Positions 1-64,000 of a stretch of DNA of 64,000 bases are shown here, piece after piece. The notes beneath the pieces are model-generated. The model searched no databases and had not been told where the DNA came from. It was given only the letters and a program-made list of their open reading frames with translations. Both the position numbers and the translations under genes were made by a program. Position 1 is the first letter of the stretch, and the number at the start of each line of letters is the position of its first letter. The DNA is taken from positions 686 to 64,685 of IMG/VR virus record IMGVR_UViG_3300031949_000030; one strand, given 5' to 3'. The stretch comes from a virus.

Positions 1-1
1 G

Positions 2-3000
2 GATAATGCATCAGGGTATCTCTATGTAGATACTGCTAAGTTCCTCCCACAGTATGGAGACAGGGGATTCGAACTCGCAAGGGATATTATCTTCGGGTAC
101 ATGGAAGCAGAACTAGAGAGGATCAAGATTGTAAAGACAGGTACTTATAACAACATCCCAGGTTTCTCCCAGAGAGGTAAAGAGTTTACTGTCTTTGATA
201 ATGTCTTCTCTGCCGACACTAAGAATAAGCTCTATGGAATAGAAGTTCCCTTCTCAACATTCCTTCAGCAGACAGATGAAGCCTCCATGAATCTTAAGAG
301 AGCTCTCAACAAGGAACTGAAGTCCTACTTTGACGCTTTGATAGAGGATACTGCCACACTTTTAGGTAAGGCTGAATATGTAGATCCTACTATCTATAAC
401 ACTATCCGGGAGCAGATAGGCAAATCTGACATCAAAGGGCTCCTCAGAGAAGATATGAAGAAGGCATCCATAGCCTCCTTTACCTACAATAGCTGGGTAC
501 ACAATTTCGAGACCCTCTCACTTCTATACGGAGACCTGGCTCTCTATAACACATACCTTAAGGAGGAGTTCCATAAGCGTAATGCTTCTATAGCCTCTAC
601 AGGAGATATACCTGTCACAGATGATGAGGATATCAAGTTTATCAACTCTGTAATAGGCAGAGGCTACTCAGCACAACTGGATATACCACAGAAGGACTTT
701 AACGGAACCTTTGACTCGGCTGTTATCCATGATACCAAAGTGCAGTCAGCATACCTTCCTATATATACAGAAGCCTTCAGATCCTACTATAGCCGTAGAG
801 GACTTACAGGAGAAGCTCTGGATAATGCTGTAGAGATTGCTTCCGGGCCTTACAAGAGTATGAATGAAGGAGATGCCCAGGGATGGATGAGTATAGATAG
901 TTACAGGATACTTAAAGTGCTATTAGGTAAGTGGACTCCTAAACACGAAGTGCTCTACCAGAGAGTTATTAAAGGAGAAACTGTGTATCCCCAGGAAGTA
1001 AGTACTTACCTGGCCCCTATGAAGATTCAGTACTTTGGACCGTTAGTTAATGCAGACTTCAATCTTACAGCACTACATAAGTTCTCCATTATACCTTTAA
1101 TCCCTTCTGTAATCAAGGGAACATCTCTGGACGAGTTGCACAAGGATATGGTGAAACAGGGGATAGATTATGCCCTTATGGAATCAGGGTCTAAGATTAC
1201 CACCATGACTACTTCAGGTATACCAGATAAGATATACCTCGACAATAACACCAGGATTCTGGGAGATGTGAAGTTTACCAAGAATACTGTGCATCTTGAG
1301 TATCTCAAAGACCAGCAGGATATAAACAATGAGTTTAAGGGTAATGCCACCTTCTCTACTCAGCTCAGGAAGCTCATAGAGGAGGGTCTCTTTGAGAATG
1401 GAGTTCCGGTTGACTTTATGGCGAAGTCTTCCCCAGATGTCCGTATGGACTCCTGGAGCAAGTTGTCAGAGGAGAAGAGAGTCCAGGCTTCAAGGATGTA
1501 TGACCTGGCCCGTAAATATGAGCTTAATGTAGATAAACTCAATAACCTTAAGAAGTATGAGCTCATAAAAGAAGCAGGCTGGAAGCAGGATGCCTCAGGG
1601 AATGTTATTGTGGGTAGCATGAAGAATATTATGGAGATTATCCGCAGGGAGCTTACCCGGCAGGATCTGGCAGATCACGAGATAGACTTTGTAGAACTTA
1701 CCCAACAAGGTAATATCAAGTATGATTTCTCTATCATGCCTAACGCAGAGAAGATAGAACGTCTGCTGACAGCTATAGTTAACCGCAGACTTATCAACCA
1801 GAAGATCAACGGAGAAGCACTCGTACAAGTCTCAGGATCTTTCTTTGAGAACAGGTCCGCCTTTAGTCCCGAGAGATTTACTAAACCTACTCAGGAGCAG
1901 CTGGATCAATATGGTACTAATGATCTTCCTACATATAGTTTAGGCACAAGTATCTCCAGGAAAGTCAATATAATGATGCAACCTGACAATGTATCTAAGA
2001 TACTGGCAGGTACTAAGACTACCACTACAAGATCTTCCTCCCAGGCATCTCAGATAGATCTTAAGAAAGGAGAGTCGGGAGTTGCTGAATTCGGAGGTAA
2101 GAAGTTTATCGTTACCTCTAGAGGAGAACTTACCATAGATGAAGCAGGGGGTAAGGAAGTTATGATTACATCAGAGGGTGTCAAGTCTGAAGAAAACTTC
2201 AAGTTTCAACAAACTAAAGACTGGGTAAACGGTAAAGGTAAGTTATACGTGTATGACATAAGACCTTATATCCCTGGTAAGACCAAGGCCATGAAGGTAA
2301 AAATAGCTATGCAGGGAGGGTTCGAGAATCTCCTCAGGCTACCTGATGTATACACTAAAGCAGATCAGGAGAATATTACTCTTATAGAGGCTCTTAATCT
2401 CCTGCTCAAGGATGAGAACTGGCTCAACACAGGAGACAACCGCAAGTTCATAACTATGGTTGCCGTGCGCATACCTGTGCAAGGCCTGAACTCCATGGAA
2501 TTTATGGAAGTACATGAGTTCCTCCCCAAAGAAGCAGGTAACATTATTATTCCTCCCTCTGAGATAGTAGCTAAGTCCGGGTCTGACTTTGACATAGACA
2601 AACTTACAGTTATGATGCCTCACATCAAGACTAAGAAGGGGCAGGTTATGCTATACAGCAAATATAGTCGTGAAGAGGCAACACTGATCTATGATACCAT
2701 GAAGAAGAGGAAACTCTTTAATCTCACTTTCCAGGGTATCACTCAGGAAGAACTCCGGAGATACTTCAATCCTAAGATATTCGAAAGCATAGAGAAAACT
2801 ATGTCAGATCTCATAGGAGATCACTACTGGCAGTCTATAGAGGAAGTTCTCACTGAGGAAGGTGTACTTACCTTTGATCAGTTCTTCTATAATCTTAACG
2901 GAGTACGTATCACCGAGAACGAGCTTATAGATAATATCAGGTCTATACTAGAACTTCCGGAGAACTTTGTGAGCCTTATACGCCCCAATGCCGTTGATCT

Positions 3001-5938
3001 TGTGGAACCCCTGGCTAGAGAGATGGAGGAGATTAACAAGACCAAGAATCTGGGGGGATATAACCCAAGAATGAGCGTAAGGAAGACTAAGGAGGGAATC
3101 CGTGTAGAGACGACCCGGGTTATTGATGGGAAGAGTAAGGTTATAGTAAGTCCTACAAGAATACTGGAAGTACCCTATAATATACATAAGCATGCTTCTA
3201 ACAACATAGGTAAGCAAACTCTGGGAATAACTGCAGTAGATAACTCTTACAACACTGTCTTTAACAGGATAGGTGCTCACATGAATCCCTTCTATGGAAT
3301 AGGTATAGACCACTACGAGAAACTATCTAAGAAGAATCCTAAGTCTCTTACTAATGAGGAGAGAAGAGACCTTAAGAAGTACCGCAGAATTACCATGATG
3401 CTCAACCACAATAAGGTTAGTTATAAAGGTTATGATATCATATCCCTCTCTCATATATACGATATCACAGGAACTACCAAGATATCAGATGTTATCTCTC
3501 AGCTTATGAATGGGCTCGTAGATATAGAGAAGGATCCCTTTATTCTCTGGCTCCAGATGAACCAGCAGGCGGCACCTACTATTCTATTTATGGTGCAGTC
3601 AGGAGTACCCCTTAAGGATATTATCTACTTTGTCTCCCAACCCCTGGTACGTGAGTACATAGAGCAACAGAAGCTGGCAAGAAGTAGATTTGCGGGACCT
3701 CTGGGAACAGCTCCTGAGGGTAATGTGAACTTCTTCAGGAATAAGGCCAAGCAGGTAGTAATAATGAACCCTAAGTTCAAATTTGGAGTAGAGTCTCTCA
3801 GAGAAACCTTCGGGGACGAACTTTATAAGCTCCAGACAGAGGCTACCGGCAAAGTAGGGGCTTCTGCTTTTACCTTGACAGAACTTGAGAAGAATCTTGA
3901 CAAGCAGGATAGTGACCAGGCACGCGCATACTTCCTCCACTACCTCGAGATTGAGGATATAGCCAAAGGTATAAGAGACCTGAAGATGAACTTCAACTTT
4001 GACACCCGTAAATCAAGTACCAACTTTGACGCCTTTAACAGAGTCAACAAGATAGCAGAAGTTAGAGGTAACAGCCGGATACCTGAGTACCTGGTAGATA
4101 AGATAATGAGTGAATCTATCCCGGGAAGCTTCTTTATACAGAACTTCCAGCTCTCACTATGGAAAGAGTTCTTTAAGCTCAGGAATAACCCGATGCTCAA
4201 TGAATACTTGACTATGAGAATAAAGATGGCTAGCAGAGTCATAAAGATAGAGGGAGAGATTATTCCTAATGATATTGACAAGACCTTCGGGGATGCAGAG
4301 AAGTTTGCTGAAGAGTTCCGCAACGATCTGGTAAGCTATATCTTCCAGAACTCACTAAGACATTTCAGGCTAAGGGATACCAGATCCTACAAAGGATACA
4401 ACACTACCACAGAGTTACCGGTAGAGCAGGTTAGTCTTGCATTCGGGGCTTTTGTGAAGGGTGATACACTTTATGTAGATCCTAAGCAGCTAAAGAAGGA
4501 CTGGGACTCTAAGGCTTTCAATAGTGCAAAGTATGAAGCCCTCGGGTTAGCTAAGGTGCCCGAGAAAGTATTCTCCAACAAGGTTACTAACTCTCAGGAG
4601 GAATTTAACCACTATGTTCTTGAGAGGGAATATCTCCGTAGTATCACCCCCTTCAGAAGTTATACTGCCACACCAGACTATGCAGAGAGGTATACAGAAC
4701 TTCTCTCCTCTGTTGCCAGGAAAGAGACAGAAGAACAGGAAGTATATGAGAAGAGGATATCCAGAAGAGCTTATGAAGAGATGCTCCGTGATACTGCCCT
4801 GGACAATATCATGAATCCTACCAAGCTCTTCTATGGTAATAAGCGGAGTGTAGCCTACACCTTTCTGGATATACTCAAGAAGAACCCTGACTTAAGAAAG
4901 GACTACAGTTTCGTGAGAGCTCTTGCCGTCTCTGATAATGAGAAGATAGGTATGAACAATCTGAAGATCAACGACAGGATACTCGACTCAGATACTCTTG
5001 AACTCTACTATGAGAACATGACCAAGCTTATGGATCCTGCAGTCATCAAGAGTCTGGATACAGAAGAGAACAATCGCATAAGCCAGTTCTTCCAGAGATT
5101 ACCCTTGGTAGCTTTCGTGCAGTCAGGCCTCTCTAAAGGAGAAATGTCTCTTACCCGCATGATGCCGCAGGACATCTTCTTCAGACTTATGGAAGAGCCT
5201 CTAAAGCAGTATGTAGAAAAGATGAATCCTAATATGCTGGATGACTTCTATGGTAAGTTTGTGTATGAGAACTCACTCAAGAGAACCCGCCGCAGGTTCA
5301 AGAACTACCAGGCACCACTTACTCTTAATGATTATTATAGTCTTTATAAGTCAGGAGAGACCAAGGTAGTTACCACAGCACCGGAGCCAGAGCTGACGCC
5401 TTCCAAGAAGGATAATATTTCAACATACAGTAGCTTTGAACCTACAGGTAATAAGAGAGGTATTACTTCCTATAAGAAGCTGGCGGATAATAACCCCGAG
5501 ACACTCTTTATATACAACGAGAACACTAAGTTCACACAGGGACAGACCACTGATGCTTCTCTAAGAGGGTTTAATAACGCACTGGGAATAATCACCAAGC
5601 TGACCGGGGCGGAGAGTCGTGGTGCTATTATGGAGACGGCTAAGTTTACTGATACGACCTATGAGAAGAATATAGCACAGATAGAGGAAGATATCCGGAA
5701 GATTAACGATCTTTACAACAGCGGAAAGTCTATAACCTTCATCAAAGAGGGATACGGGACATACATGATGGAGTCTGCACCACAGACCTTCAACTATCTC
5801 TCCAGAAGACTTTTCGAAGAGTTTGGATATATTAATCCCGGCTCAGATAAAGCAGGTAGTGTGAGGGAACTTATACAGCAGTCTCAGCCTGTAACAGATG
5901 AAGAAGTAGCTAATATTATAGAGAAGTGTTTTGCATAG
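2..5938 (+). CDS. Giant virion-type RNA polymerase-like protein, N-terminally truncated by the window edge; crAss-like vRNAP candidate
   Basis: Listed ORF is 1945 aa from nt 101. The same frame has no stop back to nt 2, so the gene starts upstream of the window. The internal motif 'SGSDFDIDKLTVMMPH' aligns with the cellular RNAP beta-prime catalytic DPBB motif 'NADFDGDQMAVHVP' and keeps all three Asp. The size and position next to a second giant ORF match crAss-like virion RNAP genes. Confidence 0.55.
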   Translation, partial: DNASGYLYVDTAKFLPQYGDRGFELARDIIFGYMEAELERIKIVKTGTYNNIPGFSQRGKEFTVFDNVFSADTKNKLYGIEVPFSTFLQQTDEASMNLKRALNKELKSYFDALIEDTATLLGKAEYVDPTIYNTIREQIGKSDIKGLLREDMKKASIASFTYNSWVHNFETLSLLYGDLALYNTYLKEEFHKRNASIASTGDIPVTDDEDIKFINSVIGRGYSAQLDIPQKDFNGTFDSAVIHDTKVQSAYLPIYTEAFRSYYSRRGLTGEALDNAVEIASGPYKSMNEGDAQGWMSIDSYRILKVLLGKWTPKHEVLYQRVIKGETVYPQEVSTYLAPMKIQYFGPLVNADFNLTALHKFSIIPLIPSVIKGTSLDELHKDMVKQGIDYALMESGSKITTMTTSGIPDKIYLDNNTRILGDVKFTKNTVHLEYLKDQQDINNEFKGNATFSTQLRKLIEEGLFENGVPVDFMAKSSPDVRMDSWSKLSEEKRVQASRMYDLARKYELNVDKLNNLKKYELIKEAGWKQDASGNVIVGSMKNIMEIIRRELTRQDLADHEIDFVELTQQGNIKYDFSIMPNAEKIERLLTAIVNRRLINQKINGEALVQVSGSFFENRSAFSPERFTKPTQEQLDQYGTNDLPTYSLGTSISRKVNIMMQPDNVSKILAGTKTTTTRSSSQASQIDLKKGESGVAEFGGKKFIVTSRGELTIDEAGGKEVMITSEGVKSEENFKFQQTKDWVNGKGKLYVYDIRPYIPGKTKAMKVKIAMQGGFENLLRLPDVYTKADQENITLIEALNLLLKDENWLNTGDNRKFITMVAVRIPVQGLNSMEFMEVHEFLPKEAGNIIIPPSEIVAKSGSDFDIDKLTVMMPHIKTKKGQVMLYSKYSREEATLIYDTMKKRKLFNLTFQGITQEELRRYFNPKIFESIEKTMSDLIGDHYWQSIEEVLTEEGVLTFDQFFYNLNGVRITENELIDNIRSILELPENFVSLIRPNAVDLVEPLAREMEEINKTKNLGGYNPRMSVRKTKEGIRVETTRVIDGKSKVIVSPTRILEVPYNIHKHASNNIGKQTLGITAVDNSYNTVFNRIGAHMNPFYGIGIDHYEKLSKKNPKSLTNEERRDLKKYRRITMMLNHNKVSYKGYDIISLSHIYDITGTTKISDVISQLMNGLVDIEKDPFILWLQMNQQAAPTILFMVQSGVPLKDIIYFVSQPLVREYIEQQKLARSRFAGPLGTAPEGNVNFFRNKAKQVVIMNPKFKFGVESLRETFGDELYKLQTEATGKVGASAFTLTELEKNLDKQDSDQARAYFLHYLEIEDIAKGIRDLKMNFNFDTRKSSTNFDAFNRVNKIAEVRGNSRIPEYLVDKIMSESIPGSFFIQNFQLSLWKEFFKLRNNPMLNEYLTMRIKMASRVIKIEGEIIPNDIDKTFGDAEKFAEEFRNDLVSYIFQNSLRHFRLRDTRSYKGYNTTTELPVEQVSLAFGAFVKGDTLYVDPKQLKKDWDSKAFNSAKYEALGLAKVPEKVFSNKVTNSQEEFNHYVLEREYLRSITPFRSYTATPDYAERYTELLSSVARKETEEQEVYEKRISRRAYEEMLRDTALDNIMNPTKLFYGNKRSVAYTFLDILKKNPDLRKDYSFVRALAVSDNEKIGMNNLKINDRILDSDTLELYYENMTKLMDPAVIKSLDTEENNRISQFFQRLPLVAFVQSGLSKGEMSLTRMMPQDIFFRLMEEPLKQYVEKMNPNMLDDFYGKFVYENSLKRTRRRFKNYQAPLTLNDYYSLYKSGETKVVTTAPEPELTPSKKDNISTYSSFEPTGNKRGITSYKKLADNNPETLFIYNENTKFTQGQTTDASLRGFNNALGIITKLTGAESRGAIMETAKFTDTTYEKNIAQIEEDIRKINDLYNSGKSITFIKEGYGTYMMESAPQTFNYLSRRLFEEFGYINPGSDKAGSVRELIQQSQPVTDEEVANIIEKCFA

Positions 5939-5941
5939 AAT

Positions 5942-8900
5942 ATGGCAGCAGTGTGTCCAAACAAGAGTCTTAACGAGTGGATCAGTCTGGAGAATATCTT
6001 CGGGGAATTTGATGCCCACCGTATATGGATGATGAGTGGTAGGGATTACCCTTCAGTACTCCATGGATCACTCTATCTATATCTACATAACCAACCTGCA
6101 GAGGCTACCTCTGTACTGGAACAATACTATCCCTCAGAGGATATCTCAAGACTTGAATCAAGACCGTCCCTCACATCTGTAATCAGTGGGATGAACTCAG
6201 AGGTCTTTGCTGATAGTAACTACCTTAAGTGGATGCAGGACTCAGGACTATCTCAGAAGGTAGGACTGGACAAAGTCTATAAGAATGATAAGATAACCAA
6301 AGATGGTATCCGGTTTACACAGATCACAGTCCACAATGTGGACACTCCGGAACAAGAACCTACCACTAACTTAGATATAGCAAAGCAGAACAATGCCAGG
6401 GCTAAGGAGATTATAACCCGTCTCTCAGACAGACTCTCACAGAAGTTAGGTATTGAATATGAGATGATATCTCCTGAGGAAGCAGAGAAACTTCTATCTC
6501 CTACTAAGACTCCCTGGAAAGGGGAAAATGCTTTCTTTTTCGGAGGAAGAGTGTATTTTGTAGGTGACAATATTACTACTGAGCAGGTTATTCATGAGTT
6601 CTCACATCCTCTGGTGAGGGCTATTCGTGTAGGTAATAAGGAAGCCTTCAACAATCTCTATAAGGAGCTTGTAAACACTCCTGAAGGACTCCTGCTCATA
6701 GAGGAGACAGTTACTTTATATCCGGAACTCAACAGAGAAGAGGACCTCTTTAAGGAAGAAGTCATAGTAAAAGCTCTCTCCAGAAGTGTAGAGCTAAAGA
6801 ACCTGGGGCAGAAGACTAGCAAGGGTTTCGCAGGATTCATAAAGAACCTCCTGTATAACATCAGACAGATACTGCGCAAGGTATTCGGGAGTAAGGTGAA
6901 AGTAGAAAAACTCTCACCGGAAACTACCATTGAGGAGCTGGCTGCACTACTTCAGGAAGAAGACTTCATTATAGATAATGAACTTGTCACAGATGAGAAT
7001 ATAGCAGCTTTTGTGAGGGACACGCGCAAATATGAGCAAGGACTTAAAGATGTGGAGAAAAGTGTCCTGATAGATAATGTTAACCGGTTCTATGATGTGA
7101 TAAGCAATCACGTGAGAAAGGTACGAGAGAATAAGAACTACGCAGAGATGCGTAAGATCTTGGCAGATGAGATAGGTCAGGGAGACCTTGCCGAGATAAA
7201 GAGTACACTCAGATCCTACCAGACTCTTGAGAATAAGATGGCAGAAGTGGCAGAGAATGCAGAGTTTGAGAGACAGAGAATGCAGGCTCTTATACTGAGT
7301 GTTCTGCGTATGGAGGAAATGATACAGAGGGTGAAGACCCACCTCCTGGAGTTAAAGTCTAAGTCAGATAAGGATAGCTTATATAAAGCATCCTACTACG
7401 GTCACCTGACCAAGAGCTGGAAGAACTTTGTAGAGGAATCTAAGAAAGGCCTCACAGATAGTGGAGTACCGGAGTCAGCCGACTTCTACCAGAAGTTAAG
7501 TAATATATCCTCAGCTATAGACAGCTCGGATCGCATTATCGAGTCTATCTTCAAGCCTGTACTTGCTGAAGTATTTGAAGAGCAGTCTAAGAATCTACAG
7601 GCTCATATAGAAAAAGCTCATAAGGACATTATGGAGCAGCTTCGTAAGAAGGATGCTTCCCAGGCGGAACTTGATAAGGAAGTGAGCAACTACAACCAGG
7701 TAAAGCTAGATAGGTCTAAATTCGAACTTCTCCTGGAAGGAAAGCTCGGAGATGCTAACTTCATGAACTCCTACCTGGAAGGTTACCTCTCTAACAATGA
7801 TCCTGTCATAAACAGCTTTGCACTCTTTATAAAGAACACCAAGGCTGCCGCAGAGTTTTCTGCACAGAAGAAGGTAAACGAGTTTCTCAAGACACTGGAG
7901 CCTCTATATAAAGACGTAGGCTTTAGTGCCACTCGCTTCACAAAGACCAACAAGAAAATGATCTTTGCTGACAAGGACGGGTACGTAGATGATGATGGGA
8001 CATTTAAGGAGAGAATAGTCTTCACCTTCCTTAACAGGTTTAAGAACTATAAGTATGATCTGGAGGCTCTCAGGCACAAGATACAGTCAGCTAAGGAGAA
8101 GCAGGATAAGGATGCCTTGAGAAAGTCCGTGACGGAGATGAAAGAGCTCAGACGTAAGTGGTTTCACCAGGAATATGCTCCGGAGTTTTACGAGAGAGAG
8201 AAGATATTTGAACAGTCTGATCTGGCTATGGAAGCAAGAGATGACAGGCAGAGAATACTGGACGAGATAAATGCTGTCAGGCTGAGTATCTCTGATGAAT
8301 TCTCTATGGCAGAGGCTCAGGAAGAGATAAAAGTTCTGCTGGATGAACTCAGGCAGCTGCATTCTCTCAGAGACCTCGGTGGTAATCTCAAGACCGGTAC
8401 AGAACTCGAGAAAGCACAGATACTAAGACAGTATAGAGAAGAGTCCCGGAAGTTTTATGAGTGGAAGGAGATACCCCAGTCATTTGAGACCTCTCTTAAT
8501 AATTATGAGCAGCAGCTCTTCAACCAGGGGATCATAGGGGAGGATGCCAAAGTTCAGAGAGCTATATGGATACGTAATCATACCAGAACCGTAATTAATG
8601 AGAGGTTCTATGAAGTCAGGTCTTCTATTCTTAACAGGATAAAGGAGATAACTTCTCAGTTACCAGAGGATCAGCAATCCAAGCTGGATATATCAGCCGC
8701 ATGGTCTGACATTATAGATACCGTCTCAGGATTCAGGGATAACGACGGACAACCCGTGGGTAGTGATATGAGTGAAGGAAGAGTAGCTCTCATTAAGCAG
8801 AGGCAGGAAGAGATAATCCAGGCACAGTCTCAGCTTGCAGGTCTCTCGGGACTTACTCTTGAGGAAGTAGACGAGCTTAATGATATATACTCGAAACTAA

Positions 8901-11482
8901 AGAATAAGGAACCGGTCTCCCAGGATGAGAGAGACAGACTTACTGAGCTCTCAGACAAGAGAAGTGAACTTAGTCTTACAAAGTTAGAGAGATCCGAGCT
9001 AAGGTCTCTCTATGCTTCTTTGAGAGAGCTGCAGAGTAAGCAGGCTACAGACTACTACCTTGACATACTGAATAACTGGATGACCAAGCTCAATTCTCCA
9101 AAGCAGGATATCACCAGGGATATCGCTGACGAGTTTCTTAAGGATCCTGTCCTGGAGCAACTGTTAGCATCAGACACTAACTTTCGCAGCTGGTTCCTGA
9201 AGAACCATGTAAAGAGAGAGCGCTATAATCCCGACACACAACAGAAGGAGCCTGTCTGGGAGAGACTTTATGTATGGAATGTTATAGTCCCTAACAATCC
9301 CACCTACTATAAAACTACAAAGCTTTCTACAGGGGAGGTTATAAAAGGTGTACCTACACTTGAGCATTACAGTCGTAATATCAGATCCGAGTTCAGAACC
9401 AAGAAGGTAGTAGGAGAGACCATAGATAATACAGGAGAATGGCTCCCTAAAGATATTAAAGGCAGCCCTTATCTTAATGAGGATTATGACAGGCTAAAAA
9501 GGGAAGATCCTAAACTCTTCAAGTTACTTGAGACTCTTAAGAGTTATCACCTGAAGTTCCAGGAAGGTTTACCTAAGACTTCTAAACTTTATCTGGAGAT
9601 TCCTCGTTTCCGTAAGGACAACCTGGAGTATCTCCAGACTACTAATGTGGCCAAGCAGAAGATGTCTGCTGCAGGATCATACCTCAAATCTATCAAGGAC
9701 TACTTCACACATGCCAAGGATGATGCTGAGGTGGGACTCAATTACGAGCAGAACTTCTCACTGGTAAGTACAGACATGTTCGATAATGAAATCACCCGGA
9801 TACCTATCCGTGGTAAGTATGACCTGGATCTTGATCAGGTTTCGCTCGATATCACTCACTCTATGGCCCGCTATATGTTCTCAGCAGAGAAGCAGAAAGC
9901 ACTCATAGAGATTAACCCCTTAGCTCAGGCTCTTAGCCAGGTAGTCTCTAACCAGGAAGACAATGGTATCAAAGATCTCAAGAAGGTAAATAAGTACAAC
10001 TTCGTAAACAGAGGTATTATTACCTATATGAACAAGAAGGGTAAGGGAGTAAGGCAAGCTGCTGTGAACAATCTTATAGAGAGGGAGCTCTATGGTAAGA
10101 CTGTTACAGGAGTAGGCTCCGGAAGTCCTGTCCTTAACAAAGTGGTAAACTTTATGTTTAGCCGTGCATCCTTTCAGTTCTTTGCCCTGAATATTCCACC
10201 GGCTCTTGTTAATAGATGGTCTGCTATGTACCAGACTATGTTGTCAGCTGCGGCCGGTCAGTATCTTAATCTCAGGGACTATACTAAGGGACGCAAGTGG
10301 TCTACTACAGCTGCAGCAGAGATGAGCCAGCAGATATATAACCCCGGCCCTAAGAGTCTCAAGCTACAAATGCTGGAGATATTCGATCCGGCACAGGGAA
10401 GACTCGAAGAGAAATTCGGAGAAGGACCAAGCAGAAGTATAGCCAGAGATGCAGCAGGATTATCCTGGCTGTATAGTCACAGGAAATGGCTGGAGATAGA
10501 GGCTACCTTCCAGCTCTTCGCGGGAATGATGCATCATGTAAAAGTAGAACAGAAGATAGGAAAGACTACCAAGCAGATCGATTATATAGATGCCTGGGAG
10601 ATCAAAGACGGACAGATACAGCTGAAGGAAGGTATAGACCCTGAGTGGGCAGTAGGAGGAGCTAAATTCTTAGCTCAGAGAAACCGGATGCACGAAGCCT
10701 CCAATCAACTCAACGGATCCTTCGGTAAATTTGATCAACCAGAGGGGCAACGTTACATACTTTACAGGTTTGTGATGTTCCTCAAGAGGTACTTCACCTC
10801 TATGTTTATGCACAGGTTCGCCTTTAATACCAGCACAGGAGGCTCCCGGTATAATATTGCACTAGGCGAAATGACGGAGGGAAGATATATAACTTCCATG
10901 AAGTCGGGAGCAAGGTTAATAAAGACACTAGGGGGTCATAGCTACTACATGACACCCGGTGAGAAAAGAGCTCTCCTGTCTAACGGTATAGAGATAATCA
11001 CCCTTACTCTTATGAATTACATGCTCACCTGGATGTTTGACTGGGATCCAGAAGACGAGGAGAGATTCGAGAAGCTCCGGGCTAAGAGTGGTCCTTTAGG
11101 TGCAGAGGATTTCAAATTCGGAGGATGGATGTCTAATCACTTCCTCTATATGGGTATTAAACTCCGGTCAGAGAACCAGCAGTTTGTGCCTCTGCCAGGA
11201 CTAGGTATGCAAGACCTTATAGCTATGGCAGACCCTACAAGTATTGCCAAAGGACCTACTATAGAGTTAGCCGGACAGGTTCTCACAGATCTCTACAATC
11301 TTACCCTGGGGGTAGAGCGAAAAGCTTACTATCAAAGAGACATAGGTCCTTACTCATGGCAGAAGGAAGGAGCACTTAAGACATGGAACCGTCTGGGAAA
11401 GGCTCTGGGGTTAAGCGGAACATCTGTAGATCCTGTTATGCAGATCAAGAACTTTACTTCTATGCAGGCACTCAAGAGATAA
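5942..11482 (+). CDS. Giant protein (1846 aa) with zincin-like HExxH motif; probable virion or ejected protein
   Basis: Uninterrupted 5.5-kb ORF starting 4 nt after the stop of ORF1. 'VIHEFSHPLVRAI' contains HExxH. The central region is Lys/Glu-rich and looks coiled-coil (aa ~380-1000). The C-terminal half is more hydrophobic and globular. Confidence 0.5.
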   Translation: MAAVCPNKSLNEWISLENIFGEFDAHRIWMMSGRDYPSVLHGSLYLYLHNQPAEATSVLEQYYPSEDISRLESRPSLTSVISGMNSEVFADSNYLKWMQDSGLSQKVGLDKVYKNDKITKDGIRFTQITVHNVDTPEQEPTTNLDIAKQNNARAKEIITRLSDRLSQKLGIEYEMISPEEAEKLLSPTKTPWKGENAFFFGGRVYFVGDNITTEQVIHEFSHPLVRAIRVGNKEAFNNLYKELVNTPEGLLLIEETVTLYPELNREEDLFKEEVIVKALSRSVELKNLGQKTSKGFAGFIKNLLYNIRQILRKVFGSKVKVEKLSPETTIEELAALLQEEDFIIDNELVTDENIAAFVRDTRKYEQGLKDVEKSVLIDNVNRFYDVISNHVRKVRENKNYAEMRKILADEIGQGDLAEIKSTLRSYQTLENKMAEVAENAEFERQRMQALILSVLRMEEMIQRVKTHLLELKSKSDKDSLYKASYYGHLTKSWKNFVEESKKGLTDSGVPESADFYQKLSNISSAIDSSDRIIESIFKPVLAEVFEEQSKNLQAHIEKAHKDIMEQLRKKDASQAELDKEVSNYNQVKLDRSKFELLLEGKLGDANFMNSYLEGYLSNNDPVINSFALFIKNTKAAAEFSAQKKVNEFLKTLEPLYKDVGFSATRFTKTNKKMIFADKDGYVDDDGTFKERIVFTFLNRFKNYKYDLEALRHKIQSAKEKQDKDALRKSVTEMKELRRKWFHQEYAPEFYEREKIFEQSDLAMEARDDRQRILDEINAVRLSISDEFSMAEAQEEIKVLLDELRQLHSLRDLGGNLKTGTELEKAQILRQYREESRKFYEWKEIPQSFETSLNNYEQQLFNQGIIGEDAKVQRAIWIRNHTRTVINERFYEVRSSILNRIKEITSQLPEDQQSKLDISAAWSDIIDTVSGFRDNDGQPVGSDMSEGRVALIKQRQEEIIQAQSQLAGLSGLTLEEVDELNDIYSKLKNKEPVSQDERDRLTELSDKRSELSLTKLERSELRSLYASLRELQSKQATDYYLDILNNWMTKLNSPKQDITRDIADEFLKDPVLEQLLASDTNFRSWFLKNHVKRERYNPDTQQKEPVWERLYVWNVIVPNNPTYYKTTKLSTGEVIKGVPTLEHYSRNIRSEFRTKKVVGETIDNTGEWLPKDIKGSPYLNEDYDRLKREDPKLFKLLETLKSYHLKFQEGLPKTSKLYLEIPRFRKDNLEYLQTTNVAKQKMSAAGSYLKSIKDYFTHAKDDAEVGLNYEQNFSLVSTDMFDNEITRIPIRGKYDLDLDQVSLDITHSMARYMFSAEKQKALIEINPLAQALSQVVSNQEDNGIKDLKKVNKYNFVNRGIITYMNKKGKGVRQAAVNNLIERELYGKTVTGVGSGSPVLNKVVNFMFSRASFQFFALNIPPALVNRWSAMYQTMLSAAAGQYLNLRDYTKGRKWSTTAAAEMSQQIYNPGPKSLKLQMLEIFDPAQGRLEEKFGEGPSRSIARDAAGLSWLYSHRKWLEIEATFQLFAGMMHHVKVEQKIGKTTKQIDYIDAWEIKDGQIQLKEGIDPEWAVGGAKFLAQRNRMHEASNQLNGSFGKFDQPEGQRYILYRFVMFLKRYFTSMFMHRFAFNTSTGGSRYNIALGEMTEGRYITSMKSGARLIKTLGGHSYYMTPGEKRALLSNGIEIITLTLMNYMLTWMFDWDPEDEERFEKLRAKSGPLGAEDFKFGGWMSNHFLYMGIKLRSENQQFVPLPGLGMQDLIAMADPTSIAKGPTIELAGQVLTDLYNLTLGVERKAYYQRDIGPYSWQKEGALKTWNRLGKALGLSGTSVDPVMQIKNFTSMQALKR

Positions 11483-11714
11483 GTTACTTATATCTATCCT
11501 GTATACTTCTGGGAGGAAGTCCGGAGATCTCAGATAAGTCTTTCACTGAGACCTTAAATCTACCGGATCCAAATTCGCTATGACTCACCAGGGCATAGGT
11601 ATACCATGTATCCACATAGAGTATGTAGATCTTCTTCTCCTTATAAACTGCGGCGAAGCTTCCTCCTGATCTCTCACTAATAACACTCATATCAATCATG
11701 CTGACGATGATAGC

Positions 11715-11746
11715 AAAAAAGGGGAATAGGTATTACCCTACTCCCC
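11715..11746 (-). terminator. Rho-independent terminator for the minus-strand block at the convergent junction
   Basis: On the minus-strand RNA: GGGGAGUAGG-GUAAUA-CCUAUUCCCC, a 10-bp stem with one G.U pair (plus 11721-11746), followed by UUUUUU (plus A-run 11715-11720). It overlaps the stop of the last minus-strand gene. Confidence 0.5.
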
Positions 11747-12091
11747 CGAAGGTTTAACAGTAGTATCTGCAGAGCAGAGTTTTATATTCAAAAAATCAGG
11801 ATCTACCTGAAAGGTGTACTCTCCAGGGCGTACTATCCATTCTGGCTCATCACCAACGGTGATAGGTAGAGGACCTATAGTAGTCCAGGGATAGACACGA
11901 GGCTGAATATATGGGTATAACCCCTCTGACCCCTCTGTTTTGGGCATAAGAGTATATTCCTCCCAGGCAAAGTCAGGGAGTAACTTCTGGAGTGTATTGA
12001 TCAGCTCCTTCATATTTATACTGTGATCTACAGTTAGTGTTTTAAGGTTAGTGTCTATGGTTATTCTCATAGTCTGTTTGGTTTCTGTCAT
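11738..12091 (-). CDS. Hypothetical protein (117 aa); last gene of the minus-strand block
   Basis: ORF with no antisense competitor. It ends inside the terminator hairpin. Confidence 0.4.
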   Translation of the reverse strand: MTETKQTMRITIDTNLKTLTVDHSINMKELINTLQKLLPDFAWEEYTLMPKTEGSEGLYPYIQPRVYPWTTIGPLPITVGDEPEWIVRPGEYTFQVDPDFLNIKLCSADTTVKPSGE

Positions 12092-12183
12092 TATACATAA
12101 TTGACAGAAGGCACAGATACAGGTGGAAGATCCATCCCCTAAGGGTGTTCCTCCTCCTGTAGTCCTTGTACCTCTCCTGTAGC

Positions 12184-12996
12184 TTATTTTGTGACATGAC
12201 TTACTTCTTCAAGTGCATCATCAATAGTGAGCTGATATCCCGGGGTAGTTTTGTCTACCAGGTTAGACAGGTGAGCATTATCTATTCCAAACTCTGTAGT
12301 CAGGAAGTAGTGAATGGCCATATGACGGCTCATCCAGTCCTTAGGGTGACATCTCTGCATAGCATAGAGTATATCATTAAAGAACACCCAGAGACTCTCT
12401 GGATCCGCCTTATAATCGAACTTAGGATTATGTATCTGATCCCTGATCACAGACATCTGCTCAGTATTTAACACACCATGCTCTATAAAAAGCTTACCTA
12501 CAATCTCAGCTCTCCTGGTAAGGCTAACTGTAGTCTCCTTCATAGCATCCTTATCAGCAACTACCCGACAGAAGTGCCTTTCCGCTCTTCGAACCTGTTC
12601 CTGTATAGTAGATATCATCTCTACATCTGCCACACCGGTATGTTTGCGTCCCCAGGAACTCATATCCCCGGAGATAACACCGTTACCACTAGCATGCACA
12701 AATCCTCCCATGGCACACCGGAAGCGCAGACTCTTATCATAGCTGTTAGACCAGGTGAACATCATACCCATATCCGGGTCATTTCCATACTTAAGGTAGT
12801 ATATTCCCTGTGCTACCTGTGCATTCATACTGCACTTGTATAACTCCTTGTGGACCATGAAGCCGTTTATAGCCAGCTGATCTAAAGTGGTGGATATAAC
12901 AAGCGCATGCTCAAGGGTAGTGTATGTATCTGTTTTCTCAGGAACAGGAGCATTAGTTATGTATTCCTTCCCTGCTGTTGAGTTTCTCTTTGACAT
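12184..12996 (-). CDS. Hypothetical protein (270 aa), possibly DUF932-like phage/plasmid protein
   Basis: Long ORF with no recognisable catalytic motif. The family guess is weak. Confidence 0.45.
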   Translation of the reverse strand: MSKRNSTAGKEYITNAPVPEKTDTYTTLEHALVISTTLDQLAINGFMVHKELYKCSMNAQVAQGIYYLKYGNDPDMGMMFTWSNSYDKSLRFRCAMGGFVHASGNGVISGDMSSWGRKHTGVADVEMISTIQEQVRRAERHFCRVVADKDAMKETTVSLTRRAEIVGKLFIEHGVLNTEQMSVIRDQIHNPKFDYKADPESLWVFFNDILYAMQRCHPKDWMSRHMAIHYFLTTEFGIDNAHLSNLVDKTTPGYQLTIDDALEEVSHVTK

Positions 12997-13013
12997 ATAG
13001 TTTCCTTTTTATA

Positions 13014-14960
13014 TCATACTGGAAAAAGCTCCAGCTCTAGTTGGTTTGATTTCACAGGTACTATCCTAGAGAGCTCACTGTAGATCTGCTCAAGATAGTA
13101 ACTTTCGTTGACATCATAGTCTCTCCACTTTCTCTCTATATAGGAATTCATCTCTGTCTGCATCCATCTTCCACTCTCCAGTCTTAACTCCCGGCCATCA
13201 GTAAGATTAACCTTGATGATCTTGCATCCTGAGTTAGAGATATAATACCGGATAGTATCCTGCATTTTATCGTAGGTAACTTTTCCGTCAACTACACATG
13301 TCTGCATAAATGCCCAGTCTCCGCGTATACGGTGACCGGCACAGTAGTCGAATATATTACGGTTATCCTCCAGATACTTCTCGGGCATGATGTCGTGCAC
13401 GAGGTAGTGAAAGATAGCCTTTGGTATAATAAGGTGGCTCTTATTTTTATGTAAGTGTGTAGGCTTATGATTCTGCAGGTCTTCCCACTCGAACCGGCCC
13501 TTACACTTTGTTTTACCACTGTAGTATACACCGATGTATGAGTTGACATCCCAGATGAACATCTTGCTATACTCAGCAAATTCCAGCTGCAGACCAGACA
13601 ACTTCTCCCAGTTCTTACATATTTCTTCATATCTGGTAAGGTCTGATCTTCTTATCCGCAGTGTTGCTCCGTCAGTATTAGTTTGTAATAGTTGGCAGTC
13701 TTCCAGACTCAGTACAAGGTCTTCTACCAACATAGTGAGTAACATCTGTCCATTGATAGTAGTCTGCATAGTGTACTGGCTGTCGAAGAGCCATGAGTAT
13801 TTGTTGTTAGAGTTGCCGTAGGAGGCATTTGCCGCCTCTTTAAAGCCCTCTACTATTGCCTTGTCTCCTTTATCTCCCTTAATCTTCTCCGCAGTCCTGA
13901 CATCAACTATGTCGTTCTTATAGACCTGGAAGAACTCGTCACCCAGATGTGCAGGATACATCCCGTTGGCAATAGCCAGGTTAGGATATAGTCCCGTCAC
14001 ATCAAGATCTTTAATAATGTAGGTTTCATCACTTAGATAGATCCCTGGCTTTATGCATTGGTGCATCCCTCCGGATCCGTAGTCAAACTGATATCCCCTG
14101 AACTTCTCACTGAAGGTAAGGTCTCCCTTTGTGTTTACTATAACTTTACCCCGAAGAGTCTCCAACATACGCTGAAGTTCTATACTCCGGAAGGATATAT
14201 AAGGAAAGAGTATATCACTCACTTTTATGGGACCTCTCTTAGTTCTTCCTCTGCGAACCGATTGAGGTTTCCTTCCTGTCTTATCACAATAGAGCTTAAG
14301 CAGGAGCTCACTCCCTATCTTAGTATTTGAGTAGCTGTAACAGGGAATCCCGTACCGCTCGTGCATGAGCTTACGTAGTCCTATCTGAGACTTACACAGG
14401 TGTAGTATGTTCTTTGTTGAGAGAACATCATTTTTACAGTAGCTCACTACTGTCTCTATCTCTTCTTCTGTATGTACTTCCTGACTATGATGTATAGGCA
14501 TCTCCTGGAGATTGTTCCAGTCCATAGAGAATTGTACCCACTTAAGGGAGGCTCTCTTCTGGGGATTATCCCAGTGATTCATCCTATAGACATCCAGCTG
14601 GGGTATAAACAGACTCTTCTCCGGATATTCTGAGAACATGTCCTGATCCTGCCGGGATATTACCTCCTGAGCCTTTCTGTATATAGCTCTTGCTGTCTTG
14701 TCACCAGAAAGAGATAGTAGAATTCTCCGGTTAAGAAGAATCCACTGTATAACCTGACTGTCAAAGTTCAGACCGTTGTAGGATATATGCTTCTCCCTGT
14801 TTCTGCGGTTCCTGTCGAGAAATTCCAGAAGAGCCGGGAGATCGTTCCTCTTATCATGTACGACGAAGGTGTAACTCTCCTCGGAGGTATAGTGTATAAA
14901 GCAAGCCACAAAAAGCGAGCTTAAAGTCTCGATATCATGTACCCAGTGGGATTTACTCAT
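13014..14960 (-). CDS. Family B DNA polymerase with 3'-5' exonuclease domain
   Basis: Exo I 'HDIETLS' (DxE). Exo II 'YNGLNFDSQVI' (YNxxxFD). Motif A 'DVTGLYPNLAI' (DxxSLYPS). Motif B 'KEAANASYGNS' (KxxxNSxYG). Candidate motif C 'QTNTDGA'. Confidence 0.75.
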   Translation of the reverse strand: MSKSHWVHDIETLSSLFVACFIHYTSEESYTFVVHDKRNDLPALLEFLDRNRRNREKHISYNGLNFDSQVIQWILLNRRILLSLSGDKTARAIYRKAQEVISRQDQDMFSEYPEKSLFIPQLDVYRMNHWDNPQKRASLKWVQFSMDWNNLQEMPIHHSQEVHTEEEIETVVSYCKNDVLSTKNILHLCKSQIGLRKLMHERYGIPCYSYSNTKIGSELLLKLYCDKTGRKPQSVRRGRTKRGPIKVSDILFPYISFRSIELQRMLETLRGKVIVNTKGDLTFSEKFRGYQFDYGSGGMHQCIKPGIYLSDETYIIKDLDVTGLYPNLAIANGMYPAHLGDEFFQVYKNDIVDVRTAEKIKGDKGDKAIVEGFKEAANASYGNSNNKYSWLFDSQYTMQTTINGQMLLTMLVEDLVLSLEDCQLLQTNTDGATLRIRRSDLTRYEEICKNWEKLSGLQLEFAEYSKMFIWDVNSYIGVYYSGKTKCKGRFEWEDLQNHKPTHLHKNKSHLIIPKAIFHYLVHDIMPEKYLEDNRNIFDYCAGHRIRGDWAFMQTCVVDGKVTYDKMQDTIRYYISNSGCKIIKVNLTDGRELRLESGRWMQTEMNSYIERKWRDYDVNESYYLEQIYSELSRIVPVKSNQLELELFPV

Positions 14961-15027
14961 CTGAGAGGGTCATGGACAGAAAAGGGAGCATTACATGTGC
15001 TCCCTTTCTCCCCGGTTAGTAATATAT

Positions 15028-15483
15028 TTATGGTGTTACGATCAGCTGGGCTTTCTCAGGCTCAGGCAGCTCAAGTGCTGTCATGTAAGCCCCGTAGTCG
15101 AAAGTTCCCGAGTTGATCGCGAACATATTAATCATCGTCTTGATATCTTCAGTATCATGTACGTAGTACTCCTGGAACGTGTCCAGTATCTTACGTTCTT
15201 CCTTGTACATCTTTCCACCTTTCCTGGCAGCTTTAAGTACGTCTACATCTCCTAGAGCATCGACCTTAGGGACCATGTGCATATTCTCTTTAGTGATCTT
15301 AGATATAATCACCAGAACCCTCGTAGTGGGGTCATATAACATTTCTACGAAAGGGCAGTCAGACCTCAGAGGTATCAGCCTGAAGCTCTTCTTCTCTGTC
15401 CAGTTCGAGTGAATAAGGAGCATATTAGCTCCTGTTGTTAAGTTGGTCATGTAAGTTGGTTTGAGCTGCAAATTAAGAGACAA
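15028..15483 (-). CDS. Hypothetical protein (151 aa)
   Basis: ORF in a co-directional operon-like string. Confidence 0.4.
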   Translation of the reverse strand: MSLNLQLKPTYMTNLTTGANMLLIHSNWTEKKSFRLIPLRSDCPFVEMLYDPTTRVLVIISKITKENMHMVPKVDALGDVDVLKAARKGGKMYKEERKILDTFQEYYVHDTEDIKTMINMFAINSGTFDYGAYMTALELPEPEKAQLIVTP

Positions 15484-16045
15484 TATTCTTAACCTCCAAA
15501 CCTTTCAGCTCTACCTGTAGTGTTTCTTTATCAACATCTGGTCTGTCACATAGCTCTCCGGCTATCTTCAGGTCGCGCATGCTACATTTTAGCAGGTCTG
15601 AGTATATAGCAAAGTACTTCTCAGGATGTACATAACTACACACATAAGCGTAGTTTCTGTCCTGACCCCTGAAGTACTCCTTTATCTTTGACTTGACCGG
15701 CTCAGAGAGCTTTGAATATCTTCCGTTGAGGAAGTGTTCCCAGTCTCCGGCATATTTACTAAGGTCAAAGGTATATACAGCTCTTCTCTCAGTTACCTCG
15801 TGATAACTTTCAAAGAGTGTATTCTCCAGTAACATCTTCCGTTCGAAGGTCCTGAAATCAGGATCCTCCCTCCGATAGTAGAGACATACCAGTCTCCTAT
15901 CTGCAGGCTTTATCGTTCCCTCCCAGCCTATGTAAGACTGAATAGGAATGATACTACCTCGTTTGATACCCAGTACAGGGAACAGAAATACCCTGCTCTT
16001 CTGGAAGTATTCAGCATAAATCTTCTTGATCACACCATTAGACAT
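15473..16045 (-). CDS. Hypothetical protein (190 aa)
   Basis: ORF. It overlaps its neighbour by 11 nt, which suggests translational coupling. Confidence 0.4.
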   Translation of the reverse strand: MSNGVIKKIYAEYFQKSRVFLFPVLGIKRGSIIPIQSYIGWEGTIKPADRRLVCLYYRREDPDFRTFERKMLLENTLFESYHEVTERRAVYTFDLSKYAGDWEHFLNGRYSKLSEPVKSKIKEYFRGQDRNYAYVCSYVHPEKYFAIYSDLLKCSMRDLKIAGELCDRPDVDKETLQVELKGLEVKNIVS

Positions 16046-16057
16046 AAGGTTTTTAGT

Positions 16058-17083
16058 TTACAGTACAACAATACCCTCTGCGAACTTACGTGGCAGAGTA
16101 AAGTCACGCTTGACATAGTGATAAGAGGCATCATCCAGGACATCAGAAGTTTTCAGATTCCACTCTCTCATACTCTCGTTAGTTACACCGAAGCAGTAGA
16201 CTTGGTTGCTGATATCTATAACTATAAAGTGGAACACCATTGTCCAGTCCTTCTCACCTCCGGTAAACTTTTCTACATTGAAGGCTACCAGCTTACTATA
16301 GATCACAGCCTGCATCCAGTATCTGTAGTACTCTAGACTTTCTGGAAATTCGGCTATAGTCTTGCTTGTTCTCTTAACATCATTTATGTATAAGGTCTTA
16401 GTGGAAGCCCCTGCACGCAGATTATCCAATATACCCTTAATTCCAAAACTTCTCCCCGGAAGATCTGCCTCCAGATATAGTTCATTCCAGACTCCGGAAG
16501 GGGGTTCCCCGCAACCGAGTCCCAGTAGTTCACAGGCTTTCGGGTTCATTCTTATAGCCTCCTTAGCATCCATAGCTCTCTGCATCATCTCCATATCCAC
16601 GATATTCTTCGTGTCACGTATTTTAAGGTAGTCAAAGTAAGCGGAGTTCTCATCAGTCACTATCTTCTCTATCCTTTGTGCATCTGTACCTAAAGACTGG
16701 TAAAGGTTTATCTCCTCCAGCACCTCAAGTATCTTTTCTCCGAAGCCCGAGAGGACCTCTTCTGCCGTACCTATCTCTTGCTCCAGGAGTTTCCGGTACT
16801 CAATATATATCCTATCCACCACCTTCTTTGGATTCTCCGAAGGTAGTTTAGTCTGTGAAAGCACAAACTGCTCTGAGAACTTCTCCTCATCCAACAGCAG
16901 ACAGTGGGTAAGCTTTCCTTCTATAAGGTGCTTATCCAGTTTCTCTACTCTTCGCCTAAGTACATAGTGCTTATAAAACATAGAGGGAGAATATAAAAGT
17001 TTGTTAAGACCTGAGTAGGAGAACAGGAATCTCTCACTATAGAACTGGTCTTCAGCCTTTCTTTTATCCAAGGTCTCTATCAT
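16058..17083 (-). CDS. PD-(D/E)xK nuclease, RecB/Cas4-like exonuclease
   Basis: 'GIKGILDNL' (D motif), then 'LYINDVKRTSK' ((D/E)xK), then 'YWMQAVIY' (the QxxxY motif typical of RecB-family nucleases). Confidence 0.5.
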   Translation of the reverse strand: MIETLDKRKAEDQFYSERFLFSYSGLNKLLYSPSMFYKHYVLRRRVEKLDKHLIEGKLTHCLLLDEEKFSEQFVLSQTKLPSENPKKVVDRIYIEYRKLLEQEIGTAEEVLSGFGEKILEVLEEINLYQSLGTDAQRIEKIVTDENSAYFDYLKIRDTKNIVDMEMMQRAMDAKEAIRMNPKACELLGLGCGEPPSGVWNELYLEADLPGRSFGIKGILDNLRAGASTKTLYINDVKRTSKTIAEFPESLEYYRYWMQAVIYSKLVAFNVEKFTGGEKDWTMVFHFIVIDISNQVYCFGVTNESMREWNLKTSDVLDDASYHYVKRDFTLPRKFAEGIVVL

Positions 17084-18141
17084 AACTTCTCCTCCCCGAA
17101 TATCTCTACACAGTTAGAGCAGCTTTCCTTCACAAGCTTCCTGCCGGATTCACTAAGGGTGATCTTCCCTATAATAAAGTGCTCCTGATGAAGGATTCTG
17201 TTAACGTCACGCTTAACATGATCCATAAAGACCCTGTAGCTGTCCTTGGTCATCAGCTTTTTACTTACCATTGTTTCAAGGGCACTATCTACTGTCATCC
17301 TGTAGTTTATTCCCAAGTAAGTCTTCATAGCTGTAAAGTTAACATGACTATGGTTCCTATGCTGGAATATCTTGTCCTTGAACTCCAGACACAGACTCAT
17401 GAGATAGACTGCAGACTTTACGTAGTCACTATTAGCCATAATTTCCATAGCTACGGCCCAGTTCCCCGAATCCTCACTCTTAAACATGGCAGATAACCTG
17501 CCACAAATCTCCTCATCTATTACAGTAGCCCCCTCGTTGATCAGAGAGAGTATGCTGTCTTCATGATAGGACACACCTGCAAAATTAGGTAGTGTATCTT
17601 CTGATGGCAGCTTCACCCAACGACCATAATTATAGTCACCATGAGCAGAAAAGTTAGTAAGTACCCAACTAGAATTACCCGTGAAGACTACGTAAGGGAC
17701 CTCTGTATTATTCATTTCACTCAACAGCAAATCACGCTGCCTGATATCTATCGTAGAACTACAGGACAGAGAGTTAACCCACTTACCATATACCTCTTTA
17801 GTTATATAAAAAGCCCGGAAGCTGGGGAAGCTCTTATCTATATAATCTCCTCCGATTATTATTACATCAGCGTCCTCCCGTGACTTTACAAGTCTGACAT
17901 CTGATCGCTTACACCACTCCCTTAGCTTTACCTGGGGTATATGGTGGTCCTTCAAGAGCAGGATTTTATCTCCGGCTTTTGGTATATAACATGAGCTCTG
18001 CCCGGATATATAAGCATTAATATCAGGGTCAGGCGTCTTGTAGACAGTGACTATCTCAGTCTCTACCTCTACCGGAGTAGTGGTGACATCGATGTTAGTC
18101 ACATAGAGCATAGACACAAAGTCCTCTCTCTTCATTTGCAT
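17080..18141 (-). CDS. Hypothetical protein (353 aa) with weak metallophosphoesterase-like motifs
   Basis: 'LLLKDHH', 'VIIIGGDYID' (GDxxD-like), 'VVFTGNSSW' (GNH-like) and 'SAHGDYNYG' sit in the order expected for calcineurin-like phosphoesterases. The spacing was not verified. Confidence 0.3.
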   Translation of the reverse strand: MQMKREDFVSMLYVTNIDVTTTPVEVETEIVTVYKTPDPDINAYISGQSSCYIPKAGDKILLLKDHHIPQVKLREWCKRSDVRLVKSREDADVIIIGGDYIDKSFPSFRAFYITKEVYGKWVNSLSCSSTIDIRQRDLLLSEMNNTEVPYVVFTGNSSWVLTNFSAHGDYNYGRWVKLPSEDTLPNFAGVSYHEDSILSLINEGATVIDEEICGRLSAMFKSEDSGNWAVAMEIMANSDYVKSAVYLMSLCLEFKDKIFQHRNHSHVNFTAMKTYLGINYRMTVDSALETMVSKKLMTKDSYRVFMDHVKRDVNRILHQEHFIIGKITLSESGRKLVKESCSNCVEIFGEEKL

Positions 18142-18197
18142 GTTGATTTTAGTTGGTGTGAGAGGGGATATGGTTCTCCCCTCTACTCCTGTTATTC

Positions 18198-19400
18198 TTA
18201 CTTAATAGTTAACTTGATCACGTCCTTATTATCGAGCAGTTTCTGAAACTTCTGCTTATTACCTGTGAAGAGACGCTTGACAAAGATGTACTTCAGATCG
18301 TGCTCTATCATATCTTCTTCAGTGATAAAGCGGATGAGTCTGCTTATGATATCACTGGTTATAGAGTTGTCCTCTGCATGCAACAGCGCAAAGTTAGCAG
18401 TCCTGGTTATAATAGTACTTGCAATATCAGCTCTGTATTTTCCTCCCTTCTTACCTACACATGACCTTATAGAGGCCATGATGTTGTCTTCGTTCTTACC
18501 AAGCAGGATTTCTGCAGGGGTAATAATTCTGTCCAGGCGGTTATTGATAAAGGCAGTAAACATAGAGCTTATATCCGGACCTACACTTCCCTCTCCCAAC
18601 ATCTGGATAAGAGGAAGCTCCGCATCAAAGTCCTTGATAGAACTGATGTTATTAAAGAAGGTCGTAATACTTCTCGGGTTCACTGCATGATTACCATCTT
18701 TACTCACGATTTCAGGATTCAGAAGTACGAAGTTTATACACCGTGTATCAATCTTCTCTCTGTCAGCCCACTCGGACCATACTTTCGCGTCGAACTTCAT
18801 ATTCACACTTGTAAACCTGCTCTTCTGGGCAGGATCGAGTTCATTCACCAGGTAGTTACCATCAGAGGGGTTACTGGTGAGGATAACAGTCCATCCCCTG
18901 GGAAGTTTCCAAGAGAGATACTCCTGTCTCTGTACAAGTTCCATGGTTGCCTGAATAAATCTTTCTGATGCACGGCTGTAATCATCTAACATAAGTATAC
19001 CCCCTCCTTCACGACCTTGTATCCACTCCGGGATAGCATATCCCATCCTTTTCTCACCTGTAGGCTTAAACTTCTGGTCGATATACTTTGGCACAGCTGA
19101 CTCAGGTATCCACCGTGTTTCTCCCACATCATTCTTCACTTCAAGCTCTTTATGGGGATATCCTACAAGATTCTCTACTTCCTCAAGCTGGCTCAGGTTT
19201 AGCTTCACACAGTGGAGGTTAAACTCCTCTGCCATCTGTATAATCACACTGGTCTTCCCAAGACCGGCAGGACCTACCACCTCCAGTGCACCCGCAGGTT
19301 TATTGTTCTCCTGAAGGAACTTATTGTTGTTTATCATATGCCTGATCACGTCCTTCAGCTCGGTAACGTTCAGGGCTACTACTGTTTTGGCTTTACTCAT
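18198..19400 (-). CDS. MoxR-like AAA+ ATPase (pair 1)
   Basis: Walker A 'VVGPAGLGKTSV'. Walker B 'GGILMLDDYSRA'. Sits immediately downstream of a VWA protein. Confidence 0.65.
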   Translation of the reverse strand: MSKAKTVVALNVTELKDVIRHMINNNKFLQENNKPAGALEVVGPAGLGKTSVIIQMAEEFNLHCVKLNLSQLEEVENLVGYPHKELEVKNDVGETRWIPESAVPKYIDQKFKPTGEKRMGYAIPEWIQGREGGGILMLDDYSRASERFIQATMELVQRQEYLSWKLPRGWTVILTSNPSDGNYLVNELDPAQKSRFTSVNMKFDAKVWSEWADREKIDTRCINFVLLNPEIVSKDGNHAVNPRSITTFFNNISSIKDFDAELPLIQMLGEGSVGPDISSMFTAFINNRLDRIITPAEILLGKNEDNIMASIRSCVGKKGGKYRADIASTIITRTANFALLHAEDNSITSDIISRLIRFITEEDMIEHDLKYIFVKRLFTGNKQKFQKLLDNKDVIKLTIK

Positions 19401-19411
19401 CGTACTACTTA

Positions 19412-20647
19412 TTAGTTAAGTTTGATCTTATGACCTATAAGGTCTTCATTAATTGTGCTCTTGGTACTATGTACCCAAAGAGTTCTCAGTCTACAGGGTT
19501 CTGGAGCAGGGGCACATCCATCAGTCAGGTAGATAAGGCAGGTGTATTTCTTGGAGTGCTCGTTAGCGTAATCAATCACAGGATCAAATGCAGTTCCTCC
19601 ACGACCTTTCACCTTGATCTCCTGGTTCCTCTTGTATCTCTCCACACTACTTATAGCAGCATCGCACTGTATCACCGTTACATCTGACCCTGTTCTGTGG
19701 ATATGGTCTATTTCCTGGAAGAACTCCACGAGCTCCTCCTGGGATACTGACCCGCTGGTATCAACTGCTACCAGTACATGATTCTTGGATTTCACTCTCA
19801 GCCCGGGGGCATCATCGAACTTTTTGTTGAGCTTAGTCCGGACTTTCTTAGTATAGGTCCTGATAGACCCTCCGGCAAATCTCCTAAGGTAACCCTTCCA
19901 GTCAAACTTAGGTGGCTCATACTTGTTGAGGTTCTTAAGGTATTCAGCTAATTCCGATGGAATAGTTCCCCTGCTCTTCTCTACCTGTTCAGCTACCTCT
20001 GACATGAGGTGATCTATGTGACTCTTCAGGAGCTTCTTCTCAGCTTCTCCCAGCTTGTTGATAGCCTCCCACATGGAATGATCCGGCACACCTACCCCCT
20101 CCCCATTCTCGCCTTTGACTATGATGACCACAGGATTCCCGTCTTTGTCTTTCCCTTCACCATTCTTTATGGCATCAAGAATAGCACTCAGGGTCTTGGA
20201 AGCATTCTTCTGTGCAGCATCGTTAAGCTTATCATAGTAGTACTGTGTACCTTTATGAGGCTCTAGTTTAAGTGTAGGAAAACTAGAGGGCAGTATCGGG
20301 TTAGGAGGGAGATCGTTAATATCAATCAGCTGGTTAATCTCACAGTCCATAGCCAGATTAGCTACCTGGTGATTCTCCAGATGTCTCCAGTCAGTTACGT
20401 GAAAGAAGCACATGTGCATTAATTCGTGAGTGATTAAACCTTTGTGTTGGCGGTCACTAAGTTTTGCCCAGTACTCTTCATTAAGACCCAGTTCATACTG
20501 TATACCTCTTTGATACACTCCTGCGGTGGGGAGGTCTTTCCGCCACCGTTTATTAAGCATACAGGAGAAGAGACCATAGAAAGGCTGCTCCAGTAACAGA
20601 TCTTTGCAGGCTCTCGCCAGGCTCTCGTCTTTATCCATTGTTAGCAT
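19412..20647 (-). CDS. VWA-domain protein with N-terminal HExxH metallopeptidase-like motif (DUF2201-like; pair 1)
   Basis: 'THELMHMCFFH' (HExxH). MIDAS motif 'VAVDTSGSVSQEEL' (DxSxS). Confidence 0.6.
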   Translation of the reverse strand: MLTMDKDESLARACKDLLLEQPFYGLFSCMLNKRWRKDLPTAGVYQRGIQYELGLNEEYWAKLSDRQHKGLITHELMHMCFFHVTDWRHLENHQVANLAMDCEINQLIDINDLPPNPILPSSFPTLKLEPHKGTQYYYDKLNDAAQKNASKTLSAILDAIKNGEGKDKDGNPVVIIVKGENGEGVGVPDHSMWEAINKLGEAEKKLLKSHIDHLMSEVAEQVEKSRGTIPSELAEYLKNLNKYEPPKFDWKGYLRRFAGGSIRTYTKKVRTKLNKKFDDAPGLRVKSKNHVLVAVDTSGSVSQEELVEFFQEIDHIHRTGSDVTVIQCDAAISSVERYKRNQEIKVKGRGGTAFDPVIDYANEHSKKYTCLIYLTDGCAPAPEPCRLRTLWVHSTKSTINEDLIGHKIKLN

Positions 20648-21107
20648 CTTTAAAGGTTACTTTCATCTGTAGTCTCTTTACAAACTCATAACCACCCATA
20701 TCTGCGATATGTGTGAGCAGGAAGTTTCCAAAGTGATCCAGGATAGGCTGTGTATCCTCCTCAGAAATACCTGCCTTAGGTAAAACTGACTGGAAGAGGG
20801 TATTAAGAGTCAGGGGAGCATTCATAGCCACTCCCAGGCTCTTGAGCTTCTTGGAAACCTTCGGGGCTTCCTTCTCCCATACTTCTCCTGCCAGTACTGA
20901 ATTCATCCTCAGCAGGAGGATATGAACGATAGATTGATCATGACTACTGTTTTCGATGCAGGTAAGACCTATAGAGCAGTCTCCCTGATCACTTGAATCC
21001 AGCATCTTCAGGATACGCTCGTAGTCTTCACGGCCTATCACTGCTTTTTCTGAGGTTACTGTGTCCTTCTTCATTGTTCTTGGATTTTTAAGGTTCGGCG
21101 TGCCCAT
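20631..21107 (-). CDS. Hypothetical protein (158 aa)
   Basis: ORF. Confidence 0.35.
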   Translation of the reverse strand: MGTPNLKNPRTMKKDTVTSEKAVIGREDYERILKMLDSSDQGDCSIGLTCIENSSHDQSIVHILLLRMNSVLAGEVWEKEAPKVSKKLKSLGVAMNAPLTLNTLFQSVLPKAGISEEDTQPILDHFGNFLLTHIADMGGYEFVKRLQMKVTFKDANNG

Positions 21108-21421
21108 ACAGGCACTTTTTTACCGGTTATAGCTTTGACCCACTCTTTTGCGGTAGGGATCTTACCGTTACAGTCTTCGCGAATATGCTGTTCACATATA
21201 TAGCGGGTATATACCCTTCTTCCATCTGAGTTGATGATGAATGGTCCGAATACTTTCTCACACTCGAAGATACCTTCTGAGTGATGCCGGAATATCCGGT
21301 GAATGCTGTGAGGTATCCAGGCCTTTGTCTCATCGAGCCAGTTGTTCAGGGGTAAGTAATCTTCTTCTTTTCCTCCCCACCGTTTCACACAGGTGCGGGA
21401 GTGTTCATAGGGATGAGCCAT
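21071..21421 (-). CDS. Hypothetical protein (116 aa), Cys/His-containing
   Basis: ORF. Its 5' end overlaps the 3' end of the upstream gene, so the true start may be internal. Confidence 0.35.
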   Translation of the reverse strand: MAHPYEHSRTCVKRWGGKEEDYLPLNNWLDETKAWIPHSIHRIFRHHSEGIFECEKVFGPFIINSDGRRVYTRYICEQHIREDCNGKIPTAKEWVKAITGKKVPVWARRTLKIQEQ

Positions 21422-21864
21422 TATGTCCCCTCTTCTTCTATCTCAGTATGGAGAAACTGACCTTCATGATTTGAGGAGTCAAAGGAGACTACCCTTATAT
21501 GATTACTGATAGTATAGTTTCCACTTGGGACCTCTATGTTCATCTCACCCTGTCCTCCTTCATCATTCCACCAGTCTTCTATAGAGCCTCCTGAGATTAT
21601 GGTATCTATCTGATTTCTCACAAAGTCATTAATCTTACCATCCACCTCTACAGAGGTTCTATCAACCTCTTTCCTACCGAGTTTACGTACCATATAGTAA
21701 TCTATATCATCTATATCCCCCGAGTCTCCGCTTCCAGAATAAGTACAGGCAATCTCAGAGACCTTAAGTTCTTTAAGATAAAGCATGACGGGTAACCATT
21801 GGTTGTAGTTGACTACTTCTTGCTTAGGTTTCTTCTTCTCGGTCCTGGTCTTCTTTTTACTCAT
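21421..21864 (-). CDS. Hypothetical protein (147 aa)
   Basis: ORF with a Lys-rich N-terminus. Confidence 0.4.
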   Translation of the reverse strand: MSKKKTRTEKKKPKQEVVNYNQWLPVMLYLKELKVSEIACTYSGSGDSGDIDDIDYYMVRKLGRKEVDRTSVEVDGKINDFVRNQIDTIISGGSIEDWWNDEGGQGEMNIEVPSGNYTISNHIRVVSFDSSNHEGQFLHTEIEEEGT

Positions 21865-22346
21865 AACTTTCTCCTTCCGTACTCGGCCATAAGTAGCGCG
21901 TCTACTATTCCATCATGAGGTTTAGTACTCTTGCCTATCTTTAGATTGACTCCCGGGAAGAGATTAGAGGCAGCTATAGCAGCTCGGGCTTTAGTATCAC
22001 TCTTAGGATTAGTCCCCAGGAGCATTTCCTTCTGCCATGTCTTGGGAGGTACTTTCACAAAGGGGAGTCCCATAGCTATACACATCATCTCCACAGCACC
22101 TGCCTGATGACCCATAGAAAATGCTGTAGCCTTGGAAGTTCCAAATATAGACTGTAGCTTCTCAAATATCACCAGAAACTCACCACCTATTCTGGTAGTG
22201 TTATAGACCATAAGACTTTGTAGTGTCCTGTAGTCAAGGTCTGTACCTATAAGAGGCATAGGCCATATGAGAGGAGAAGGCTTGAGAATAACTATTCCCC
22301 CCTTCTTCCCTATGTCGATTCCTATATAAGTCTTGTCTTTACTCAT
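21861..22346 (-). CDS. RuvC/YqgF-like Holliday junction resolvase (RNase H fold)
   Basis: N-terminal 'KTYIGIDIGKKGGIVIL' resembles the RuvC-like 'GIDPG' first catalytic-Asp strand. The size of 161 aa fits. Confidence 0.45.
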   Translation of the reverse strand: MSKDKTYIGIDIGKKGGIVILKPSPLIWPMPLIGTDLDYRTLQSLMVYNTTRIGGEFLVIFEKLQSIFGTSKATAFSMGHQAGAVEMMCIAMGLPFVKVPPKTWQKEMLLGTNPKSDTKARAAIAASNLFPGVNLKIGKSTKPHDGIVDALLMAEYGRRKL

Positions 22347-23386
22347 GGTTTTAGTATAGGTAACATTAATTTATACAGCTCTCTCTTGACCGGGAGTATC
22401 TGGTGATCTTTCACCGAGTCTGCTATGTCCTTAGACATCTGCAGGTGTACATAGGGCAGCCCGTAGGCTTTCTCGTAAGAAATCATGGCATCCACACCCT
22501 GCTTGTCATTATCAAATATAGTAAAGACCTTCCGGTACTTCTTACTATACAAAGCTATAACGGGAGCAGATATCATTACATTCTCACTGTCGGGAGCCAC
22601 AAACTCTATACTCTTAAACTTCATAGAGCTAAAGGACATAATATCCTTCAGAGAAGAGCAGATAGCTAGATAAGGTTTCTTACCTGTAAGCTGATCTGTA
22701 CCCTGAATATAATCCCGGACTTTCAGAAACTTCTTCGTGGCAGACTTAGGCTGGTATATCTTATACAGACTCCCATCTTTACGGAAGTAGCCATAGATGT
22801 AAGGTCTGTTACATCGCATCTCTTTACCGGAAGAACCCTGCTTCATAACAAACTCCCGAAGTGGAGCTACTCTGTAAAAGTTAAGCATAGAAGATCCTAT
22901 ACCATAAGAAGTCCAGTAATCCACATCCAACTTGATCCACTCTCTCTTGATAAAGGAGGTAACCTTGTAAGACTCATCAACAGACATGTCAGATACAGTG
23001 TACTTACCTCCCTTACTAAGAAAGTTTCTATAGTCCGCATTCACTCTTCTGATAAGGTAGTCTTCTGATGCTCCTCCCTCTTTATACATTAGATAAGCCA
23101 TGAGATCTATATGGTCACCACCTATGCCCGAGGAGAAGTCGTTAAAAAGATATCTACTATTCTCACGTGAGTAATATACAGAGCAGGAAGCTCTCTTTTC
23201 GTCAGGCTTCCGGGGACTCTTTATCATCACCCTTTGTCCGGTGAGCTTCTTCTTCAATTTCAGGTAGAACTCAAATATCCATTCTACCGGAGCTTCAAGG
23301 ATATATACTGACTTAGTGCTGATCCTAACAGGAGGAGACAACAAAGGGGAGATATTACTCTCCCCTCCCGTCTCTACTTCTGTCAT
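22343..23386 (-). CDS. DnaG-like DNA primase with Toprim domain and degenerate zinc-binding region
   Basis: 'KVFTIFDNDKQGVDAM' is a Toprim DxD-type motif. 'DEKRASCSVYY...FNDFSSGIGGDHIDLM' mirrors the DnaG zinc-ribbon block 'EKTPSFSV...CFGCGAGGNAIDF' but lacks the Cys pairs. The listed ORF start (23578) overlaps the upstream gene. The internal start 'MTEVETGG' at 23386 abuts the SSB stop at 23391. Confidence 0.5.
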   Translation of the reverse strand: MTEVETGGESNISPLLSPPVRISTKSVYILEAPVEWIFEFYLKLKKKLTGQRVMIKSPRKPDEKRASCSVYYSRENSRYLFNDFSSGIGGDHIDLMAYLMYKEGGASEDYLIRRVNADYRNFLSKGGKYTVSDMSVDESYKVTSFIKREWIKLDVDYWTSYGIGSSMLNFYRVAPLREFVMKQGSSGKEMRCNRPYIYGYFRKDGSLYKIYQPKSATKKFLKVRDYIQGTDQLTGKKPYLAICSSLKDIMSFSSMKFKSIEFVAPDSENVMISAPVIALYSKKYRKVFTIFDNDKQGVDAMISYEKAYGLPYVHLQMSKDIADSVKDHQILPVKRELYKLMLPILKP

Positions 23387-23390
23387 ATAA

Positions 23391-24071
23391 TCAGAGTTTA
23401 AAATCATCATCTGAATCAACAGGAGGTGTAGTATCTCCTGGTTCGAATGAAGGGACTGCTTTAGACTCTTTACGCTCCAGATGCTGCGACTCCACATATT
23501 TGATAAGCTGACTAGGTTTAGCCTCAGGAGTTTCCAGAGGAACCTTAGTCCCTGAGAATCGTGGGAGATAAAGGTCATGCTTTGTATAACCTCCCTTACC
23601 TTGATACTCTACAGCAGCAAGGCACCAATTAAGGAACTTGTCCTTAAAAGGTTTCTCATCATTAAGAGCCTTGACAAAAGCCTCGATAGTCTCGTGCTTA
23701 TTATCTTGAGCATCACACCACTCCATCCATCCTCCCTGAGCACACAGGTTCTTTATGAACCGAACTATGCTTACGTCTCTGTGAATGACAGTTCCCCCTT
23801 TTGTCTTGCCATCAGAGAAGGGCCACTTATCTGCCTTTACTCTTCCTATCTGTCCCTGGTAGCTTCCCAGAGCTTCATTATCCTTCTCGATCATGAAGCC
23901 TTTGAAATCGCCTCCCATATCGGGACCTTCCAGATGCATTACCAGATGGTAGGCACCCTCTTTATAGGGAACTGTTGTCAGTTCCACACTGTAGATCTTA
24001 GCTTTCGCATTACCGGGCTGGAGTGTCTTTGGAACATCTCCGCCTATCTTTACATCCTTAGTACTTAACAT
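23391..24071 (-). CDS. ssb: Single-stranded DNA-binding protein-like (acidic C-terminal tail)
   Basis: The C-terminus 'PPVDSDDDFKL' resembles the SSB acidic tip (DDDIPF). The gene sits between primase and the recombinase ATPase. Confidence 0.4.
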   Translation of the reverse strand: MLSTKDVKIGGDVPKTLQPGNAKAKIYSVELTTVPYKEGAYHLVMHLEGPDMGGDFKGFMIEKDNEALGSYQGQIGRVKADKWPFSDGKTKGGTVIHRDVSIVRFIKNLCAQGGWMEWCDAQDNKHETIEAFVKALNDEKPFKDKFLNWCLAAVEYQGKGGYTKHDLYLPRFSGTKVPLETPEAKPSQLIKYVESQHLERKESKAVPSFEPGDTTPPVDSDDDFKL

Positions 24072-24100
24072 GTGTCTTCAAGTGTTAAAAGTTAAACTTA

Positions 24101-24874
24101 CTAGTCAATATATATCCGCTCCCAGAAGGTGGTGAGTTTTCCATCCTCTCCTGCCTCAGAGACTACTATTTCTTTATTCTTGAGATGCTCAGGCCTTGCA
24201 CCACACGTCACTTCGTCGTTGGTTTTAAAGCTGAGCACATTTTGATTACCCTTACGGTAGAGGTAGCCTATTGCATCCACCTGTGAAGTTATGATACTTT
24301 TGAGTTTACCGGTGAGATCAAGATCAAACGTGTTGAACTCTGACCCACCTTTCTGCAGTAGTATCTCTTTGATATGGCCTAAGAGTATAATTCTCGGAGC
24401 TAAAGTCTTGACAAAGTCTATTACCTTAGTTACAGCTTCTCTGTGCCACTTATATCCTGCTCCATCGGGCATATTCAGTATGTTTCCATACTTAGCCTTT
24501 CCACTCTCGGGATGCAGTTTGTCTCCTTCCTTGCGGAACCAGTGCTTTCCCATTATACTTCTCGCGTATAGCGTCTCAGCATAGGGAATACATATCTTCT
24601 CGAGCGCAGACATAGTATCCAGCGCGATATACTTATAAGGATTTCCGGCAGCTTTAATAGCCTCTCCTACCTTCTTTAATTCATCTACTGAACCAGCACT
24701 TATCTTTAGTGCTTCCAGGAACCCGGCACCATCCTCAAGATCTATGAGGAGGCATGAATCCAGACCTGCTGCAAGTGAGCTTTTACCCACCTTAGGTTTG
24801 GAGAATATGATTAGTGTTCTGGGGCTGAGTGATACCGGCCCTACTTTTTCTGTTGGTAGTGTGATCTCTGGCAT
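24101..24874 (-). CDS. RecA-like/Sak4-like ATPase (PF13479-type AAA)
   Basis: Walker A 'IIFSKPKVGKSSLA'. Walker B-like 'CLLIDLEDG'. Size (257 aa) and context fit phage Sak4-like annealing ATPases. Confidence 0.5.
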   Translation of the reverse strand: MPEITLPTEKVGPVSLSPRTLIIFSKPKVGKSSLAAGLDSCLLIDLEDGAGFLEALKISAGSVDELKKVGEAIKAAGNPYKYIALDTMSALEKICIPYAETLYARSIMGKHWFRKEGDKLHPESGKAKYGNILNMPDGAGYKWHREAVTKVIDFVKTLAPRIILLGHIKEILLQKGGSEFNTFDLDLTGKLKSIITSQVDAIGYLYRKGNQNVLSFKTNDEVTCGARPEHLKNKEIVVSEAGEDGKLTTFWERIYID

Positions 24875-25551
24875 CAGAGTTCTTCCTCTATGAGTTTATT
24901 TACCCACTCCTTAGTGGAGACAGGTCTGCGATGTAAAAGTGCAGCAAAATCCCTTACGGTAAGCTCAGAGATATTAACATCCAGACGCTCACTACTCTTT
25001 ACCTCAACTTCAGAAGAAGGCTTGTCGGTTGCATCATACTTCTGAAGATCCGTAACAGGTACAAGAAATCTGCTTCTTACATCTGGCTTACCTTCATCAG
25101 CAGAATGCCTCTCATACCTGAGTGCATAGTCAGAGTGATAAGGAACTTTATAGAGAACTCTGTTGATAGATTCAGTAACAAGAGGTTTGTGCAGGTCGTC
25201 TGTGAGTTCTACATAAAAGTTCTTGCGTTCTAACTCATTGCCGTAGGGGCTTATATACTTAGGTCCTTCAGGATACCCCTTTTTGGCATGCCTAAACTTC
25301 GGAACTACATAAGCTCCGGTTATACCATCAGCTGAGAGCTTCTTATTATTAAAAGCTTTAACCTCGCTGGTGTTTATTTCTTTCTGTCTTTTCACGTCTG
25401 TAACTTCTGTCATATGTATGTGTAGTTTTGGTGTTACTTGATACTCTTTATAGCCATACTGTAGAGCTGACTCAGCCCGATAACTATAATCTCTATGATG
25501 AGATACTCCCCTAGTCCTATTTCGATAACTAACGAGTTCACAGTTAACCAT
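24874..25551 (-). CDS. Hypothetical protein (225 aa)
   Basis: ORF. Start and stop overlap its neighbours. Confidence 0.4.
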   Translation of the reverse strand: MVNCELVSYRNRTRGVSHHRDYSYRAESALQYGYKEYQVTPKLHIHMTEVTDVKRQKEINTSEVKAFNNKKLSADGITGAYVVPKFRHAKKGYPEGPKYISPYGNELERKNFYVELTDDLHKPLVTESINRVLYKVPYHSDYALRYERHSADEGKPDVRSRFLVPVTDLQKYDATDKPSSEVEVKSSERLDVNISELTVRDFAALLHRRPVSTKEWVNKLIEEEL

Positions 25552-25600
25552 GAGGCTACAGTTCCTCCTGCTGCTAAGAGCAGGGATATAGATATCTTCT

Positions 25601-26200
25601 TCATGAGTTCTTCCTTGTTCTTTTTGTCCTTGTCATCTTTCTGCTTTCTATAGATATCAGAGCCTCTCTACGAAGTGTAGGTAGAGAAGTGTATATAGCT
25701 TCATCCTCCTCATACTTACTATATGCAGCGGGGGTGCGGCTGTAGCCCAGTTGTTTAAGACCTATTCTTACCCTTCGGTAGAGATCTGTAATCCTGAGGT
25801 CTCTGACGTCTAAAAGAGATTTGATAGCCTTAGCACTATGTACAGCAGTGGAGTGATCAAAGTCTATAAAATCACCTATGTCACACCACTTATACCGGGC
25901 ATCTCTGGCTACTATAAAATACATCTGTCTGCAGGTCTTAATGTGAGACTCTCTGCTCTTGTCACGAATGCTGGCATCTGAATCCACTTCCCTAAGTATG
26001 TTATTACACACAAACTCGATATCCCCTAGGGTGAAGTACTCTCTGACACTCGCAATATCTGCATCCAGAGTGTAGGTTACCTTGACAGTTCCCTTAAGCT
26101 TGTGTTTAAACTCCCTGGAGAATCTATATATGAGACCACGGGCTATTCCGTGTGCCTCTCCTTCAACTTTTTTACCTTCTTGTTCATTGTCTTCTGGCAT
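25601..26200 (-). CDS. DnaA domain-IV-like (HTH) DNA-binding protein, candidate replication initiator
   Basis: 'YKWCDIGDFIDFDHSTAVHSAKAIKSL' resembles the DnaA C-terminal 'LPxIGxxFGGRDHTTVxHAxxKI'. Confidence 0.4.
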   Translation of the reverse strand: MPEDNEQEGKKVEGEAHGIARGLIYRFSREFKHKLKGTVKVTYTLDADIASVREYFTLGDIEFVCNNILREVDSDASIRDKSRESHIKTCRQMYFIVARDARYKWCDIGDFIDFDHSTAVHSAKAIKSLLDVRDLRITDLYRRVRIGLKQLGYSRTPAAYSKYEEDEAIYTSLPTLRREALISIESRKMTRTKRTRKNS

Positions 26201-26268
26201 AATTCATGTACTTTAGCTCCGGATATCCCGGGCTTAAACTAACAACTAACCTCATAATAAGTTCTCAT

Positions 26269-26556
26269 ATGAAGAAGCGCATTAATGACTTTCTTGCAGC
26301 CTTAGATAATAAGACAGGCGGAATGAGTCTCAGAAAGCTGCTTGCGGTAGGTCTTTTCTGGGTAGTTGCCGTTGAGACTGCACAAAATACTACTACTGAG
26401 AATCTCCCCGAGGTACTTATGATAGAGGTCCCTGGTATCCTTACCCTTGCAGGTATATACAGTTACTTTAACTATAAGGAGAAGAAGCTGAATGTAGAGA
26501 ATAACAACACTAACCAACCAACCCCACCTATAGATGAAGCTTCCCAGTCTACTTAA
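26269..26556 (+). CDS. Small membrane protein, holin-like (2 predicted TM)
   Basis: 'LRKLLAVGLFWVVAVETA' and 'VPGILTLAGIYSYF' are hydrophobic segments. It is a + strand island inside the minus-strand block. Start chosen at MKKRINDF within the listed ORF. Confidence 0.35.
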   Translation: MKKRINDFLAALDNKTGGMSLRKLLAVGLFWVVAVETAQNTTTENLPEVLMIEVPGILTLAGIYSYFNYKEKKLNVENNNTNQPTPPIDEASQST

Positions 26557-27313
26557 GCAACCCCTCTCCAGAGAGTTTATACTTCTTGCAGCACTCACGG
26601 GAGCCTGCATACTCTGGTTCAGATCCTGTAATGGCAACCAGGAACTCCTTCATGCCGCTAAGAGACAGCAACTCATCTATGAGCAAAACCGAAGGGCTCT
26701 GACCGACTCTCTCAGAAATGAGAAGAACAAAGCCGGAGACATTGAGTCTGTAAAGTCGGCTTTTGTAAGTAAAGTACAGGACCTCGAGAAGCTCAACAAA
26801 GACCTCTATGACGAGGTAAAACGTGAGATGGGAAATGTCAAGTCTCTCATCAAGGCTCAGGCTACTATAGATCGTGGAGGACTCACACTCTCTAATGAGC
26901 TTGTGAGATACCCCGATAATGTTACCTATGGTCTCAAGTTTAAAGATACCTACGTGGACAGCTCTATGTTCTGGTCTGTCTCAGGAGAGAGTAAGTTTAA
27001 GCTTGAGAATAATATTATCTATCCAGGGAAGACTGATATCACAGAGAACCGTATCAGAGTCGGGCTCGTTATGGGATTCACCGAGACTGATAACACCTAT
27101 ACCGTCTTTGCCAGATCCTCTTCTCCCTTGGTGAAGTTTAACGAGCTGGACGGTGTTTTGCTCATACCCAAAAGGCAGGATATCACAATGCCCCCGTGTC
27201 CCCGCAAGAAGCGCTTTGGTCTGGGTCCCAGTCTCGGCTATGGCTTCACACAGGATCTTAGACTCTCCCCTTATGTAGGATTCTCACTTAGCTATAACCT
27301 GATACAGTTCTAG
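26534..27313 (+). CDS. Membrane-anchored protein with coiled-coil region (possible spanin-like or lysis accessory)
   Basis: N-terminal 'FILLAALTGACILWF' is an anchor. A Lys/Glu-rich helical region follows. It overlaps the upstream gene by 23 nt. Confidence 0.35.
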   Translation: MKLPSLLKQPLSREFILLAALTGACILWFRSCNGNQELLHAAKRQQLIYEQNRRALTDSLRNEKNKAGDIESVKSAFVSKVQDLEKLNKDLYDEVKREMGNVKSLIKAQATIDRGGLTLSNELVRYPDNVTYGLKFKDTYVDSSMFWSVSGESKFKLENNIIYPGKTDITENRIRVGLVMGFTETDNTYTVFARSSSPLVKFNELDGVLLIPKRQDITMPPCPRKKRFGLGPSLGYGFTQDLRLSPYVGFSLSYNLIQF

Positions 27314-27571
27314 CTAGCCGGTATACTTCTGCTTTACTTCCTGAAATACTACAGGCTGCTCTATTGACCCGAAACGCTCTATGAGACTCACAGCCTCCTT
27401 CACAGGGAACTTAGCTCCCCAGTCCAGGATAATCCGCAGAGTATCTATCATCTCACTGTTACCCTCTCCGTGTCCTATATAAGCCTTAGGTCGTCCCTCA
27501 GTGGTAACCATAAGCACTATTCCTACAGTCTTTGTGGAAGTGAACCACACTACTCCTAATACTTTACTCAT
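27314..27571 (-). CDS. Hypothetical protein (85 aa)
   Basis: ORF. Confidence 0.35.
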   Translation of the reverse strand: MSKVLGVVWFTSTKTVGIVLMVTTEGRPKAYIGHGEGNSEMIDTLRIILDWGAKFPVKEAVSLIERFGSIEQPVVFQEVKQKYTG

Positions 27572-28125
27572 TTGTTACATGCTATTAATAACATTGTGAA
27601 TTCCCTGCGAGGTCTGATAGTATAGATAGATACTCTGTTTCTAAGTAACCACTTTATCTCTCTGTGTCGTCCCTTACCTCTATAGATAATTTTTATGTCT
27701 CTGTCTGTAAAGTTCACAAGTGATCTGGGAGACTCCTGATATCGGAGCCTGCAGTAATCTATAGTATCCTTAAACTCTCTGACTCTAAAAAGTTTGGAGG
27801 CAGTACACCTATCAACATTTAGCCGCCAGGCAGAATATAGATCCCTGATCAATATTAAATGCAAGATTATGAGTAAAGGTTCTCTGCTTTCCAGATGTGT
27901 GAGACTTTTTATCAGATGTAACATATCATGCCTACTCACAGTACCTATAAGAGTATGTGCAGTAGTGTTCTTACCTCTACCAAGTAATATGGTGAGAAAA
28001 GGTACTCTCAGACCCGCGTCTGCAAGTGCTTCTACCAGATCCTTTTTGTAAGTCACAGTCTTCCACCCGGAGCTCTTAGTCTTCGGGCTGAGATTCTTCT
28101 TGTGGCTGTACTTATGAATAATCAT
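27568..28125 (-). CDS. Hypothetical protein (185 aa), basic
   Basis: ORF. Confidence 0.35.
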   Translation of the reverse strand: MIIHKYSHKKNLSPKTKSSGWKTVTYKKDLVEALADAGLRVPFLTILLGRGKNTTAHTLIGTVSRHDMLHLIKSLTHLESREPLLIILHLILIRDLYSAWRLNVDRCTASKLFRVREFKDTIDYCRLRYQESPRSLVNFTDRDIKIIYRGKGRHREIKWLLRNRVSIYTIRPRREFTMLLIACNK

Positions 28126-28536
28126 GGTCGTAGTATAAATAGTTTATCAGAGGCTCTTGTGTAGGCCGTATACTTGATTCGGTTACGCTCCACTATCCTC
28201 TTATTGTAGTCAAGGTCTTCCTCAAGGAGAAAGACGTTCTTGTAAGTCGAACCTTGCGGTTCTTCCTCTACCTTTTAGTAGAGGCCGGACTATATCTTAT
28301 GTCGTATCTACTCATAGTCAGCAGAGTGATACACAACATCTAACTGTTTCGAGCAATGATTATGCTCTACTCCCTTACGGGATAGTCTCTGAACCTTCAT
28401 CCTGTATTCAGGATGCTTGGCTGCGGATTGTCCAATCTCTATCTCTTTTACTAGGCTACAGTCATTACTGCTGTAGAGAGTGTGTAGAGCTCTAAGGATG
28501 TCCCCGTCAATTAAGTTAGTTTTACAAGACCCAAAG

Positions 28537-29892
28537 TTAAGCCTTGTGCACAGTAATAGCATAGTTATATTTCACCTGTGCAAACTCCCTCATGAAGTTG
28601 AAGTAGTTAATCCAGGATCCATTAGCTCCCGCACTCGCAATGGCTTTAGCCTTCAGTATTGAGAGTTCTGCTACATAGAGCCCGTGACTATCTTTATGCA
28701 GCACCCTAATAGTATCCTCCACATTAGTACCCTCACAGGTATTACACCTGATTCGGCACTCGTACGTCTTAAAGATCTTAGTTATCCCGAGTCTGTAGGG
28801 AGTGTGACTTCCTACTCTTACATCCAGGACTTCAAATTCATCAGAGGTATTAAACTTCACTCTCTGCTTAGCTCCATCATCAAGGATAGGTTTATCAGTT
28901 ATGAGCCAGTCTCCCTTAACTAACTCAGGCGTGTCTTTACCAAAGCGTATCTCCCGGATGATAGAATTCATAGAGCCTACCGTCTTATTACGCCAGGCAA
29001 GTACCTTTGCATAATTAGGATCTCTCTCAAACTGCCAGCAGTCAAAGTAGTCCTTGAGTAGTCCTCTGAGCCGGTCTCTCTCTGACTGATGTTTACTGTC
29101 AAGCCAGAATACACCGTTACCCTTAGAGTCAACCTCTATAGGTAAAAGCTTGGTTACAGGTTGTTCTGCACCCAGGTAAGTACGAATGGTAGTAGACAAT
29201 CTCACTATGGGATTATCCTGCTCCTGTCTCATTATCTGTGTGAGCTTCTCACGTACAAAGTAATATCCATCCTGGGATACCCCCGTGTCCTTCTTAAGAG
29301 GTATACAGTCCATCCTGTTCACAGGAGGTATCTGGCACCGGTCTCCCAGGAAGATGATATGTATACTGTCAGCATACTTGATCAGTTCTTTAAATAAGGA
29401 GTCATCCAGCATACTAACCTCATCCACGATAAGGACCCTGAAGTTATTGATCACACATCTATCAGCTTTCTTCTGCACGAAGAGTTGTTCACCCTTATCT
29501 GTGATTTCCTCGGTGAGTCCCAGGAGCTTATGTATAGTCATGAAAGCTACGCTATTCATGGACTCATCGAGCCTGCTGGCCCTATACAGAACATTCACTG
29601 CCTTATTGGTAGGAGCGGTCATAGCTATCTGCCAGCGTTTGTGAGTCCGGGTAATAAAGTTTACCAGCTTACTTATGAGAAAGGTTTTTCCCGTGCCTGC
29701 GTATCCCTCTATGACAATACTGGTATTTTTTACGGCATATCTCTGCTCTTGGGGAGAGATATACTTCTTTAGACGACTATAGATGGCAGCTTGCTCCTGA
29801 TTCATCCCATTAGATATGAGTAGCTCACTCTCCCTGATCATCTTCAGCATAGGATCTATAGATCTCTTCTTCATTACCACTGTATTTTGCAT
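28537..29892 (-). CDS. SF1B helicase, Dda/RecD/Pif1-like; C-terminus possibly truncated
   Basis: Walker A 'GYAGTGKTFLI'. Motif Ia 'MTAPTNKAV'. Walker B 'LIVDEVSMLD'. The ORF stops right after 'ITVHKA', where motif VI 'TVHKxQG' is expected. Confidence 0.6.
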   Translation of the reverse strand: MQNTVVMKKRSIDPMLKMIRESELLISNGMNQEQAAIYSRLKKYISPQEQRYAVKNTSIVIEGYAGTGKTFLISKLVNFITRTHKRWQIAMTAPTNKAVNVLYRASRLDESMNSVAFMTIHKLLGLTEEITDKGEQLFVQKKADRCVINNFRVLIVDEVSMLDDSLFKELIKYADSIHIIFLGDRCQIPPVNRMDCIPLKKDTGVSQDGYYFVREKLTQIMRQEQDNPIVRLSTTIRTYLGAEQPVTKLLPIEVDSKGNGVFWLDSKHQSERDRLRGLLKDYFDCWQFERDPNYAKVLAWRNKTVGSMNSIIREIRFGKDTPELVKGDWLITDKPILDDGAKQRVKFNTSDEFEVLDVRVGSHTPYRLGITKIFKTYECRIRCNTCEGTNVEDTIRVLHKDSHGLYVAELSILKAKAIASAGANGSWINYFNFMREFAQVKYNYAITVHKA

Positions 29893-30581
29893 CCGTTATA
29901 CTTGTATAGTACGTTATTCACCTTATTCCAGATATCTTCACACTCCCAACGTTCTGCATTTATATAGGCAGCACTGGCGGGGTGACTCACCATGAACTTA
30001 TGGTTGTTCTCAGCTACTGCCTTAGACCACTCCTGAGCTTTCTTACCGAAGTAGACATAGATCATCCCGGAGTTGTTCCAGTTAAGTACATCAAAGAGGT
30101 AAGAGAGAAATGGTCTCCAGAGCATGTAATGCTGTCCCACCTTACCCACTGTGGTAGTGAGAGCCGTATTGATTAGAAGAACCCCCTGCTCAGCCCATCG
30201 GGCGAGATCCGGGAACCATACATATCCATCTGGATATACAGTCTCCTCCAGAGACTTGAATATATACCTGAGAGAAGCTTCCACCTTCATGGTATTACCA
30301 CAAGAGAAGGCTAGTCCGTCCGCTACTTCAGGTTGCCAGTAAGCATCTTGCCCAAGCATAACTACCTTCAGTTCTTTGTAAGGACACACCTCAAATGCCC
30401 GGAGCATAGTCCTCACAGGAGGGGTGAATCTCTTACCTTCCATCTTCTCTTTATGCAGTTGAACAAGGATCTTCTCCATGTCGCTGCTCAGTAGAAAGCC
30501 CTTAAGCTTATCCGCCCATCCCGAGGGTTTAAGTCTCTCATATAACTTTTGCTGTATATCTTCGAAGTTTACACTCTTCAT
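29874..30581 (-). CDS. ung: Uracil-DNA glycosylase (family 1)
   Basis: 'VVMLGQDAYWQP' (GQDPYH motif). 'VLLINTALTT' (LLLNtvLTV). 'VSHPASAAY' (HPSPLS). Confidence 0.8.
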   Translation of the reverse strand: MKSVNFEDIQQKLYERLKPSGWADKLKGFLLSSDMEKILVQLHKEKMEGKRFTPPVRTMLRAFEVCPYKELKVVMLGQDAYWQPEVADGLAFSCGNTMKVEASLRYIFKSLEETVYPDGYVWFPDLARWAEQGVLLINTALTTTVGKVGQHYMLWRPFLSYLFDVLNWNNSGMIYVYFGKKAQEWSKAVAENNHKFMVSHPASAAYINAERWECEDIWNKVNNVLYKYNGCKIQW

Positions 30582-30609
30582 GTTTAAACTAGTTTAGTAT
30601 CTTTGTATC

Positions 30610-30897
30610 ATGCAAGCTGAAGCTATCCCTTTAGACTCCACAGTCTCTATAGAGATTAGTGGTGCCTTCTACGCCCGTCTCCACCAGTTCTTCTACTCCG
30701 TGGCCTCCAGTAAGTCCCCTGAGGAATTCGCCAAGGCTCTCGAGAAGATCAAATCAGGTAAGACAAGCGATGATGCCTGGGCATATCACCTGGAAACACT
30801 TATCAACCTTCTTAAGGAGGTGGAGGATCAGGCTAAGATACAGGGAAAGATCAAGATGATTGATGTTCCTGATCAACCTTCCTCGATGCTCTCTTAG
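30610..30897 (+). CDS. Hypothetical protein (95 aa) on + strand
   Basis: ORF between minus-strand genes. The protein is plausibly helical, but a real gene is not certain. Confidence 0.25.
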   Translation: MQAEAIPLDSTVSIEISGAFYARLHQFFYSVASSKSPEEFAKALEKIKSGKTSDDAWAYHLETLINLLKEVEDQAKIQGKIKMIDVPDQPSSMLS

Positions 30898-31075
30898 TAT
30901 CTAGCCACAAGCTCACTAATAGGATAAGTAGAATTACCAATGCAACTATCATGAGTCTATGATCCCACCTTAAATAAGGAAGCTTCCTGACCCACAGGAT
31001 GTCCCAAGTAACAAAGCTCACCAACAGATAAGAAGTTGCTAGAACCATAAAGTAGATATATAAATATTGTCTCAT
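30851..31075 (-). CDS. Small membrane protein (2 TM)
   Basis: 'YIYFMVLATSYLLVSFV' and 'LMIVALVILLILLVSLWL' are hydrophobic segments. Confidence 0.4.
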   Translation of the reverse strand: MRQYLYIYFMVLATSYLLVSFVTWDILWVRKLPYLRWDHRLMIVALVILLILLVSLWLDTKRASRKVDQEHQSS

Positions 31076-31153
31076 GAGCTGTAGTTTTTAGTTTACTTTG
31101 TTAAGGGTCTCCTTCAGTCTCCCTACCAGAGCCCCGTGTAACTGTTTTATCTT

Positions 31154-31279
31154 TTACCAAGAGGTAAGGTCTGCACCAGTGTATTGGGAAGTATAGGTCA
31201 CCAGGCTGTTGAAGTTGTGGTTGTCGTTGTTCGAGTTCTGAAAGACTAACCTCCGACCAACAGCTAGCGTTAGATGCAT
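31154..31279 (-). pseudogene. Decayed duplicate of the C-terminal 'WYPYF...AVGRxLVF' domain (41-aa remnant ORF)
   Basis: Translates as 'MHLTLAVGRRLVFQNSNNDNHNFNSLVTYTSQYTGADLTSW', compared with the intact paralogs '..LAVGRRLVFRSSDYGDHYFYGLVAY..'. It shares a 26-nt identical run, 'aaagactaacctccgaccaacagcta', with the distal copy at 60144-60169. Confidence 0.5.
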
Positions 31280-31285
31280 AACCTG

Positions 31286-31771
31286 TTACATTAACTTTTC
31301 ATATATACTCGTGAAGGTCTTACCTACAAAGTCTGAAGTAGGCCTATCTTTAAAGGCCACCAGGCCGTTGAAGTAGTGGCCGTCGCCGTGCGAGATCCGA
31401 AAGACCAACCCCCGACCAACAGCGAACTCAAAGTAGGGATACCACTTGTACTGATCTTTATTTTTCCAGTCAACTTTATACTCTCTGTTAACTAGTTTAG
31501 CTATCTGCTCTAACTGTGTCCGGGCTAGTAATCTAACTTTGAGATATACTGGTATAGATCGGAAGTGCTTGAGAGTCAGCTCCTTTTCCCCTAACTCCTC
31601 ACATATATCTTTATAGTCTCTAATTCTGTGCTCCAGTGGCACTTCTAATAATAGCTTACTGGCTTTACCGGGGGGAATATTCAGAGTCTTAGATCTGATT
31701 ATACTAACAGCTAGGTAAACGTTCTCCTTATCAGGAGACTTAATCATCTTTTCAAGTTGGAGATAGTTCAT
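31286..31771 (-). CDS. WYPYF-domain family protein (161 aa), paralog A
   Basis: C-terminal 'KWYPYFEFAVGRGLVFRISHGDGHYFNGLVAFKDRPTSDFVGKTFTSIYEKL' is a paralog of the 60033..60455 product. The N-terminal 'KMIKSPDKENVYLAVSII' matches the small 'SPD-motif' family. Confidence 0.55.
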   Translation of the reverse strand: MNYLQLEKMIKSPDKENVYLAVSIIRSKTLNIPPGKASKLLLEVPLEHRIRDYKDICEELGEKELTLKHFRSIPVYLKVRLLARTQLEQIAKLVNREYKVDWKNKDQYKWYPYFEFAVGRGLVFRISHGDGHYFNGLVAFKDRPTSDFVGKTFTSIYEKLM

Positions 31772-31859
31772 GGGAGATACTTCTTTTTAAGGTTGATACT
31801 GTTGCAGTGCTTGAGCCACTCATTATAGGAAGCTAGGGACTTACGGTTTCTGCTTCTCT

Positions 31860-32222
31860 TCACCACTCAGTCTCCACTTTGCACTCCCATCCATAAGAGT
31901 AGAGATAAGTCTCTATATATTCACAAAGACTTTCACAGTCTCTGGGAGCAGCTTCTTCCACAGTTAAGATAAAAGTACCGTCACCATCGGGAGATTGTCT
32001 AACTTCAGAACATCCCAAATCTCCCCAGTTAACAGGCTCGGTATCGTCCACTCCGAAGTGAGTAAGTCTGCTTTTATCAACTCTTCGTACTGATTCTCCC
32101 TCAACAGGGATATATAGTGCTTTTATAAGACCTTCTGCAAGGCTTTTGATCACTGCTTCTGCAGTGAGTGAACTTTGTGGTACGGCCTTCTTCATAAACT
32201 CGAAATGTTCTCTGCTATTCAT
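31860..32222 (-). CDS. Hypothetical protein (120 aa)
   Basis: ORF. Confidence 0.4.
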   Translation of the reverse strand: MNSREHFEFMKKAVPQSSLTAEAVIKSLAEGLIKALYIPVEGESVRRVDKSRLTHFGVDDTEPVNWGDLGCSEVRQSPDGDGTFILTVEEAAPRDCESLCEYIETYLYSYGWECKVETEW

Positions 32223-32228
32223 AGTAGA

Positions 32229-32642
32229 TTATCTTAGGTTACCCCCGGCTTTATCCCCGAGTTCCATACAGGTTTCTATAGCCAGGGACAGGTCTTCGCT
32301 GGAGCACTTCCCGAAGGAGTACTCTACTAACACGGGCTCCCGGTCTTTCTGATGCTTGACAAATAATAGTCCGGATCTCTTCTTTACTACAAGTTTCATT
32401 TCTTCAAAGGTTGTTCCTGTCATCTTTGCCAGCTCCCGGATGCACTTGTGGAGCTTTGCCAGCTGAGCTAAGTTACCACTGTCATCATGGACATCAATAA
32501 AGAGGTCTATGAGCTGACCTTCCGGAATCAGTTTTATGAGTTCTTTATACTGGAGCTCATCTGCCCGACGTATATGCATGAGTTTATCCCCCTCCTTTTT
32601 CAGGGAGCAGGAGAAGGCGGTATTTATACCCTTCTTCTTCAT
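32229..32642 (-). CDS. Hypothetical protein (137 aa)
   Basis: ORF. Confidence 0.4.
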   Translation of the reverse strand: MKKKGINTAFSCSLKKEGDKLMHIRRADELQYKELIKLIPEGQLIDLFIDVHDDSGNLAQLAKLHKCIRELAKMTGTTFEEMKLVVKKRSGLLFVKHQKDREPVLVEYSFGKCSSEDLSLAIETCMELGDKAGGNLR

Positions 32643-32941
32643 CAGATGTGCTTAGTGAGATCTACTCTCCGGATAATCCAGGTAGTAGGTATCTTCAGAA
32701 TAATACCGTGCATCTCTGCACTATCATCATCCTCGGGTGTATACTTCATAGAGAGGAGGATATACTTCTTGGTCTGCTTAATCAACCAGCCTGTCTGTTT
32801 AATTACCCAACTACTCTTCTCTCCCCATACCAGGGCCTCTTTCTGTGTAGACCAGCTTTCCATTCGGGTTATGGCATCACACCACTCCAGGTATATAAGT
32901 TTGTACTTCTCTTTTTTCTTCTTGACCTTACTTTTGCTCAT
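32642..32941 (-). CDS. Hypothetical protein (99 aa), Lys-rich N-terminus
   Basis: ORF. Confidence 0.4.
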   Translation of the reverse strand: MSKSKVKKKKEKYKLIYLEWCDAITRMESWSTQKEALVWGEKSSWVIKQTGWLIKQTKKYILLSMKYTPEDDDSAEMHGIILKIPTTWIIRRVDLTKHI

Positions 32942-32953
32942 ATTCTTGTTTTA

Positions 32954-33030
32954 GCTCCCCCTGAAGGACTCGAACCTCCGTCTCCTGGCCATTGGCTGCC
33001 AAGCACTCTCACCACTGAGCTAAGAGGAAG
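32954..33030 (-). tRNA. tRNA with atypical (8-10 nt) anticodon loop; identity unresolved
   Basis: Minus-strand sequence CTTCCTC-TT-AGCTCAGTGGTGAGAGT-G-CTTGG-CAGCCAATGG-CCAGG-AGAC-GGAGG-TTCGAGT-CCTTC-AGGGGGAG. The acceptor stem pairs. The D-arm reads AGCTCAGTGGTGAGAGT and the T-arm GGAGG/TTCGAGT/CCTTC. The anticodon stem CTTGG/CCAGG encloses an oversized loop, or a 6-bp stem encloses the 8-nt loop AGCCAATG. No CCA is encoded. Confidence 0.6.
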
Positions 33031-33060
33031 ACCTTAACCGCCATGGTTAAGGCTTTAAAG

Positions 33061-33702
33061 TTATTTGTAATATCCTTCTACCGCATTATAGATACGTCTT
33101 ATACAGAAGGGAGTTACCTTACTGAAGAAACCGGAGAGATTAGGAAGAGCATATAATTTCTGATCCTTTATTACTCTCCACGGGGTTCTCTCTGTAGCTT
33201 TATGCACACTTGCAGAGATCAGATATAAGATATCCTCATCAGAGAGTTTCTTAGGTCTGAACTTGTCTGCTATAGCTGTTGCCAACATTCTGTCATCTCC
33301 CTCACGTGTTTTTGCTAAGAAGTAATCAGCATTCATCCACCCCCATAACTTAGGGTTAGGGGGAGGATAGAGTAATACAGGAGGTATGATATATACACCA
33401 GGCTCCTCTTGGGTTATTCCCTCTACCTGTTGCTGATGACTGTTACCACAAAGTGCCCTAAAACCTACATCTGCTGCTATGTCCCATATAGCAGGCCACC
33501 CATTTACACGAGGCATCTTGTTGTTTCTATCTATGTAGTCCCGATGACCTTGTACCCGGCCATAAATATCACCATTTCCTGAGATAGACCCTCCTGTCAC
33601 TTCCTCCCACCGACCTATAGTTATAAGGTTATATCCATGAAGTTCTGCCAGTGTAAGTAGCTGTATTACTCTCTTAGTCATAGGTTCTTTATTAAGGTTC
33701 AC
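33061..33702 (-). CDS. Hypothetical protein (213 aa)
   Basis: ORF. Confidence 0.4.
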   Translation of the reverse strand: MNLNKEPMTKRVIQLLTLAELHGYNLITIGRWEEVTGGSISGNGDIYGRVQGHRDYIDRNNKMPRVNGWPAIWDIAADVGFRALCGNSHQQQVEGITQEEPGVYIIPPVLLYPPPNPKLWGWMNADYFLAKTREGDDRMLATAIADKFRPKKLSDEDILYLISASVHKATERTPWRVIKDQKLYALPNLSGFFSKVTPFCIRRIYNAVEGYYK

Positions 33703-34294
33703 CGCTCCATATCTTGTAGCGGTTCTTTATGTGCCTGTTATATTCAGTGACTCTCCCGACATTATCTGAGAGCCCGTCATACTGGAGAGCTACCATGGGA
33801 TAGCATACATAACCATGCTGGTTACGCAGCTTCTTCCCACTGATCCACTTGTCCAGGTTAATAGTCGGGGGAGCACTAAGAATATCTCTATAGAAGAGGT
33901 CTCTTACTATGTAACAGTGGAGCCCGCTAAACTCGAGAATCCTCCCGAGATTGTTACTAACACCTGTTAGCTCCATATCATAGACCCCGGCGAGATAGAT
34001 CATCCAGTCTTTCGGGAGATACTTTCTGTGTTCCAGGAATCTCTGCATGGACAGGGGATGTGTAAACATGACGTCGTCCTCCATGATGAGAACTTCCTCA
34101 TACCCATGGTACATGGCCCAATTAACAGCACTCTTATGTGCGCTACAGATATTCTCTACGGGTTTCTTACTCAACTTCACAGCTGGGATAACTGCCACAT
34201 CCATGTGATTAATACCCTGCCCTGCCATCTCCTGGACAAAGAGAGTCTGCCGGTCCTCTCTCTTCTGATCATGTATGACTGCCATATGAATCAT
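33692..34294 (-). CDS. Glycosyltransferase family 25-like protein (weak)
   Basis: The N-terminal 'MAVIHDQKREDRQ...' and 'ICSAHKSAV' pattern resembles GT25 (LPS glycosyltransferase) 'IINL.R..R...' and 'GCxLSH' blocks. The similarity is low. Confidence 0.3.
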   Translation of the reverse strand: MIHMAVIHDQKREDRQTLFVQEMAGQGINHMDVAVIPAVKLSKKPVENICSAHKSAVNWAMYHGYEEVLIMEDDVMFTHPLSMQRFLEHRKYLPKDWMIYLAGVYDMELTGVSNNLGRILEFSGLHCYIVRDLFYRDILSAPPTINLDKWISGKKLRNQHGYVCYPMVALQYDGLSDNVGRVTEYNRHIKNRYKIWSGEP

Positions 34295-34551
34295 ATTCTA
34301 CCTATTTTAGTTAAGAGGTGTAGTAGAAGGTCAGTATCCCTGGTTGCAAGGAACTTGTCGCATCCCATAGTTCTATAAGGAGCATTGTTACTTATCATAG
34401 TACCTACTATGAAGTGAGGAGCATGTATCCTGCTGCACAATATATCCTGATTTCCTATGTTTAGTCCTCGGAAACCTATACAGGCCAGACACTCTTTGTA
34501 AGAGTTGTAATGAACTAGTAGAAGGAGTTCTTTGTGCTTATCTTGGGTCAT
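34291..34551 (-). CDS. Cys4 small-protein family, member 1 (86 aa)
   Basis: 'YKECLACIGFRG', then further Cys/His, then a C-terminal amphipathic helix 'DTDLLLHLLTKI'. Confidence 0.5.
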   Translation of the reverse strand: MTQDKHKELLLLVHYNSYKECLACIGFRGLNIGNQDILCSRIHAPHFIVGTMISNNAPYRTMGCDKFLATRDTDLLLHLLTKIGRI

Positions 34552-34795
34552 AACTCATGTGTTCTAGTAGTTCGAGTATCAGCTCTGTGTCCCGGTGCAT
34601 TTTGAAACTAGGGCATCCTCCTGACCAACTTGTCCTTCTGCCAGATGCAGGGAAACCTGACAGAGCGGCGTTATTACAGAGAACCATCCCTTCTTTGATG
34701 CCCTTACAACATGTGCAAGACTCACACTCACGTAAGCTGTTATGATTTATGAGTTCCAGGAAGTCCTCATGACATAGCACTACTTTATTCTTCAT
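34538..34795 (-). CDS. Cys4 small-protein family, member 2 (85 aa)
   Basis: 'LRECESCTCCKG', then distal Cys, then 'DTELILELLEHM'. Confidence 0.5.
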   Translation of the reverse strand: MKNKVVLCHEDFLELINHNSLRECESCTCCKGIKEGMVLCNNAALSGFPASGRRTSWSGGCPSFKMHRDTELILELLEHMSYDPR

Positions 34796-35072
34796 TCATT
34801 CTCTTGATTAAGTCTTGTACCAGAGATATATCTGCTGTTATCTCAAAGCCGACACCACATCCTACTGAATTCTTATCATGACTCTTCTCAGGATAGAAAC
34901 CGCAGACGCCTATCACTACACAGTGTATCTCTCTCTCTTTCACACCTGTGAAATTCCTGCAACATTTACACTCGAGGAAACCACTGTACTTAACCATTCT
35001 TAGTACATCAAAATGTCTTCTATCAAGTCTACCCCGGAGATGGGATCCTGCATTACTCTTCTTACTTTCCAT
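34785..35072 (-). CDS. Cys4 small-protein family, member 3 (95 aa)
   Basis: 'FLECKCCRNFTG', 'HC', 'GC', then 'DISLVQDLIKRM'. Confidence 0.5.
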   Translation of the reverse strand: MESKKSNAGSHLRGRLDRRHFDVLRMVKYSGFLECKCCRNFTGVKEREIHCVVIGVCGFYPEKSHDKNSVGCGVGFEITADISLVQDLIKRMNEE

Positions 35073-35361
35073 ATCTACCTCCTTCCTTCATCTCTAAGAG
35101 TATAGATAATATACCCCACATCTCTTGGGTCATCCGGAATTGTAAGCATCCTTTGGGAGTAGATGAACCAGAATGGTCCTCCTTAGATCGTGTGCCTACA
35201 TATCCTGCTATCTGGCACCACATTGCATCCTTCTCTACTATACCTGAGAAGTTACGGCAGGATCGGCACTCCTTGAAGCTGTTGTACTTAATTCTCTTAA
35301 GTAACTCATTATGACTCTTCTCGAGTTTAGCCCGTAATGAGATCTTCTCACCAAAATTCAT
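35062..35361 (-). CDS. Cys4 small-protein family, member 4 (99 aa)
   Basis: 'FKECRSCRNFSG', 'WC', 'GC', then 'EMWGILSILLEM'. Confidence 0.5.
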   Translation of the reverse strand: MNFGEKISLRAKLEKSHNELLKRIKYNSFKECRSCRNFSGIVEKDAMWCQIAGYVGTRSKEDHSGSSTPKGCLQFRMTQEMWGILSILLEMKEGGRYGK

Positions 35362-35627
35362 GATATGTGTTTTTTAGATAGAGGAAATTGTTGAAGCAGC
35401 ATGTAGTAGAGCAGAGAGTCGATCATAAGGAAATCGGGGTTACCTACTGATAGACTACAGCTACCAGAGCCTAGTATAAGCTCTACGCTAAGGTTGTAGC
35501 CAGGAGCACAGGATATTGTTCCCAAAACTGCTCCGTGGTAATGTATACACGCCTCACACTCCTTTATGCCATCCAGAGTGCCCTGAGTCTTAGTCTGTAT
35601 CATAGCTCTACCATGTTTGTTCTTCAA
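35358..35627 (-). CDS. Cys4 small-protein family, member 5 (89 aa)
   Basis: 'IKECEACIHYHG', 'SC', 'SC', then 'DFLMIDSLLYYM'. Confidence 0.5.
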   Translation of the reverse strand: MKNKHGRAMIQTKTQGTLDGIKECEACIHYHGAVLGTISCAPGYNLSVELILGSGSCSLSVGNPDFLMIDSLLYYMLLQQFPLSKKHIS

Positions 35628-35832
35628 CTTCAGATAAGAGTATCAGCTCTCCCTGCTCTTGCTTTAGATCAGCTTCATAGTATACCCTCTTGCGGGTCCG
35701 GAGTTTCTCTCTTACGAGATTTACTGCTTCCTCTCCTTTAATCTCGAAGTGGAGACTATGGTCTCTGTTACATATGAGTACCTTCGTGACCCCGTCGGGG
35801 GTATAAGGTGACTGCTGTACTTTAACTATCAT
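35608..35832 (-). CDS. Hypothetical protein (74 aa) embedded in the array; not a family member
   Basis: ORF without the CxxC signature. Confidence 0.35.
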   Translation of the reverse strand: MIVKVQQSPYTPDGVTKVLICNRDHSLHFEIKGEEAVNLVREKLRTRKRVYYEADLKQEQGELILLSEVEEQTW

Positions 35833-36137
35833 AAGTTCCTCCTTTTAGTGAACCATGCTGTACGATTTATGTACTCGGGCCTCATTTCGTAATCTTCCTC
35901 ACTACCACCGAGCATCTCGAGGTATATGGATGCTAACATCTGCTGATCATCATCAGCAGTCATACTTCTGCAATATCCTCTATGGATCGTAGCCATAAAA
36001 GTATCATTATGATATGCACAAGCAAAGAAGCTCCGGTGAAAATGTAATTTCTCCCTGTGTATACACCTCCTGCAACTAGTCTGATAGACTTTATATATAT
36101 CATTATCAAGGGTACGGTCATGCTGGTGATTCTTCAT
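35829..36137 (-). CDS. Cys4 small-protein family, member 6 (102 aa)
   Basis: 'YQTSCRRCIHREK', 'FACAYH', 'YCRS', then 'QQMLASIYLEML'. Confidence 0.5.
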   Translation of the reverse strand: MKNHQHDRTLDNDIYKVYQTSCRRCIHREKLHFHRSFFACAYHNDTFMATIHRGYCRSMTADDDQQMLASIYLEMLGGSEEDYEMRPEYINRTAWFTKRRNL

Positions 36138-36352
36138 AAGGGTTCCCTCATCTTGTTAATTATCCAGTTTACCATCATGAAGTCATCATTATTATAGTGG
36201 TTTGGACAAAAGTCCTCCAGTACGATGGAGGGTCTCGGGTAACCTCCTAGTTTATAACAGTGTATAAACCCTGAGTTTCCGATACCAGTCCCGAACCTAC
36301 AGGTTTTACACCAGTTGTTGTAAAACTCTATGTATTTGTACCTGTTTCTCAT
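36134..36352 (-). CDS. Cys4 small-protein family, member 7 (72 aa)
   Basis: 'YNNWCKTCRFGTG', 'HC', 'FC', then 'DFMMVNWIINKM'. Confidence 0.5.
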   Translation of the reverse strand: MRNRYKYIEFYNNWCKTCRFGTGIGNSGFIHCYKLGGYPRPSIVLEDFCPNHYNNDDFMMVNWIINKMREPL

Positions 36353-36582
36353 CTCACTGGCTTCCTTCCTCCCATAACCTGTGTCATTAACATGTGTAAC
36401 TTCTGTATAAGGATCATATCCTCAGTGTAAGAATGACCCATACAATATCCTCTGGGTGGAGTTACAGCGTAAGATCTGTAGAAAGTACACGTGGTACGTA
36501 CCCGGGATCTCTTAGTGCGAGCTCCCTGAGAGTTTACACAATGCTGACATTTAGCTCTATAGTTTTCCAGGGACTTGCTCAT
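36349..36582 (-). CDS. Cys4 small-protein family, member 8 (77 aa)
   Basis: 'YRAKCQHCVNSQG', 'TC', 'YC', then 'EDMILIQKLHMLM'. Confidence 0.5.
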   Translation of the reverse strand: MSKSLENYRAKCQHCVNSQGARTKRSRVRTTCTFYRSYAVTPPRGYCMGHSYTEDMILIQKLHMLMTQVMGGRKPVR

Positions 36583-36820
36583 AAGACGTAGGGTGAAGTA
36601 GTTCTCGGTTACTGATCTTCATAGCATATATCAGCAGATCTATAACCTCGTATCGATAGTCAGCTTGATAGCAACTCATGTCAAAACGACGAAAGTAGTC
36701 TTCCCTTTTCAACCATCTCCTGGGAAGGCGAAGGTGGGTTGTGTGATCACACCATATTATATGGGAAGTTACTTCCCTGAAGCTAATACACTTATCACAG
36801 GTTCTTGTGGGCTTCTTCAT
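36557..36820 (-). CDS. Cys4 small-protein family, member 9 (87 aa)
   Basis: 'TRTCDKCISFRE', 'WC', 'SC', then 'EVIDLLIYAMK'. Confidence 0.5.
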   Translation of the reverse strand: MKKPTRTCDKCISFREVTSHIIWCDHTTHLRLPRRWLKREDYFRRFDMSCYQADYRYEVIDLLIYAMKISNRELLHPTSYEQVPGKL

Positions 36821-36977
36821 ATTAGCTGGCTTTTACTTCCCGGTGACAGTATACACACTCCCATATCGGGGTGCCTGTTTTACGACCGCTTCCCTTAATT
36901 ATCCGGTAACGGTGAGGCCCTTGATTATTATGAGGACACTTCCTCTTCTTACTTTTTAAAATAGTAATCATATTCAT
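36821..36977 (-). CDS. Unlisted small zinc-ribbon ORF (51 aa) in the array gap
   Basis: Manual translation of the minus strand gives 'MNMITILKSKKRKCPHNNQGPHRYRIIKGSGRKTGTPIWECVYCHREVKAS'. It fills the 36821-37022 gap, and its stop abuts the start of member 9. Confidence 0.3.
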
Positions 36978-37022
36978 AGCGATAGTGTACCATTATAGAG
37001 ATTGTATGCTTTACACTTGTTC

Positions 37023-37247
37023 CTAACCTCTGGCGAAAGTGCTATGTCTCATATACCAGTAGAGGCGGGTGATAACGTAAAGGTCGGAGATGTAATCATG
37101 CTGGTTACAGTGAGTGCTTAACGGATAACTATCTATCAAAGGATAGCCACACAAGACTTTGTTACCGCTGCTAAGTCCTCCTGAGAACTTGCAGGTAGCG
37201 CAAGCACTAATCTTATATACCTTGATGGGTCTTACTTCTTGCATCAT
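37023..37247 (-). CDS. Cys4 small-protein family, member 10 (74 aa)
   Basis: 'SACATCKFSGG', 'LC', 'HC', then 'DYISDLYVITRLYWYM'. Confidence 0.5.
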   Translation of the reverse strand: MMQEVRPIKVYKISACATCKFSGGLSSGNKVLCGYPLIDSYPLSTHCNQHDYISDLYVITRLYWYMRHSTFARG

Positions 37248-37506
37248 GAATTCTTCTTATGTAGACTGCTGAGTTGTATGACATAAAAGCTATAAGTCTC
37301 CTTATCATATAAATATCATCCCGGAAACCGTGCTTGTCACAACTATACATGAGTATAGATGGAGAGATCTTCGGTGAGAGTATCCTCTCTCTTGCATACC
37401 AGTGGTGATTACAGTGCACTTTATGTTTTACAGGACCACCCGTGTGGATAAGCTCCAGACCTCCACTATGTCGGCAGGTCTTGCACGCTTTCTCGTATAA
37501 ACTCAT
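37213..37506 (-). CDS. Cys4 small-protein family, member 11 (97 aa)
   Basis: 'YEKACKTCRHSGG', 'HC', 'SC', then 'DDIYMIRRLIAFM'. Confidence 0.5.
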   Translation of the reverse strand: MSLYEKACKTCRHSGGLELIHTGGPVKHKVHCNHHWYARERILSPKISPSILMYSCDKHGFRDDIYMIRRLIAFMSYNSAVYIRRIHDARSKTHQGI

Positions 37507-37744
37507 AGGTAGTCCGGGTTTTAGGATGATGCATTCTTTGGATTATGGAGGTACAGAGATGATGTGCATGTCTTTCATGTAGAGGTACGTGACAGTTTGA
37601 GATAAATCTCAAGTTTAGGTAACTCCTTCCGTGCCATTTACAGATGACATGGGGACCAGGGAAAGTGTGTTCCACACCACCTGCATACCGGCAGGTAGCA
37701 CAGTTATCCTTATAGAACCGTAACCCCGTCTCTGAATTTCCCAT
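37466..37744 (-). CDS. Cys4 small-protein family, member 12 (92 aa)
   Basis: 'YKDNCATCRYAGG', 'IC', 'NC', then a His-rich helical tail. Confidence 0.5.
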   Translation of the reverse strand: MGNSETGLRFYKDNCATCRYAGGVEHTFPGPHVICKWHGRSYLNLRFISNCHVPLHERHAHHLCTSIIQRMHHPKTRTTYEFIRESVQDLPT

Positions 37745-37985
37745 GGTTCACCCGCATTTGGTAAAGTATATTGTGAATTATAGCCTCCCGTCTTTCTATA
37801 AGAGATATCCCACACGAAGCGATGTAACCTAAACTTGATAGTGTAGGTCCCCTAAATTTACAGATAAACAGACGTTTCATAGGAGCAGGTTTATCTGTCC
37901 AGATCATCCCTCCTCTGTATTTACACTTGGCACAGTTGTTCTTATAGAGTTCTAAGCCCTTCGACTGTTCTTCTGAGGTTTTCAT
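37710..37985 (-). CDS. Cys4 small-protein family, member 13 (91 aa)
   Basis: 'YKNNCAKCKYRGG', 'IC', 'SC', then 'EAIIHNILYQM'. Confidence 0.5.
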   Translation of the reverse strand: MKTSEEQSKGLELYKNNCAKCKYRGGMIWTDKPAPMKRLFICKFRGPTLSSLGYIASCGISLIERREAIIHNILYQMRVNHGKFRDGVTVL

Positions 37986-38301
37986 GTCTTAGGAAGTCAT
38001 AGTGTTGTTGTCTTGTATAATTAGGGACTCTACCCAACATGGTCAGGTTTATAGTAAAGATGAGAGTCATATCAGAGGTGAGCTGTTTGTCATGGATGAC
38101 ACATGGCATATTGATATCAGCCAAAGGGTAATTAAGGGGTGACCTTAACGAACGGTCAGGATGTCTGCACCATATAACTGTTTTGGGAACCCATACAGAG
38201 CCTATAAGAGAGGGTATATACCCGCTGTTGAAGATGCACCCCTTACATCCATCTTTAAAACGCTCACTCAGGTTATAGAAGTATTTACTCATGGATCCCA
38301 C
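37942..38301 (-). CDS. Cys4 small-protein family, member 14 (119 aa)
   Basis: 'FKDGCKGCIFNSG', 'WC', 'PC', then 'SDMTLIFTINLTML'. Confidence 0.5.
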   Translation of the reverse strand: MGSMSKYFYNLSERFKDGCKGCIFNSGYIPSLIGSVWVPKTVIWCRHPDRSLRSPLNYPLADINMPCVIHDKQLTSDMTLIFTINLTMLGRVPNYTRQQHYDFLRHENLRRTVEGLRTL

Positions 38302-38663
38302 TGTCTTAGATTTAGTCCCAGCTCTACCACTTTCTGGAATAACTGGTCTTTCTCATTCTTAAGCTTCCTCTTTTCACTCCGGAGCTTCACTATCCGCTCC
38401 TGAAGCAGCTTATTCTTCTCCACAAGGGAGTGTATATGCTGACCCTTGACAGACTCCAGTACTTCTTTCTGTACTTCATCCTTCTGAGTTCTTAGCTTAT
38501 GCTCGAGTTCCTGCATAAGGGACTGGCATTCTCCCAGCTCCTGTCGGGAGGTAGAGAGTTGCTTCTTCAGATCCTTTATCTCGGTCTCGGCAAATAATAG
38601 TCTCTGCAGATCGTTTAACGGCCGCAGGGACATTAACGGCTCTTCAGCCGGGTCTTTGGGCAT
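38289..38663 (-). CDS. Coiled-coil protein (124 aa)
   Basis: Heptad-like Leu/Glu/Lys/Gln-rich sequence 'LKKQLSTSRQELGECQSLMQELEHKLRTQKDEVQKEV'. Confidence 0.4.
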   Translation of the reverse strand: MPKDPAEEPLMSLRPLNDLQRLLFAETEIKDLKKQLSTSRQELGECQSLMQELEHKLRTQKDEVQKEVLESVKGQHIHSLVEKNKLLQERIVKLRSEKRKLKNEKDQLFQKVVELGLNLRQWDP

Positions 38664-39000
38664 CTGTGACAGATGTAATCTTATAACGTTCCTTAAGCCA
38701 CTCTACAGTGAGCTCTGGCTTAAACTTCATAGCATCATCGAGGCGGGTCCTTATCGGATCTATATTCTCGTGATATCTCCTCATGTCCTTTGCGAACATG
38801 GTTATAATCTCAGCATAGGGATCAGGTCTCCCGTTGTTAGCTACGATCTGTCCTACAGCCTCCCAGTAGACAGGAGTCTCTACCCCACAGTCTATGAAAG
38901 CCTGCTTGATATCATTGACAGCCTCTATGGCATGCCTGAGGTCAGGGTACTTACCCAGTATCCTCTTTGCGGATGACTCCGGTGAAGTTCTTGTGTTCAT
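38644..39000 (-). CDS. Hypothetical protein (118 aa)
   Basis: ORF. Confidence 0.4.
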   Translation of the reverse strand: MNTRTSPESSAKRILGKYPDLRHAIEAVNDIKQAFIDCGVETPVYWEAVGQIVANNGRPDPYAEIITMFAKDMRRYHENIDPIRTRLDDAMKFKPELTVEWLKERYKITSVTDAQRPG

Positions 39001-39413
39001 TCGATAGTTACTTTAAGTCCGTTTTCCTGTAAGGCCTCCTTAATAGGTCTGAGGACTTTCATAGTCCCCCGTTTCACGTCACACTTCCCGTTGTTATGTA
39101 CTATGAGAGCGCACTGTAAGGCTTGTTCCTCCTGATGCTTACAGTACTTTACCAGGCAGGAGATGACATGATTAAAATTATTCACGTCATCATTATGGAG
39201 TATAATCATGTTCTCCTTCTTAACTTCAGTCTTGTCCATGACCAGTACATCTTCTTCGTGATCTGTACCTAGATTCCTTAGCATAAGCATTCTCTTAAAG
39301 CAAGCAGGTAGGTGCCGCAGGTTAGTAACATTACAGATACAGCTCCCAGGAGTACAGATAATATCATATCTCCCTTCCTGGCTTGTATGATGGCACCAGC
39401 TGTAGTTACACAT
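38997..39413 (-). CDS. clpS: ClpS-like ATP-dependent Clp protease adaptor homologue (N-terminal Cys-rich extension, or a later start at 39290)
   Basis: 'MIILHNDDVNNFNHVISCLVKYCKHQEEQALQCALIVHNNGKCDVKRGTMKVL' aligns with the ClpS core 'VILLNDDYTPMEFVIDVL...A..LML.VH..G.A.CGV...VAE.KV'. Confidence 0.65.
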   Translation of the reverse strand: MCNYSWCHHTSQEGRYDIICTPGSCICNVTNLRHLPACFKRMLMLRNLGTDHEEDVLVMDKTEVKKENMIILHNDDVNNFNHVISCLVKYCKHQEEQALQCALIVHNNGKCDVKRGTMKVLRPIKEALQENGLKVTIE

Positions 39414-39454
39414 CCCAGTGCTATTAATAGTCCTTCAAGCATAGTTAGTCAGTT

Positions 39455-39784
39455 TTAAGTTTGTTTCCTGAACAGAGTAGTCCGGGCAGGATCTTTGTCA
39501 TCAAGCCATACTCCGAGATCTATCTCTACTGTAAAGTTAGTGTCCCGTGGCATTTGTGCTATGATTTCTTCTCTGAAGATCTTGTAGAATCTCTCAGCTG
39601 TATCCTGACCATAACACTTAAGTAATATAGCAAGTGCGAGTTGGGAAGGGCCACTACCGTTATAACCTACAGAGAATCCGTCAGGAGAGTGATTCCGGAG
39701 CCTTTGTGAGGGCCCCGGATCCAGTCTTATCCCGTCAATAAACACCTCTGAGGTATTCTTGTTATAGATCATCTTAACTATCAT
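39455..39784 (-). CDS. Hypothetical protein (109 aa)
   Basis: ORF. Confidence 0.4.
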   Translation of the reverse strand: MIVKMIYNKNTSEVFIDGIRLDPGPSQRLRNHSPDGFSVGYNGSGPSQLALAILLKCYGQDTAERFYKIFREEIIAQMPRDTNFTVEIDLGVWLDDKDPARTTLFRKQT

Positions 39785-40110
39785 CGGTCCTTCCTACTAC
39801 TTAAGATAGCCGCTAAGAGACCCCCTCCTTTATCTTGGGAGGATACCTGTCTCCTGGTTATCAGATAACTTATATAAAAGAGTTCGTTGACATGTTTACA
39901 TTCCTTGGAAGCATCATGAGCCGTGGCTACTATGTTGGTGTTGGTGGTGTAGTAATAGTCAGTCTTGGCCCTTAGTTCCCGGGCTCTCTCAGTTGAGATA
40001 GCCAAGGCATCTTCTATGTTATCAGACTCCTTTTCGATCTCCTCTATTACTAAGTGAGGGTTCAAAGGGACATCAGGTTTGGTAAAAGGTGTGTTACTCA
40101 TAGTTTTCAA
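39781..40110 (-). CDS. Hypothetical protein (109 aa)
   Basis: ORF. Confidence 0.4.
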   Translation of the reverse strand: MKTMSNTPFTKPDVPLNPHLVIEEIEKESDNIEDALAISTERARELRAKTDYYYTTNTNIVATAHDASKECKHVNELFYISYLITRRQVSSQDKGGGLLAAILSSRKDR

Positions 40111-40125
40111 AGTTAAAGTTAGTGA

Positions 40126-41220
40126 TTAGTTTACTTCTGTCCAGGTGATCTTAGACTGGTCGAATCCTGAGAGAGCACTACGGGTCCACTCTATATCTAC
40201 GGTATTCCTGTAGGTGAGAATATGGATAGTAGCCTTCTCGCCGGGAGGCAGTCTTAGTGCCCTCCCGAGTCTCTGGGGTGTCTTGATGTTGTTGCCATAG
40301 GAGTGAAGGATGATGACTACCTTCAGTCCCTTAATGTTGGCCCCCTGACTCAGCTGATGAACACAGGAGAGTTTCTTAATAGTTCCCTCTTCAAAGAGCT
40401 TCATATTCTCTTCAGAACGGGAGTTACCACTGTGATAGCTGGAAGGGTACAGGCGGTCTGCCTGCTTCTGTGTGTTGGCAAAGATGACACACTTATCATC
40501 TGTGTCATAGAGCAACTGCTTGGCATAGACTTCCTTAGACGGAAACCCCTGGAGAGCTTTCATTCTCATCAGACGCATCATCTTCTCCTCTGCAGGGGCT
40601 GTTGTCATATCAAGTCTCTTGCACCAGTAGTGGTAACTCTCCAGTTCAGACGTCATCCAGCTTTTACCAGCTTTACTGGTCATCTGTAGTGTCTTGCTAC
40701 TATCCAGGGGCATAGCATGTACTATGATACGGTAGTCATTAAGGATATCGTCCTCCACAGCATCATCAGTATCATACCTGTAAACTACAGGACAGTACTT
40801 ATTTATGAACTTTCCTCTGTCCGTCCATGACTTAGGTTCTGTACCTGTTACACCGATAATTCTTCCGGTGAACTGGCTTAACCAGGAATCGTGCTCCTCT
40901 GGTATCAGGGAGTGCATCTCGTCCAGATATACCGTGTCGTAGTTAAGTCTCTGCTTGGTAAGTGAGAGGTATGTACTGAAGGTAATATGATCCAGCAGAT
41001 ACTCCATATCGAAGTTCCGGAGATCATCCTTCCAGCTTTTGAATACTGTGAGCTGAGGAGCTACTACCAGCACGTCGGAAGTTTCCGAGTAGTGATAGTC
41101 CATATCCTTCAGACACAGTAAAGTCTTCCCGATACCCATACTTAGTATCACACCCGCCCTCTTCTCATCACGGATGAGAGGGAGTACAAGGTTCTGGATA
41201 TCGTCTTTAGTCTTTGCCAT
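40126..41220 (-). CDS. SF2 helicase (DExH-box type), compact
   Basis: Walker A 'SMGIGKTLL'. DExH 'VYLDEMHSL'. 'GVTGTEP'. Motif VI 'TPQRLGRALRLP' (QxxGRxxR). Confidence 0.6.
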   Translation of the reverse strand: MAKTKDDIQNLVLPLIRDEKRAGVILSMGIGKTLLCLKDMDYHYSETSDVLVVAPQLTVFKSWKDDLRNFDMEYLLDHITFSTYLSLTKQRLNYDTVYLDEMHSLIPEEHDSWLSQFTGRIIGVTGTEPKSWTDRGKFINKYCPVVYRYDTDDAVEDDILNDYRIIVHAMPLDSSKTLQMTSKAGKSWMTSELESYHYWCKRLDMTTAPAEEKMMRLMRMKALQGFPSKEVYAKQLLYDTDDKCVIFANTQKQADRLYPSSYHSGNSRSEENMKLFEEGTIKKLSCVHQLSQGANIKGLKVVIILHSYGNNIKTPQRLGRALRLPPGEKATIHILTYRNTVDIEWTRSALSGFDQSKITWTEVN

Positions 41221-41229
41221 AGTTAGTAA

Positions 41230-41706
41230 TTATATCAGTATAAGCTTTAGCAACAGGGGAAGCGGGATACCTATCTGGTGATATCTGCAGTATTCGCTCA
41301 GGTCTGATGCACGGGCTTTGAGAGCATTTATAGCATTAATCTTCATGGTACTTCTGTTAGAGGGGTGGACATAGACCTTTCTTATAAGGTCTACATCTTC
41401 CTCCCATCTCTTAAGATTTACATCATGTGCAAGAGCTGTGGGATTAAATTCAGGTATCGATATCTCCCAGCGATTTCTTACTGCTTGTCTACTCATATGC
41501 ATATGTCTTGTTGTTGTTCTTGAATAAGTTCTCTCAGTAAAAAGCACATGGCTTCTCCCGAGTAAGGTAGCTATGGGGAAATGCTCCCCATAGCTAAATA
41601 TAACACTTCCTTCGAAGTAGTAGTTCCCTGTAGGAGTGCGGGCGCTATCCTGAGTCTGTTCGACCCAGAGCCTGGCAACTTCCCGTGGAGAAACTACTTT
41701 TCTCAC
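41230..41706 (-). CDS. Hypothetical protein (158 aa)
   Basis: ORF. Confidence 0.4.
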   Translation of the reverse strand: MRKVVSPREVARLWVEQTQDSARTPTGNYYFEGSVIFSYGEHFPIATLLGRSHVLFTERTYSRTTTRHMHMSRQAVRNRWEISIPEFNPTALAHDVNLKRWEEDVDLIRKVYVHPSNRSTMKINAINALKARASDLSEYCRYHQIGIPLPLLLKLILI

Positions 41707-43127
41707 TGGAACTCCGTCTTGACTATGTGATTGAGCAGATGACTTACCTGCTTAGGCATATCATCAAGATTCATCACTACGGTATTATACGGATATATAT
41801 GTTTCACATGTCCACTTAGTATACCTACTCCGGCTGTTACGAACTCATCTCTCTTACACTTCTCCACTATCTGCTTAAGCTGTTTTACAGCAACCGTTCC
41901 TCCATAATCTCGTCCTGCAGGTTGACCATCTGAGAGACTAATGAATATTATACGGTCACTTGTCATGGACCGGACTCTCTCGTACACCTTCTCAGTTATA
42001 GGACCATCATAATTCTCTGAGCGACTGCGAGACATCATTTTGTCTATGGTCATATCAAAGTTAAGGTTGTGAGGATCATGATATACAAACAGGTGTGGTG
42101 TATCAGATCCGGAGTGTCCATACATATATATCTTATCAGCAGGCAGTATCTGGGAGAAAGCACAGAAGAGTGCCTTCACAACATGGTACTGTGTCTCTAT
42201 AGGTGAACCGTTCATACTACCTGATTCATCCGCCAGTATAACTATACTAAAAGGCCTGGTAGATTGCTTCTCGATAACCTGGCTGTACACACACAGGTTA
42301 CCTGCAGGAATCTCTGCAATCTTGCTGGTATCGAGTCTTCCTAATCTCAGGCTCTTCACCACGTCCTCCTTAGGATCAAAGGTGATGTCCAGTAGCTTGA
42401 TGAGAGATTCGGCGGCAGTTGATTCTTCACTTGAGTAAATAGTTTCCTCAATATCCTCCTGGATTTTTACCTCTACCTCCTTGGTGAAGGTATTAATCCT
42501 GTCACTGCTCCACCAGGGTTCTTCCTCCCTGGTATCTTCTAAAGCTTCTCTAAAGACCTTAGATATCTGGTCAGGTGAGGTAGGTTTCTTACTATCATTA
42601 CACTCAGAGTCATTTTCTTCCTCATTCTCTCCGGGAGAAGGTTTGGGCTTTCTTCCAGATCCTCCTTTATTATCCTTCTCCAGGTCATAGTACATACCTG
42701 AACTCAGGATAAAGGATATATAGTGTGTAAACAGGGGAGCCGTCTCCTGATCATAGACACATACCTTGTTGTAACAGTAAGTCAGGCTATCTGAGCTTAC
42801 GGTGACCCTTGTCACCTCTTTCTCCTTATTAAAGAAGGATGCCCTTGATCTTTCCTGAGTTGTTACAGCTCCTTTCATCAGCGCATCCACAAGTTTGTAC
42901 TTTACTATCCTGTGGAGTAATATCTTCAGGAGCTTCTCTTTCTCAAACCACGGGAGCCAGAAACCCTTGTCTTCTCCGTGAATAAAGGTGAGATTACTGT
43001 CCACCTTAATATAAGGATGATCTGATATCACCCTGGTAAAGCCACCGTAGTAGGAGGTCTCCCATTGAGAGACGCTCCCGCCATAGTCAGCATATGACCT
43101 TTTTTTACTTCTTTTAAACCAGCTCAT
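41703..43127 (-). CDS. VWA-domain protein (pair 2)
   Basis: MIDAS 'VILADESGSMNGSPIE'. A C-terminal VWA-like alpha/beta region. Sits immediately downstream of an AAA+ ATPase. Confidence 0.55.
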   Translation of the reverse strand: MSWFKRSKKRSYADYGGSVSQWETSYYGGFTRVISDHPYIKVDSNLTFIHGEDKGFWLPWFEKEKLLKILLHRIVKYKLVDALMKGAVTTQERSRASFFNKEKEVTRVTVSSDSLTYCYNKVCVYDQETAPLFTHYISFILSSGMYYDLEKDNKGGSGRKPKPSPGENEEENDSECNDSKKPTSPDQISKVFREALEDTREEEPWWSSDRINTFTKEVEVKIQEDIEETIYSSEESTAAESLIKLLDITFDPKEDVVKSLRLGRLDTSKIAEIPAGNLCVYSQVIEKQSTRPFSIVILADESGSMNGSPIETQYHVVKALFCAFSQILPADKIYMYGHSGSDTPHLFVYHDPHNLNFDMTIDKMMSRSRSENYDGPITEKVYERVRSMTSDRIIFISLSDGQPAGRDYGGTVAVKQLKQIVEKCKRDEFVTAGVGILSGHVKHIYPYNTVVMNLDDMPKQVSHLLNHIVKTEFQ

Positions 43128-43130
43128 AGA

Positions 43131-44057
43131 TTAAGTCTTCTCAGTATCAAGTATAGTCTGCACAGCTTTGAGTCCTTCTACACCCCCGATACCCTTACAG
43201 ATAGCATGATAGGAGTCGTAGATAGTAAAACCATTACACACCAGAGTACATATAGTCTTCAGGTGCCTCATAGATAAGTTGAAACTGATCTTGAACTCAT
43301 TATGCTCCTTGTTGATCTTGTAATAGACCTTGACTATCTTTGTAGCTTTCTCAGATTTCAGAGCCGGGTGTGTGACACTCAGGCTCTGCGCAAGGTTAAT
43401 CTCATCCAAAGGATCTACAGTTATCATCATGAACCGGTCCACTAAGGCTCTATCGAGCTTATGTGTGCCAGTATACTGAGAGCCTATGTTAGCTGTGGCA
43501 AAGAACACGCACTTAGAGTGAACCTTTACAGGCTCAGTATCATCAAAAGCATACTCCATAGAGAGCTCCCTGCGGAAGTCAAGACATGGAAAGAGCAGAT
43601 TATTACTCATCGCTGCACTCCTGCTTATTTCATCACAGAGAATGATCCCGGGATTCTGTATAAGTTCCGAGAACCTGCTTCTTCTGAATTCTGAGTAGGA
43701 CTTTCCGTCTTTGACTGTGATAACGTGGGTTCCTACTAATCCCATAACCGGATCGGTCATAGTACCCATGTCAAGTATTGTCAGAGGTACATTCATGACC
43801 TTGGCCATATTTGATACCATCTCTGTCTTTCCCTGCCCTGTAGGGCCTACAAGCAGGGTATTAATACCCTTCCGTATATTATGCTCAAGGATCTTAAATG
43901 TCCCTGTAGCTAGTTTGAAGTATCCGTTAAGTGTAGTCATAGTCTCTGTTATAACTATATCCTCTGATATCTTACCGGATCTTTTCCTGGTCTTACTCAC
44001 TGGTGACTCCGCTGTCATAACGGCACCGTCCAGTGGAAATTCTGCTGTCTCTGTCAT
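43131..44057 (-). CDS. MoxR/CobS-like AAA+ ATPase (pair 2)
   Basis: Walker A 'LLVGPTGQGKTEMV'. Walker B 'GIILCDEISRS'. 'FFATANIGSQYTG' is sensor-like. Confidence 0.6.
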   Translation of the reverse strand: MTETAEFPLDGAVMTAESPVSKTRKRSGKISEDIVITETMTTLNGYFKLATGTFKILEHNIRKGINTLLVGPTGQGKTEMVSNMAKVMNVPLTILDMGTMTDPVMGLVGTHVITVKDGKSYSEFRRSRFSELIQNPGIILCDEISRSAAMSNNLLFPCLDFRRELSMEYAFDDTEPVKVHSKCVFFATANIGSQYTGTHKLDRALVDRFMMITVDPLDEINLAQSLSVTHPALKSEKATKIVKVYYKINKEHNEFKISFNLSMRHLKTICTLVCNGFTIYDSYHAICKGIGGVEGLKAVQTILDTEKT

Positions 44058-44080
44058 CTTCTGTATATGTATGTGTGTAG

Positions 44081-44677
44081 TTAATTACCTGATTTTGCTG
44101 CCTCACCTGCCAGGGAGGCCGTCTCACTGTAGTTCTTACTCAGGAGGTTAGTGAAGAGTCCCGATACCTTCTCATCTTTCTTAAGCAGCCAGTTACTTTC
44201 ATAGTGCTTCTTCAGAGAGATACGATCCCCTTCTCTTTCAATCTGGAAGGAGCTTATACACTCCTTATCAAAAGTCTCCATAACGATAACAAGAGCCTCC
44301 ACTCTGTTAGGGTGGTTATGGGGTCTCACTGATTCACTCTGATAGCTCCCGTCTTCACTAAGAACTTTGTCTTTGTCAGAGGCCTCTATAGAGAGTGTCC
44401 ATGCTTCTGTTATAAAGGCCAGAGCTAAGGGCTTAACCTGGTCACTCATCTTCTCTATAATCATAGCTGCAGTAGCTTTTCCCTCGTCTGTTCCAAAGAG
44501 ATCCCCGAGTCCTGCAAGCACAACTATGTCGAACTTTCCCGAAGAGGGATTACTTATCATAGCTGTTACCAGGGGAGCATGCTCTCCTTCCCTCAGAAAG
44601 CTTTTCTTAGCTGCCTTTATAACAAGCTCGCCGAAAGATGTGAGGGCTCTGTGAAACTTCTCCTTGAATGTTTCCAT
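44081..44677 (-). CDS. Hypothetical protein (198 aa)
   Basis: ORF. Confidence 0.4.
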   Translation of the reverse strand: METFKEKFHRALTSFGELVIKAAKKSFLREGEHAPLVTAMISNPSSGKFDIVVLAGLGDLFGTDEGKATAAMIIEKMSDQVKPLALAFITEAWTLSIEASDKDKVLSEDGSYQSESVRPHNHPNRVEALVIVMETFDKECISSFQIEREGDRISLKKHYESNWLLKKDEKVSGLFTNLLSKNYSETASLAGEAAKSGN

Positions 44678-44690
44678 AAGTCATGGTTCT

Positions 44691-45053
44691 TTAGTAAAGT
44701 GATATGAGAATGTCTCCGCACTTATAGATAGATATCTCAGGGGTTTCCAGAAGCAGTTCTGCCTCGAACCTCTGTTTATCTACGTGATACCAGACTCTGG
44801 AGAAGGTCTTCACAGAGGTGGTTGTAGTTTGTGCCTTTATCTTTGGGGACTTCCTGGATTTACGGGGAGAGTCATACTGGATTCTGTAGAATCTATTCCG
44901 GCAGGATCCCTTACTTCTGCCCAGCTGTTTGGCAGCGTTTGCATACCCTCGTCCGGGACCCGAGGCTTCGAATACAGCAACCTTGAGAACTTCGTCTTCA
45001 TCAGATGTCCAGAGAGGACTCAGTGCCGACCTCGATTTCTTACTATTCTTCAT
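44691..45053 (-). CDS. Hypothetical protein with Myb/SANT-like signature (weak)
   Basis: 'WTSDEDEVLKVAV...AKQLGRSKGSCRNRF' resembles the Myb repeat 'W..EED..L......W..IA..L.GRT..QC..R'. Confidence 0.3.
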   Translation of the reverse strand: MKNSKKSRSALSPLWTSDEDEVLKVAVFEASGPGRGYANAAKQLGRSKGSCRNRFYRIQYDSPRKSRKSPKIKAQTTTTSVKTFSRVWYHVDKQRFEAELLLETPEISIYKCGDILISLY

Positions 45054-45070
45054 AAGTTTAAATGTGTTAG

Positions 45071-45487
45071 TTAGTATCTTGTCTCAGATAATCCCAGCTC
45101 TATAGCTTCAGGATTGTGGGTAGTAACCCAGTCGTGGCATGATCTGCAGGTAGGGAGCCACTTCATAATATCCAGGTAATTCTCCTCCATGCGACCTGCA
45201 CGATGGTGGACTTCAGTGCTCTTGAGAGTACATCCTGCAAGCTTTGCCTGGCACATAGGATTCTCAAGAAGGAATATCACTCTCTTAGCCGAGTATAGCT
45301 TCTCCTCTTTAGTACGCTTCTGAGAGCGTGGGCGTATATTCTTCTGCCGGGTAGTTGGTTTGCCGGGACGGAGGAGGTTCCAGCAGACCCGACATAGCCT
45401 TTTACGCCCACCATTCTCAGTTAATATCTTCCATATAGGACGTTCCTTGCTGCAGTTGTCACATGTCTTAAGTCTCTGCTGCATCAC
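45071..45487 (-). CDS. HNH endonuclease with N-terminal zinc ribbon
   Basis: 'CDNC...CRVC' (zinc ribbon). 'CQAKLAGC...EVHHRAGR...CRSCH' (HNH: C..C...HH...C..CH). Confidence 0.55.
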   Translation of the reverse strand: MMQQRLKTCDNCSKERPIWKILTENGGRKRLCRVCWNLLRPGKPTTRQKNIRPRSQKRTKEEKLYSAKRVIFLLENPMCQAKLAGCTLKSTEVHHRAGRMEENYLDIMKWLPTCRSCHDWVTTHNPEAIELGLSETRY

Positions 45488-45704
45488 TTGCAGGATTATC
45501 CGAAATAGTATCAGTCTTGGCCGGGGCTACTCTCTTTGTTATAATTACTCCCTTAACTGTCTTGTTAAGGATGTGAGCGGCACTCCGGAGTTCTATAATC
45601 TCGTTATCCTGCTTAGCCAGTGACTTAAGTAGCTCCTCCTCCATCATGTTCTCAGGGGTTAACACTAAGGTTACATTCCCGTTTACTAGAAAGTCATACT
45701 TCAT
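45468..45704 (-). CDS. Hypothetical protein (78 aa)
   Basis: ORF. Confidence 0.35.
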   Translation of the reverse strand: MKYDFLVNGNVTLVLTPENMMEEELLKSLAKQDNEIIELRSAAHILNKTVKGVIITKRVAPAKTDTISDNPASDAAET

Positions 45705-46219
45705 ATGTGTGATTTTTGTGGGGTAGGTTCCTGTAACTCATAAAAGTTCTCAGGTAGTATATTTGATTTTATGAATACCTCAACAATCTGCCTGTGCCGT
45801 ATGTTCAGGTCTGGTAGCTTTAACTTGTTGATGTATCTCCTGTCTGTGTGGGTGAGATCCTTCACCAGTGCCTGTGTTACGGGACTGGCAGGGAAGAATG
45901 TCATGAAGAGATTGTTAGTCCAGGTATTGCATATATGCTGCTTCCAGAGGTTGATTACTTCCTGGGCTTTACGATTCACTATCTCTATTCTCTTCTTCTT
46001 GTTTCTGTTCATGTGTTTGAGCTCCTCCGGTGAATAAGCACTCAGCCCGAACAAGGCTCTCCTATATAGAAGATCCTGGTAAGGAGTGAGCCTATGTAAT
46101 CCGGAGTATCTCTGCTTCCTGAAGGATGATCCCTGTGTCTGGTAATTACCCATCCTCCCGGTATATTCGTGATCGGACTTAGTCCTGATCTTTCCCTTTG
46201 CTATATCCGGAATTCCCAT
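45701..46219 (-). CDS. Hypothetical protein (172 aa), basic
   Basis: ORF. Confidence 0.4.
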   Translation of the reverse strand: MGIPDIAKGKIRTKSDHEYTGRMGNYQTQGSSFRKQRYSGLHRLTPYQDLLYRRALFGLSAYSPEELKHMNRNKKKRIEIVNRKAQEVINLWKQHICNTWTNNLFMTFFPASPVTQALVKDLTHTDRRYINKLKLPDLNIRHRQIVEVFIKSNILPENFYELQEPTPQKSHI

Positions 46220-46328
46220 ATGTACTGCTCTCTTAGTTTCTTTAGTAGTGGTAGTAGATAAAAAGGGATGGAGAGACTTTTATGCCTCCCCATTGCCCTT
46301 GGGTTTATGTGTGTGAGAACTTTACGGT

Positions 46329-46841
46329 TTACTGTGCATCAATAGCTGATGTAGCCTTAATCTTCTCGTTCGCAGCTTTGATCTCTACAGTGTTGTCGTG
46401 CTCGACGATAACATCCGGAGCACTTGGGTCTGAGTTATGGAAACACTTCCTGTAAATCGGTTGTCCGGCTACAGAGCAGACGATCCCGGTCTCTCCGGCA
46501 ATCTTCAGATCCTTGTCAGGATTCTCCTTGTTGAAGGGAGTTAGCTGTTCCTTAACGTGGATACAGCCAGGGATCTCCTGACCTATTACCCATCCGCTTT
46601 TCTTAAGGGCATCCAGATCACCATGGACCAGTGCACTTAAGGTTATGGTCCTCATCCATCCATCTTCGGATAACACACGTGTTTGCTGCACGCGGATGTG
46701 ACCTTTTCCATTCTTGCTGGGGGTGATGACGTGGCCATCTTTACCCGCCGTTACTGTTACTTTGTTCATAACTTGGTTTTTAAGTTGGTTACGGGACTGG
46801 TTAGTGAATACGGAGCTATGCACCTTGTCCCTTATCGGCAA
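46329..46841 (-). CDS. Hypothetical protein (170 aa)
   Basis: ORF. Confidence 0.4.
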   Translation of the reverse strand: MPIRDKVHSSVFTNQSRNQLKNQVMNKVTVTAGKDGHVITPSKNGKGHIRVQQTRVLSEDGWMRTITLSALVHGDLDALKKSGWVIGQEIPGCIHVKEQLTPFNKENPDKDLKIAGETGIVCSVAGQPIYRKCFHNSDPSAPDVIVEHDNTVEIKAANEKIKATSAIDAQ

Positions 46842-46886
46842 GGCTCTGTCTTTGTCCCTCTTCTAGGAAGGGATATCTTAAAGTTC

Positions 46887-47378
46887 TTAAAATGGTAGTG
46901 TATCATCCGTTTGTGGTGGTGACGCTTCTTGCGGCTTATCGGGTAGCAGCTTGAGGGAATCTGCTGGATAGATATCTTTGTGACTTGCATAAGTTTCGTA
47001 ATCTATAATCCTACCCTGAGTATCCATAGCTTGTATAGCTATATGGAGAGTGTGTGTACTGTGAGTTCGTACGAATTTAACAGTTCCTCTGAGAAATCCC
47101 TGGAAGAGCATCCCTCCCTTTATAGTTTTCTCATCACTGATGTTAGATATGTATACATTACCTCTCTTTATCCAGACAGCATCTCCGGGTTTAAAGTCTA
47201 TGACTTCTTCTACTCCGTGAAGAGCCTTCCATAATTCTGTCAGTGCAGCGTCATCTTTAAACCATCCCAGGATGACATCTGATATAAGTCCCGAGTGGGG
47301 AGAGCTGATGACCCGTTGGATCTCAGCTCTCATCTCCCGGGCTGTTATCTTAATGTAAAGGTCTCTGTCTTCCTGCAT
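46887..47378 (-). CDS. Hypothetical protein (163 aa)
   Basis: ORF. Confidence 0.4.
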   Translation of the reverse strand: MQEDRDLYIKITAREMRAEIQRVISSPHSGLISDVILGWFKDDAALTELWKALHGVEEVIDFKPGDAVWIKRGNVYISNISDEKTIKGGMLFQGFLRGTVKFVRTHSTHTLHIAIQAMDTQGRIIDYETYASHKDIYPADSLKLLPDKPQEASPPQTDDTLPF

Positions 47379-47772
47379 ACAGCTTCTCCTTATCGTTTAT
47401 AAGATTTACGTGGTAATCAGACTTATCCCTGTCATAGGAGAGTTCTGCTGACCGGTCATTAGAGAAATCTACGTCTACCTGGAAGTATCCTCCCTTGGTC
47501 ACCGTGACCAGGAGATGTTTCCGGGTGCCGTCCTCTGCTATAAACTTCAGCAGATAGGTGGAACCTTCCTCCAGTTCGAGATAGAAGAACTTTGTGAACT
47601 TCTCACTCTCTATCTGTATACTTACAGAGTCAGTGACGATGAAGATGTCACAGGTGACTTTCTTCTCCGAGATGAACTTACCCTCAAGGGTCAGTATCTT
47701 TGTCGGGTTTGAGTTGGCTTGCAGGGCACACGTAAACAGTACGAGTATCCCTAACAGAATTGACTTTTTCAT
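47350..47772 (-). CDS. Secreted protein (N-terminal signal peptide)
   Basis: 'MKKSILLGILVLFTCALQANSNP' is a signal peptide. Confidence 0.45.
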   Translation of the reverse strand: MKKSILLGILVLFTCALQANSNPTKILTLEGKFISEKKVTCDIFIVTDSVSIQIESEKFTKFFYLELEEGSTYLLKFIAEDGTRKHLLVTVTKGGYFQVDVDFSNDRSAELSYDRDKSDYHVNLINDKEKLYAGRQRPLH

Positions 47773-47855
47773 GTTGGTTGTATAGATTGGTTAGACTTGT
47801 GGCTACCGCTTACTTCGGGTGGGTTGCCTTTTACCCGTGTGCTCATTGAGCGTTT

Positions 47856-48308
47856 TCATACGAGTTCTCTTTGTGTGACGTAGCTGGAGAGGTTTATACC
47901 GGCAGTATTAGTGTGGAGGGTTGCCCAGGAGTCTTTCTCATTCTCCCGGCCGAAGGTGATACCCTCAAGCTCATCCACGAATACCTTATCGGATATCTCG
48001 TCATAGTCTGTAATGAGCAGGACTTTCTTCTTTCCTGATACTCTCAGGCTCATCCCTTCCATGGGTTCTGTCTGCATATTAAATAAACAGAAGTCTCGTA
48101 TCTCTTCTGCCTGTTTCTTCCCTACAGAACACGAGTGTAATGATGGTGGAAGGACAAGGAGTATATCTGACAGTACCGTTCCCTTATAGCTCTTGTCAGC
48201 TTCAGGGGATTCTATGACCGGTATCCTCTTATCTCTGAGCAGTCCTCTTACGAGATATGCTATATCGGGATTACAGGTCTCACTTATGGAAAGATTAATG
48301 ATCTTCAT
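47856..48308 (-). CDS. Hypothetical protein (150 aa)
   Basis: ORF. Confidence 0.4.
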   Translation of the reverse strand: MKIINLSISETCNPDIAYLVRGLLRDKRIPVIESPEADKSYKGTVLSDILLVLPPSLHSCSVGKKQAEEIRDFCLFNMQTEPMEGMSLRVSGKKKVLLITDYDEISDKVFVDELEGITFGRENEKDSWATLHTNTAGINLSSYVTQRELV

Positions 48309-48337
48309 GATGTGTGATATTCTTATGTGTTAATACA

Positions 48338-48470
48338 AGGGAGTATCTCCCGGAAGCATTAGTTCCTTTACAGCGGAGCAGGGCTGCGTATCGGATGCTT
48401 ACCGGGAGATAATCTCCCCTAATGGGGTGGGGCTCCGAACCAGGCTCCCCTGCCACTCGCGAGCGGCATG
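48338..48470. promoter_or_regulatory. GC-rich, palindrome-dense non-coding island between the ParB-like gene and the next gene (candidate parS-like/origin/structured RNA)
   Basis: Two hairpins of form GGGAG-N3-5-CTCCC (48338-48350 'gggagtatctccc' and 48403-48418 'gggagataatctccc'). Palindromes 'ctcgcgag' and 'ggcatgcc'. GC is far above the local background. The only ORF here (48295..48489) is compositionally implausible. Confidence 0.3.
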
Positions 48471-48503
48471 CCTGATTGAGTACTCCCAATCTCTTGTCTT
48501 TGT

Positions 48504-49361
48504 CTATTCCGCTTTCGGGAAATCTTCATCACTGGACCAGCTTATACGCTTGGCTTCTTTACCTGCCCGGTAAAGATTCCAGGCCCTTATGATGATAGCA
48601 TACTTATTAGTAGGTTCTATCTTGTGTTCTGTTCCCATGAAGTTTATGAGCTTCTGTCTCAGTACATAGATAGGACTGTCCACCTTGGAGGATATACCTT
48701 CTCCGGTGGTAAGCTTGTCAAAGAAACTTGCAGCCTGGATCCGGTTCTTCCTTGAGAATATGTAACACAGAGCTGAGTAGCTTCCTGCAGAGAGGAACCT
48801 TGCTGTCTTGCTGTATCTGCTGCCATTCTCGACACAAATAATCATGAGCTCATCATTCTTCTTCTCCATCCACTCTATAAGATCATGGTTAGTGGGTCTC
48901 TTGTGAGTCTCCACGTTCTTGTTGTACTTAAGGTTCCTGTTATCATAAGCTATGACTATCTTTATAGCCGCTGACAGGATAGTGGAGTTCTTATAGCCTG
49001 CTATAGCCATGACGTCTCCCGAGCTCCTGTTTTTACCTATGTCTATCTTATCGAAGGTCTCGTCAGGTAATCCCGTCTGGATATTCCACTCCTGTGTAGT
49101 CCCTGAGGCTACCACACTAAGTAACCGGTGCTGGCCATCAAGAATAACTCCGGTGATAGATATCCGGATAAGATCTCCGTTGAATATCCACTCACCTTTC
49201 TTCATCTGCTCTGTGTAGAGCTTTGCTGTACGGGCTTTCACCGGTCTATTGTTAGTGTTAAGCTCCAGTAGCTCCTTAGCTATGGAGGGAGAGACTTTTA
49301 CCGAGGGATACACATGTACCTTCTTCAGGTTCTCCCTTATGTCTGTTATTATTTTGCTCAT
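48504..49361 (-). CDS. ParB-like nuclease-domain protein
   Basis: 'GVILDGQHRLLSV' matches the ParB/Srx 'DGxHR' motif. Confidence 0.55.
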   Translation of the reverse strand: MSKIITDIRENLKKVHVYPSVKVSPSIAKELLELNTNNRPVKARTAKLYTEQMKKGEWIFNGDLIRISITGVILDGQHRLLSVVASGTTQEWNIQTGLPDETFDKIDIGKNRSSGDVMAIAGYKNSTILSAAIKIVIAYDNRNLKYNKNVETHKRPTNHDLIEWMEKKNDELMIICVENGSRYSKTARFLSAGSYSALCYIFSRKNRIQAASFFDKLTTGEGISSKVDSPIYVLRQKLINFMGTEHKIEPTNKYAIIIRAWNLYRAGKEAKRISWSSDEDFPKAE

Positions 49362-49397
49362 AAGATTGTTATAGGTTGGTCTTCTCTTGAAGAAGGA

Positions 49398-49589
49398 TCA
49401 GATCTTTCTGACGTTTATGGCAGAGAGTCCTTTAGGGGTCTCCTCTGTTTCGAAGACTACCTGGTCTCCCGTTTCTACTTTCTCCTTAAGTCCTGAGGAG
49501 TGCACGAAGTACTCCTTCTTGTCAAGGTTGTCTATGATAAAACCGAAATTACGGTCGTTCCTGAAGAACTTTACTGTTCCCTCTTTCAT
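49398..49589 (-). CDS. Cold-shock domain protein (CspA family)
   Basis: 'GTVKFFRNDRNFGFIIDN...EYFVHSSGL' matches the CSD consensus 'GxVKWFNxxKGFGFI...DVFVHxSAI'. Confidence 0.8.
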   Translation of the reverse strand: MKEGTVKFFRNDRNFGFIIDNLDKKEYFVHSSGLKEKVETGDQVVFETEETPKGLSAINVRKI

Positions 49590-49812
49590 GGTTGTTAGTT
49601 ATTAAGTTAAGTATTATCTGTATAGCCAGTTCCTGAGACTCCTGGTCTGGGGAACTTAGCATTTTGTATAATCTCTGGGCTTCTTCCTTCTTCACTGTTA
49701 ATGCCTTAGTCAGATTGTGCAGAAGGGCTACAGTTGCCAGTACTCTCTGAAGTCTTGTGTACCTCTTATACATTTCCACATCTTGGAAACCAGGAGGTGG
49801 TTTACTAATCAT
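49549..49812 (-). CDS. Small 'SPD-motif' protein, paralog 1 (87 aa)
   Basis: 'LYKMLSSPDQESQELAIQIILNLI' is shared with the next gene. Confidence 0.4.
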   Translation of the reverse strand: MISKPPPGFQDVEMYKRYTRLQRVLATVALLHNLTKALTVKKEEAQRLYKMLSSPDQESQELAIQIILNLITNNHERGNSKVLQERP

Positions 49813-50095
49813 GATTCCTCCCTTTATTTAGGTTAGTTATGAGTTTTACCGCCATCTCCTTCTCTACCGGATCCGGTGAGTTCAGCATCTTCATGATGTT
49901 GGCACCTTCCTTGGGAGATATGGTCTCTTGGGTCATCAGAGCGATGAGTAAGTCCAGAATGCGGATATATGCCAGAGCATTCTGCTCGCGCCTTAAACTA
50001 TCATTAAGTCTCTCTGAGTAAATCTCAGTTGTTTGCTGGAGCCTTCTACTAATGTAGTCATCTCTAATAAGTCTACTTTTTGAAGATAGAGCCAT
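49805..50095 (-). CDS. Small 'SPD-motif' protein, paralog 2 (96 aa)
   Basis: 'IMKMLNSPDPVEKEMAVKLITNL'. Confidence 0.4.
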   Translation of the reverse strand: MALSSKSRLIRDDYISRRLQQTTEIYSERLNDSLRREQNALAYIRILDLLIALMTQETISPKEGANIMKMLNSPDPVEKEMAVKLITNLNKGRNHD

Positions 50096-50105
50096 AGTTA
50101 CTTTG

Positions 50106-51092
50106 TTACTTAACAGTGACCAGGGTACTGGAGTTGTTACCCAGAACTGTAGTAGGGTTTACTCCATTCCACCTGGTGACCTTGAGGTAATCCACATAGA
50201 GAGGTGTTATCTCCCTCTGTTTTACCTTCACAGCTTCTGCCTCCGCCCTGGCTGTGATCAGGGTAGCATTAGCTTCTCCGGAAGCTGTAATAACGGCCTT
50301 GGCAGAGTCACCTCTGGCTACTGCTATCTGCTTCTTGGCATTCGCGTCAGCTACGAGAGCTTCCTGAATCTTTGCCTGTGCATCCTGAATAGCCTTAGTC
50401 TTAGCTTCAATGGAGGCCTGAAGAGACGGGGGTGGTGTAATGTTAGTCCTGAGCTGGCTCACAGTGAACCATTTTGAGACACGCTTATTACACTCTACGA
50501 TGATGGCAGACTCGAATTCTTCCCGCTTGTTAAATATATCATCTACAGCCCACCGGTTAGCCACATCATTGACAGAGCTGATGATGGCATTCTTAAGCCA
50601 TCCCTGTTCTACTTCACTAATCTCCCGCCTGAGGTTCTGGAACATATCTCCAACGGCTGTCGGGATCAGGGAGTAGTTGAATGACGGCCGGATTGTAGCA
50701 CTGAAACCACCTTTGGTGATCACATGCTGGTCTTTGTACTCGATGTGTTGCTGATAGGTCGGGAACTCATAGAGCTGTTCAGTCCAGGTGTTATAGATTA
50801 CCCAGCCGGTCTTATAGGAGTAGTTAGATACCCCACGGCTATCGCCGGTGAGCCTGACTTTTATACCTACATGTCCGGCATCTACTCTATCGAGGGCATA
50901 AGGCTGGAAGAGGGCAACAAGTAGACCTATAACAAAGATAACCACAGGTAGTACAAGCCACTTGGGATTTGATGTAGTATGTCTATCTCCGTGCCTGTCC
51001 TCTGTAACGACTTCGTTGTACTTCTTACGGGTGGCAACAAGTGCCCCCACTGCGGTCAGCGTAGACAGCAGCAATATTATCCATGATATCAT
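50106..51092 (-). CDS. SPFH/band-7 (prohibitin/HflKC-like) membrane protein
   Basis: N-terminal TM 'IILLLSTLTAVGALVA'. A second hydrophobic segment. A C-terminal Ala/Gln/Lys-rich coiled coil, 'ASIEAKTKAIQDAQAKIQEALVADANAKKQIAVARGDSAKAVITASGEANA...ARAEAEA', typical of SPFH proteins. Confidence 0.6.
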   Translation of the reverse strand: MISWIILLLSTLTAVGALVATRKKYNEVVTEDRHGDRHTTSNPKWLVLPVVIFVIGLLVALFQPYALDRVDAGHVGIKVRLTGDSRGVSNYSYKTGWVIYNTWTEQLYEFPTYQQHIEYKDQHVITKGGFSATIRPSFNYSLIPTAVGDMFQNLRREISEVEQGWLKNAIISSVNDVANRWAVDDIFNKREEFESAIIVECNKRVSKWFTVSQLRTNITPPPSLQASIEAKTKAIQDAQAKIQEALVADANAKKQIAVARGDSAKAVITASGEANATLITARAEAEAVKVKQREITPLYVDYLKVTRWNGVNPTTVLGNNSSTLVTVK

Positions 51093-51094
51093 AA

Positions 51095-51289
51095 TTACTT
51101 AAGTTTTAGTAGTTTAATAATGAGCCTGACCAGGTATCTGAGATATAGTATCCAGGCTATAGTTATGAATATTGAGACTACACACATGACGGTGTAGTTC
51201 ACTTCCCTGCTCACGCAGTATTCGAAGAAGTAGTCACTCCCTATGATCACAGCTGTGGTCACCAGGAGGAATATGAGGAGGACCTTCAT
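51095..51289 (-). CDS. Small membrane protein (64 aa, 2 TM) directly upstream of SPFH
   Basis: 'VLLIFLLVTTAVIIG' and 'VMCVVSIFITIAWILYL' are hydrophobic segments. This resembles NfeD/YqiJ-like partner arrangements. Confidence 0.4.
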   Translation of the reverse strand: MKVLLIFLLVTTAVIIGSDYFFEYCVSREVNYTVMCVVSIFITIAWILYLRYLVRLIIKLLKLK

Positions 51290-51951
51290 CAGGAAGCCTC
51301 CTTAGCAATCATGTCCCGGAGATCTGCAGCCAGCTCATAGTTCTCATCTGCTACAGCATGAAGTAACTTCTCCTGGAGGTTAGTTTGTTCGGTTACCTCT
51401 GAGCCAAGTATAGATACCCAAGCTTTAAGGTAGGTAACGAGGTTCTCCTGACTAGTATGGGGGTCGCATTGCACCTTCCGGACGACTTCCTTCTCCTGAG
51501 TCAGTCCTATTAATCTCAGAAAGAAGTTAGAGTGCTTTACTCTCTTTTTTACCTTCCGGGTTCTTTCACAGCTCTTTAGCTCTACCTTAGCCAGTATTCC
51601 AGGGTGACTCATGTATTCCAGGTGCACTATATCCTCAGGGGACATTCCCGCTTCCTTAAGTCTCTTTAAAATGTCTAGTAGAGGCTCTCCTGTTATGGAA
51701 CATCCGAACTTCACCAAGTTCTTCCAGGTGTGATCTATAGGTATATCTGTCTTTTTCATGTGAGGGAGTATCACACCGTAGCCTTCGTCAAATTCCCTTC
51801 TCAGGGAATATAAGTTTGTTCCCAGAATAGCCTGGGCCACTACTCCACAATTACAGGACTCTTGCCTCTCCCACTGATAGTGTACTGCTCCGGTCTCAAG
51901 TGCATTAATAGCTACCTTGAGGGCTGATATGAGTTTCTCTTTCTTCTTCAT
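51289..51951 (-). CDS. Hypothetical protein (220 aa)
   Basis: ORF. Confidence 0.4.
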   Translation of the reverse strand: MKKKEKLISALKVAINALETGAVHYQWERQESCNCGVVAQAILGTNLYSLRREFDEGYGVILPHMKKTDIPIDHTWKNLVKFGCSITGEPLLDILKRLKEAGMSPEDIVHLEYMSHPGILAKVELKSCERTRKVKKRVKHSNFFLRLIGLTQEKEVVRKVQCDPHTSQENLVTYLKAWVSILGSEVTEQTNLQEKLLHAVADENYELAADLRDMIAKEAS

Positions 51952-51962
51952 AATGTTAGTTA

Positions 51963-52952
51963 TTAGTCCCAGTCTATACCGGGACAGTTGTTAGATTTAA
52001 TAGCTACAAGTATATCCCAGAGGTAGGTAAGTCCCCGGCCTATCCAGCACAGGATCATCCATAACCATAGGAAAGGGTACCCGAGGTACTTCAGATGTCT
52101 CAGAGGACGGAAGAAGGCCTTTATCCGGCGTTTTCTCTGCTCACATGAGTAGCAGTAAGTGCTAAATACACATACCCCTGTGGATATTATTTTTACAAGC
52201 AGGTAGATTACCACAAGACCAGCGCCTCCGATACATCCCCATACTAGTCCGTCTAGGCAGTACTCCCCTATAATGTACCAGTCGAAGGTAATCATCCACT
52301 TTACGAGACTGTAAGCTGCATATGTCAGGAAGAATATGACGACATAGAAAAATATAGTAGCCACCTTCTTGATCTTCACGGTTAGTTCACCGATCCGTTG
52401 CTGACGGGACTTCCTGGGTTTCTTCCTGGCTTCAAGCTCTGCTAATATATCATGAGCTTTTTTCAGGCGATCCTGCTCAATCTCACGAAGCAGGATGTAT
52501 CTTTCTCTCATCTGTGCCATTCTCTCCTCCCACCCCTTTCTATAGACCTCATCTTCAAAGTACTCAGTAGTGAAGAGTCCTTTGGTACCCAAGTAGCGTG
52601 ACACTTGTTGATACTTCTTGATCCTATGCCACTCAAAAGGGTTCTCGTCACACTCGAAATACTCCCGTATAGCTTTATCATCCATCTTCTCCAGACGGTG
52701 AGCAAAGTCCCGGGACCAGTTCTCTGCTTTTCTCTCACAAGCATCATAGATGCTGTTTCCTATCCATCCTATCAAGAGTATCAGGAGCTTGATGAGAGAG
52801 AAGGGTATAAAGATCACTATGTTAAGTATAGTGATCCAGAACAGGGGACAGAAGTTCCTGAAGTCAGAGTGATCCCACCCCCAGGTCCACTTCATGAGTT
52901 TTATATACCACGCACCTTTGCGTAGCTTAAAGACGTCTTTGATCATGTGCAA
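51963..52952 (-). CDS. Polytopic membrane protein (329 aa)
   Basis: Several hydrophobic helices, including 'FWITILNIVIFIPFSLIKLLILLIGWIG', 'IFFYVVIFFLTYAAYSLV' and 'GLVWGCIGGAGLVVIYLLVKIISTGVCVF'. Confidence 0.45.
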   Translation of the reverse strand: MHMIKDVFKLRKGAWYIKLMKWTWGWDHSDFRNFCPLFWITILNIVIFIPFSLIKLLILLIGWIGNSIYDACERKAENWSRDFAHRLEKMDDKAIREYFECDENPFEWHRIKKYQQVSRYLGTKGLFTTEYFEDEVYRKGWEERMAQMRERYILLREIEQDRLKKAHDILAELEARKKPRKSRQQRIGELTVKIKKVATIFFYVVIFFLTYAAYSLVKWMITFDWYIIGEYCLDGLVWGCIGGAGLVVIYLLVKIISTGVCVFSTYCYSCEQRKRRIKAFFRPLRHLKYLGYPFLWLWMILCWIGRGLTYLWDILVAIKSNNCPGIDWD

Positions 52953-52977
52953 ATATATGTATTAAGTTTAAACTCTC

Positions 52978-53165
52978 GTGAGTTAGAAGGGTCGGATCAT
53001 GGTTTGATAGTATTCGGTATCTCTACCTATAACTAGTATCACTAATCCTCCCAGGGGTATATATCCCATACTGATGAGATTGTTGACCTCTCTCTCAATC
53101 TCATCTATATAGGCACTTTTCACTACTTTATAGTCTCTATACATAGGCTGTGTAGTTAGAAGGGT
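52978..53165. promoter_or_regulatory. 360-bp non-coding region with direct repeat AGTTAGAAGGGT x2 (candidate promoter/operator)
   Basis: 'gtgagttagaagggt' at 52978-52992 and 'gtgtagttagaagggt' at 53150-53165. Sits upstream of the membrane-protein gene. Confidence 0.2.
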
Positions 53166-53311
53166 AAGGCTACTGCCTGCAGGAAGTAACTAAGATCATC
53201 CTGGTAAACTCCTCCTATAGGTATATAACCTCTGGTAAGATACTTATTTACCATATCCTCTAGAATATTTAGAGTAGATGCTTTCAGTATACTGTACTCT
53301 CTGTACATACC

Positions 53312-53743
53312 CTACTTCTTTAGGTAGAATATACTCTTGGGAGCACCATACTCCATAATCAGCGAATCTGCTGTCTGATAGGTGATAGTGCATACCATGC
53401 TACCTAATGTAAGGCTTGTTCCCGAGACTGATAACTGCCAGGGAGAGGTAGACGGGTTACATGTAAGTCCCATGATGCCATCATACCAACATGGTGTCCC
53501 GGAAGTCACCAGATCCTCTTTAAGGTCTAGATGACACTGAGACGGGTTAGAATGATTCGTGGTACTTATCACAGAGTCCTGCATATTGCAGTAGTCTGTG
53601 CGCTTAAGTATCCAGTCTCCGGAGATAGCCTGCTCGGCTACCGTCATGGTTTTTGGTGAGCCGGTGCTACTCTGAGGAGGCTCTTCCTTCTTGCATGCTA
53701 CTGATAACAGCAGACATGTGAGTATAATAGTCATGTTCTTCAT
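53312..53743 (-). CDS. Lipoprotein (Bacteroidetes-type lipobox/LES)
   Basis: 'MKNMTIILTCLLLSVACKKEEPP' is a signal peptide with Cys followed by KKEE, the pattern of Bacteroidota surface lipoproteins. Confidence 0.45.
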   Translation of the reverse strand: MKNMTIILTCLLLSVACKKEEPPQSSTGSPKTMTVAEQAISGDWILKRTDYCNMQDSVISTTNHSNPSQCHLDLKEDLVTSGTPCWYDGIMGLTCNPSTSPWQLSVSGTSLTLGSMVCTITYQTADSLIMEYGAPKSIFYLKK

Positions 53744-53754
53744 ATGATGTGTTA

Positions 53755-54195
53755 TTAAGGTTTCTTCTTTTCGGAGGTGGTTCCCCGCGAGGTTTTAGGT
53801 TGTGGAACGTGTCTTGCGGATCTCATGTTACGTAGGAGTCCGGGACTATGTATAATATTGTGAGCGGGGCATCCGCAGGATAGTCTTGGAATGCTCTTAC
53901 GAGTGTAGGGAACAATTTCCGCCCTCTCTATATACATATCTTTCTCATGATATAGTGCGTTATCCTTATATATCTGGTGAGTCAGGGTCTTACCTACAAC
54001 CCATCTCGAAAGCCTCAGAGCATCTTTGTAGGAGTAGTAATCCAGCAATTCGCTCCCAGGGACATCTATATGTATATAAGTTTCAACTGTCCAGCTCTTA
54101 ACTAGGAGTTCCTTAGGAAATCTTCCTCTTAAGGGACTATCGTGGTCCATATAGGTATCGGTAGCTACTCTAACTATGTACTTAGCATCATTCAT
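53755..54195 (-). CDS. Hypothetical protein (146 aa)
   Basis: ORF. Confidence 0.4.
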   Translation of the reverse strand: MNDAKYIVRVATDTYMDHDSPLRGRFPKELLVKSWTVETYIHIDVPGSELLDYYSYKDALRLSRWVVGKTLTHQIYKDNALYHEKDMYIERAEIVPYTRKSIPRLSCGCPAHNIIHSPGLLRNMRSARHVPQPKTSRGTTSEKKKP

Positions 54196-54327
54196 GTTTA
54201 AATGTTCTTGGGTTAATCTAGTCTAGCTGTAAGAGATGAAGGTAGTCTTATGTCTATGAAGGCATGAAGACTATGAACTTCCTTTTCCAGAACCACTCTT
54301 ACGTTATAGAATATGTTGCGTCTCTCC

Positions 54328-54558
54328 TTACTTACCTCTCCTCTTCGTAGAGAGGTCCATTGCACTATTTATTAGAAGAGTCCTCAGGCTCTCTCTCAGA
54401 GCCTTCGGACTGGTGTTAGGAATGTTTCTCCCACCGGCTCTCAAAAGTTGGCAGATAGCATAGTCTCTCTTAAAGTTATACCTATCCAGTATATTCTCTA
54501 TCAGTGTTGCTATGTCCTCTATAGTGAGACCTCTCATTAATCTACTCTTCTTAGTCAT
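54328..54558 (-). CDS. 'YNF' family protein, copy 1 (76 aa)
   Basis: 'IENILDRYNFKRDYAICQLL' matches 'ILDNYNFVRASAILQLI' (58688) and 'LDKFNFVEAAAVMRLL' (61365). Confidence 0.45.
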   Translation of the reverse strand: MTKKSRLMRGLTIEDIATLIENILDRYNFKRDYAICQLLRAGGRNIPNTSPKALRESLRTLLINSAMDLSTKRRGK

Positions 54559-54872
54559 GGTTGTTGTATTTTAACAAGATCTTTAGGGACAAGTTCGATG
54601 TTCTCCACAAGGTACATCTCGGGGGAGTTGTGTACCTTATATCTACGTCCTACAAAAGATCTCCGGATGTCACAGATATCCTTATGACAAGGATTTACTA
54701 CCCGGAGTCCCATTTTATAGACAGTTAGATCACTGGTATTTATTACCGTCATGTATATCTCGGGGTTATTCAAGAGCTTCTCTGCTGTAATCCGATCCTG
54801 AGATAGATGCTTCCCTCGAAAGAGGTACTTATCTATCCCTACTCTCATGTAGTACATCTGTGGTTCGGTCAT
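54555..54872 (-). CDS. 'YxRVG...ESIEIV' family protein (105 aa)
   Basis: 'YYMRVGIDKYLF'...'YLVENIELV'. Confidence 0.5.
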   Translation of the reverse strand: MTEPQMYYMRVGIDKYLFRGKHLSQDRITAEKLLNNPEIYMTVINTSDLTVYKMGLRVVNPCHKDICDIRRSFVGRRYKVHNSPEMYLVENIELVPKDLVKIQQP

Positions 54873-55111
54873 CTTGCAAGGTTATTAGGCACCAGTTCTA
54901 TCGAGTTAATCATGATTCTGACCTTGGGGTTCGTGGTAGATACTATCTTACCTAACCATCTCTTTCTTGCATAGTCAGGATCCCAGACGAACATAACTAC
55001 AAAGTGCTCTATAGAGTTCTTACTATCACACTCCTCTTTGTATTTATCCCCGGTGTAACCCAAGTATAAGTCAGGACCTACACGGATATACCAGTAAAGA
55101 GGAGATTTCAT
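54869..55111 (-). CDS. 'YxRVG...ESIEIV' family protein (80 aa)
   Basis: 'YWYIRVGPDLYL'...'LGKIV...IMINSIELV'. Confidence 0.5.
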   Translation of the reverse strand: MKSPLYWYIRVGPDLYLGYTGDKYKEECDSKNSIEHFVVMFVWDPDYARKRWLGKIVSTTNPKVRIMINSIELVPNNLAR

Positions 55112-55158
55112 GATAGTGGATATGGTTCTAGTTCAAGGGAGTCTATAATCATGTATTC

Positions 55159-55353
55159 TCATAGCTCAGGGCACTTGTATCTATTACCCAGATAATCTCT
55201 CTTTACCTGACCAGGATCCCATCTGGTGACGGACAAGAAAGCAATATGTTCGCCTCCCTTCCCGTTCCAGGAACTACTAATAATGATCTCTCCCTTTCTA
55301 GAGTGGGCCAGGTACATATGGAGACCTACTCTTACATAGTACCTACTCATCAT
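55159..55353 (-). CDS. 'YxRVG' family fragment (64 aa, lacks C-terminal motif)
   Basis: 'RYYVRVGLHMYLAHS', with no ESIEIV C-terminus. Confidence 0.35.
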   Translation of the reverse strand: MMSRYYVRVGLHMYLAHSRKGEIIISSSWNGKGGEHIAFLSVTRWDPGQVKRDYLGNRYKCPEL

Positions 55354-55793
55354 GCTGCTATGAGTTTCTGATCCTTCCGGATTATAAGACCTGAGGGTAG
55401 TATAGAGCCGATGTCCCAGTGTCTCTCGAGAAATCCCTCAGCGTGCTCCTCATTAAGCAGAAAAGGCATCCTGTGATGTACTTCTCTTATAAGAGGCCAG
55501 GAGTCCATAGTAAGTACCGCGAATTCATTGTTGGAATTAAGAAGAACTCCTGCCAGGAGTTTCTTCCCATCTTTGTGAGTAAACTCGACTCCTCTTTCGA
55601 AGAAGCTGTCCAAGGTCACGATCCCGGTCTTAAAGTTACGGTAGATCTCATTAATACGCTCTACCCGGGCATTATACTGCTCTCCGTTACGGAATCCCCA
55701 GACAGAGCTGGAGGTTCCTCTTGTACCTTGGTTGACACGCATGATGTCACCGGGCTTCAGAATTTTCATCCCAGATCTTGTACGTCCACACAT
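55350..55793 (-). CDS. SRAP/YedK-like (abasic-site processing) domain protein, compact
   Basis: N-terminal 'MCGR', 'YNARVERI' (INARVE), 'LDSFFERG' (DGWFEW) and 'VLTMDSWPLIREVHHRMPFLL' (DIHDRRPLVL) are in YedK order. Confidence 0.55.
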   Translation of the reverse strand: MCGRTRSGMKILKPGDIMRVNQGTRGTSSSVWGFRNGEQYNARVERINEIYRNFKTGIVTLDSFFERGVEFTHKDGKKLLAGVLLNSNNEFAVLTMDSWPLIREVHHRMPFLLNEEHAEGFLERHWDIGSILPSGLIIRKDQKLIAA

Positions 55794-55811
55794 AACCGGA
55801 ATATTAGTTGT

Positions 55812-56000
55812 CTAGAATGGCAGGTCTTTCTCAGGCTCCTGCTCTGGTCCCTTGGAATCTTTATCTCCCGGGTCAAGTACGGTGCCTATAATAGGTCCAT
55901 ACATTATCAGCATCGACGGAGGTATACCGGATGCTTCTACCTCCTCCATGAACCTGTCATGTTCTTCGGCGAGGTGCTTGTCTCTGTGAGAATTACTCAT
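55812..56000 (-). CDS. Hypothetical small protein (62 aa)
   Basis: ORF. Confidence 0.3.
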   Translation of the reverse strand: MSNSHRDKHLAEEHDRFMEEVEASGIPPSMLIMYGPIIGTVLDPGDKDSKGPEQEPEKDLPF

Positions 56001-56203
56001 AAGATATTAGTCAGGTAGTGCTTGGTTACATCCTCTTCAGATTCTATCCTGCTGAGGACACTCTGTGCTTCCTTGTCATCCTTAACCCGGAAGCTGAGGG
56101 TATTCAGGATCCTCTCCCTGGTTATCAGAGAGCCGGTGTTCTTGTCCCTGATCATCTCTCTGGTGAAAGGTGCATTCCTGATGTGGATAGTGAGTCTTTT
56201 CAT
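55997..56203 (-). CDS. Hypothetical small protein (68 aa)
   Basis: ORF. Confidence 0.3.
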   Translation of the reverse strand: MKRLTIHIRNAPFTREMIRDKNTGSLITRERILNTLSFRVKDDKEAQSVLSRIESEEDVTKHYLTNIL

Positions 56204-56472
56204 GTTGTTATTGGATAAGCTGTAGTTTTTGTAGGTCCGGGGGAGGTCTCAGGCTTAGGTATGAACATACGTATATGTCTATCCACCTTTGAGGTTTCGT
56301 CATAGATAGTAGTGTAAGAGAGAGTTCTCCCGATGCACTGACTCTCTTCCTGACTTTTAAAAGAGAGAGCTTTGCAGGAGTTATGGGTAAAGTAATACCT
56401 TCCGGTATCGTCTTGTGCAAGGAAGCGTGACTCTCTGGGAGGTACTCTTATAGATATTCTATATATGCTCAT
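56200..56472 (-). CDS. Hypothetical small protein (90 aa)
   Basis: ORF. Confidence 0.3.
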   Translation of the reverse strand: MSIYRISIRVPPRESRFLAQDDTGRYYFTHNSCKALSFKSQEESQCIGRTLSYTTIYDETSKVDRHIRMFIPKPETSPGPTKTTAYPITT

Positions 56473-56490
56473 GGCAGTTGGTTATTAAAG

Positions 56491-56868
56491 TTAGTGAGTG
56501 CTATCAAGTATATTTGCAGATTCTACAAGTATAAGCACTGTTTTATCTCTGTTGAAGTCTGTGACAACTATTCTCTTTCCTATGAGTGCTTTACAAAACT
56601 TAATGGCATACTCTCTTTTAACACTTAGAGGTATATAGGCTAAAGCTGTTGATCCAAATAATCCTGAGAGGTTTCCCTGAGAATCTTTAACTGGGAACTC
56701 TACAGAGACACAATGAGGGCCTTCCCCAACTATCCTAACTATTTTCTCTTCTGGTATATTCTTCAAGGTTCTGATAGATGAAATAGCCATAGAGCATATA
56801 AAGATAGGAGTGTTCCATCCGGGAGGAGGATTCACAATAATACGGTAGTGCATAGATTTCTTATTCAT
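56491..56868 (-). CDS. 'LIGKRIVV' subfamily protein A (125 aa)
   Basis: 'PIFICSMAISSI...LSGLFGST...FCKALIGKRIVVTD...LILVESANIL' is paralogous to the next gene. Its C-terminus is related to the ESIEIV family. Confidence 0.5.
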   Translation of the reverse strand: MNKKSMHYRIIVNPPPGWNTPIFICSMAISSIRTLKNIPEEKIVRIVGEGPHCVSVEFPVKDSQGNLSGLFGSTALAYIPLSVKREYAIKFCKALIGKRIVVTDFNRDKTVLILVESANILDSTH

Positions 56869-56873
56869 GGTGC

Positions 56874-57272
56874 TTAAAGGGGATCTAGCTTACTTCTTAT
56901 CAAGTTTACTGACTCTATAAGGAGTACGAGTGAGGAGGACCCAGCATCTATATTCGATTTATCAATAACAACTATTCTCTTACCTATAAGCTGTCTACAA
57001 AAGTTTACACAGCAACCCGAGGGTAGATCTATAGGGCTATATCCCCTCCTCCTAGTGGATCCGAATAGACCTGGTAGTGTGTCATTTATATCAGGTATAT
57101 GAGTATGAGGTAGTACTACCGTGGCATGAGCAGAGGGAGTCAGATTCCACTTTACTCTTATTATTTTATTAGGAGGTAGCCTCTTGTAATAATCGTGTAT
57201 AGAGGCTACGGACATTGAGCATAGAAACACAGGAGCTCTCATTGATGCAGGTGTGTTTAGTATAATATTCAT
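56874..57272 (-). CDS. 'LIGKRIVV' subfamily protein B (132 aa)
   Basis: 'PVFLCSMSVASI...LPGLFGST...FCRQLIGKRIVVID...LVLLIESVNLI'. Confidence 0.5.
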   Translation of the reverse strand: MNIILNTPASMRAPVFLCSMSVASIHDYYKRLPPNKIIRVKWNLTPSAHATVVLPHTHIPDINDTLPGLFGSTRRRGYSPIDLPSGCCVNFCRQLIGKRIVVIDKSNIDAGSSSLVLLIESVNLIRSKLDPL

Positions 57273-57616
57273 GTTGATATATATTTAGCTTGTGTCTTCC
57301 AGTACTCCAGTCTTCTCCTGAGTATGGGGGCACAGTGCGTGACTCTCCCATTCTTCACTATGAGCCCTGCACAAAGGTAGGGTGTGGTTACCTGGTATAG
57401 TCCGTCTTTCATAGGTAGTTCGTGTATTAGTTATCCCCGAAGGGACTGAGTCAGCAGGGTTAACTTCTTGTGGCTTCTGCAGCCCGGGTAACACTTGAAG
57501 AGCTCAAAGTCTCAAGAGCAGAGGTGTTATCAAACAGCGGTCGGTGAGTTCTGTACCTTACCCTGACGAATCCGGGTTATGGTACGCTCTCAGTCTCCGG
57601 TTAACCTACTTCTGTG

Positions 57617-58381
57617 CTATACTGCTAACTCAATGGGTAGAAACTTCTGTAGATTAATAAGGATGTGCGCGTCCTTATTGCTATAAGGTATAGCAGATAA
57701 TCCTTCCTTGAGATATCTTACTGCTCTTTCCCGGACAAGCTCCATGAGTGTGTCCCGGTGAGAGTCTTTAAGTTTCTTATATAACTCATACTGCTGGGCA
57801 AACATAATAAGCTGCGCATGCATACTAAGGGTAAGGTGTGTAATATGAGTCATGTCCTTAAGTTTAGGGTCGTGATGATCTCCTGCATGACCACAGTCAA
57901 ATCCGAAGACTATGTAACCTGTAGGGTCCTTAGCGAGCTCGTGATTGATATACTTTATACGGACCATGTAGCTGTCCGGGGGACTATCGTTTAATCTCTC
58001 CTTGTATTGCTTCTGGACTTCTTCCTGGGTATTGCATCCAATCTGTACGCAGTAGGTTATGCCCCCGTGAATATCGAGCTCGTGCGATCCTTCAAAGTCA
58101 CCGTTTCCCCACCACTCCTTAGGTACATCTGACTTAGGTATAACACAGTATCCACAGGCAAACTCCATTATCGGGTGATGTTGTGTTCCCGGAGGTTTAT
58201 TTACTACACAGAGGTTAGCATAATGATATATCTTAAGCCCCTTATCTGAGTACTTAGGGCTGAGGTAAAATGGATAGAACCTGTAGGGCTGCTTCATTCT
58301 CTCGAGGAGCCCCTTGATGAGATGGTTATCAATAGTCCAGGTGAACCGTATAGGTCTTCTATCTGTCTTAGGTCTTTTCAT
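57617..58381 (-). CDS. Hypothetical protein (254 aa), His/Cys-rich
   Basis: ORF. 'HELDIHGGITY', 'GFDCGHAGDHHDP' and 'THITHLTL' hint at a metal-dependent or 2H-like enzyme. This is unresolved. Confidence 0.4.
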   Translation of the reverse strand: MKRPKTDRRPIRFTWTIDNHLIKGLLERMKQPYRFYPFYLSPKYSDKGLKIYHYANLCVVNKPPGTQHHPIMEFACGYCVIPKSDVPKEWWGNGDFEGSHELDIHGGITYCVQIGCNTQEEVQKQYKERLNDSPPDSYMVRIKYINHELAKDPTGYIVFGFDCGHAGDHHDPKLKDMTHITHLTLSMHAQLIMFAQQYELYKKLKDSHRDTLMELVRERAVRYLKEGLSAIPYSNKDAHILINLQKFLPIELAV

Positions 58382-58663
58382 TCAAAGATAGTTGGTTAGC
58401 ACCAGTTCTATAGAGTCAGGTCTTATATAAGGACGGTACCTCTGCACATTATCAAATGTACTTATCTTCTTCCCCAGGAGGTAATTCCTTAGAAGAAGAG
58501 CCTGATCCCTTGGCATAAGATCGGGATTTATTAGTGAAGTAGCAAACCATACCAGGTTTTCTGGAGGGACACCTGCTATAAATCTGGCTAATCCACTATG
58601 AGTATCTGCGTGGACATATACGTATTGAGCTACCCTAAGAGCGAAAAGTGGGGTGTGGTTCAT
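58382..58663 (-). CDS. Divergent 'YxRVG...ESIEIV'-like protein (93 aa)
   Basis: 'FALRVAQYVYV'...'LLGKKIS...RPDSIELVL'. Confidence 0.4.
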   Translation of the reverse strand: MNHTPLFALRVAQYVYVHADTHSGLARFIAGVPPENLVWFATSLINPDLMPRDQALLLRNYLLGKKISTFDNVQRYRPYIRPDSIELVLTNYL

Positions 58664-58687
58664 GGTAGGTTAGTCATAGTTATTTGC

Positions 58688-59116
58688 TTAAGGGTTGTAT
58701 TCTTTCATGAGATAGTCTTCCTGCTCACCTGAGAGATACTCGCATCTCTCTAGATTGTTTCTTTCTTTAGTAGTCTCATTTCCGTCCAGGAGTTCGTCCA
58801 GGAGTACGTCTCTGGTATAATGAGAGATTTGTCCCGGGTTATTTGTCCGTATCTCGTCAATGTTAAGTGACAGATAGATATGGTCTACAACTCTATAAAC
58901 AGTAAACAGATAGGCACATTGGATGTCTTTCTCTCCTGGGTCTGAGTCAAGGTATGCTACCATGGCATCCGCAGCATGCCTCCTGAGAACTCTTGGGGTG
59001 AACCCCGTAGCTTTACCGGGATATATCAGCTGCAAGATGGCACTGGCTCGTACAAAGTTATAATTGTCCAGTATATGTCTTACTCTCTTAATCATCTTCT
59101 CTTCTTTCCTGGTCAT
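58688..59116 (-). CDS. 'YNF' family protein, copy 2 (142 aa)
   Basis: 'IKRVRHILDNYNFVRASAILQLIYP'. Confidence 0.45.
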   Translation of the reverse strand: MTRKEEKMIKRVRHILDNYNFVRASAILQLIYPGKATGFTPRVLRRHAADAMVAYLDSDPGEKDIQCAYLFTVYRVVDHIYLSLNIDEIRTNNPGQISHYTRDVLLDELLDGNETTKERNNLERCEYLSGEQEDYLMKEYNP

Positions 59117-59478
59117 GGTATACGTGTTATTCCGGGAGTTACTTCTCCCTTATCACTAATAGTGCGGGTGTCTGTCTTGTGGATAATGTAGATTCTTAAG
59201 TATACCCACCACTGGCCTTCTTCATACCTCTTAGCCACACTTATACCAAAAGGCTCTATTATTACGTCCTCCCGACCTCCCTTAGTGAGCATGCCTGTGA
59301 GTATCCCTCTCAACCATGATTCCATGTAGTATCTCGCATGTGGCCAGTAGTCCTTTGAATATAACTTACCTTGCTGATCACACAGCCGGGATAGCCGGTC
59401 AGTATCTATAGTAGCCATTATCCTCCGAACTGTTTCAAAGGGGTCGGCTTCATAATAAGGGATAGGAGCAGGGTCCAT
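59113..59478 (-). CDS. Hypothetical protein (121 aa)
   Basis: ORF. Confidence 0.4.
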   Translation of the reverse strand: MDPAPIPYYEADPFETVRRIMATIDTDRLSRLCDQQGKLYSKDYWPHARYYMESWLRGILTGMLTKGGREDVIIEPFGISVAKRYEEGQWWVYLRIYIIHKTDTRTISDKGEVTPGITRIP

Positions 59479-59549
59479 AGGTAGTTAAAGTAATCTTTAG
59501 TAGAAATAGTTCTCCGGTACTACTTCTACTGATGAGATATATGACTCAA

Positions 59550-59831
59550 TCAAGGTATGGGTGGTGTGGTGAGACTAGTTACTTTTTTACGGAGGATCCC
59601 GAGAACTTCCTCTCTTGTCAGAGAGCAACAGAAGAACCCGTGAGGGTTGTCATCAGCCTTCACTGTGAATCTGTCTTTCATAAACTCTTCCTGAACGGTG
59701 CAGGTCACCCATCTCTCCTCTTCCTCCAGGGGACGCTTGACAACTGCAAAAGAATAGTGATTCCAGTACGTCTGTGTGAGAGGGTACCTTATAGTTATTC
59801 TCTTACCTATGAGATTTTCTGGGTTATTCAT
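59550..59831 (-). CDS. Hypothetical protein (93 aa), possibly related to 'LIGKRIVV' subfamily
   Basis: N-terminal 'NLIGKRITIRYPL'. Confidence 0.35.
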   Translation of the reverse strand: MNNPENLIGKRITIRYPLTQTYWNHYSFAVVKRPLEEEERWVTCTVQEEFMKDRFTVKADDNPHGFFCCSLTREEVLGILRKKVTSLTTPPIP

Positions 59832-59869
59832 ACTAGTACTTCTTATATTCTCTGCTTTAGTTTTTAGTT

Positions 59870-59955
59870 GTGACTAGGTCGGATTCGAACCGACACTTCC
59901 CTTCTCCAGGATAATACTTACACAGATGATTTTCACCAGGCTATACAAACCCTGC
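59870..59955 (-). other. tRNA-like 3' fragment (T-arm plus acceptor-like tail) without a recognisable complete cloverleaf
   Basis: Minus-strand GTCGG-TTCGAAT-CCGAC-CTAGTCA-C is a canonical T-stem-loop. The upstream candidate 5' acceptor 'TGTATAG' pairs only 5 of 7 positions. No D-arm was found. Confidence 0.3.
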
Positions 59956-60032
59956 TACTTCTCATCTTGTATATGTGCTTTCTTTCTCGGAGAACGGCGT
60001 GCTACCGTTACACTACTTTGCCAGTTATATAC

Positions 60033-60455
60033 TTAGAACTTCTCCTGAGATAACTCTTCATAGAGATGTGTAAAGGTCTTCCCCATATAGTCTGATGCCT
60101 CTTGTGTTTTTAAGTAGGCCACCAGGCCGTAGAAGTAGTGGTCGCCGTAGTCCGAGCTCCGAAAGACTAACCTCCGACCAACAGCTAACTGAAAGTAGGG
60201 ATACCACTTTACTCCCTCTTTTCTCCAGTCTGGAAAGGTTCTGTCTTCAATAAGAATGTTTATAGCACGGGCTATCGTCTTAATCTTATTAGAGACAGTA
60301 TCATCCGGATTAGGGATTATGCTGAGCACTTTACAGGCCTTATCATAGGAATCAACCTGGTGGAACTTAGTTATCTTACCTCTTTGCTCGTCAATTTGTC
60401 TGAGCTGGTCAGGTGTGAGAGTTATGAGAACTCCGTCTACTGTTATCTTAGTCAT
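60033..60455 (-). CDS. WYPYF-domain family protein (140 aa), paralog B
   Basis: 'KWYPYFQLAVGRRLVFRSSDYGDHYFYGLVAYLKTQEASDYMGKTFTHLYEEL' is a nucleotide- and protein-level paralog of 31286..31771. Confidence 0.55.
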   Translation of the reverse strand: MTKITVDGVLITLTPDQLRQIDEQRGKITKFHQVDSYDKACKVLSIIPNPDDTVSNKIKTIARAINILIEDRTFPDWRKEGVKWYPYFQLAVGRRLVFRSSDYGDHYFYGLVAYLKTQEASDYMGKTFTHLYEELSQEKF

Positions 60456-60479
60456 GTTACTAGTTTTTAGGATTAGAAT

Positions 60480-60608
60480 TTACTTGCTTACAGACACTCT
60501 CTTCTTACCAGTTATTTTTCTGATAGCAGTAAGATGAGCTGCAAGATATATGTTGTCAGGATCTTTAGAGAAGATCATAAGTCTGATTGTCTGCAGATCA
60601 TCTCTCAT
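60480..60608 (-). CDS. Unlisted 42-aa 'SPD-motif' ORF upstream of paralog B
   Basis: Manual translation gives 'MRDDLQTIRLMIFSKDPDNIYLAAHLTAIRKITGKKRVSVSK'. It matches 'KMIKSPDKENVYLAVSIIRSK' at the N-terminus of paralog A and the 49.5-50.1 kb pair. Confidence 0.35.
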   Translation of the reverse strand: MRDDLQTIRLMIFSKDPDNIYLAAHLTAIRKITGKKRVSVSK

Positions 60609-61046
60609 GTGAGTATATATTAGTTATTAGCAGACCCCTCTGCACTCAGTTGTAATAATAGAAGAGTTAGCATAGTTGCGACCGATCATGTATTTCTACC
60701 CGATTGGTGTGGTGACTTATTTACCACTTTATTAACTACTTCTATTTACTACAACTGCTCACCCTTGGGAGCTGATTAACCTCGGCAAATCCGATACTAT
60801 ATCGGGATAATCAGGTAGTTTCACATCTTACTCCACATATTCGTCCCTAAGGATAATGTTATTTTGTGGTACACCCCCTTAAAGGGCTGACGGAGGATAT
60901 CCGTTTCTTAAGAAGTCTTTATATCTACGTAAGTTATGGTGCATTATTGCAGGCCAGGACTGGTGCTATCTGCTTGGTGGCTCATCGTGCCACAGAGGAT
61001 TCTCACCCTATAAGTACTTTCTTTATGAGGTTAGTTTTAGGTGAAG

Positions 61047-61331
61047 TTACTGTACTTCATGACTCCCTATCCGGACTATCTCTATACTGTCTATGAGAAG
61101 CTTTCTTCTTCCTCCTGTATTCTTTAGGGGAGGAAATAGAAGTTTCCCTATATAACTTCTTGCTTTCAACATAGCTCCTCTCTTTCCCCTTACCAGGAGG
61201 ACATTAGTGGTGGCTGTGTCATAGGTGTGGTGAATATAGACCTCCTCGGGAGTAGGGTTTGTAGTAGGATGGGTCCGGTATCTACTTATACATAGATTTT
61301 CTCCGACCCGGAGCTTGTATAGTCCTCGCAT
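61047..61331 (-). CDS. 'YxRVG...ESIEIV' family protein (94 aa)
   Basis: 'LYKLRVGENLCI'...'YIGKLL...KLLIDSIEIV'. Confidence 0.5.
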   Translation of the reverse strand: MRGLYKLRVGENLCISRYRTHPTTNPTPEEVYIHHTYDTATTNVLLVRGKRGAMLKARSYIGKLLFPPLKNTGGRRKLLIDSIEIVRIGSHEVQ

Positions 61332-61364
61332 AAAAGTTATGATAGTTGAGTGATGTGTTGATTC

Positions 61365-61778
61365 TTACTCAAGTCCCGGGACGGGCTTCTTTTCTATCCA
61401 GTAGGTATATTCTTCGTAGGAAAGTCCGTGAAGAATACTACCGTCCCTTTGGTAAAGAAGCATCTGGTGAGACAGGTATATGGCTACCCGATTGACTCCC
61501 TCTGCTGTAATTATTACAGGCAGGAAGGATAGCTCAACTCTCTTATCAGAGTAGCTACGCATCTGAAAGCATATCTCTGTGGGAGATATAGAGAGGTCCT
61601 CTCTACTAAATTTAAGGGCACCGGCGGCCCATATTCTTAGATTCAGAGGGGTTAATATATTACGATATTCCGGATGCAGGAGTCTCATTACAGCAGCTGC
61701 CTCGACAAAGTTGAACTTATCAAGGTGCTCACGGATTCTCCGGAGATAACTGTGTAGCTGAGCTATAGTGTGGGTCAT
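61365..61778 (-). CDS. 'YNF' family protein, copy 3 (137 aa)
   Basis: 'LRRIREHLDKFNFVEAAAVMRLLHP'. Confidence 0.45.
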   Translation of the reverse strand: MTHTIAQLHSYLRRIREHLDKFNFVEAAAVMRLLHPEYRNILTPLNLRIWAAGALKFSREDLSISPTEICFQMRSYSDKRVELSFLPVIITAEGVNRVAIYLSHQMLLYQRDGSILHGLSYEEYTYWIEKKPVPGLE

Positions 61779-62056
61779 ACTGGTATGATTTCTCCGTTTT
61801 CTATGAGTAATTTTATCTCCCGGTTATAGTATCTGGTAAGTACCTTACCTTTACAGAGGTTGAGCACTTTTATAGCCTCAGGTCTACTGAACTTTGCTGC
61901 TTGTGTTGAAGGAGAATTATTAGTTTGCCAGAGATTGTAACCCAGGGATCCTCCTCTTACGATTCTTACGGAGGAGAGAAGTGAGGAGTGTACTATATAC
62001 AGATTTTCTCCGACACGGATGTAATATTTCTTCTCATCTCTTTCGGCTATAGTCAT
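61775..62056 (-). CDS. 'YxRVG...ESIEIV' family protein (93 aa)
   Basis: 'KYYIRVGENLYIV'...'CKGKVL...KLLIENGEII'. Confidence 0.5.
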   Translation of the reverse strand: MTIAERDEKKYYIRVGENLYIVHSSLLSSVRIVRGGSLGYNLWQTNNSPSTQAAKFSRPEAIKVLNLCKGKVLTRYYNREIKLLIENGEIIPV

Positions 62057-62061
62057 GATAG

Positions 62062-62289
62062 TTAGTTAGGAGAGGCTCTGATTAGTTCTATTGACTCTAT
62101 AAGAAGTGTCCTTCTTGCTAAAGGGCACATAAAGACCTTGCCTTTATACCTCTTCACTGCCTCTATAGCTTCCTTATAGGTAACGGGAGGCCAAGCATTG
62201 GTATCAACCCGATATCCTCCTTCGGCAGGTCTAAGGTATAGATTCTCACCTATCCTAAGATAGTAACCATGGTAAATATGTGAAGTCAT
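62062..62289 (-). CDS. 'YxRVG...ESIEIV' family protein (75 aa)
   Basis: 'YYLRIGENLYLR'...'YKGKVF...LLIESIELI'. Confidence 0.5.
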   Translation of the reverse strand: MTSHIYHGYYLRIGENLYLRPAEGGYRVDTNAWPPVTYKEAIEAVKRYKGKVFMCPLARRTLLIESIELIRASPN

Positions 62290-62531
62290 AGTTTGAAAGC
62301 AAAGGATACTATCTCTATAGACTCTACGAGGAACTTCTTTGGATCGCCATTATGCATAGGCAGGAGCTTTCCTTTATATGTGAGTGCTCTCTTTTTGGTG
62401 AGCTCATAGGATCTGGAGTCCCAGTCTATAATAACTGTATCCGGGTAGTAAACCACACATGTTTCAGGAAATCTCTTCAGGTATAAACGAGGGCCTACCC
62501 GGAGGTTGTAATAGGTTATAGTAGTAGCCAT
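62286..62531 (-). CDS. 'YxRVG...ESIEIV' family protein (81 aa)
   Basis: 'YYNLRVGPRLYLK'...'YKGKLL...FLVESIEIV'. Confidence 0.5.
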   Translation of the reverse strand: MATTITYYNLRVGPRLYLKRFPETCVVYYPDTVIIDWDSRSYELTKKRALTYKGKLLPMHNGDPKKFLVESIEIVSFAFKL

Positions 62532-62541
62532 GGGATTTAGG

Positions 62542-62832
62542 TTATATACTCTTGCTATCTATAAGCTCAGCATTCTCAATGAAGTACTTCTTACTACTAT
62601 GGAAGCCCGGGACTTTCCTTGCTCTGATCTCTCTGATTATATTCAGGGCTACATCACGACTATAGGTTATTATAGTGCCGCTCGTTCTTAGCGAGGCTAT
62701 CTGCCATATCTCCAGATTTACTACGTAGAGAAGACCCTGGTGAGACATCGACGTGTAGATATACTGATCAGGACCGGTTCTTATGAGATAGTGCATGTGG
62801 TGGTATTTTAAAGTGGACCCCGGGATACTCAT
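62542..62832 (-). CDS. 'YxRVG...ESIEIV' family protein (96 aa)
   Basis: 'HYLIRTGPDQYIY'...'KYFIENAELI'. Confidence 0.5.
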   Translation of the reverse strand: MSIPGSTLKYHHMHYLIRTGPDQYIYTSMSHQGLLYVVNLEIWQIASLRTSGTIITYSRDVALNIIREIRARKVPGFHSSKKYFIENAELIDSKSI

Positions 62833-63071
62833 CAGAGCTCTATAAACTCGGCTGTCTCTATGAGATATTGTTTATTCTCCCGCAAATCCCCGACTCTCTT
62901 TCCTTTAATCTTAGCTAACATCTTCCAGGCTTCTATCCTGGTGTAGCCTATATGAGAAGAGGCCCGATAGGATAACCTGGGGGTTACACTGCTAAGGATT
63001 GTATTATGAAAGTCTCTGTATATAAAGTGTTTAGGTCCTACCCGAAGAGCATAATAGCAAGGAGAGGTCAT
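62832..63071 (-). CDS. 'YxRVG...ESIEIV' family protein (79 aa)
   Basis: 'YYALRVGPKHFIY'...'IKGKRV...YLIETAEFI'. Confidence 0.5.
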   Translation of the reverse strand: MTSPCYYALRVGPKHFIYRDFHNTILSSVTPRLSYRASSHIGYTRIEAWKMLAKIKGKRVGDLRENKQYLIETAEFIEL

Positions 63072-63099
63072 GAGAAGTTAGTGAGTTAGGTATGGGATA

Positions 63100-63333
63100 T
63101 TAAGTGTGAGCAATCCCCTCGATCAGAGATATATCCACGATCTCAGCGGAGTCTATGAAGTGCCCCTTGTTTGAGAAAAGGCTTATGAGGTTCTTTCCCT
63201 TGACCTGGTGAATTATCCGGAGAGCTTCCTGGAAGTTGTAAGTCGCGTGTCCTGGATAAGCTGTAACAATCAGGGGTAACTCTGGTGCTGAAGAAATGTA
63301 CAAGTCGGGACCTACACGTATGACATAGGGCAT
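63100..63333 (-). CDS. 'YxRVG...ESIEIV' family protein (77 aa)
   Basis: 'YVIRVGPDLYIS'...'VKGKNL...HFIDSAEIV'. Confidence 0.5.
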   Translation of the reverse strand: MPYVIRVGPDLYISSAPELPLIVTAYPGHATYNFQEALRIIHQVKGKNLISLFSNKGHFIDSAEIVDISLIEGIAHT

Positions 63334-63359
63334 AAATGGTGAGTTGGAAGGTTATGTCT

Positions 63360-63644
63360 TTATCCCCATAAGAGCCTCTTAGGATCTACGAGTTCTCCGT
63401 TAGCTGATCTGAACCGAACCCATATTTTCCCGTCTCTCATCGAGGATATATGGCCTCTTTGGGCATCAGGGTGGCTAGTATCTTCCCCGACGTGACGTGG
63501 AAGATACGTGACCGGAGACCCTATATCTTCTTGTATTACTTCTCTACCCTCGATGAATATTCCGGTAGGGAGACAGAATTCGCAGAAGGCCCCGTGAGTC
63601 GCTAGCTTGGTCTGACACTTGGTACATATAGAGACTACAGGCAT
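63360..63644 (-). CDS. Hypothetical zinc-ribbon protein (94 aa); first gene of the leftward early string
   Basis: 'CTKCQTKLATHGAFCEFC'. Confidence 0.4.
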   Translation of the reverse strand: MPVVSICTKCQTKLATHGAFCEFCLPTGIFIEGREVIQEDIGSPVTYLPRHVGEDTSHPDAQRGHISSMRDGKIWVRFRSANGELVDPKRLLWG

Positions 63645-63683
63645 ATAACAGAGATTAGATATCAGGTTAGAGGTACAGGAGAG

Positions 63684-63812
63684 TTACAAAGATCTGTGCC
63701 GGGACATAAAGATACATACCTGCCGGTAGTACTCGTCCTTTATGTTGTCATAGTTATCATATAACCAGGGACTGTTCAGAGCCTGAGTTACTGCTTGGTG
63801 GAACTTCTTCAT
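63684..63812 (-). CDS. Hypothetical small protein (about 42 aa, internal start MKKFHQ of the listed 94-aa ORF)
   Basis: The upstream part of the listed ORF is low-complexity ('LSILSHSQPVTGLFF') and probably untranslated. 'MKKFHQAVTQALNSPWLYDNYDNIKDEYYRQVCIFMSRHRSL' looks protein-like. Confidence 0.25.
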   Translation of the reverse strand: MKKFHQAVTQALNSPWLYDNYDNIKDEYYRQVCIFMSRHRSL

Positions 63813-64000
63813 GGAGAGGTGGATTATATTAGATTTGAGATAGGTGGGAGATAGGTGAGTATTGGAGAAGGGATTAGGTGAACCTAAGTGGGTGAACCTA
63901 AAAAAGAGCCCTGTAACTGGTTGAGAGTGAGAGAGTATACTCAAGCGATATCTGCGGAGTGTGCTCATAATCAGGCAGTTAGGAGAGTGGAGAGAGGGGG

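Follow-up and report, generated by a model that had tools for sequence, protein, structure and literature searches.

A predicted adaptor-protease and MoxR-like ATPase of the N4 gp25/gp24 class in the replication block of an uncultivated tailed phage

Described systems and the relationship to N4 gp24/gp25

The proteins gp24 and gp25 are the products of two of the 14 core genes in N4-like phages, and in N4 itself both are middle genes (PMC4193335). These genes lie ahead of those for nucleotide metabolism and replication. A MoxR-vWA pair in which the vWA protein has an N-terminal metallopeptidase was also described from group 2.2 jumbo phages (Iyer et al. 2021, Viruses 13:63; PMC7824862), and the zincin-VWA/MoxR architecture was thus already known in phages. 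The literature on this family in phages consists of annotation or inference, with no experiment found; likewise, we found there no zinc-peptidase assay of any DUF2201/N4 gp25-type member, and the CRISPRi-ART and transposon essentiality literature contained nothing on N4 gp24, gp25 or their relatives.

The window analysed here, a stretch of 64,000 nucleotides, comes from an uncultivated tailed phage with a genome of ~126 kb, the lineage of which is abundant. The initial annotation placed a MoxR-like AAA+ ATPase beside a DUF2201-type protein combining HExxH with a MIDAS-bearing VWA domain, an assignment borne out by Pfam and PHROG matches and by invariant motifs. The region, 18198-20647 (pair 1), corresponds exactly to two adjoining minus-strand ORFs with the following features:

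19412..20647, minus strand: VWA1, 411 aa, same architecture as N4 gp25 (ORF, Pfam, PHROG)
19874..20629, minus strand: N-terminal DUF2201_N putative metallopeptidase domain of VWA1, residues 7-258
20399..20428, minus strand: HELMHMCFFH (HExxHxxxxH), predicted zinc-binding/catalytic motif of VWA1, residues 74-83
19451..19774, minus strand: C-terminal DUF2201 VWA-like domain of VWA1, residues 292-399
19748..19762, minus strand: MIDAS motif DTSGS of VWA1, residues 296-300
18198..19400, minus strand: AAA1, 400 aa, MoxR-like (AAA_5) AAA+ ATPase of the N4 gp24 type
19251..19274, minus strand: Walker A GPAGLGKT of AAA1, residues 43-50 (G46, G48, K49 and T50 invariant)
19035..19160, minus strand: β-rich helix-2 insert of AAA1 between β2 and β3, residues 81-122 (AF2 secondary structure)
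18981..18998, minus strand: Walker B ILMLDD of AAA1, residues 135-140, with DD in place of the canonical DE
18201..18788, minus strand: all-helical lid and C-terminal extension of AAA1, residues 205-400 (AF2 model)

VWA1 could be aligned with N4 gp25 over its full length (BLASTP, 3e-11), and AAA1 with N4 gp24 (2e-11), similarity in the latter case being undetectable past residue ~230. N4 gp25 itself matches DUF2201_N (3.1e-87) and DUF2201 (1.4e-46) and has in common with VWA1 both domains, the MIDAS and an equal spacing of the HExxHxxxxH motif (HELWHVGLLH in N4). N4 gp24 is likewise an AAA_5-like ATPase, and the two N4 genes are adjacent, as in pair 1. However, the identity between the two modules is only ~22-24%, the gene order is ATPase→VWA in N4 and VWA→ATPase in pair 1, Walker B has DE (LDE) in gp24 and DD in AAA1, and the C-terminal helical region of AAA1 (~170 aa) is divergent. 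Moreover, the source phage is not an N4-like virus (Schitoviridae). Judged by sequence, both proteins fall into the families of N4 gp25 and gp24, and pair 1 is a divergent module of this class. This core-gene identity was overlooked in the initial annotation, together with the description by Iyer et al. 2021.

The jumbo-phage pair, likened here through its published description, agrees with pair 1 in architecture and is also a phage module. It differs in belonging to jumbo phages and in its inferred role in assembly, whereas pair 1 resides in a genome of ~126 kb and in a replication context. The similarity of AAA1 to CbbQ-CbbO, NorQ-NorD, RavA-ViaA and midasin is confined to the P-loop core; unlike VWA1, their adaptors have no fused peptidase, and their substrates (Rubisco, NOR, Frd and pre-60S factors) are irrelevant for a phage. 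CobS/CobT-like phage genes of PHROG 249 and PHROG 17276 share the common AAA+/VWA superclass; they were matched by a second AAA+/VWA pair of the window (pair 2), not meaningfully by pair 1.

Domains, motifs and neighbourhood of pair 1

VWA1 exceeded the Pfam gathering scores for both DUF2201_N (E 7.7e-12, 45.8 bits; cut-off 23.2) and the DUF2201 VWA-like domain (E 1.8e-18, 67.3 bits; cut-off 26.4), and further matches were obtained with PhageMetallopep (E 1.9e-6) and PHROG 1314 (E 2.4e-60). The combination of PF13203 and PF09967 with PHROG 1314 defines the DUF2201/N4 gp25-type zincin-VWA class. The MIDAS is complete, comprising DTSGS, T352 and D376. Across 76 aligned VWA homologues, H74, E75, H78, H83, D101, D296, T297, S298, S300, T352 and D376 were invariant, the HELMH core occupying residues 74-78, and DxSxS was found in 137/137 distant representatives. 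All domain and motif scores of pair 1 lie far above chance expectation. The AF2 model of VWA1 is confident (pLDDT 84), and its comparison predicts a VWA fold for the C-terminal part. PDB sequence searches, run both with the single VWA1 sequence and with its profile, returned nothing meaningful; since no solved structural relative of the zincin domain occurred among the matches listed, zincin activity is predicted from motif conservation. The domain identity of VWA1, zincin at the N-terminus and MIDAS VWA at the C-terminus, is established by its profile matches, and we predict a cytoplasmic adaptor-protease.

AAA1 passed the Pfam threshold for AAA_5 by a modest margin (27.1 bits; cut-off 22) and matched PHROG 1297 ‘ATPase’ with E 4.6e-34. 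Its AAA+ core is complete, with Walker A, Walker B, sensor 1 (N177) and arginine finger (R195); among 60 aligned homologues, G46, G48, K49, T50, D139, D140, N177, R195 and R243 were invariant. Thus, both Walker and MIDAS motifs of the initial annotation hold up, in profile matches and by invariance (60 AAA and 76 VWA homologues). Of 120 homologues from the clade, at least 114 share the unusual DD of Walker B, which could make ATP hydrolysis slow or switch-like. The AF2 model (pLDDT 89, confident) predicts, besides the helix-2 insert, a short hairpin before β4 that corresponds to the pre-sensor-1 β-hairpin. In some orthologues, the helix-2 insert site has a K/E-rich expansion of ~95 aa.

The family profile of AAA1 matched midasin AAA modules (1.8e-11) in the P-loop region only, a PDB sequence search with AAA1 as the sole query returned nothing beyond weak matches to the ClpA P-loop, and NCBIfam contained no family-level match for either protein of pair 1. 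Weak RFC matches in NCBIfam and to PHROG 168 raised the candidate of a clamp loader. In the established AAA+ classification clamp loaders have neither helix-2 nor pre-sensor-1 inserts. We rejected this candidate, as AAA1 has both inserts and a linked VWA partner.

In relatives, a group I intron with a GIY-YIG homing endonuclease is inserted directly after Walker B. Such elements usually target conserved sites in important genes, and this insertion was therefore counted as a sign of the importance of the gene.

The immediate surroundings of the two genes are as follows:

19401..19411, minus strand: spacer of 11 nt separating the stop codon of VWA1 from the start codon of AAA1 (sequence)
20631..21107, minus strand: p158, a 158-aa ORF with a 17-nt overlap with the VWA1 start, the upstream neighbour in many clade loci
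17080..18141, minus strand: p353, a 353-aa ORF 56 nt downstream of AAA1, a neighbour in nearly all clade loci

The tight spacing suggests operon-like coupling and co-transcription of VWA1 and AAA1. In a promoter/terminator scan of the 12-27 kb interval, sites were no more numerous than in shuffled sequence. Neither p158 nor p353 had a match in Pfam, PHROG, PDB or phage proteins, and a third component is therefore not demonstrable for pair 1.

The two genes are also linked in relatives. The AAA gene comes after the VWA gene in all those of 80 IMG/VR loci that include downstream sequence, and the partners show similar divergence. Among 80 genome loci, a neighbouring AAA gene was present in 43, in either order. 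HExxH was retained in 32/35 AAA-paired homologues versus 19/36 solo homologues, which ties the predicted peptidase activity to the ATPase.

The gene order around the module is also conserved, namely primase, RuvC-like, DUF6878, DUF6915, p158, VWA, AAA, p353, PD-(D/E)XK exonuclease and DNA polymerase; in all 80 related viral loci the pair is located between primase/resolvase and exonuclease/DNA polymerase genes. Pfam and PHROG searches of the neighbours identified neither capsid nor tail genes near pair 1. The DNA polymerase of the source phage shares no more than 34% identity with the enzyme of any cultured phage, and none of 50,697 phage records matched the region at the DNA level.

A replication context is also suggested by Moorella phage, where the ATPase and VWA genes are followed by those for a hypothetical protein and a helicase. 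The AAA/VWA pair of cyanophage S-TIM54 adjoins Hsp20 and a virion structural gene, and in Bacillus phage G the VWA and ATPase genes are ~5 kb apart, so that not all such genes share the replication context. The family is large, with 20,566 cluster representatives retrieved by the A1 profile (50% identity clusters, E ≤ 1e-3). As a core pair both of N4-like phages and of the present abundant uncultivated lineage, the module merits attention, the present copy being an ordinary one that adds no new principle.

Proposed action and alternative explanations

The explanation that we consider best overall, and somewhat probable, is that pair 1 would act as an ATP-dependent, adaptor-guided protease of the N4 class during the replication/takeover phase. 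By analogy with CbbQ-CbbO, NorQ-NorD, RavA-ViaA and midasin, AAA1 would assemble as a ring on which VWA1 docks, with the metal of the MIDAS gripping a carboxylate of the target protein. ATP-driven motion would then pull or remodel the target, and the fused zincin would cut it; the adaptor would thus select the substrate of an ATP-dependent protease. The target may be a host or phage protein that has to be removed or matured for replication. Action in the replication/takeover phase is favoured because the pair is always found with replication genes here and because its N4 counterparts are middle genes. Timing and target are the weakest step of this favoured explanation. Against it weigh the assembly role put forward by Iyer et al. 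2021, the gene contexts in S-TIM54 and Bacillus phage G, the DD of Walker B and the lack of a solved structural relative of the zincin domain among the matches listed.

Late virion assembly is less likely than the replication/takeover phase. According to this alternative, the best surviving one and in our estimate an unlikely one, pair 1 would be a chaperone/co-chaperone of virion assembly, whose fused peptidase processes structural proteins. Such a role was put forward for jumbo phages by Iyer et al. 2021, in analogy with p618/p892 of Acidianus two-tailed virus (PMC7824862), the MoxR and vWA proteins of which are implicated in tail development, as cited there and elsewhere (PMC7824862, PMC7159879). 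The neighbourhood of the S-TIM54 pair, with Hsp20 and a virion structural gene, agrees with it as well. On the other hand, each of the 80 loci has the pair between genes for primase/resolvase and genes for exonuclease/DNA polymerase, the N4 genes are middle rather than late (PMC4193335), and the surroundings of pair 1 are those in which capsid and tail genes went unrecognised. The fixed synteny of the replication block, along with the covariation of peptidase motif and ATPase, constitutes a comparative argument for a replication-phase over an assembly role.

Less probable again, and also based on analogy, is a replication-coupled machine for protein removal, a phage analogue of the eukaryotic protease SPRTN or Wss1 acting together with Cdc48/p97. 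It would strip and cut DNA-bound or cross-linked proteins, or a host nucleoid or replisome factor, and free the phage replisome. This would account for the fixation in the replication block, for the status of the N4 genes as middle-phase core genes and for the tendency of homologues without the ATPase to lose the peptidase motif.

We regard as doubtful, and as the lesser of these possibilities, that pair 1 serves in counter-defence or conflict, either destroying host immunity proteins or constituting a phage-borne exclusion system. Some bacterial vWA-MoxR systems include effector peptidases (PMC7159879), phage ArdC-like and SprT-like zincins have been suggested to hit host proteins (PMC7824862), and the window holds a second, accessory MoxR-VWA pair. 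The initial annotation had also pointed to conflict systems, a suggestion that found no backing: PADLOC yielded no meaningful match, the sole one being to DolB (2.9e-5, with no passing stretch), and none of the neighbours could be identified as a third component of the VMAP, FtsH or β-propeller kind. The third component, effector domains and bpMoxR that characterise the vWA-MoxR ternary conflict systems of Kaur et al. 2020 were not found for pair 1; bpMoxR was matched only by the ATPase of pair 2, at 14.5 bits (cut-off 27). The module belongs instead to a vertically conserved core set, with its place in the 14-gene N4 core, fixed synteny and similar divergence of the partners, unlike fast-turnover defence and anti-defence genes.

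A chelatase or cofactor-insertion role, with pair 1 as an auxiliary metabolic pair of the CobS/CobT, BchI/BchD or NorQ/NorD type, is very improbable. The CobS/CobT affiliation given in the initial annotation had to be abandoned for pair 1: AAA1 has no NCBIfam CobS match, PHROG 249 was matched only at 1.1e-5 with no passing stretch, and the A2 profile hit CobS only with E 0.027. Besides, the zincin domain of VWA1 is absent from chelatase subunits, and the genes are part of the replication block, not situated among cofactor genes. Finally, an HNH endonuclease, for which VWA1 has only the database label (PHROG 1314, RefSeq, GenBank), can be dismissed with near certainty, as Pfam detects no HNH/ββα-Me nuclease domain in VWA1 or N4 gp25 and VWA1 has instead DUF2201_N/DUF2201, HExxH, MIDAS and the predicted VWA fold; this widespread label of the family is wrong.

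The second MoxR-VWA pair of the window

A second, non-identical AAA+/VWA pair in reversed order was reported in the initial annotation and is indeed present:

43131..44057, minus strand: pair 2 AAA+, 308 aa, midasin/MoxR-like, with canonical DE in Walker B, a separate module
41703..43127, minus strand: pair 2 VWA, 474 aa, with DESGS MIDAS and without HExxH, a separate module

The ATPase of pair 2 matched AAA_5 (3.9e-11) and PHROG 249 (7.6e-23), and its family profile was closest to midasin (1e-44), followed by CbbQ (2.5e-7) and CobS (3e-6). The VWA protein remained under the Pfam VWA cut-off (4.8e-4) and matched PHROG 17276 ‘CobT’ with 2.5e-6. A CobS/CobT type cannot be upheld for this pair either: TIGR01650 (CobS) scored 28.1 bits (cut-off 558.55) and CobT_C had an E value of 0.084, both failing the curated cut-offs, and midasin is the closer relative. 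A single-protein scan of IMG/VR for relatives of pair 2 found none; the order AAA→VWA is preserved in two relatives, L165 and L166.

The two pairs are not recent copies of each other. Between the ATPases, BLASTP similarity was limited to the Walker A region (4e-5); for the VWA proteins, BLASTP gave E 0.49; a profile-profile comparison yielded a probability of 32%; and the proteins of both pairs belong to different PHROGs. Recent duplication is ruled out by these BLASTP and profile-profile comparisons, and on sequence grounds pair 2, which combines a midasin-like MoxR protein with a VWA protein that has no peptidase, is a separate module and not duplicated from pair 1. A single phage can hold two unrelated MoxR-VWA machines, which therefore should not share the label ‘CobS/CobT-like’.

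The N4 gp24/gp25-type gene pair

The interval 18198-20647 corresponds exactly to two adjacent ORFs on the minus strand, separated by 11 nt and referred to below as pair 1:

19412-20647, minus strand, VWA1, 411-aa ORF, zincin-VWA protein
18198-19400, minus strand, AAA1, 400-aa ORF, MoxR-like AAA+ ATPase
18981-18998, minus strand, Walker B motif of AAA1 (ILMLDD)

The architecture proposed in the initial annotation, an AAA+ ATPase with a DUF2201-type zincin-VWA protein, was borne out by Pfam. VWA1 matches DUF2201_N (E 7.7e-12, 45.8 bits, cut-off 23.2), the DUF2201 VWA-like domain (E 1.8e-18, 67.3 bits, cut-off 26.4) and PhageMetallopep (E 1.9e-6), together with PHROG 1314 (E 2.4e-60); AAA1 matches AAA_5 (27.1 bits, over the cut-off of 22) and PHROG 1297 ‘ATPase’ (E 4.6e-34). 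All motifs read from the sequence (HExxH, DxSxS and Walker) are present. The zinc motif of VWA1 is HELMH (residues 74-78; longer form HELMHMCFFH), its MIDAS motif is DTSGS (residues 296-300) and the Walker A of AAA1 is GPAGLGKT. No variation was seen in 76 aligned VWA1 homologues at the zincin residues H74, E75, H78 and H83, plus D101, or at the MIDAS residues D296, T297, S298, S300, T352 and D376. The same holds, in 60 AAA1 homologues, for Walker A (G46, G48, K49, T50), Walker B (D139, D140), sensor 1 (N177) and the arginines R195 and R243.

Searches in cultured phages (tblastn) placed VWA1 in a family annotated as ‘N4 gp25-like’ in Pseudomonas phage LUZ7, with members in N4-like phages, Bacillus phage G, Moorella phage MTATph1, cyanophage S-TIM54 and others; for AAA1, the matches in these phages are neighbouring genes labelled ‘ATPase’ or ‘MoxR-like ATPase’. 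VWA1 aligns with N4 gp25 over its full length (E 3e-11), with the same HExxHxxxxH spacing, and AAA1 with N4 gp24 over the first 230 residues (E 2e-11). N4 gp25 itself matches DUF2201_N (3.1e-87) and DUF2201 (1.4e-46). Both gp24 and gp25 are middle genes and belong to the core set of 14 genes shared by N4-like phages (PMC4193335; PMC2784036). This kinship, together with the literature, makes pair 1 one of a known kind: it is a divergent, new member of the N4 gp24/gp25-type pair, an identity that the initial annotation overlooked. It differs from the pairs of N4-like, Moorella and S-TIM54 phages in gene order (VWA→AAA versus AAA→VWA), and its ATPase carries a Walker B DD where N4 gp24 has DE; an aspartate at the usual position of the catalytic glutamate is found in at least 114 of 120 AAA1 homologues of the clade. 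The family is very large, as a search with its profile returned 20,566 representatives of clusters at 50% identity (E ≤ 1e-3). The window locus alone makes the function of this family no more testable than the N4 and LUZ7 orthologues do.

‘HNH endonuclease’ is the label of PHROG 1314, the RefSeq N4 gp25, Bacillus phage G gp576 and dozens of records from Vibrio, Pseudomonas and other phages. No HNH domain was found by Pfam in VWA1 or N4 gp25 (L004 2165-3307), and that reading was rejected on the zincin plus VWA (DUF2201_N plus DUF2201) content; the label looks like a systematic misannotation.

AlphaFold models of both pair 1 proteins are confident (pLDDT 84 and 89). That of AAA1 contains a β-rich insert (residues 81-122) between β2 and β3 and a short hairpin ahead of the sensor-1 strand, the topology of the helix-2-insert/pre-sensor-1 clade, which includes MoxR, midasin and chelatases; an all-helical C-terminal region (residues 205-400) follows. 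Orthologues vary at the helix-2 insert; in some of them (P0150 and P0199) a low-complexity K/E/V-rich expansion of ~95 aa occupies its tip, at the equivalent of window residues ~85-92. For the N-terminal zincin domain of VWA1, no solved structural relative was found among the structure matches listed.

Genomic setting and possible function

Pair 1 lies within a long minus-strand block of replication and recombination genes. In transcription order, these encode a Dda-like helicase, Sak4-like annealing protein, primase, RuvC-like resolvase, DUF6878, DUF6915, a 158-aa ORF, VWA1, AAA1, a 353-aa ORF, PD-(D/E)XK exonuclease, two small ORFs and a family-A-like DNA polymerase. Synteny of the block is essentially invariant across 80 related IMG/VR loci, and AAA1 follows VWA1 in every one with downstream sequence. 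Database searches returned >4,000 homologues of VWA1 and ~2,600 of AAA1; with the source contig excluded, the closest are ~55% identical, and many reside on contigs of 115-133 kb.

By analogy with the characterised MoxR-VWA machines CbbQ-CbbO, NorQ-NorD, RavA-ViaA and midasin (summarised in PMC7159879), AAA1 would form a ring and VWA1 would serve as its adaptor, the MIDAS site capturing an acidic ligand of the target. The target would be remodelled by ATP-dependent motion and then cleaved by the fused zincin with its invariant catalytic motif. We favour a role in replication or the takeover phase, given the fixed replication-block synteny in the clade and the classification of the N4 counterparts as middle genes; this assignment is the weakest step of the proposal. 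A serious rival comes from Iyer et al. (PMC7824862), who described this architecture in jumbo phages and proposed that it takes part in the assembly of virions, accompanied by proteolytic processing. The context of the pair in other phages is mixed: in cyanophage S-TIM54 Hsp20, MoxR and VWA genes are followed ~240 bp downstream by a virion protein; the Moorella phage has the order ATPase, VWA, hypothetical protein, helicase; in N4 a dCTP deaminase and then more nucleotide-metabolism and replication genes lie downstream; and in Bacillus phage G ~5 kb separate the ATPase and VWA genes. A possible counter-defence or conflict role (the latter raised in the initial annotation) found no specific support; PADLOC was negative, no third component was recognised and pair 1 behaves as a core gene. 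The CobS/CobT framing was not supported either: the chelatase reading was rejected on domain evidence, and the ATPase of the second pair falls below the curated CobS cut-off (28 bits vs 558.55).

The second AAA+/VWA pair and cellular homologues

A second, non-identical pair with the opposite gene order is present as initially described:

43131-44057, minus strand, pair 2 AAA+ ATPase
41703-43127, minus strand, pair 2 VWA protein

Its relatives keep the AAA→VWA order and belong to other types of phage, among them a 482-kb contig, Bacteroides phage BS162P1 and crAss-like phages. The ATPase has a canonical Walker B DE; with the profile of its family, midasin AAA modules score 1e-44, CbbQ 2.5e-7 and CobS no better than 3e-6. 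The VWA protein has the MIDAS motif DESGS and lacks HExxH. Independent acquisition and ancient duplication had both been considered, and only the former stands. The ATPases of the two pairs are similar in the Walker A region only (BLASTP 4e-5), their families share the P-loop core only (profile-profile probability 32%, E 4.7e-4) and no significant similarity was found between the VWA proteins (BLASTP E 0.49); a duplication was rejected on these grounds. In L003 (15641-17200), from a relative of the window phage, the DNA polymerase is directly followed by an AAA_5/bpMoxR ATPase of 364 aa and then a 467-aa ORF. This third kind of ATPase matches that of pair 2 only at E 0.002, so members of the lineage differ in the type and location of the second MoxR module. 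Pair 1 is thus a vertically conserved core module and pair 2 a different, more mobile MoxR-VWA module.

Close relatives of the pair 1 locus were also found in metagenome-assembled genomes (L085-L088), on contigs of 25-120 kb (including contigs of ~115-120 kb) with inconsistent labels: Bathyarchaeia, Micavibrio, Rickettsiales and Pseudomonadales. The probable reason is mis-binning of phage contigs, so the labels give no reliable host. A host among the Bacteroidota is hinted at by the 11-nt VWA1-AAA1 spacer, in which no Shine-Dalgarno-like sequence was found, and by the affinities of pair 2 to Bacteroidota.

More distant VWA1 homologues have an AAA gene next to them, on one side or the other, in 43 of 80 loci from bacterial and archaeal assemblies. 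Others, ~30% identical, are solo chromosomal genes of Saprospiraceae, Cytophagales and Chitinophagales, on contigs up to 2.2 Mb, located among housekeeping-type genes without an adjoining AAA+ (L094, L095, L114, L122, L123, L129, L135 and others). DxSxS is present in all paired and solo homologues examined, whereas HExxH is retained in 32 of 35 AAA-paired but only 19 of 36 solo proteins. Although numbers are small and the gene calls heuristic, this suggests that peptidase function is tied to the ATPase partner.

Introns and other features

Among relatives of the window locus, at least two AAA1 orthologues are interrupted by a group I intron directly after Walker B (…LILDDYTRAD):

L010 7220-9488, intron-split AAA1 orthologue, Rfam RF00028, 55.7 bits (gathering score 50)
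L028 2407-4635, intron-split AAA1 orthologue, Rfam RF00028, 58.4 bits (gathering score 50)

The L010 intron encodes a GIY-YIG/NUMOD1 homing endonuclease (Pfam match); the L028 intron ORF is assigned to the same type by sequence motif only. Large VWA-AAA gaps in L012, L040, L057, L064 and L081 may represent the same element. The window copy of AAA1 is uninterrupted. Other features of the window are:

28266-28611, minus strand, group I catalytic intron, Rfam RF00028, 67.8 bits (gathering score 50)
32954-33029, minus strand, tRNA gene, Rfam tRNA, 45.2 bits
101-5938, plus strand, giant ORF, 1945 aa
5942-11482, plus strand, consecutive giant ORF, 1846 aa

The window intron overlaps the 3' end of the Dda-like helicase ORF (28537-29892, minus strand; PHROG 325, 1.4e-65), and the helicase gene therefore appears intron-interrupted; a 185-aa ORF downstream (27568-28125) had no Pfam match. 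ARAGORN assigned no identity to the tRNA and read its anticodon as four bases, ‘ccaa’; the gene may encode a frameshift-suppressor-like tRNA or one with an unusual anticodon loop. Neither giant ORF had a PHROG match. Both lie on the strand opposite to the replication block, and the GC skew of the window changes sign at ~12 kb, at the point of strand divergence.

Follow-up and report, generated by a model that had tools for sequence, protein, structure and literature searches.

The question raised by this locus is what to make of a viral gene that combines the body of an ordinary tRNA with an anticodon arm that is too long for reading codons in the usual way. The window, i.e. the whole 64,000-nt stretch of DNA that was analysed, is part of a 125,705-nt contig and contains one tRNA gene in all, located by both ARAGORN and Rfam on the minus strand (33029→32955). 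The tRNA gene with an oversized anticodon loop announced by the original prediction is thus real, but it is encoded by the minus strand. ARAGORN reports it as 'tRNA-???' at 32954-33029 (-), with a 4-base anticodon (ccaa) at position 35, and the Rfam tRNA model RF00005 matches 33029-32955 with 45.2 bits (E = 2e-6 for the window, against a gathering score of 29), its alignment placing a 9-nt insert within the anticodon loop. The gene is 75 nt long (32955..33029, minus strand, ARAGORN extending it to 32954) and its body is that of a canonical class-I tRNA: the acceptor stem UUCCUCU/AGGGGGA with discriminator G is followed by U8 and A9, a D arm GCUC-AGUGGUGA-GAGU, then G26, and, beyond the anticodon arm, by a variable loop AGAC and a T arm GGAGG-UUCGAGU-CCUUC. 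When this body was checked against the canonical cloverleaf, with its 7-bp acceptor, 4-bp D and 5-bp T stems and the tertiary set U8, A14, G18G19, A21, G53, U54 U55 C56, A58 and C61, all 22 stem pairs were found to form and U8, A14, the D-loop GG, A21, G15/C48, G26/A44 and the UUCGA T loop to be present, in agreement with the canonical acceptor, D and T arms that had been claimed. The CCA end is not encoded, CUAAAAC coming directly after the discriminator.

The anticodon arm, at tRNA nt 27-46 (32984..33003, minus strand), reads CUUGGC-AGCCAAUG-GCCAGG and folds, in the MFE as well as the centroid structure, into a 6-bp stem (CUUGGC/GCCAGG) and an 8-nt loop (32990..32997, minus strand) whose closing pair is C:G. 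When all stems of 4 bp or more were enumerated for the segment that separates the D arm from the T arm, only two folds were recovered, this one and a 5-bp stem with the 10-nt loop CAGCCAAUGG, just as had been described; the 5-bp and 4-bp sub-stems of the former share its 8-nt loop, and the 10-nt-loop fold likewise has a 4-bp sub-stem. An ordinary 7-nt loop formed in another register, the possibility raised against the original prediction, is absent from all the stems enumerated and is thereby ruled out, so that the description stands. U33 is missing from the window loop, whose second base is G or A and not U. A canonical arm would combine a 5-bp stem with a 7-nt loop that has U33 and, at position 37, a purine; the arm of the window gene exceeds it by 2-3 nt and has one additional base pair. 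No motif of its loop or stem is repeated elsewhere in the window. In short, what the phage carries is a tRNA gene or a tRNA-like gene whose anticodon arm departs from the canonical form.

Assignment of an isotype by similarity had to be dropped, the ARAGORN call being '???' and the BLAST neighbours being mixed (Pro, Asn, Gln, Ile and Leu). In a sensitive BLAST search against phages these neighbours were all weak: a Bruynoghevirus tRNA-Pro (75%), an odd Aeromonas-phage tRNA (80%, 58 nt, E = 0.01), a haloviral tRNA-Asn, the 3' end of a mycobacteriophage tRNA-Gln and the D arm of ileZ from an Stx phage. The combination of G73 with U1-A72 resembles that of bacterial Gln or Asn tRNAs; an anticodon matching either amino acid is absent from the window loop. 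In addition, no close homologue was retrieved from IMG/VR or the JGI metagenomes with exact or loop-free patterns, neither a parent isoacceptor nor a host tRNA came to light, the sources covered for a parent being phages, IMG/VR, the JGI metagenomes and the GTDB genomes, and a D-stem/anticodon-stem pattern run over 185,579 species genomes gave 7 hits, 0/7 being tRNAs. A megablast comparison of the 6 kb around the tRNA with 50,697 phage records gave no match. The premise of a crAss-like phage is unsupported, in view of giant ORFs without a PHROG hit and a family-A DNA polymerase that shares about 34% identity with Sashavirus-type phages. These giant ORFs (1945 and 1846 aa) lie next to each other on the plus strand (101-5938 and 5942-11482), and their only Pfam hit is a C-terminal DUF7831.

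The first function to be considered is that of a suppressor. Stop-recoded phages, in which TAG or TGA is reassigned, carry suppressor tRNAs, and the window tRNA resembles these in being carried by an uncultivated phage. It differs from them in its loop, since CAGCCAAUGG includes none of the triplets CUA, UCA and UUA, without which the tRNA cannot pair with a stop codon. It differs also in its genomic setting: read with code 11, 95.6% of the window is coding (greedy ORF set), the ORF stops are TAA in 54 cases, TGA in 34 and TAG in 18, and the two ORFs of 1945 and 1846 aa run without interruption. The 64-kb window therefore bears no sign of stop-codon recoding, there being no in-frame stops and all three stops acting as terminators. 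Recoding was accordingly rejected for the window, and the possible suppressor tRNA of the original prediction did not hold up: the window tRNA is not a stop-codon suppressor.

The frameshift-type label proposed alongside it fared differently. An 8-nt anticodon loop, as in frameshift suppressors, is indeed present and ARAGORN reads a 4-base anticodon from it, so that the label is fair in its anatomy; it is fair in anatomy only, since U33 is absent and neither a parent nor a target in the window was found. The +1 suppressors (sufD tRNA-Gly CCCC, sufA6 and the tRNA-Pro SufB2) and engineered quadruplet tRNAs have, like the window tRNA, an 8-membered loop closed by G:C or C:G in an otherwise normal molecule, but they arise by a one-base insertion in a recognisable isoacceptor and keep U33 and purine 37. 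The window tRNA is no such isoacceptor with one inserted base: it is 2-3 nt longer than canonical, has a sixth stem pair, and neither a parent nor an in-window target was found for it. Efficient quadruplet tRNAs keep U33, A37 and a G:C pair beside the loop (PMC11231383), of which the window tRNA has the last only, a G (or A) standing before any 4-base anticodon in AGCCAAUG and a U coming after CCAA. Besides, both strands of the 64-kb window were scanned for +1 sites, defined as an in-frame UUGG or UUGC with a long frame ending soon after and a long +1 frame continuing. One candidate per motif was obtained on the minus strand, plus one UUGC on the plus strand, which is about the chance expectation, and the sole UUGG candidate, at 15499 (-), precedes a gene with an ordinary start of its own (AGGAG-N5-ATG). 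A programmed +1 site was thus discarded, no window gene that requires a shift at UUGG or UUGC having been found.

To place the gene among its relatives, loci were retrieved from IMG/VR and the JGI metagenomes through a nearby UDG-like gene (29874-30581), which yielded about 160 loci with 43-62% amino acid identity, most of them having no tRNA within ±10 kb. Two of these loci, L125 and L168, have an ordinary tRNA-Arg(UCU) with the loop CUUCUAA, which fits the AGA-rich codon usage of the window. In that usage, which is unusual for 43.8% GC, Ile is encoded mainly by ATA (38 per 1000) and Arg mainly by AGA and AGG, while AAG and GAG are preferred; the window has no tRNA for ATA or AGA codons.

Further relatives carry tRNA-like genes that score above the Rfam threshold and have an abnormal anticodon arm. 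In L060 (3379-3452; 39.5 bits with the Rfam tRNA model) a clean cloverleaf has either a 6-bp stem with a 5-nt loop or a 5-bp stem with the 7-nt loop AAAAUAU, again with no U33, and in L062 (5122-5209; 37.9 bits) the D and anticodon region is grossly abnormal; both genes were missed by a whole-locus Rfam run in gathering mode and scored in a local search. L126 (6189-6275) and L176 (6188-6274) share one identical gene (52.8 bits), whose anticodon stem has 8 bp and whose loop, UUCUGAACCCAUUU, has 14 nt. This loop holds an intact Gln-type UUCUGAA plus 7 extra nt, and ARAGORN calls the gene an 87-nt tRNA-Gln(CUG). Including the window, the clade thus has 4 distinct tRNA-like genes with an abnormal arm and an intact body, as against 2 canonical tRNAs. 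The recurrence of such genes in the relatives is plain. The pattern of a top half that is kept and an anticodon arm that varies appears, from these sequences, to run through the window, L060, L062 and L126/L176, whose genes may or may not be of common descent.

The L060 element is also syntenic, lying directly upstream of the homologue of a 137-aa ORF of the window and of the UDG-like gene. In a covariance-model alignment with the window tRNA, 98.5% of its cells are paired and both sides have changed in 10 of the 22 pairs; this covariation speaks for two good cloverleaves and not for common descent, because any two tRNAs behave in this way. A covariance model built from the two alleles matched L060 alone in 727 kb of relatives, and, among the 62 loci that carry the 137-aa gene, no tRNA stands at the syntenic position apart from those of the window and L060. 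An attempt to reach further alleles through the flanking ORFs failed, their 99-aa and 206-aa proteins being essentially unique.

A similar body and loop pattern is found in unrelated T4-like phages of Aeromonas. When the window tRNA is compared with the phage collection by BLAST, the hit with the best score is the odd tRNA mentioned above (79.7% over 58 nt, E = 0.01), which is carried by the Biquartavirus phages AhFM11, AS4, Asfd_1 and B614 (L008-L011, L099 and L100), where it stands between tRNA-Asp and tRNA-Met and is annotated as Leu, Cys or Gln or left unannotated. Its body is conserved, with compensatory changes in the stems, while its loops (CACAAC, CAUAAC or CGUUGUA between GGGC/GCCC stems) vary in sequence and length and have no U33. 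Between AhFM11 and B614, the odd tRNA is 87% identical with differences mostly in the loop, whereas the adjacent tRNA-Trp and tRNA-Asp have bodies that are 75% and 72% identical and anticodon loops that are identical. Because of this difference from its neighbours, at least one other lineage has phage tRNA genes in which the body is constrained and the anticodon loop is free. Like the window tRNA, the odd tRNA combines a class-I body with a lack of U33 and with variation concentrated in the loop; unlike it, it has a loop of 6-7 nt and not 8, is clustered with normal tRNAs and has ACC at its end. A specific homology between the two is not shown by the window covariance model, because the 48-50 bits given to the odd tRNA are equalled by an ordinary phage tRNA-Pro (50.4 bits).

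Variation within the loop is seen even closer to the window. An exact-protein look-up retrieved a second assembly with the same genes, a 19.9-kb Logan contig from SRR9005073 (L002), whose first 12,000 nt correspond to window 35228-23229 with one base differing. This sole difference, C in the window and G in L002, lies at 32995 (minus strand), i.e. at tRNA nt 35 and the third base of the loop, which is AGCCAAUG in the window and AGGCAAUG in L002, where ARAGORN reads the anticodon as gcaa. A lone random difference would fall within the 8-nt loop with a chance of 8/12,000 (~7e-4). Nevertheless, the variant base sits right after GGC in an inverted repeat, UUGGC-A-GCCAA, which is perfect with the C allele and belongs to a context where template-switch (quasi-palindrome) mutations and sequence-specific Illumina errors alike cluster. 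Since the site is prone to error and mutation, the position of the difference is no clean evidence of selection, and its use as such was withdrawn. We consider it quite improbable that the C/G difference is a real, selected switch of the arm in a working tRNA, which would make the gene a natural phage quadruplet or +1 decoder (CCAA/GCAA) and might mean that the clade uses the tRNA body as a scaffold on which fast-evolving anticodon-arm modules are shown to the translation or defence machinery of the host.

Regarding the genomic surroundings, a terminator-like hairpin (33031..33053, minus strand) with a 9-bp stem ends 1 nt ahead of the tRNA, its pyrimidine tail CUUCCUCUUA running into the 5' acceptor strand. 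On the other side, the 13-nt spacer CUAAAACAAGAAU (32942..32954, minus strand) leads from the discriminator to the next ATG and carries a gene-start motif, CTWAWA. This motif, often ACTAAAA and mostly at about -15 to -17, occurs upstream of 17 of 106 ORFs, compared to 4.6% of random 30-mers, and may be a phage promoter or a signal for processing or initiation; further examples precede the minus-strand genes 30851-31075, 33692-34294, 35062-35361 and 50106-51092. It is also found 3' of the tRNA-like genes of L060, L062 and L126, with the similar CTAAAC 3' of the canonical tRNA of L125. The tRNA genes thus lie precisely at gene boundaries; since that of L125 has such a boundary too, this placement is not specific to the abnormal genes. 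Shine-Dalgarno cores stand upstream of 21 of 105 genes, i.e. at background (19% in random sequence), which suggests that translation in the host starts independently of such cores. The genes on either side are a 99-aa ORF downstream (32642..32941, minus strand), of no known family and with a single weak homologue elsewhere, and a 206-aa ORF upstream (33061..33702, minus strand, counted from its ATG), with no homologue except itself; a search of 5.8 billion proteins gave no useful relatives of either, the lone homologue of a flanking ORF (55%) has no tRNA nearby, and no tRNA-related enzyme lies beside the tRNA gene, the flanking ORFs being without Pfam or PHROG hits.

The reading that we prefer, tentatively and with a probability of about 0.36, is that of a tRNA-like RNA that would be processed like a tRNA without canonical decoding. 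Such an RNA would be transcribed by read-through inside the minus-strand operon. RNase P would cut its 5' end, the upstream mRNA then ending in the 9-bp hairpin, and RNase Z or a similar enzyme would cut after the discriminator, 13 nt ahead of the next start codon, before CCA is added; since the top half is kept, the RNA should be a recognisable substrate for RNase P, RNase Z and the CCA-adding enzyme. Selection would act on this top half, leaving the anticodon arm free to vary, and the RNA might serve as an element of processing or punctuation, or as a mimic bound by host factors that bind tRNAs. We infer in this way that the gene is expressed, that its product is processed and not used for decoding, and that the phage benefits from it. 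Several of the above observations point in this direction, namely the canonical body with its 22 stem pairs and all its tertiary bases, the lack of a 7-nt-loop register, the abnormal-arm genes of the relatives, that of L060 being syntenic and well paired, the comparable pattern in the Aeromonas phages, and the order of hairpin, tRNA, 13 nt and ATG, which fits excision from a polycistronic RNA. In addition, nothing in the window requires a special decoder. Conversely, ordinary tRNAs of the clade such as that of L125 lie at gene boundaries of a similar kind, and a hairpin just upstream with a gene-start motif just downstream could mean that the gene is barely transcribed. The genes of the relatives may be independent acquisitions, which would render the covariation between window and L060 trivial, and their recurrence is subject to ascertainment bias, because tRNA finders need intact acceptor and T arms and lesions elsewhere go unseen. 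Finally, U33 is reportedly not absolutely required for decoding, so that decoding by the window tRNA may still be feasible.

It also counts against a tRNA-like RNA that a tRNA disabled only recently would look no different, its body having had no time to decay. A recently inactivated tRNA, or pseudogene, in which a small templated insertion or duplication has struck the anticodon arm and which is functionless and will eventually be lost, is possible and nearly as likely as a tRNA-like RNA. Indeed, GCCAA in the loop is the exact complement of UUGGC in the 5' strand of the stem, one base away, and GCCA recurs 7 nt apart (GCCAAUG|GCCAGGA), both features being such as template switching or slippage would leave. 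The empty syntenic position in the other loci with the 137-aa gene, the lack of a close homologue in IMG/VR, the JGI metagenomes and the 185,579 genomes, and the terminator-like hairpin, which may limit transcription, are all in line with such an inactivation. On the other hand, phage genomes purge dead DNA fast, yet abnormal-arm genes with intact bodies outnumber canonical tRNAs in the clade by 4 to 2; moreover, all stem pairs and tertiary bases of the window gene are intact, and the lone difference across 12 kb falls in its loop. The GC-rich quasi-palindrome of this region, being of a type that produces sequencing errors, might also have led an assembly or sequencing artefact to add one or more spurious bases to a normal tRNA. 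This is very improbable, because the two independent assemblies agree on the length of the loop, as well as on the 75-nt gene and the stem, and because deletion of any 1-3 bases still gives no loop with U33.

Both readings in which the gene decodes are possible but lack expected features and targets. The RNA could be a triplet decoder with an unusual loop that evades host anticodon nucleases, acting as a Trp tRNA for UGG in the window (anticodon CCA) and, after a selected switch of anticodon, as a Cys tRNA for UGC/UGU in L002 (GCA), which we regard as rather unlikely. NCAA corresponds to what Trp and Cys tRNAs have as anticodon and A37, the tRNA-Trp of Che12 having the loop UCCAAA, the first base of the anticodon is the site of the lone SNP, and G73 is the bacterial Trp discriminator; but the acceptor pair U1-A72 is not Trp-like, a Cys tRNA needs U73, and the SNP site is a hotspot of quasi-palindrome mutation and of Illumina errors at GGC and inverted repeats. 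Phage tRNAs have been proposed to evade anticodon nucleases through changes in the loop (van den Berg et al. 2023, PMC10264068), and these tRNAs, like that of the window, deviate only in the anticodon loop and concentrate their variation there; the documented cases nevertheless keep a 7-nt loop and a readable anticodon matching a host tRNA, whereas loop and stem size are changed in the window tRNA, with its 8 nt, 6 bp and lack of U33. Quite unlikely, too, is a +1 or quadruplet decoder with an expanded loop, in which CCAA would read UUGG and the GCAA allele UUGC, or CCA would read UGG and then shift. The 8-nt loop, its C:G closure, the 4-base anticodon that ARAGORN gives for both alleles and the variant base as the first of that anticodon would suit such a decoder, as would the G:C pair beside the loop that is a feature of efficient quadruplet tRNAs (PMC11231383). 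The U33 and A37 conserved in the latter (PMC11231383) are replaced in the window by A-G for N-U and by a U after CCAA, the stem is one pair too long, and the search for a parent isoacceptor was negative. A shift at UUGG or UUGC is not required by any window gene, no change that would compensate for the GCAA allele is seen across the shared 12 kb, and unregulated shifting at UGG or UUG would harm the proteins of the phage (271 UGG and 88 UUG codons in the window).

Returning to a tRNA-like RNA, non-decoding RNAs of this general type include the tRNA-Other of Bacillus cereus and the tRNA-like RNAs of gammaherpesvirus-68. By analogy, the window gene would resemble them in a cloverleaf with T arm and acceptor kept, in a non-canonical anticodon region and in a presumed role in processing or regulation; it differs from them in that there is no sequence relationship. 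The gene is of note mainly for the recurrence of its kind across the clade and for the restriction of variation to the loop. If functional, such remodelled-arm genes would make up a class of their own among phages, with tRNA-like products that exploit the machinery of tRNA processing and recognition without ordinary decoding, and would bear on the reasons why phages carry tRNAs and on their contest with tRNA-targeting defences. A natural quadruplet decoder, if true, would be of interest to engineers of the genetic code, while a merely freshly broken tRNA would be an ordinary finding. Whichever applies, calls of 'tRNA-???', Leu, Cys or Gln on such phage genes should not be taken as suppressors or as evidence of recoding.

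Two minor observations concern the surrounding genome. In the look-up by exact protein, the products of 23391-24071 (-) and 18198-19400 (-) were returned as 'not on record', although 23391-24071 has an exact DNA match in L002, in the form of a 226-aa gene listed there at 11158-11838, and the look-up therefore gives false negatives. Finally, a group I intron at 28266-28611 (-) (RF00028, 67.8 bits, E = 5e-15) splits a gene for a PIF1/Dda-like helicase, the ORF of its exon 1 spanning 28537-29892, and a group I intron is likewise present in the relative L062 (20099-20330, 81.6 bits).

What the first reader, a model, noticed from the sequence alone, without database searches (positions are those of the whole stretch)
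34291..38301. 4-kb tandem array of at least 14 diverged paralogs encoding small Cys4 proteins with a conserved C-terminal amphipathic helix
Fourteen consecutive, translationally coupled minus-strand genes of 72-119 aa share the signature [YF]-[KN]-x(1-3)-C-x2-C-[RK]-x-[SFA]-G-G, then two more Cys or His-Cys at variable spacing, then a helix of the form D-x2-L-[IL]-x2-L-x3-M. Sequence divergence between the copies is high, and a 74-aa non-member and a 51-aa zinc-ribbon ORF are interspersed. This is the pattern expected for a rapidly diversifying family under selection. Candidate roles are a battery of DNA- or RNA-binding zinc-finger regulators, or of anti-defence or host-takeover effectors each targeting a host-factor variant. 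I do not recognise the family.
Basis: seen in the sequence. Interest (0 to 1): 0.8.

Follow-up and report, generated by a model that had tools for sequence, protein, structure and literature searches.

The report
Private 14-copy Cys4 gene array in phage
An uncultured phage carries 14 old, very diverged tandem copies of a small four-cysteine protein that was found nowhere else among about 15 billion public proteins; the array is real and new, but its job (most likely a set of metal-stabilised binders aimed at host factors) is inferred, not shown.

Summary
Window 34291-38301 (minus strand) is tiled by 16 ORFs. Fourteen of them (72-119 aa) form one family with four conserved Cys and a conserved C-terminal helix. 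Leave-one-out HMMs recover every member (E 2.5e-11 to 2e-3; best non-member 0.08-1.8). All 16 ORFs score best in their own frame.

The family matches nothing in Pfam, PHROGs, NCBIfam, PADLOC, PDB sequences or GenBank phages. An exhaustive HMMER scan of 1.84 billion cluster representatives, and two word-index searches, returned only this contig's own proteins. AlphaFold models are of modest confidence (pLDDT 64-69) and have no fold neighbours.

The array lies in a hypervariable slot between a ClpS-like gene and a conserved 137-aa gene, within the replication module of a roughly 126-kb phage. The helicase's best matches are phages of Bacteroidota. Relatives (53% identity or less) carry unrelated genes in this slot. 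Similarity falls with distance along the array, which points to local duplications. These are ancient: synonymous sites are saturated.

"Rapid diversification" is therefore untestable here. The helix is hydrophobic rather than amphipathic, and the literal signature fits only 2 of 14 copies. The same window holds a second private family of 12 copies. Function remains inferred.

The parts
37942..38301 (-). m01, Cys4 family member, 119 aa from GTG (116 aa from ATG 38292 as called in the source, P0002). Cys 19, 22, 45, 67. Weakest member.
   Evidence: (leave-one-out E 2.2e-3)
37710..37985 (-). m02, member, 91 aa. Cys 18, 21, 42, 58. Overlaps m01 by 44 nt.
   Evidence: (E 1.2e-8)
37466..37744 (-). 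m03, member, 92 aa. Closest paralog of m02 (39% aa identity). C-terminal helix degenerate. Not called by the source's gene finder.
   Evidence: (E 1.1e-6)
37213..37506 (-). m04, member, 97 aa. Cys 8, 11, 32, 56. Modelled with AlphaFold2 (pLDDT 63.8).
   Evidence: (E 2.5e-11)
37023..37247 (-). m05, member, 74 aa (73 aa in the source call). Cys 16, 19, 33, 47.
   Evidence: (E 6.9e-10)
36978..37022 (-). The only real intergenic gap in the array (45 nt). It contains a TATAAT hexamer; no significant promoter was called.
36822..36977 (-). Interspersed 51-aa basic ORF with C-P-H ... C-x2-C-H. Not a family member.
36557..36820 (-). m06, member, 87 aa. Cys 8, 11, 24, 50. Divergent.
   Evidence: (E 5e-4)
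36349..36582 (-). m07, member, 77 aa. Cys 12, 15, 32, 47. Not called by the source's gene finder.
   Evidence: (E 1.2e-7)
36134..36352 (-). m08, member, 72 aa, the most compact. Cys 15, 18, 32, 49. Modelled with AlphaFold2 (pLDDT 68.9). Not called by the source's gene finder.
   Evidence: (E 7.6e-8)
35829..36137 (-). m09, member, 102 aa. Cys 22, 25, 40, 56.
   Evidence: (E 3.8e-6)
35608..35832 (-). Interspersed 74-aa acidic ORF with a single Cys. Not a family member.
35358..35627 (-). m10, member, 89 aa from TTG (81 aa from ATG in the source call). Cys 24, 27, 40, 57.
   Evidence: (E 8.3e-6)
35062..35361 (-). m11, member, 99 aa. Cys 32, 35, 49, 72. The Logan assembly breaks inside it (35216/35228).
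   Evidence: (E 3.3e-10)
34785..35072 (-). m12, member, 95 aa. Closest paralog of m11 (33% aa identity).
   Evidence: (E 7.1e-8)
34538..34795 (-). m13, member, 85 aa, 7 Cys.
   Evidence: (E 3.6e-9)
34291..34551 (-). m14, member, 86 aa. Cys 21, 24, 39, 64. Not called by the source's gene finder.
   Evidence: (E 1.3e-6)
32643..38996 (-). Lineage-specific accessory slot that holds the array. It also holds the 118-aa and 124-aa ORFs upstream, the 200-aa and 213-aa ORFs downstream, and a tRNA. It is bounded by the conserved ClpS-like gene (38997-39413) and the conserved 137-aa gene (32229-32642). In related phages this slot is 0.9-6.9 kb of unrelated genes.

Best explanation
Shown. The array is a real, lineage-private multigene family. 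Fourteen co-oriented, mostly overlapping genes each encode a small (72-119 aa) protein built on one scaffold:
- an N-terminal helix ending in h-x2-[YF]-[KN];
- a C-x2-C-x4-G knuckle;
- a beta-hairpin ending in the third Cys;
- a loop of variable length and sequence (13-25 residues);
- a fixed C-terminal module, C4-x2-[H/F]-x4-D-x2-h-[IL]-x2-[LI]-h-x2-M.
The family grew by local tandem duplications inside a hypervariable accessory slot of the replication/early gene module. The phage is an uncultured one of about 126 kb. The copies are old and all remain intact.

Inferred. The four Cys hold one structural metal ion, most likely Zn. The conserved residues are the fold's core. The variable hairpin insert, the C3-C4 loop and the tails give each paralog its own binding surface. 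The array is therefore a co-expressed battery of small binders, each aimed at a different host protein or defence-system variant (host takeover or counter-defence).

Confidence. About 0.85 for the shown part and about 0.35 for the functional mechanism. The figure given below is for the whole statement.
For: - Real genes. The ORFs tile the strand and all 16 score best in their own frame. An independent assembly gives the identical sequence.
- One family. Leave-one-out HMMs recover every member. The Cys columns are conserved, and the pattern counts far exceed those in the other 470 ORFs.
- One metal site. Ten of 14 copies have exactly 4 Cys. Cys makes up 5.0% of residues, against 1.6% elsewhere in the phage.
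- Common topology. Two AlphaFold2 models agree on helix, knuckle, hairpin, loop, helix.
- Local duplication. Similarity falls with distance in the array (Spearman -0.46, permutation p = 2e-4), and best partners are mostly neighbours.
- Old copies. No DNA repeat longer than 27 nt remains, and dS is saturated.
- Accessory slot. Helicase and ClpS on one side, and the 137-aa gene and UDG-like gene on the other, are syntenic in relatives. The gene content between them differs completely.
- Private family. Only self hits came back from 1.84 billion representatives and from two word-index searches of 5.8 billion clusters.
- Precedent. Phage counter-defence loci are known to expand by tandem amplification (PMC9391042, PMC13096335).
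Against: - There is no direct evidence of metal binding, expression or any target.
- There is no similarity to any known anti-defence or host-takeover protein.
- Positive selection cannot be shown because dS is saturated.
- Experimentally observed amplifications of counter-defence loci are recent, near-identical and unstable. These copies are ancient and stable.
- The AlphaFold2 models are only moderately confident (pLDDT 64-69, pTM 0.36-0.41), and I could not inspect the Cys geometry.
- The phage also carries other private expanded families. Expansion may therefore reflect a general property of this genome rather than selection on this family.
Confidence: 0.4

Rival explanations
1. The proteins are nucleic-acid-binding regulators. 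In this reading they are small zinc-finger transcription or translation factors, or DNA-coating proteins, that act on phage or host DNA or RNA during the early or middle programme.
For: Most members are basic: 11 of 14 have pI of 8.6 or more. A basic residue commonly follows the CxxC. The array lies inside the replication module. From general knowledge, small phage Cys4 regulators exist (Ogr/Delta, Com, TraR/DksA-like).
Against: The phage's other small ORFs are just as basic (median pI 9.1 against 9.0; p = 0.25). No member hits Pfam Ogr_Delta, zf-dskA_traR or any other DNA-binding model at E of 1 or below. Fourteen regulators in one operon, absent from every relative, would be unusual for a core regulatory role.
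Confidence: 0.2
2. The four Cys bind an iron-sulfur cluster rather than zinc, and the proteins act as redox or cluster-dependent sensors or effectors.
For: The spacing C-x2-C-x(12-22)-C-x(13-25)-C, with an aromatic or His residue three residues after the last Cys, resembles the spacing I recall for HiPIP-type [4Fe-4S] proteins. This is a recollection, not a test.
Against: hhalign against Chromatium HiPIP gives 0.4% probability. No Pfam Fe-S family hit appears. There are no signal peptides. No Fe-S assembly or redox partner genes were found among the neighbours I annotated.
Confidence: 0.1
3. The copies assemble with each other, through the conserved hydrophobic C-terminal helix, into one hetero-oligomeric particle or scaffold. 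The paralogs would then be subunits of a single machine rather than independent effectors.
For: The most conserved block is a hydrophobic, non-amphipathic helix, which fits a buried interface. Tight translational coupling of all copies favours co-production. All copies are retained intact despite great age.
Against: No structural or virion genes lie nearby. The family is absent from every related phage, which argues against an essential structural role. The helix may simply be the core of each monomer.
Confidence: 0.1
4. The array is near-neutral genomic ballast. It would be the product of a duplication-prone replication or recombination system in this phage, kept only because the capsid has spare capacity.
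For: The same window holds several other private expanded families and adjacent paralog pairs. The second large family also has no relatives elsewhere.
Against: With dS saturated, neutral copies would have acquired stops and lost the Cys. All 14 keep open frames, the four Cys, the fixed C4-to-Asp spacing and phage-like codon usage. For the two pairs where dS was computable, dN is below dS (dN/dS about 0.34-0.43; rough).
Confidence: 0.08

Closest known systems
Small phage Cys4 zinc-finger proteins (P2 Ogr / P4 Delta, Mu Com, TraR/DksA-type C4 fingers)
   Same: Size (60-100 aa), four Cys beginning with a C-x2-C knuckle, phage-encoded, often basic.
   Different: Those families have a second paired knuckle (C-x2-C or C-x4-C) and occur as one copy, or two fused. 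Here Cys3 and Cys4 are single residues 13-25 apart. No member matches any Pfam zinc-finger model at E of 1 or below. There are 14 copies.
Zinc-type ribosomal protein uS14/eS29 knuckle
   Same: It shares the local motif C-x2-C-x4-G-h ... h-x-C. It was the only PDB sequence match to the family profile.
   Different: The match is not significant (E 0.4-0.6). hhalign against bacterial uS14 gives 0.15% probability. The second CxxC and the rest of the protein do not correspond.
Multigene families of large eukaryotic DNA viruses (for example ASFV MGF families and poxvirus host-range gene families; from general knowledge)
   Same: Tandem arrays of strongly diverged paralogs in variable genome regions, private to a lineage, and thought to act on host defences.
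   Different: Those are eukaryotic viruses with larger proteins and known folds. Arrays of this copy number appear to be rare in tailed phages of about 126 kb; this is my recollection, and no comparable phage case surfaced in my literature searches. The function here is untested.
Segmental amplification ('accordion') of counter-defence loci in T-even phages (PMC9391042; PMC13096335)
   Same: Tandem multiplication of small early accessory genes in a phage. This is a plausible way for the array to have originated.
   Different: Amplified units there are near-identical, recent and unstable. Here no DNA repeat longer than 27 nt survives and synonymous sites are saturated.
Polyimmunity loci of polymorphic toxin systems (for example SUKH arrays, PMC3113570)
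   Same: Tandem arrays of diverged small paralogs, each thought to neutralise a different variant of a target.
   Different: Those are bacterial chromosomal loci with known folds. No sequence or fold relationship was found here.

Membership tests
Zinc ribbon | Two zinc knuckles (C-x2-C ... C-x2-C), each on a beta-hairpin | tested here: not met
Treble-clef zinc finger | An N-terminal knuckle plus two ligands from the first turn of a C-terminal helix | tested here: inconclusive
   Cys4 lies 8 residues before the helix cap, not in its first turn. The models are of modest confidence and I could not inspect coordinates. No fold match was found.
DnaJ-type CxxCxGxG finger / anti-TRAP | Repeated C-x2-C-x-G-x-G motifs | tested here: not met
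   The register here is C-x2-C-x(3,4)-G, and it occurs once per protein. There is no Pfam hit. hhalign against the DnaJ-like 8-Cys protein in the same slot of relative L002 gives 5.7%.
Ogr/Delta, TraR/DksA, Com phage zinc fingers | Match to the Pfam models, and C-x2-C ... C-x2/4-C spacing | tested here: not met
   No Pfam, PHROGs or NCBIfam family matches at E of 1 or below beyond single chance hits.
uS14/eS29 zinc knuckle | Significant profile match over the knuckle and the following helix | tested here: not met
   PDB profile search gives E 0.4-0.6. hhalign against T. thermophilus uS14 gives 0.15%.
HiPIP-type [4Fe-4S] proteins | C-x2-C-x(~16)-C-x(~13)-C spacing with aromatic shielding, and sequence or fold similarity | tested here: not met
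   The spacing is similar. hhalign gives 0.4% and there is no Pfam hit. Metal content cannot be tested with these tools.
Viral tandem multigene family | Several diverged paralogs adjacent on one strand, with similarity highest between neighbours, in a variable genome region | tested here: met
   There are 14 members. Spearman -0.46, p = 2e-4. The slot is variable among relatives.
Recent segmental amplification (accordion) | Near-identical direct DNA repeats of the unit | tested here: not met
   The longest direct repeats are 26-27 nt at 65-74% identity. pS is 0.70-0.84.
Phage anti-defence / host-takeover proteins | Binding to, or inhibition of, a host defence or host factor | not testable with these tools
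   Only circumstantial evidence exists: small early-region ORFan genes in a hypervariable slot. PADLOC models defence systems rather than counter-defence, and it gave no hit.
RiPP precursor peptide array | A conserved leader with a hypervariable core, and an adjacent maturation enzyme | tested here: not met
   Conservation lies at both ends with a structured Cys scaffold. The products are 72-119 aa. No maturase-like gene was found among the neighbours I annotated.

The most novel reading that the evidence does not exclude
This phage lineage builds and keeps private multigene families. The window holds at least the 14-copy Cys4 family and a 12-copy 'RVG' family, plus smaller ones, all without relatives in about 15 billion proteins. 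They would serve as a diversified host-interaction arsenal, the phage counterpart of the multigene families of ASFV or poxviruses. In this reading the Cys4 scaffold is a fold born in this lineage, and its loops have been repeatedly retargeted.
Probability: 0.25. Interest if true: 0.8.

Novelty: new variant of a known kind. Interest (0 to 1): 0.6.

Why it matters
Tailed-phage genomes are compact, and I know of few with long arrays of diverged paralogs. A 4-kb block (about 3% of the genome) given over to 14 intact, ancient copies of a protein seen nowhere else implies sustained selection for diversity on one small metal-binding scaffold. If the copies are counter-defence or host-takeover binders, the array offers 14 natural variants of one scaffold, ready for target discovery. 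It would also be a clear case of multigene-family evolution in a phage. Together with the second private family in the same window, it marks this uncultured lineage (its helicase best matches Bacteroidota phages) as a place to study how phages create new genes. A practical point: the source's gene caller missed 4 of the 14 members, so such arrays are easily under-counted.

Tried and rejected
- Known-family searches of all 14 members gave nothing beyond single chance hits: Pfam, PHROGs, PADLOC, NCBIfam.
- A profile search of PDB sequences found only the uS14/eS29 knuckle at E 0.4-0.6. I rejected that lead by hhalign.
- Homolog searches returned only self: the word-index search at E of 0.001 and again at E of 10, and the exhaustive representative scan. 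tblastn of two members against GenBank phages, and megablast of the array, gave nothing meaningful.
- Back-translated pattern search of IMG/VR failed because the alignment is too diverged.
- The flanking 200-aa gene has no relatives in IMG/VR.
- I asked whether the family derives from other small Cys proteins found in the same slot in relatives. It does not: the L002 8-Cys DnaJ-like protein scores 5.7%, and the 'MPDITMC' four-Cys family scores 0.15%.
- It is unrelated to the window's second array (0.07%).
- The HiPIP-like spacing lead scored 0.4%.
- dN/dS between copies is uninformative because dS is saturated.
- A charge argument for nucleic-acid binding fails, because pI does not differ from the phage's other small ORFs.
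- I tested whether the nearby tRNA with an 8-nt anticodon loop (CCAA) could fuse overlapping array genes by quadruplet decoding of UUGG. It could not: only 3 in-frame UUG-G sites lie in array genes, and none reads through into the next gene.
- A cassette, phase-variation or DGR mechanism is unlikely: there are no long inverted or direct repeats.
- No Rfam family lies in the array.
- Promoter and terminator scans were not above shuffled expectation.
- The sample accession was not found in the literature, and there are no relatives in GTDB genomes.

Full report
**1. Observation**

Window 34291-38301 is tiled on the minus strand by 16 ORFs. Thirteen of the 15 internal junctions overlap by 4-44 nt, one has a 1-nt gap and one a 45-nt gap.

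Fourteen ORFs of 72-119 aa align as one family. Three Cys columns are invariant and the fourth is nearly so; its single exception is an alignment shift in 36349-36582. A conserved block follows the last Cys. Ten of the 14 have exactly four Cys.

I tested the grouping without circularity. An HMM built from 13 members retrieves the left-out member at E 2.5e-11 to 2.2e-3, while the best non-member among the window's 484 ORFs scores 0.08-1.8. The two weakest members are 36557-36820 and 37942-38301.

All 16 ORFs score best in their own frame under a codon model trained on the phage's long genes. Two contigs from an independent Logan assembly of run SRR9005073 cover the array with no mismatch inside it.

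The interspersed 74-aa ORF (35608-35832) and the 51-aa Cys/His ORF (36822-36977) are present and are not members.

- The signature as literally written matches only 2 of 14 copies. The relaxed C-x2-C-x(3,4)-G matches 12 of 14, against 3 of 470 other ORFs. A core pattern spanning all four Cys and the helix matches 10 of 14 against 0 of 470.
- The C-terminal helix is conserved but hydrophobic rather than amphipathic. Mean hydrophobic moment is 0.27, which is not above shuffles for most copies.

**2. Anatomy**

The conserved parts are:
- an N-terminal helix ending in h-x2-[YF]-[KN];
- C1-x2-C2-x4-G-h;
- a hairpin whose second strand ends in h-x-C3;
- a variable loop of 13-25 residues;
- a fixed module, C4-x2-[H/F]-x4-D-x2-h-[IL]-x2-[LI]-h-x2-M.

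The C4-to-Asp spacing is 8 residues in nearly all copies.

AlphaFold2, run on the 14-sequence alignment, gives the same topology for two members: helix, knuckle, hairpin, loop, helix. Confidence is modest (pLDDT 63.8 and 68.9; pTM 0.36 and 0.41). I could not inspect coordinates, so the metal-site geometry is inferred.

The variable parts are an insert inside the hairpin, the C3-C4 loop and both tails.

**3. Evolution of the array**

Three subgroups are visible: 37023-38301, 35829-36582 and 34291-35627. Each member's best partner is usually its neighbour. Similarity falls with distance in the array (Spearman -0.46, permutation p = 2e-4). This indicates stepwise local duplication.

The duplications are old. 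No direct DNA repeat longer than 27 nt survives. The closest pairs share 33-39% of residues, and their synonymous differences are at saturation (pS 0.70-0.84). dN/dS is therefore uninformative, and "rapid diversification" can be neither shown nor excluded.

What can be said is that intact frames, ligands and spacing have been kept for a very long time. That argues for purifying selection on every copy.

**4. Context**

The window is the replication/early region of a phage. Annotated genes include:
- DNA polymerase (phrog_1252), primase, a Sak4-like protein and an exonuclease;
- an SF1 helicase, a UDG-like protein, two MoxR-AAA/VWA pairs, an SNF2-like helicase, DUF6166 and ClpS.

The source contig is 125,705 bp, and its proteins are singletons in the public collection. 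No GenBank phage is close: the polymerase is at most 34% identical, and the helicase at most 29%, mostly to phages of Flavobacterium, Bacteroides and crAss-like groups. A Bacteroidota host is therefore an inference.

Twenty-eight related loci were fetched through the helicase, all at 62% identity or less over the best-matching segment (46-53% for those that carry the whole gene); GC is about 30%, against 44% here. They share the order helicase, ClpS, [slot], 137-aa gene, UDG-like gene. The slot is 0.9-6.9 kb of unrelated genes that differ from phage to phage.

None of these loci encodes a family member. The array, with its four flanking ORFs and a tRNA, fills this hypervariable slot.

**5. Is the family known?**

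No. There is no match in Pfam, PHROGs, PADLOC or NCBIfam. An exhaustive HMMER scan of 1.84 billion representatives of about 15 billion proteins found 10 hits, all from this contig. Two word-index searches, one at E of 10 or below, also found only self.

The PDB profile search gave only the uS14/eS29 knuckle at E 0.4-0.6, which I rejected by hhalign. There were no fold neighbours. Leads from Cys spacing were all negative: the DnaJ-type finger, HiPIP, and two other small Cys proteins found in the same slot in relatives.

One caveat applies. A 79-position profile cannot see very distant relatives in a library of that size.

**6. Mechanism**

Shown: this is a real, private family, tandemly duplicated and intact, located in an accessory slot.

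Inferred: it has one structural metal site, with Zn most likely. The conserved residues form the core and the variable loops form the binding surfaces. The array would then be a co-expressed set of small binders directed at different host or defence targets.

Tandem expansion of counter-defence loci is documented in T-even phages (PMC9391042, PMC13096335). Those amplifications are recent and near-identical, unlike these copies.

The rivals are nucleic-acid-binding regulators, Fe-S proteins, subunits of one hetero-oligomer, and neutral ballast. Charge gives no support to the first, since pI is 9.0 against 9.1 for other small ORFs. Conservation of frames and ligands at saturated dS argues against the last.

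**7. A wider pattern**

The same window holds other private expansions:
- a 12-member 'RVG' family spread over 53755-63333;
- a 3-member family interleaved with it;
- several adjacent paralog pairs.

The RVG family also has only self hits and is unrelated to the Cys4 family. Family expansion is thus a habit of this genome. That raises the interest of the lineage. It also weakens any argument that this one array reflects a special selective pressure.

**8. Verdict**

This is a new protein family arranged as a tandem viral multigene family, a known kind of arrangement that I recall being unusual for phages. Its function is unproven. Interest is 0.6.

Noticed in passing
window 53755-63333 (-): A second private multigene family of at least 12 small ORFs, with the motif Y-x-[IL]-R-V-G-x-x-L-Y ... 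G-K ... [LI]-I-[ED]-S-[IA]-E-[IL]-[VI]. Members: 53755-54195, 54555-54872, 54869-55111, 55159-55353, 58382-58663, 61047-61331, 61775-62056, 62062-62289, 62286-62531, 62542-62832, 62832-63071, 63100-63333. There is no Pfam hit, and only self hits in the 5.8-billion-cluster search. It is unrelated to the Cys4 family.
   Followed up: partly
window 54328-54558, 58688-59116, 61365-61778 (-): A third small family, with the N-terminal motif ..L-[DE]-x-[YF]-N-F-[KV]..A..QL.., interleaved with the RVG family.
   Followed up: no
window 49549-50095, 52983-53308, 56491-57272; 31154-31771 and 60033-60455 (-): Further adjacent paralog pairs, plus one dispersed trio. Gene duplication is widespread in this phage.
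   Followed up: no
window 28266-28611 (-): A group I intron (Rfam RF00028, 67.8 bits, full-length model). It begins inside the 3' end of the SF1 helicase ORF 28537-29892, so the helicase gene is probably split, with the 185-aa ORF 27568-28125 a candidate downstream exon.
   Followed up: no
window 32955-33029 (-): A tRNA (Rfam 45.2 bits) with an 8-nt anticodon loop, AGCCAAUG. ARAGORN reports a four-base anticodon, CCAA. It may be a frameshift-suppressor-like or defective tRNA. I tested a link to fusion of overlapping array genes and rejected it.
   Followed up: partly
window 101-5938 and 5942-11482 (+): Two adjacent giant ORFs (1945 and 1846 aa) on the opposite strand. The first carries a C-terminal DUF7831. 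Neither has a PHROG match.
   Followed up: no
window 18198-20647 and 41703-44057 (-): Two separate pairs of a MoxR-type AAA ATPase with a VWA or metallopeptidase-VWA protein (DUF2201; CobT/CobS-like) in one phage.
   Followed up: no
window 38997-39413 (-); L002-L011: A ClpS-like adaptor gene (Pfam ClpS, E 3e-16) sits immediately downstream of the SNF2-like helicase. It is conserved at that position in all the related phage loci that extend that far.
   Followed up: partly
window 37466-37744, 36349-36582, 36134-36352, 34291-34551: Four of the 14 family members were not called as genes in the source or Logan annotation and are absent from the protein collection. Small overlapping genes like these are under-called.
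   Followed up: yes
window 35216-35228 (inside 35062-35361): The Logan assembly of SRR9005073 breaks into two contigs exactly here, overlapping by 13 nt. This may reflect an assembly-graph branch, meaning strain variation or a copy-number variant inside the array.
   Followed up: no
L002 12278-12556 (+): In the closest relative, the same slot holds a 92-aa, 8-Cys protein with two DnaJ-type CxxCxGxG motifs. It is not related to the Cys4 family by hhalign.
   Followed up: yes
L005 8417-8617, L006 8953-9189, L010 13280-13534, L011 2359-2580 (+): Relatives carry a different small four-Cys family in the slot (M-P-[DN]-I-x-M-C-x4-C-x5-C-x-R-F ... C-D). It is unrelated to the array family.
   Followed up: yes
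window 33692-34294 (-): The 200-aa ORF just downstream of the array has a sub-threshold match to glycosyltransferase family 25 (E 0.053, 13.8 bits against a cut-off of 24). It has no relatives in IMG/VR.
   Followed up: partly
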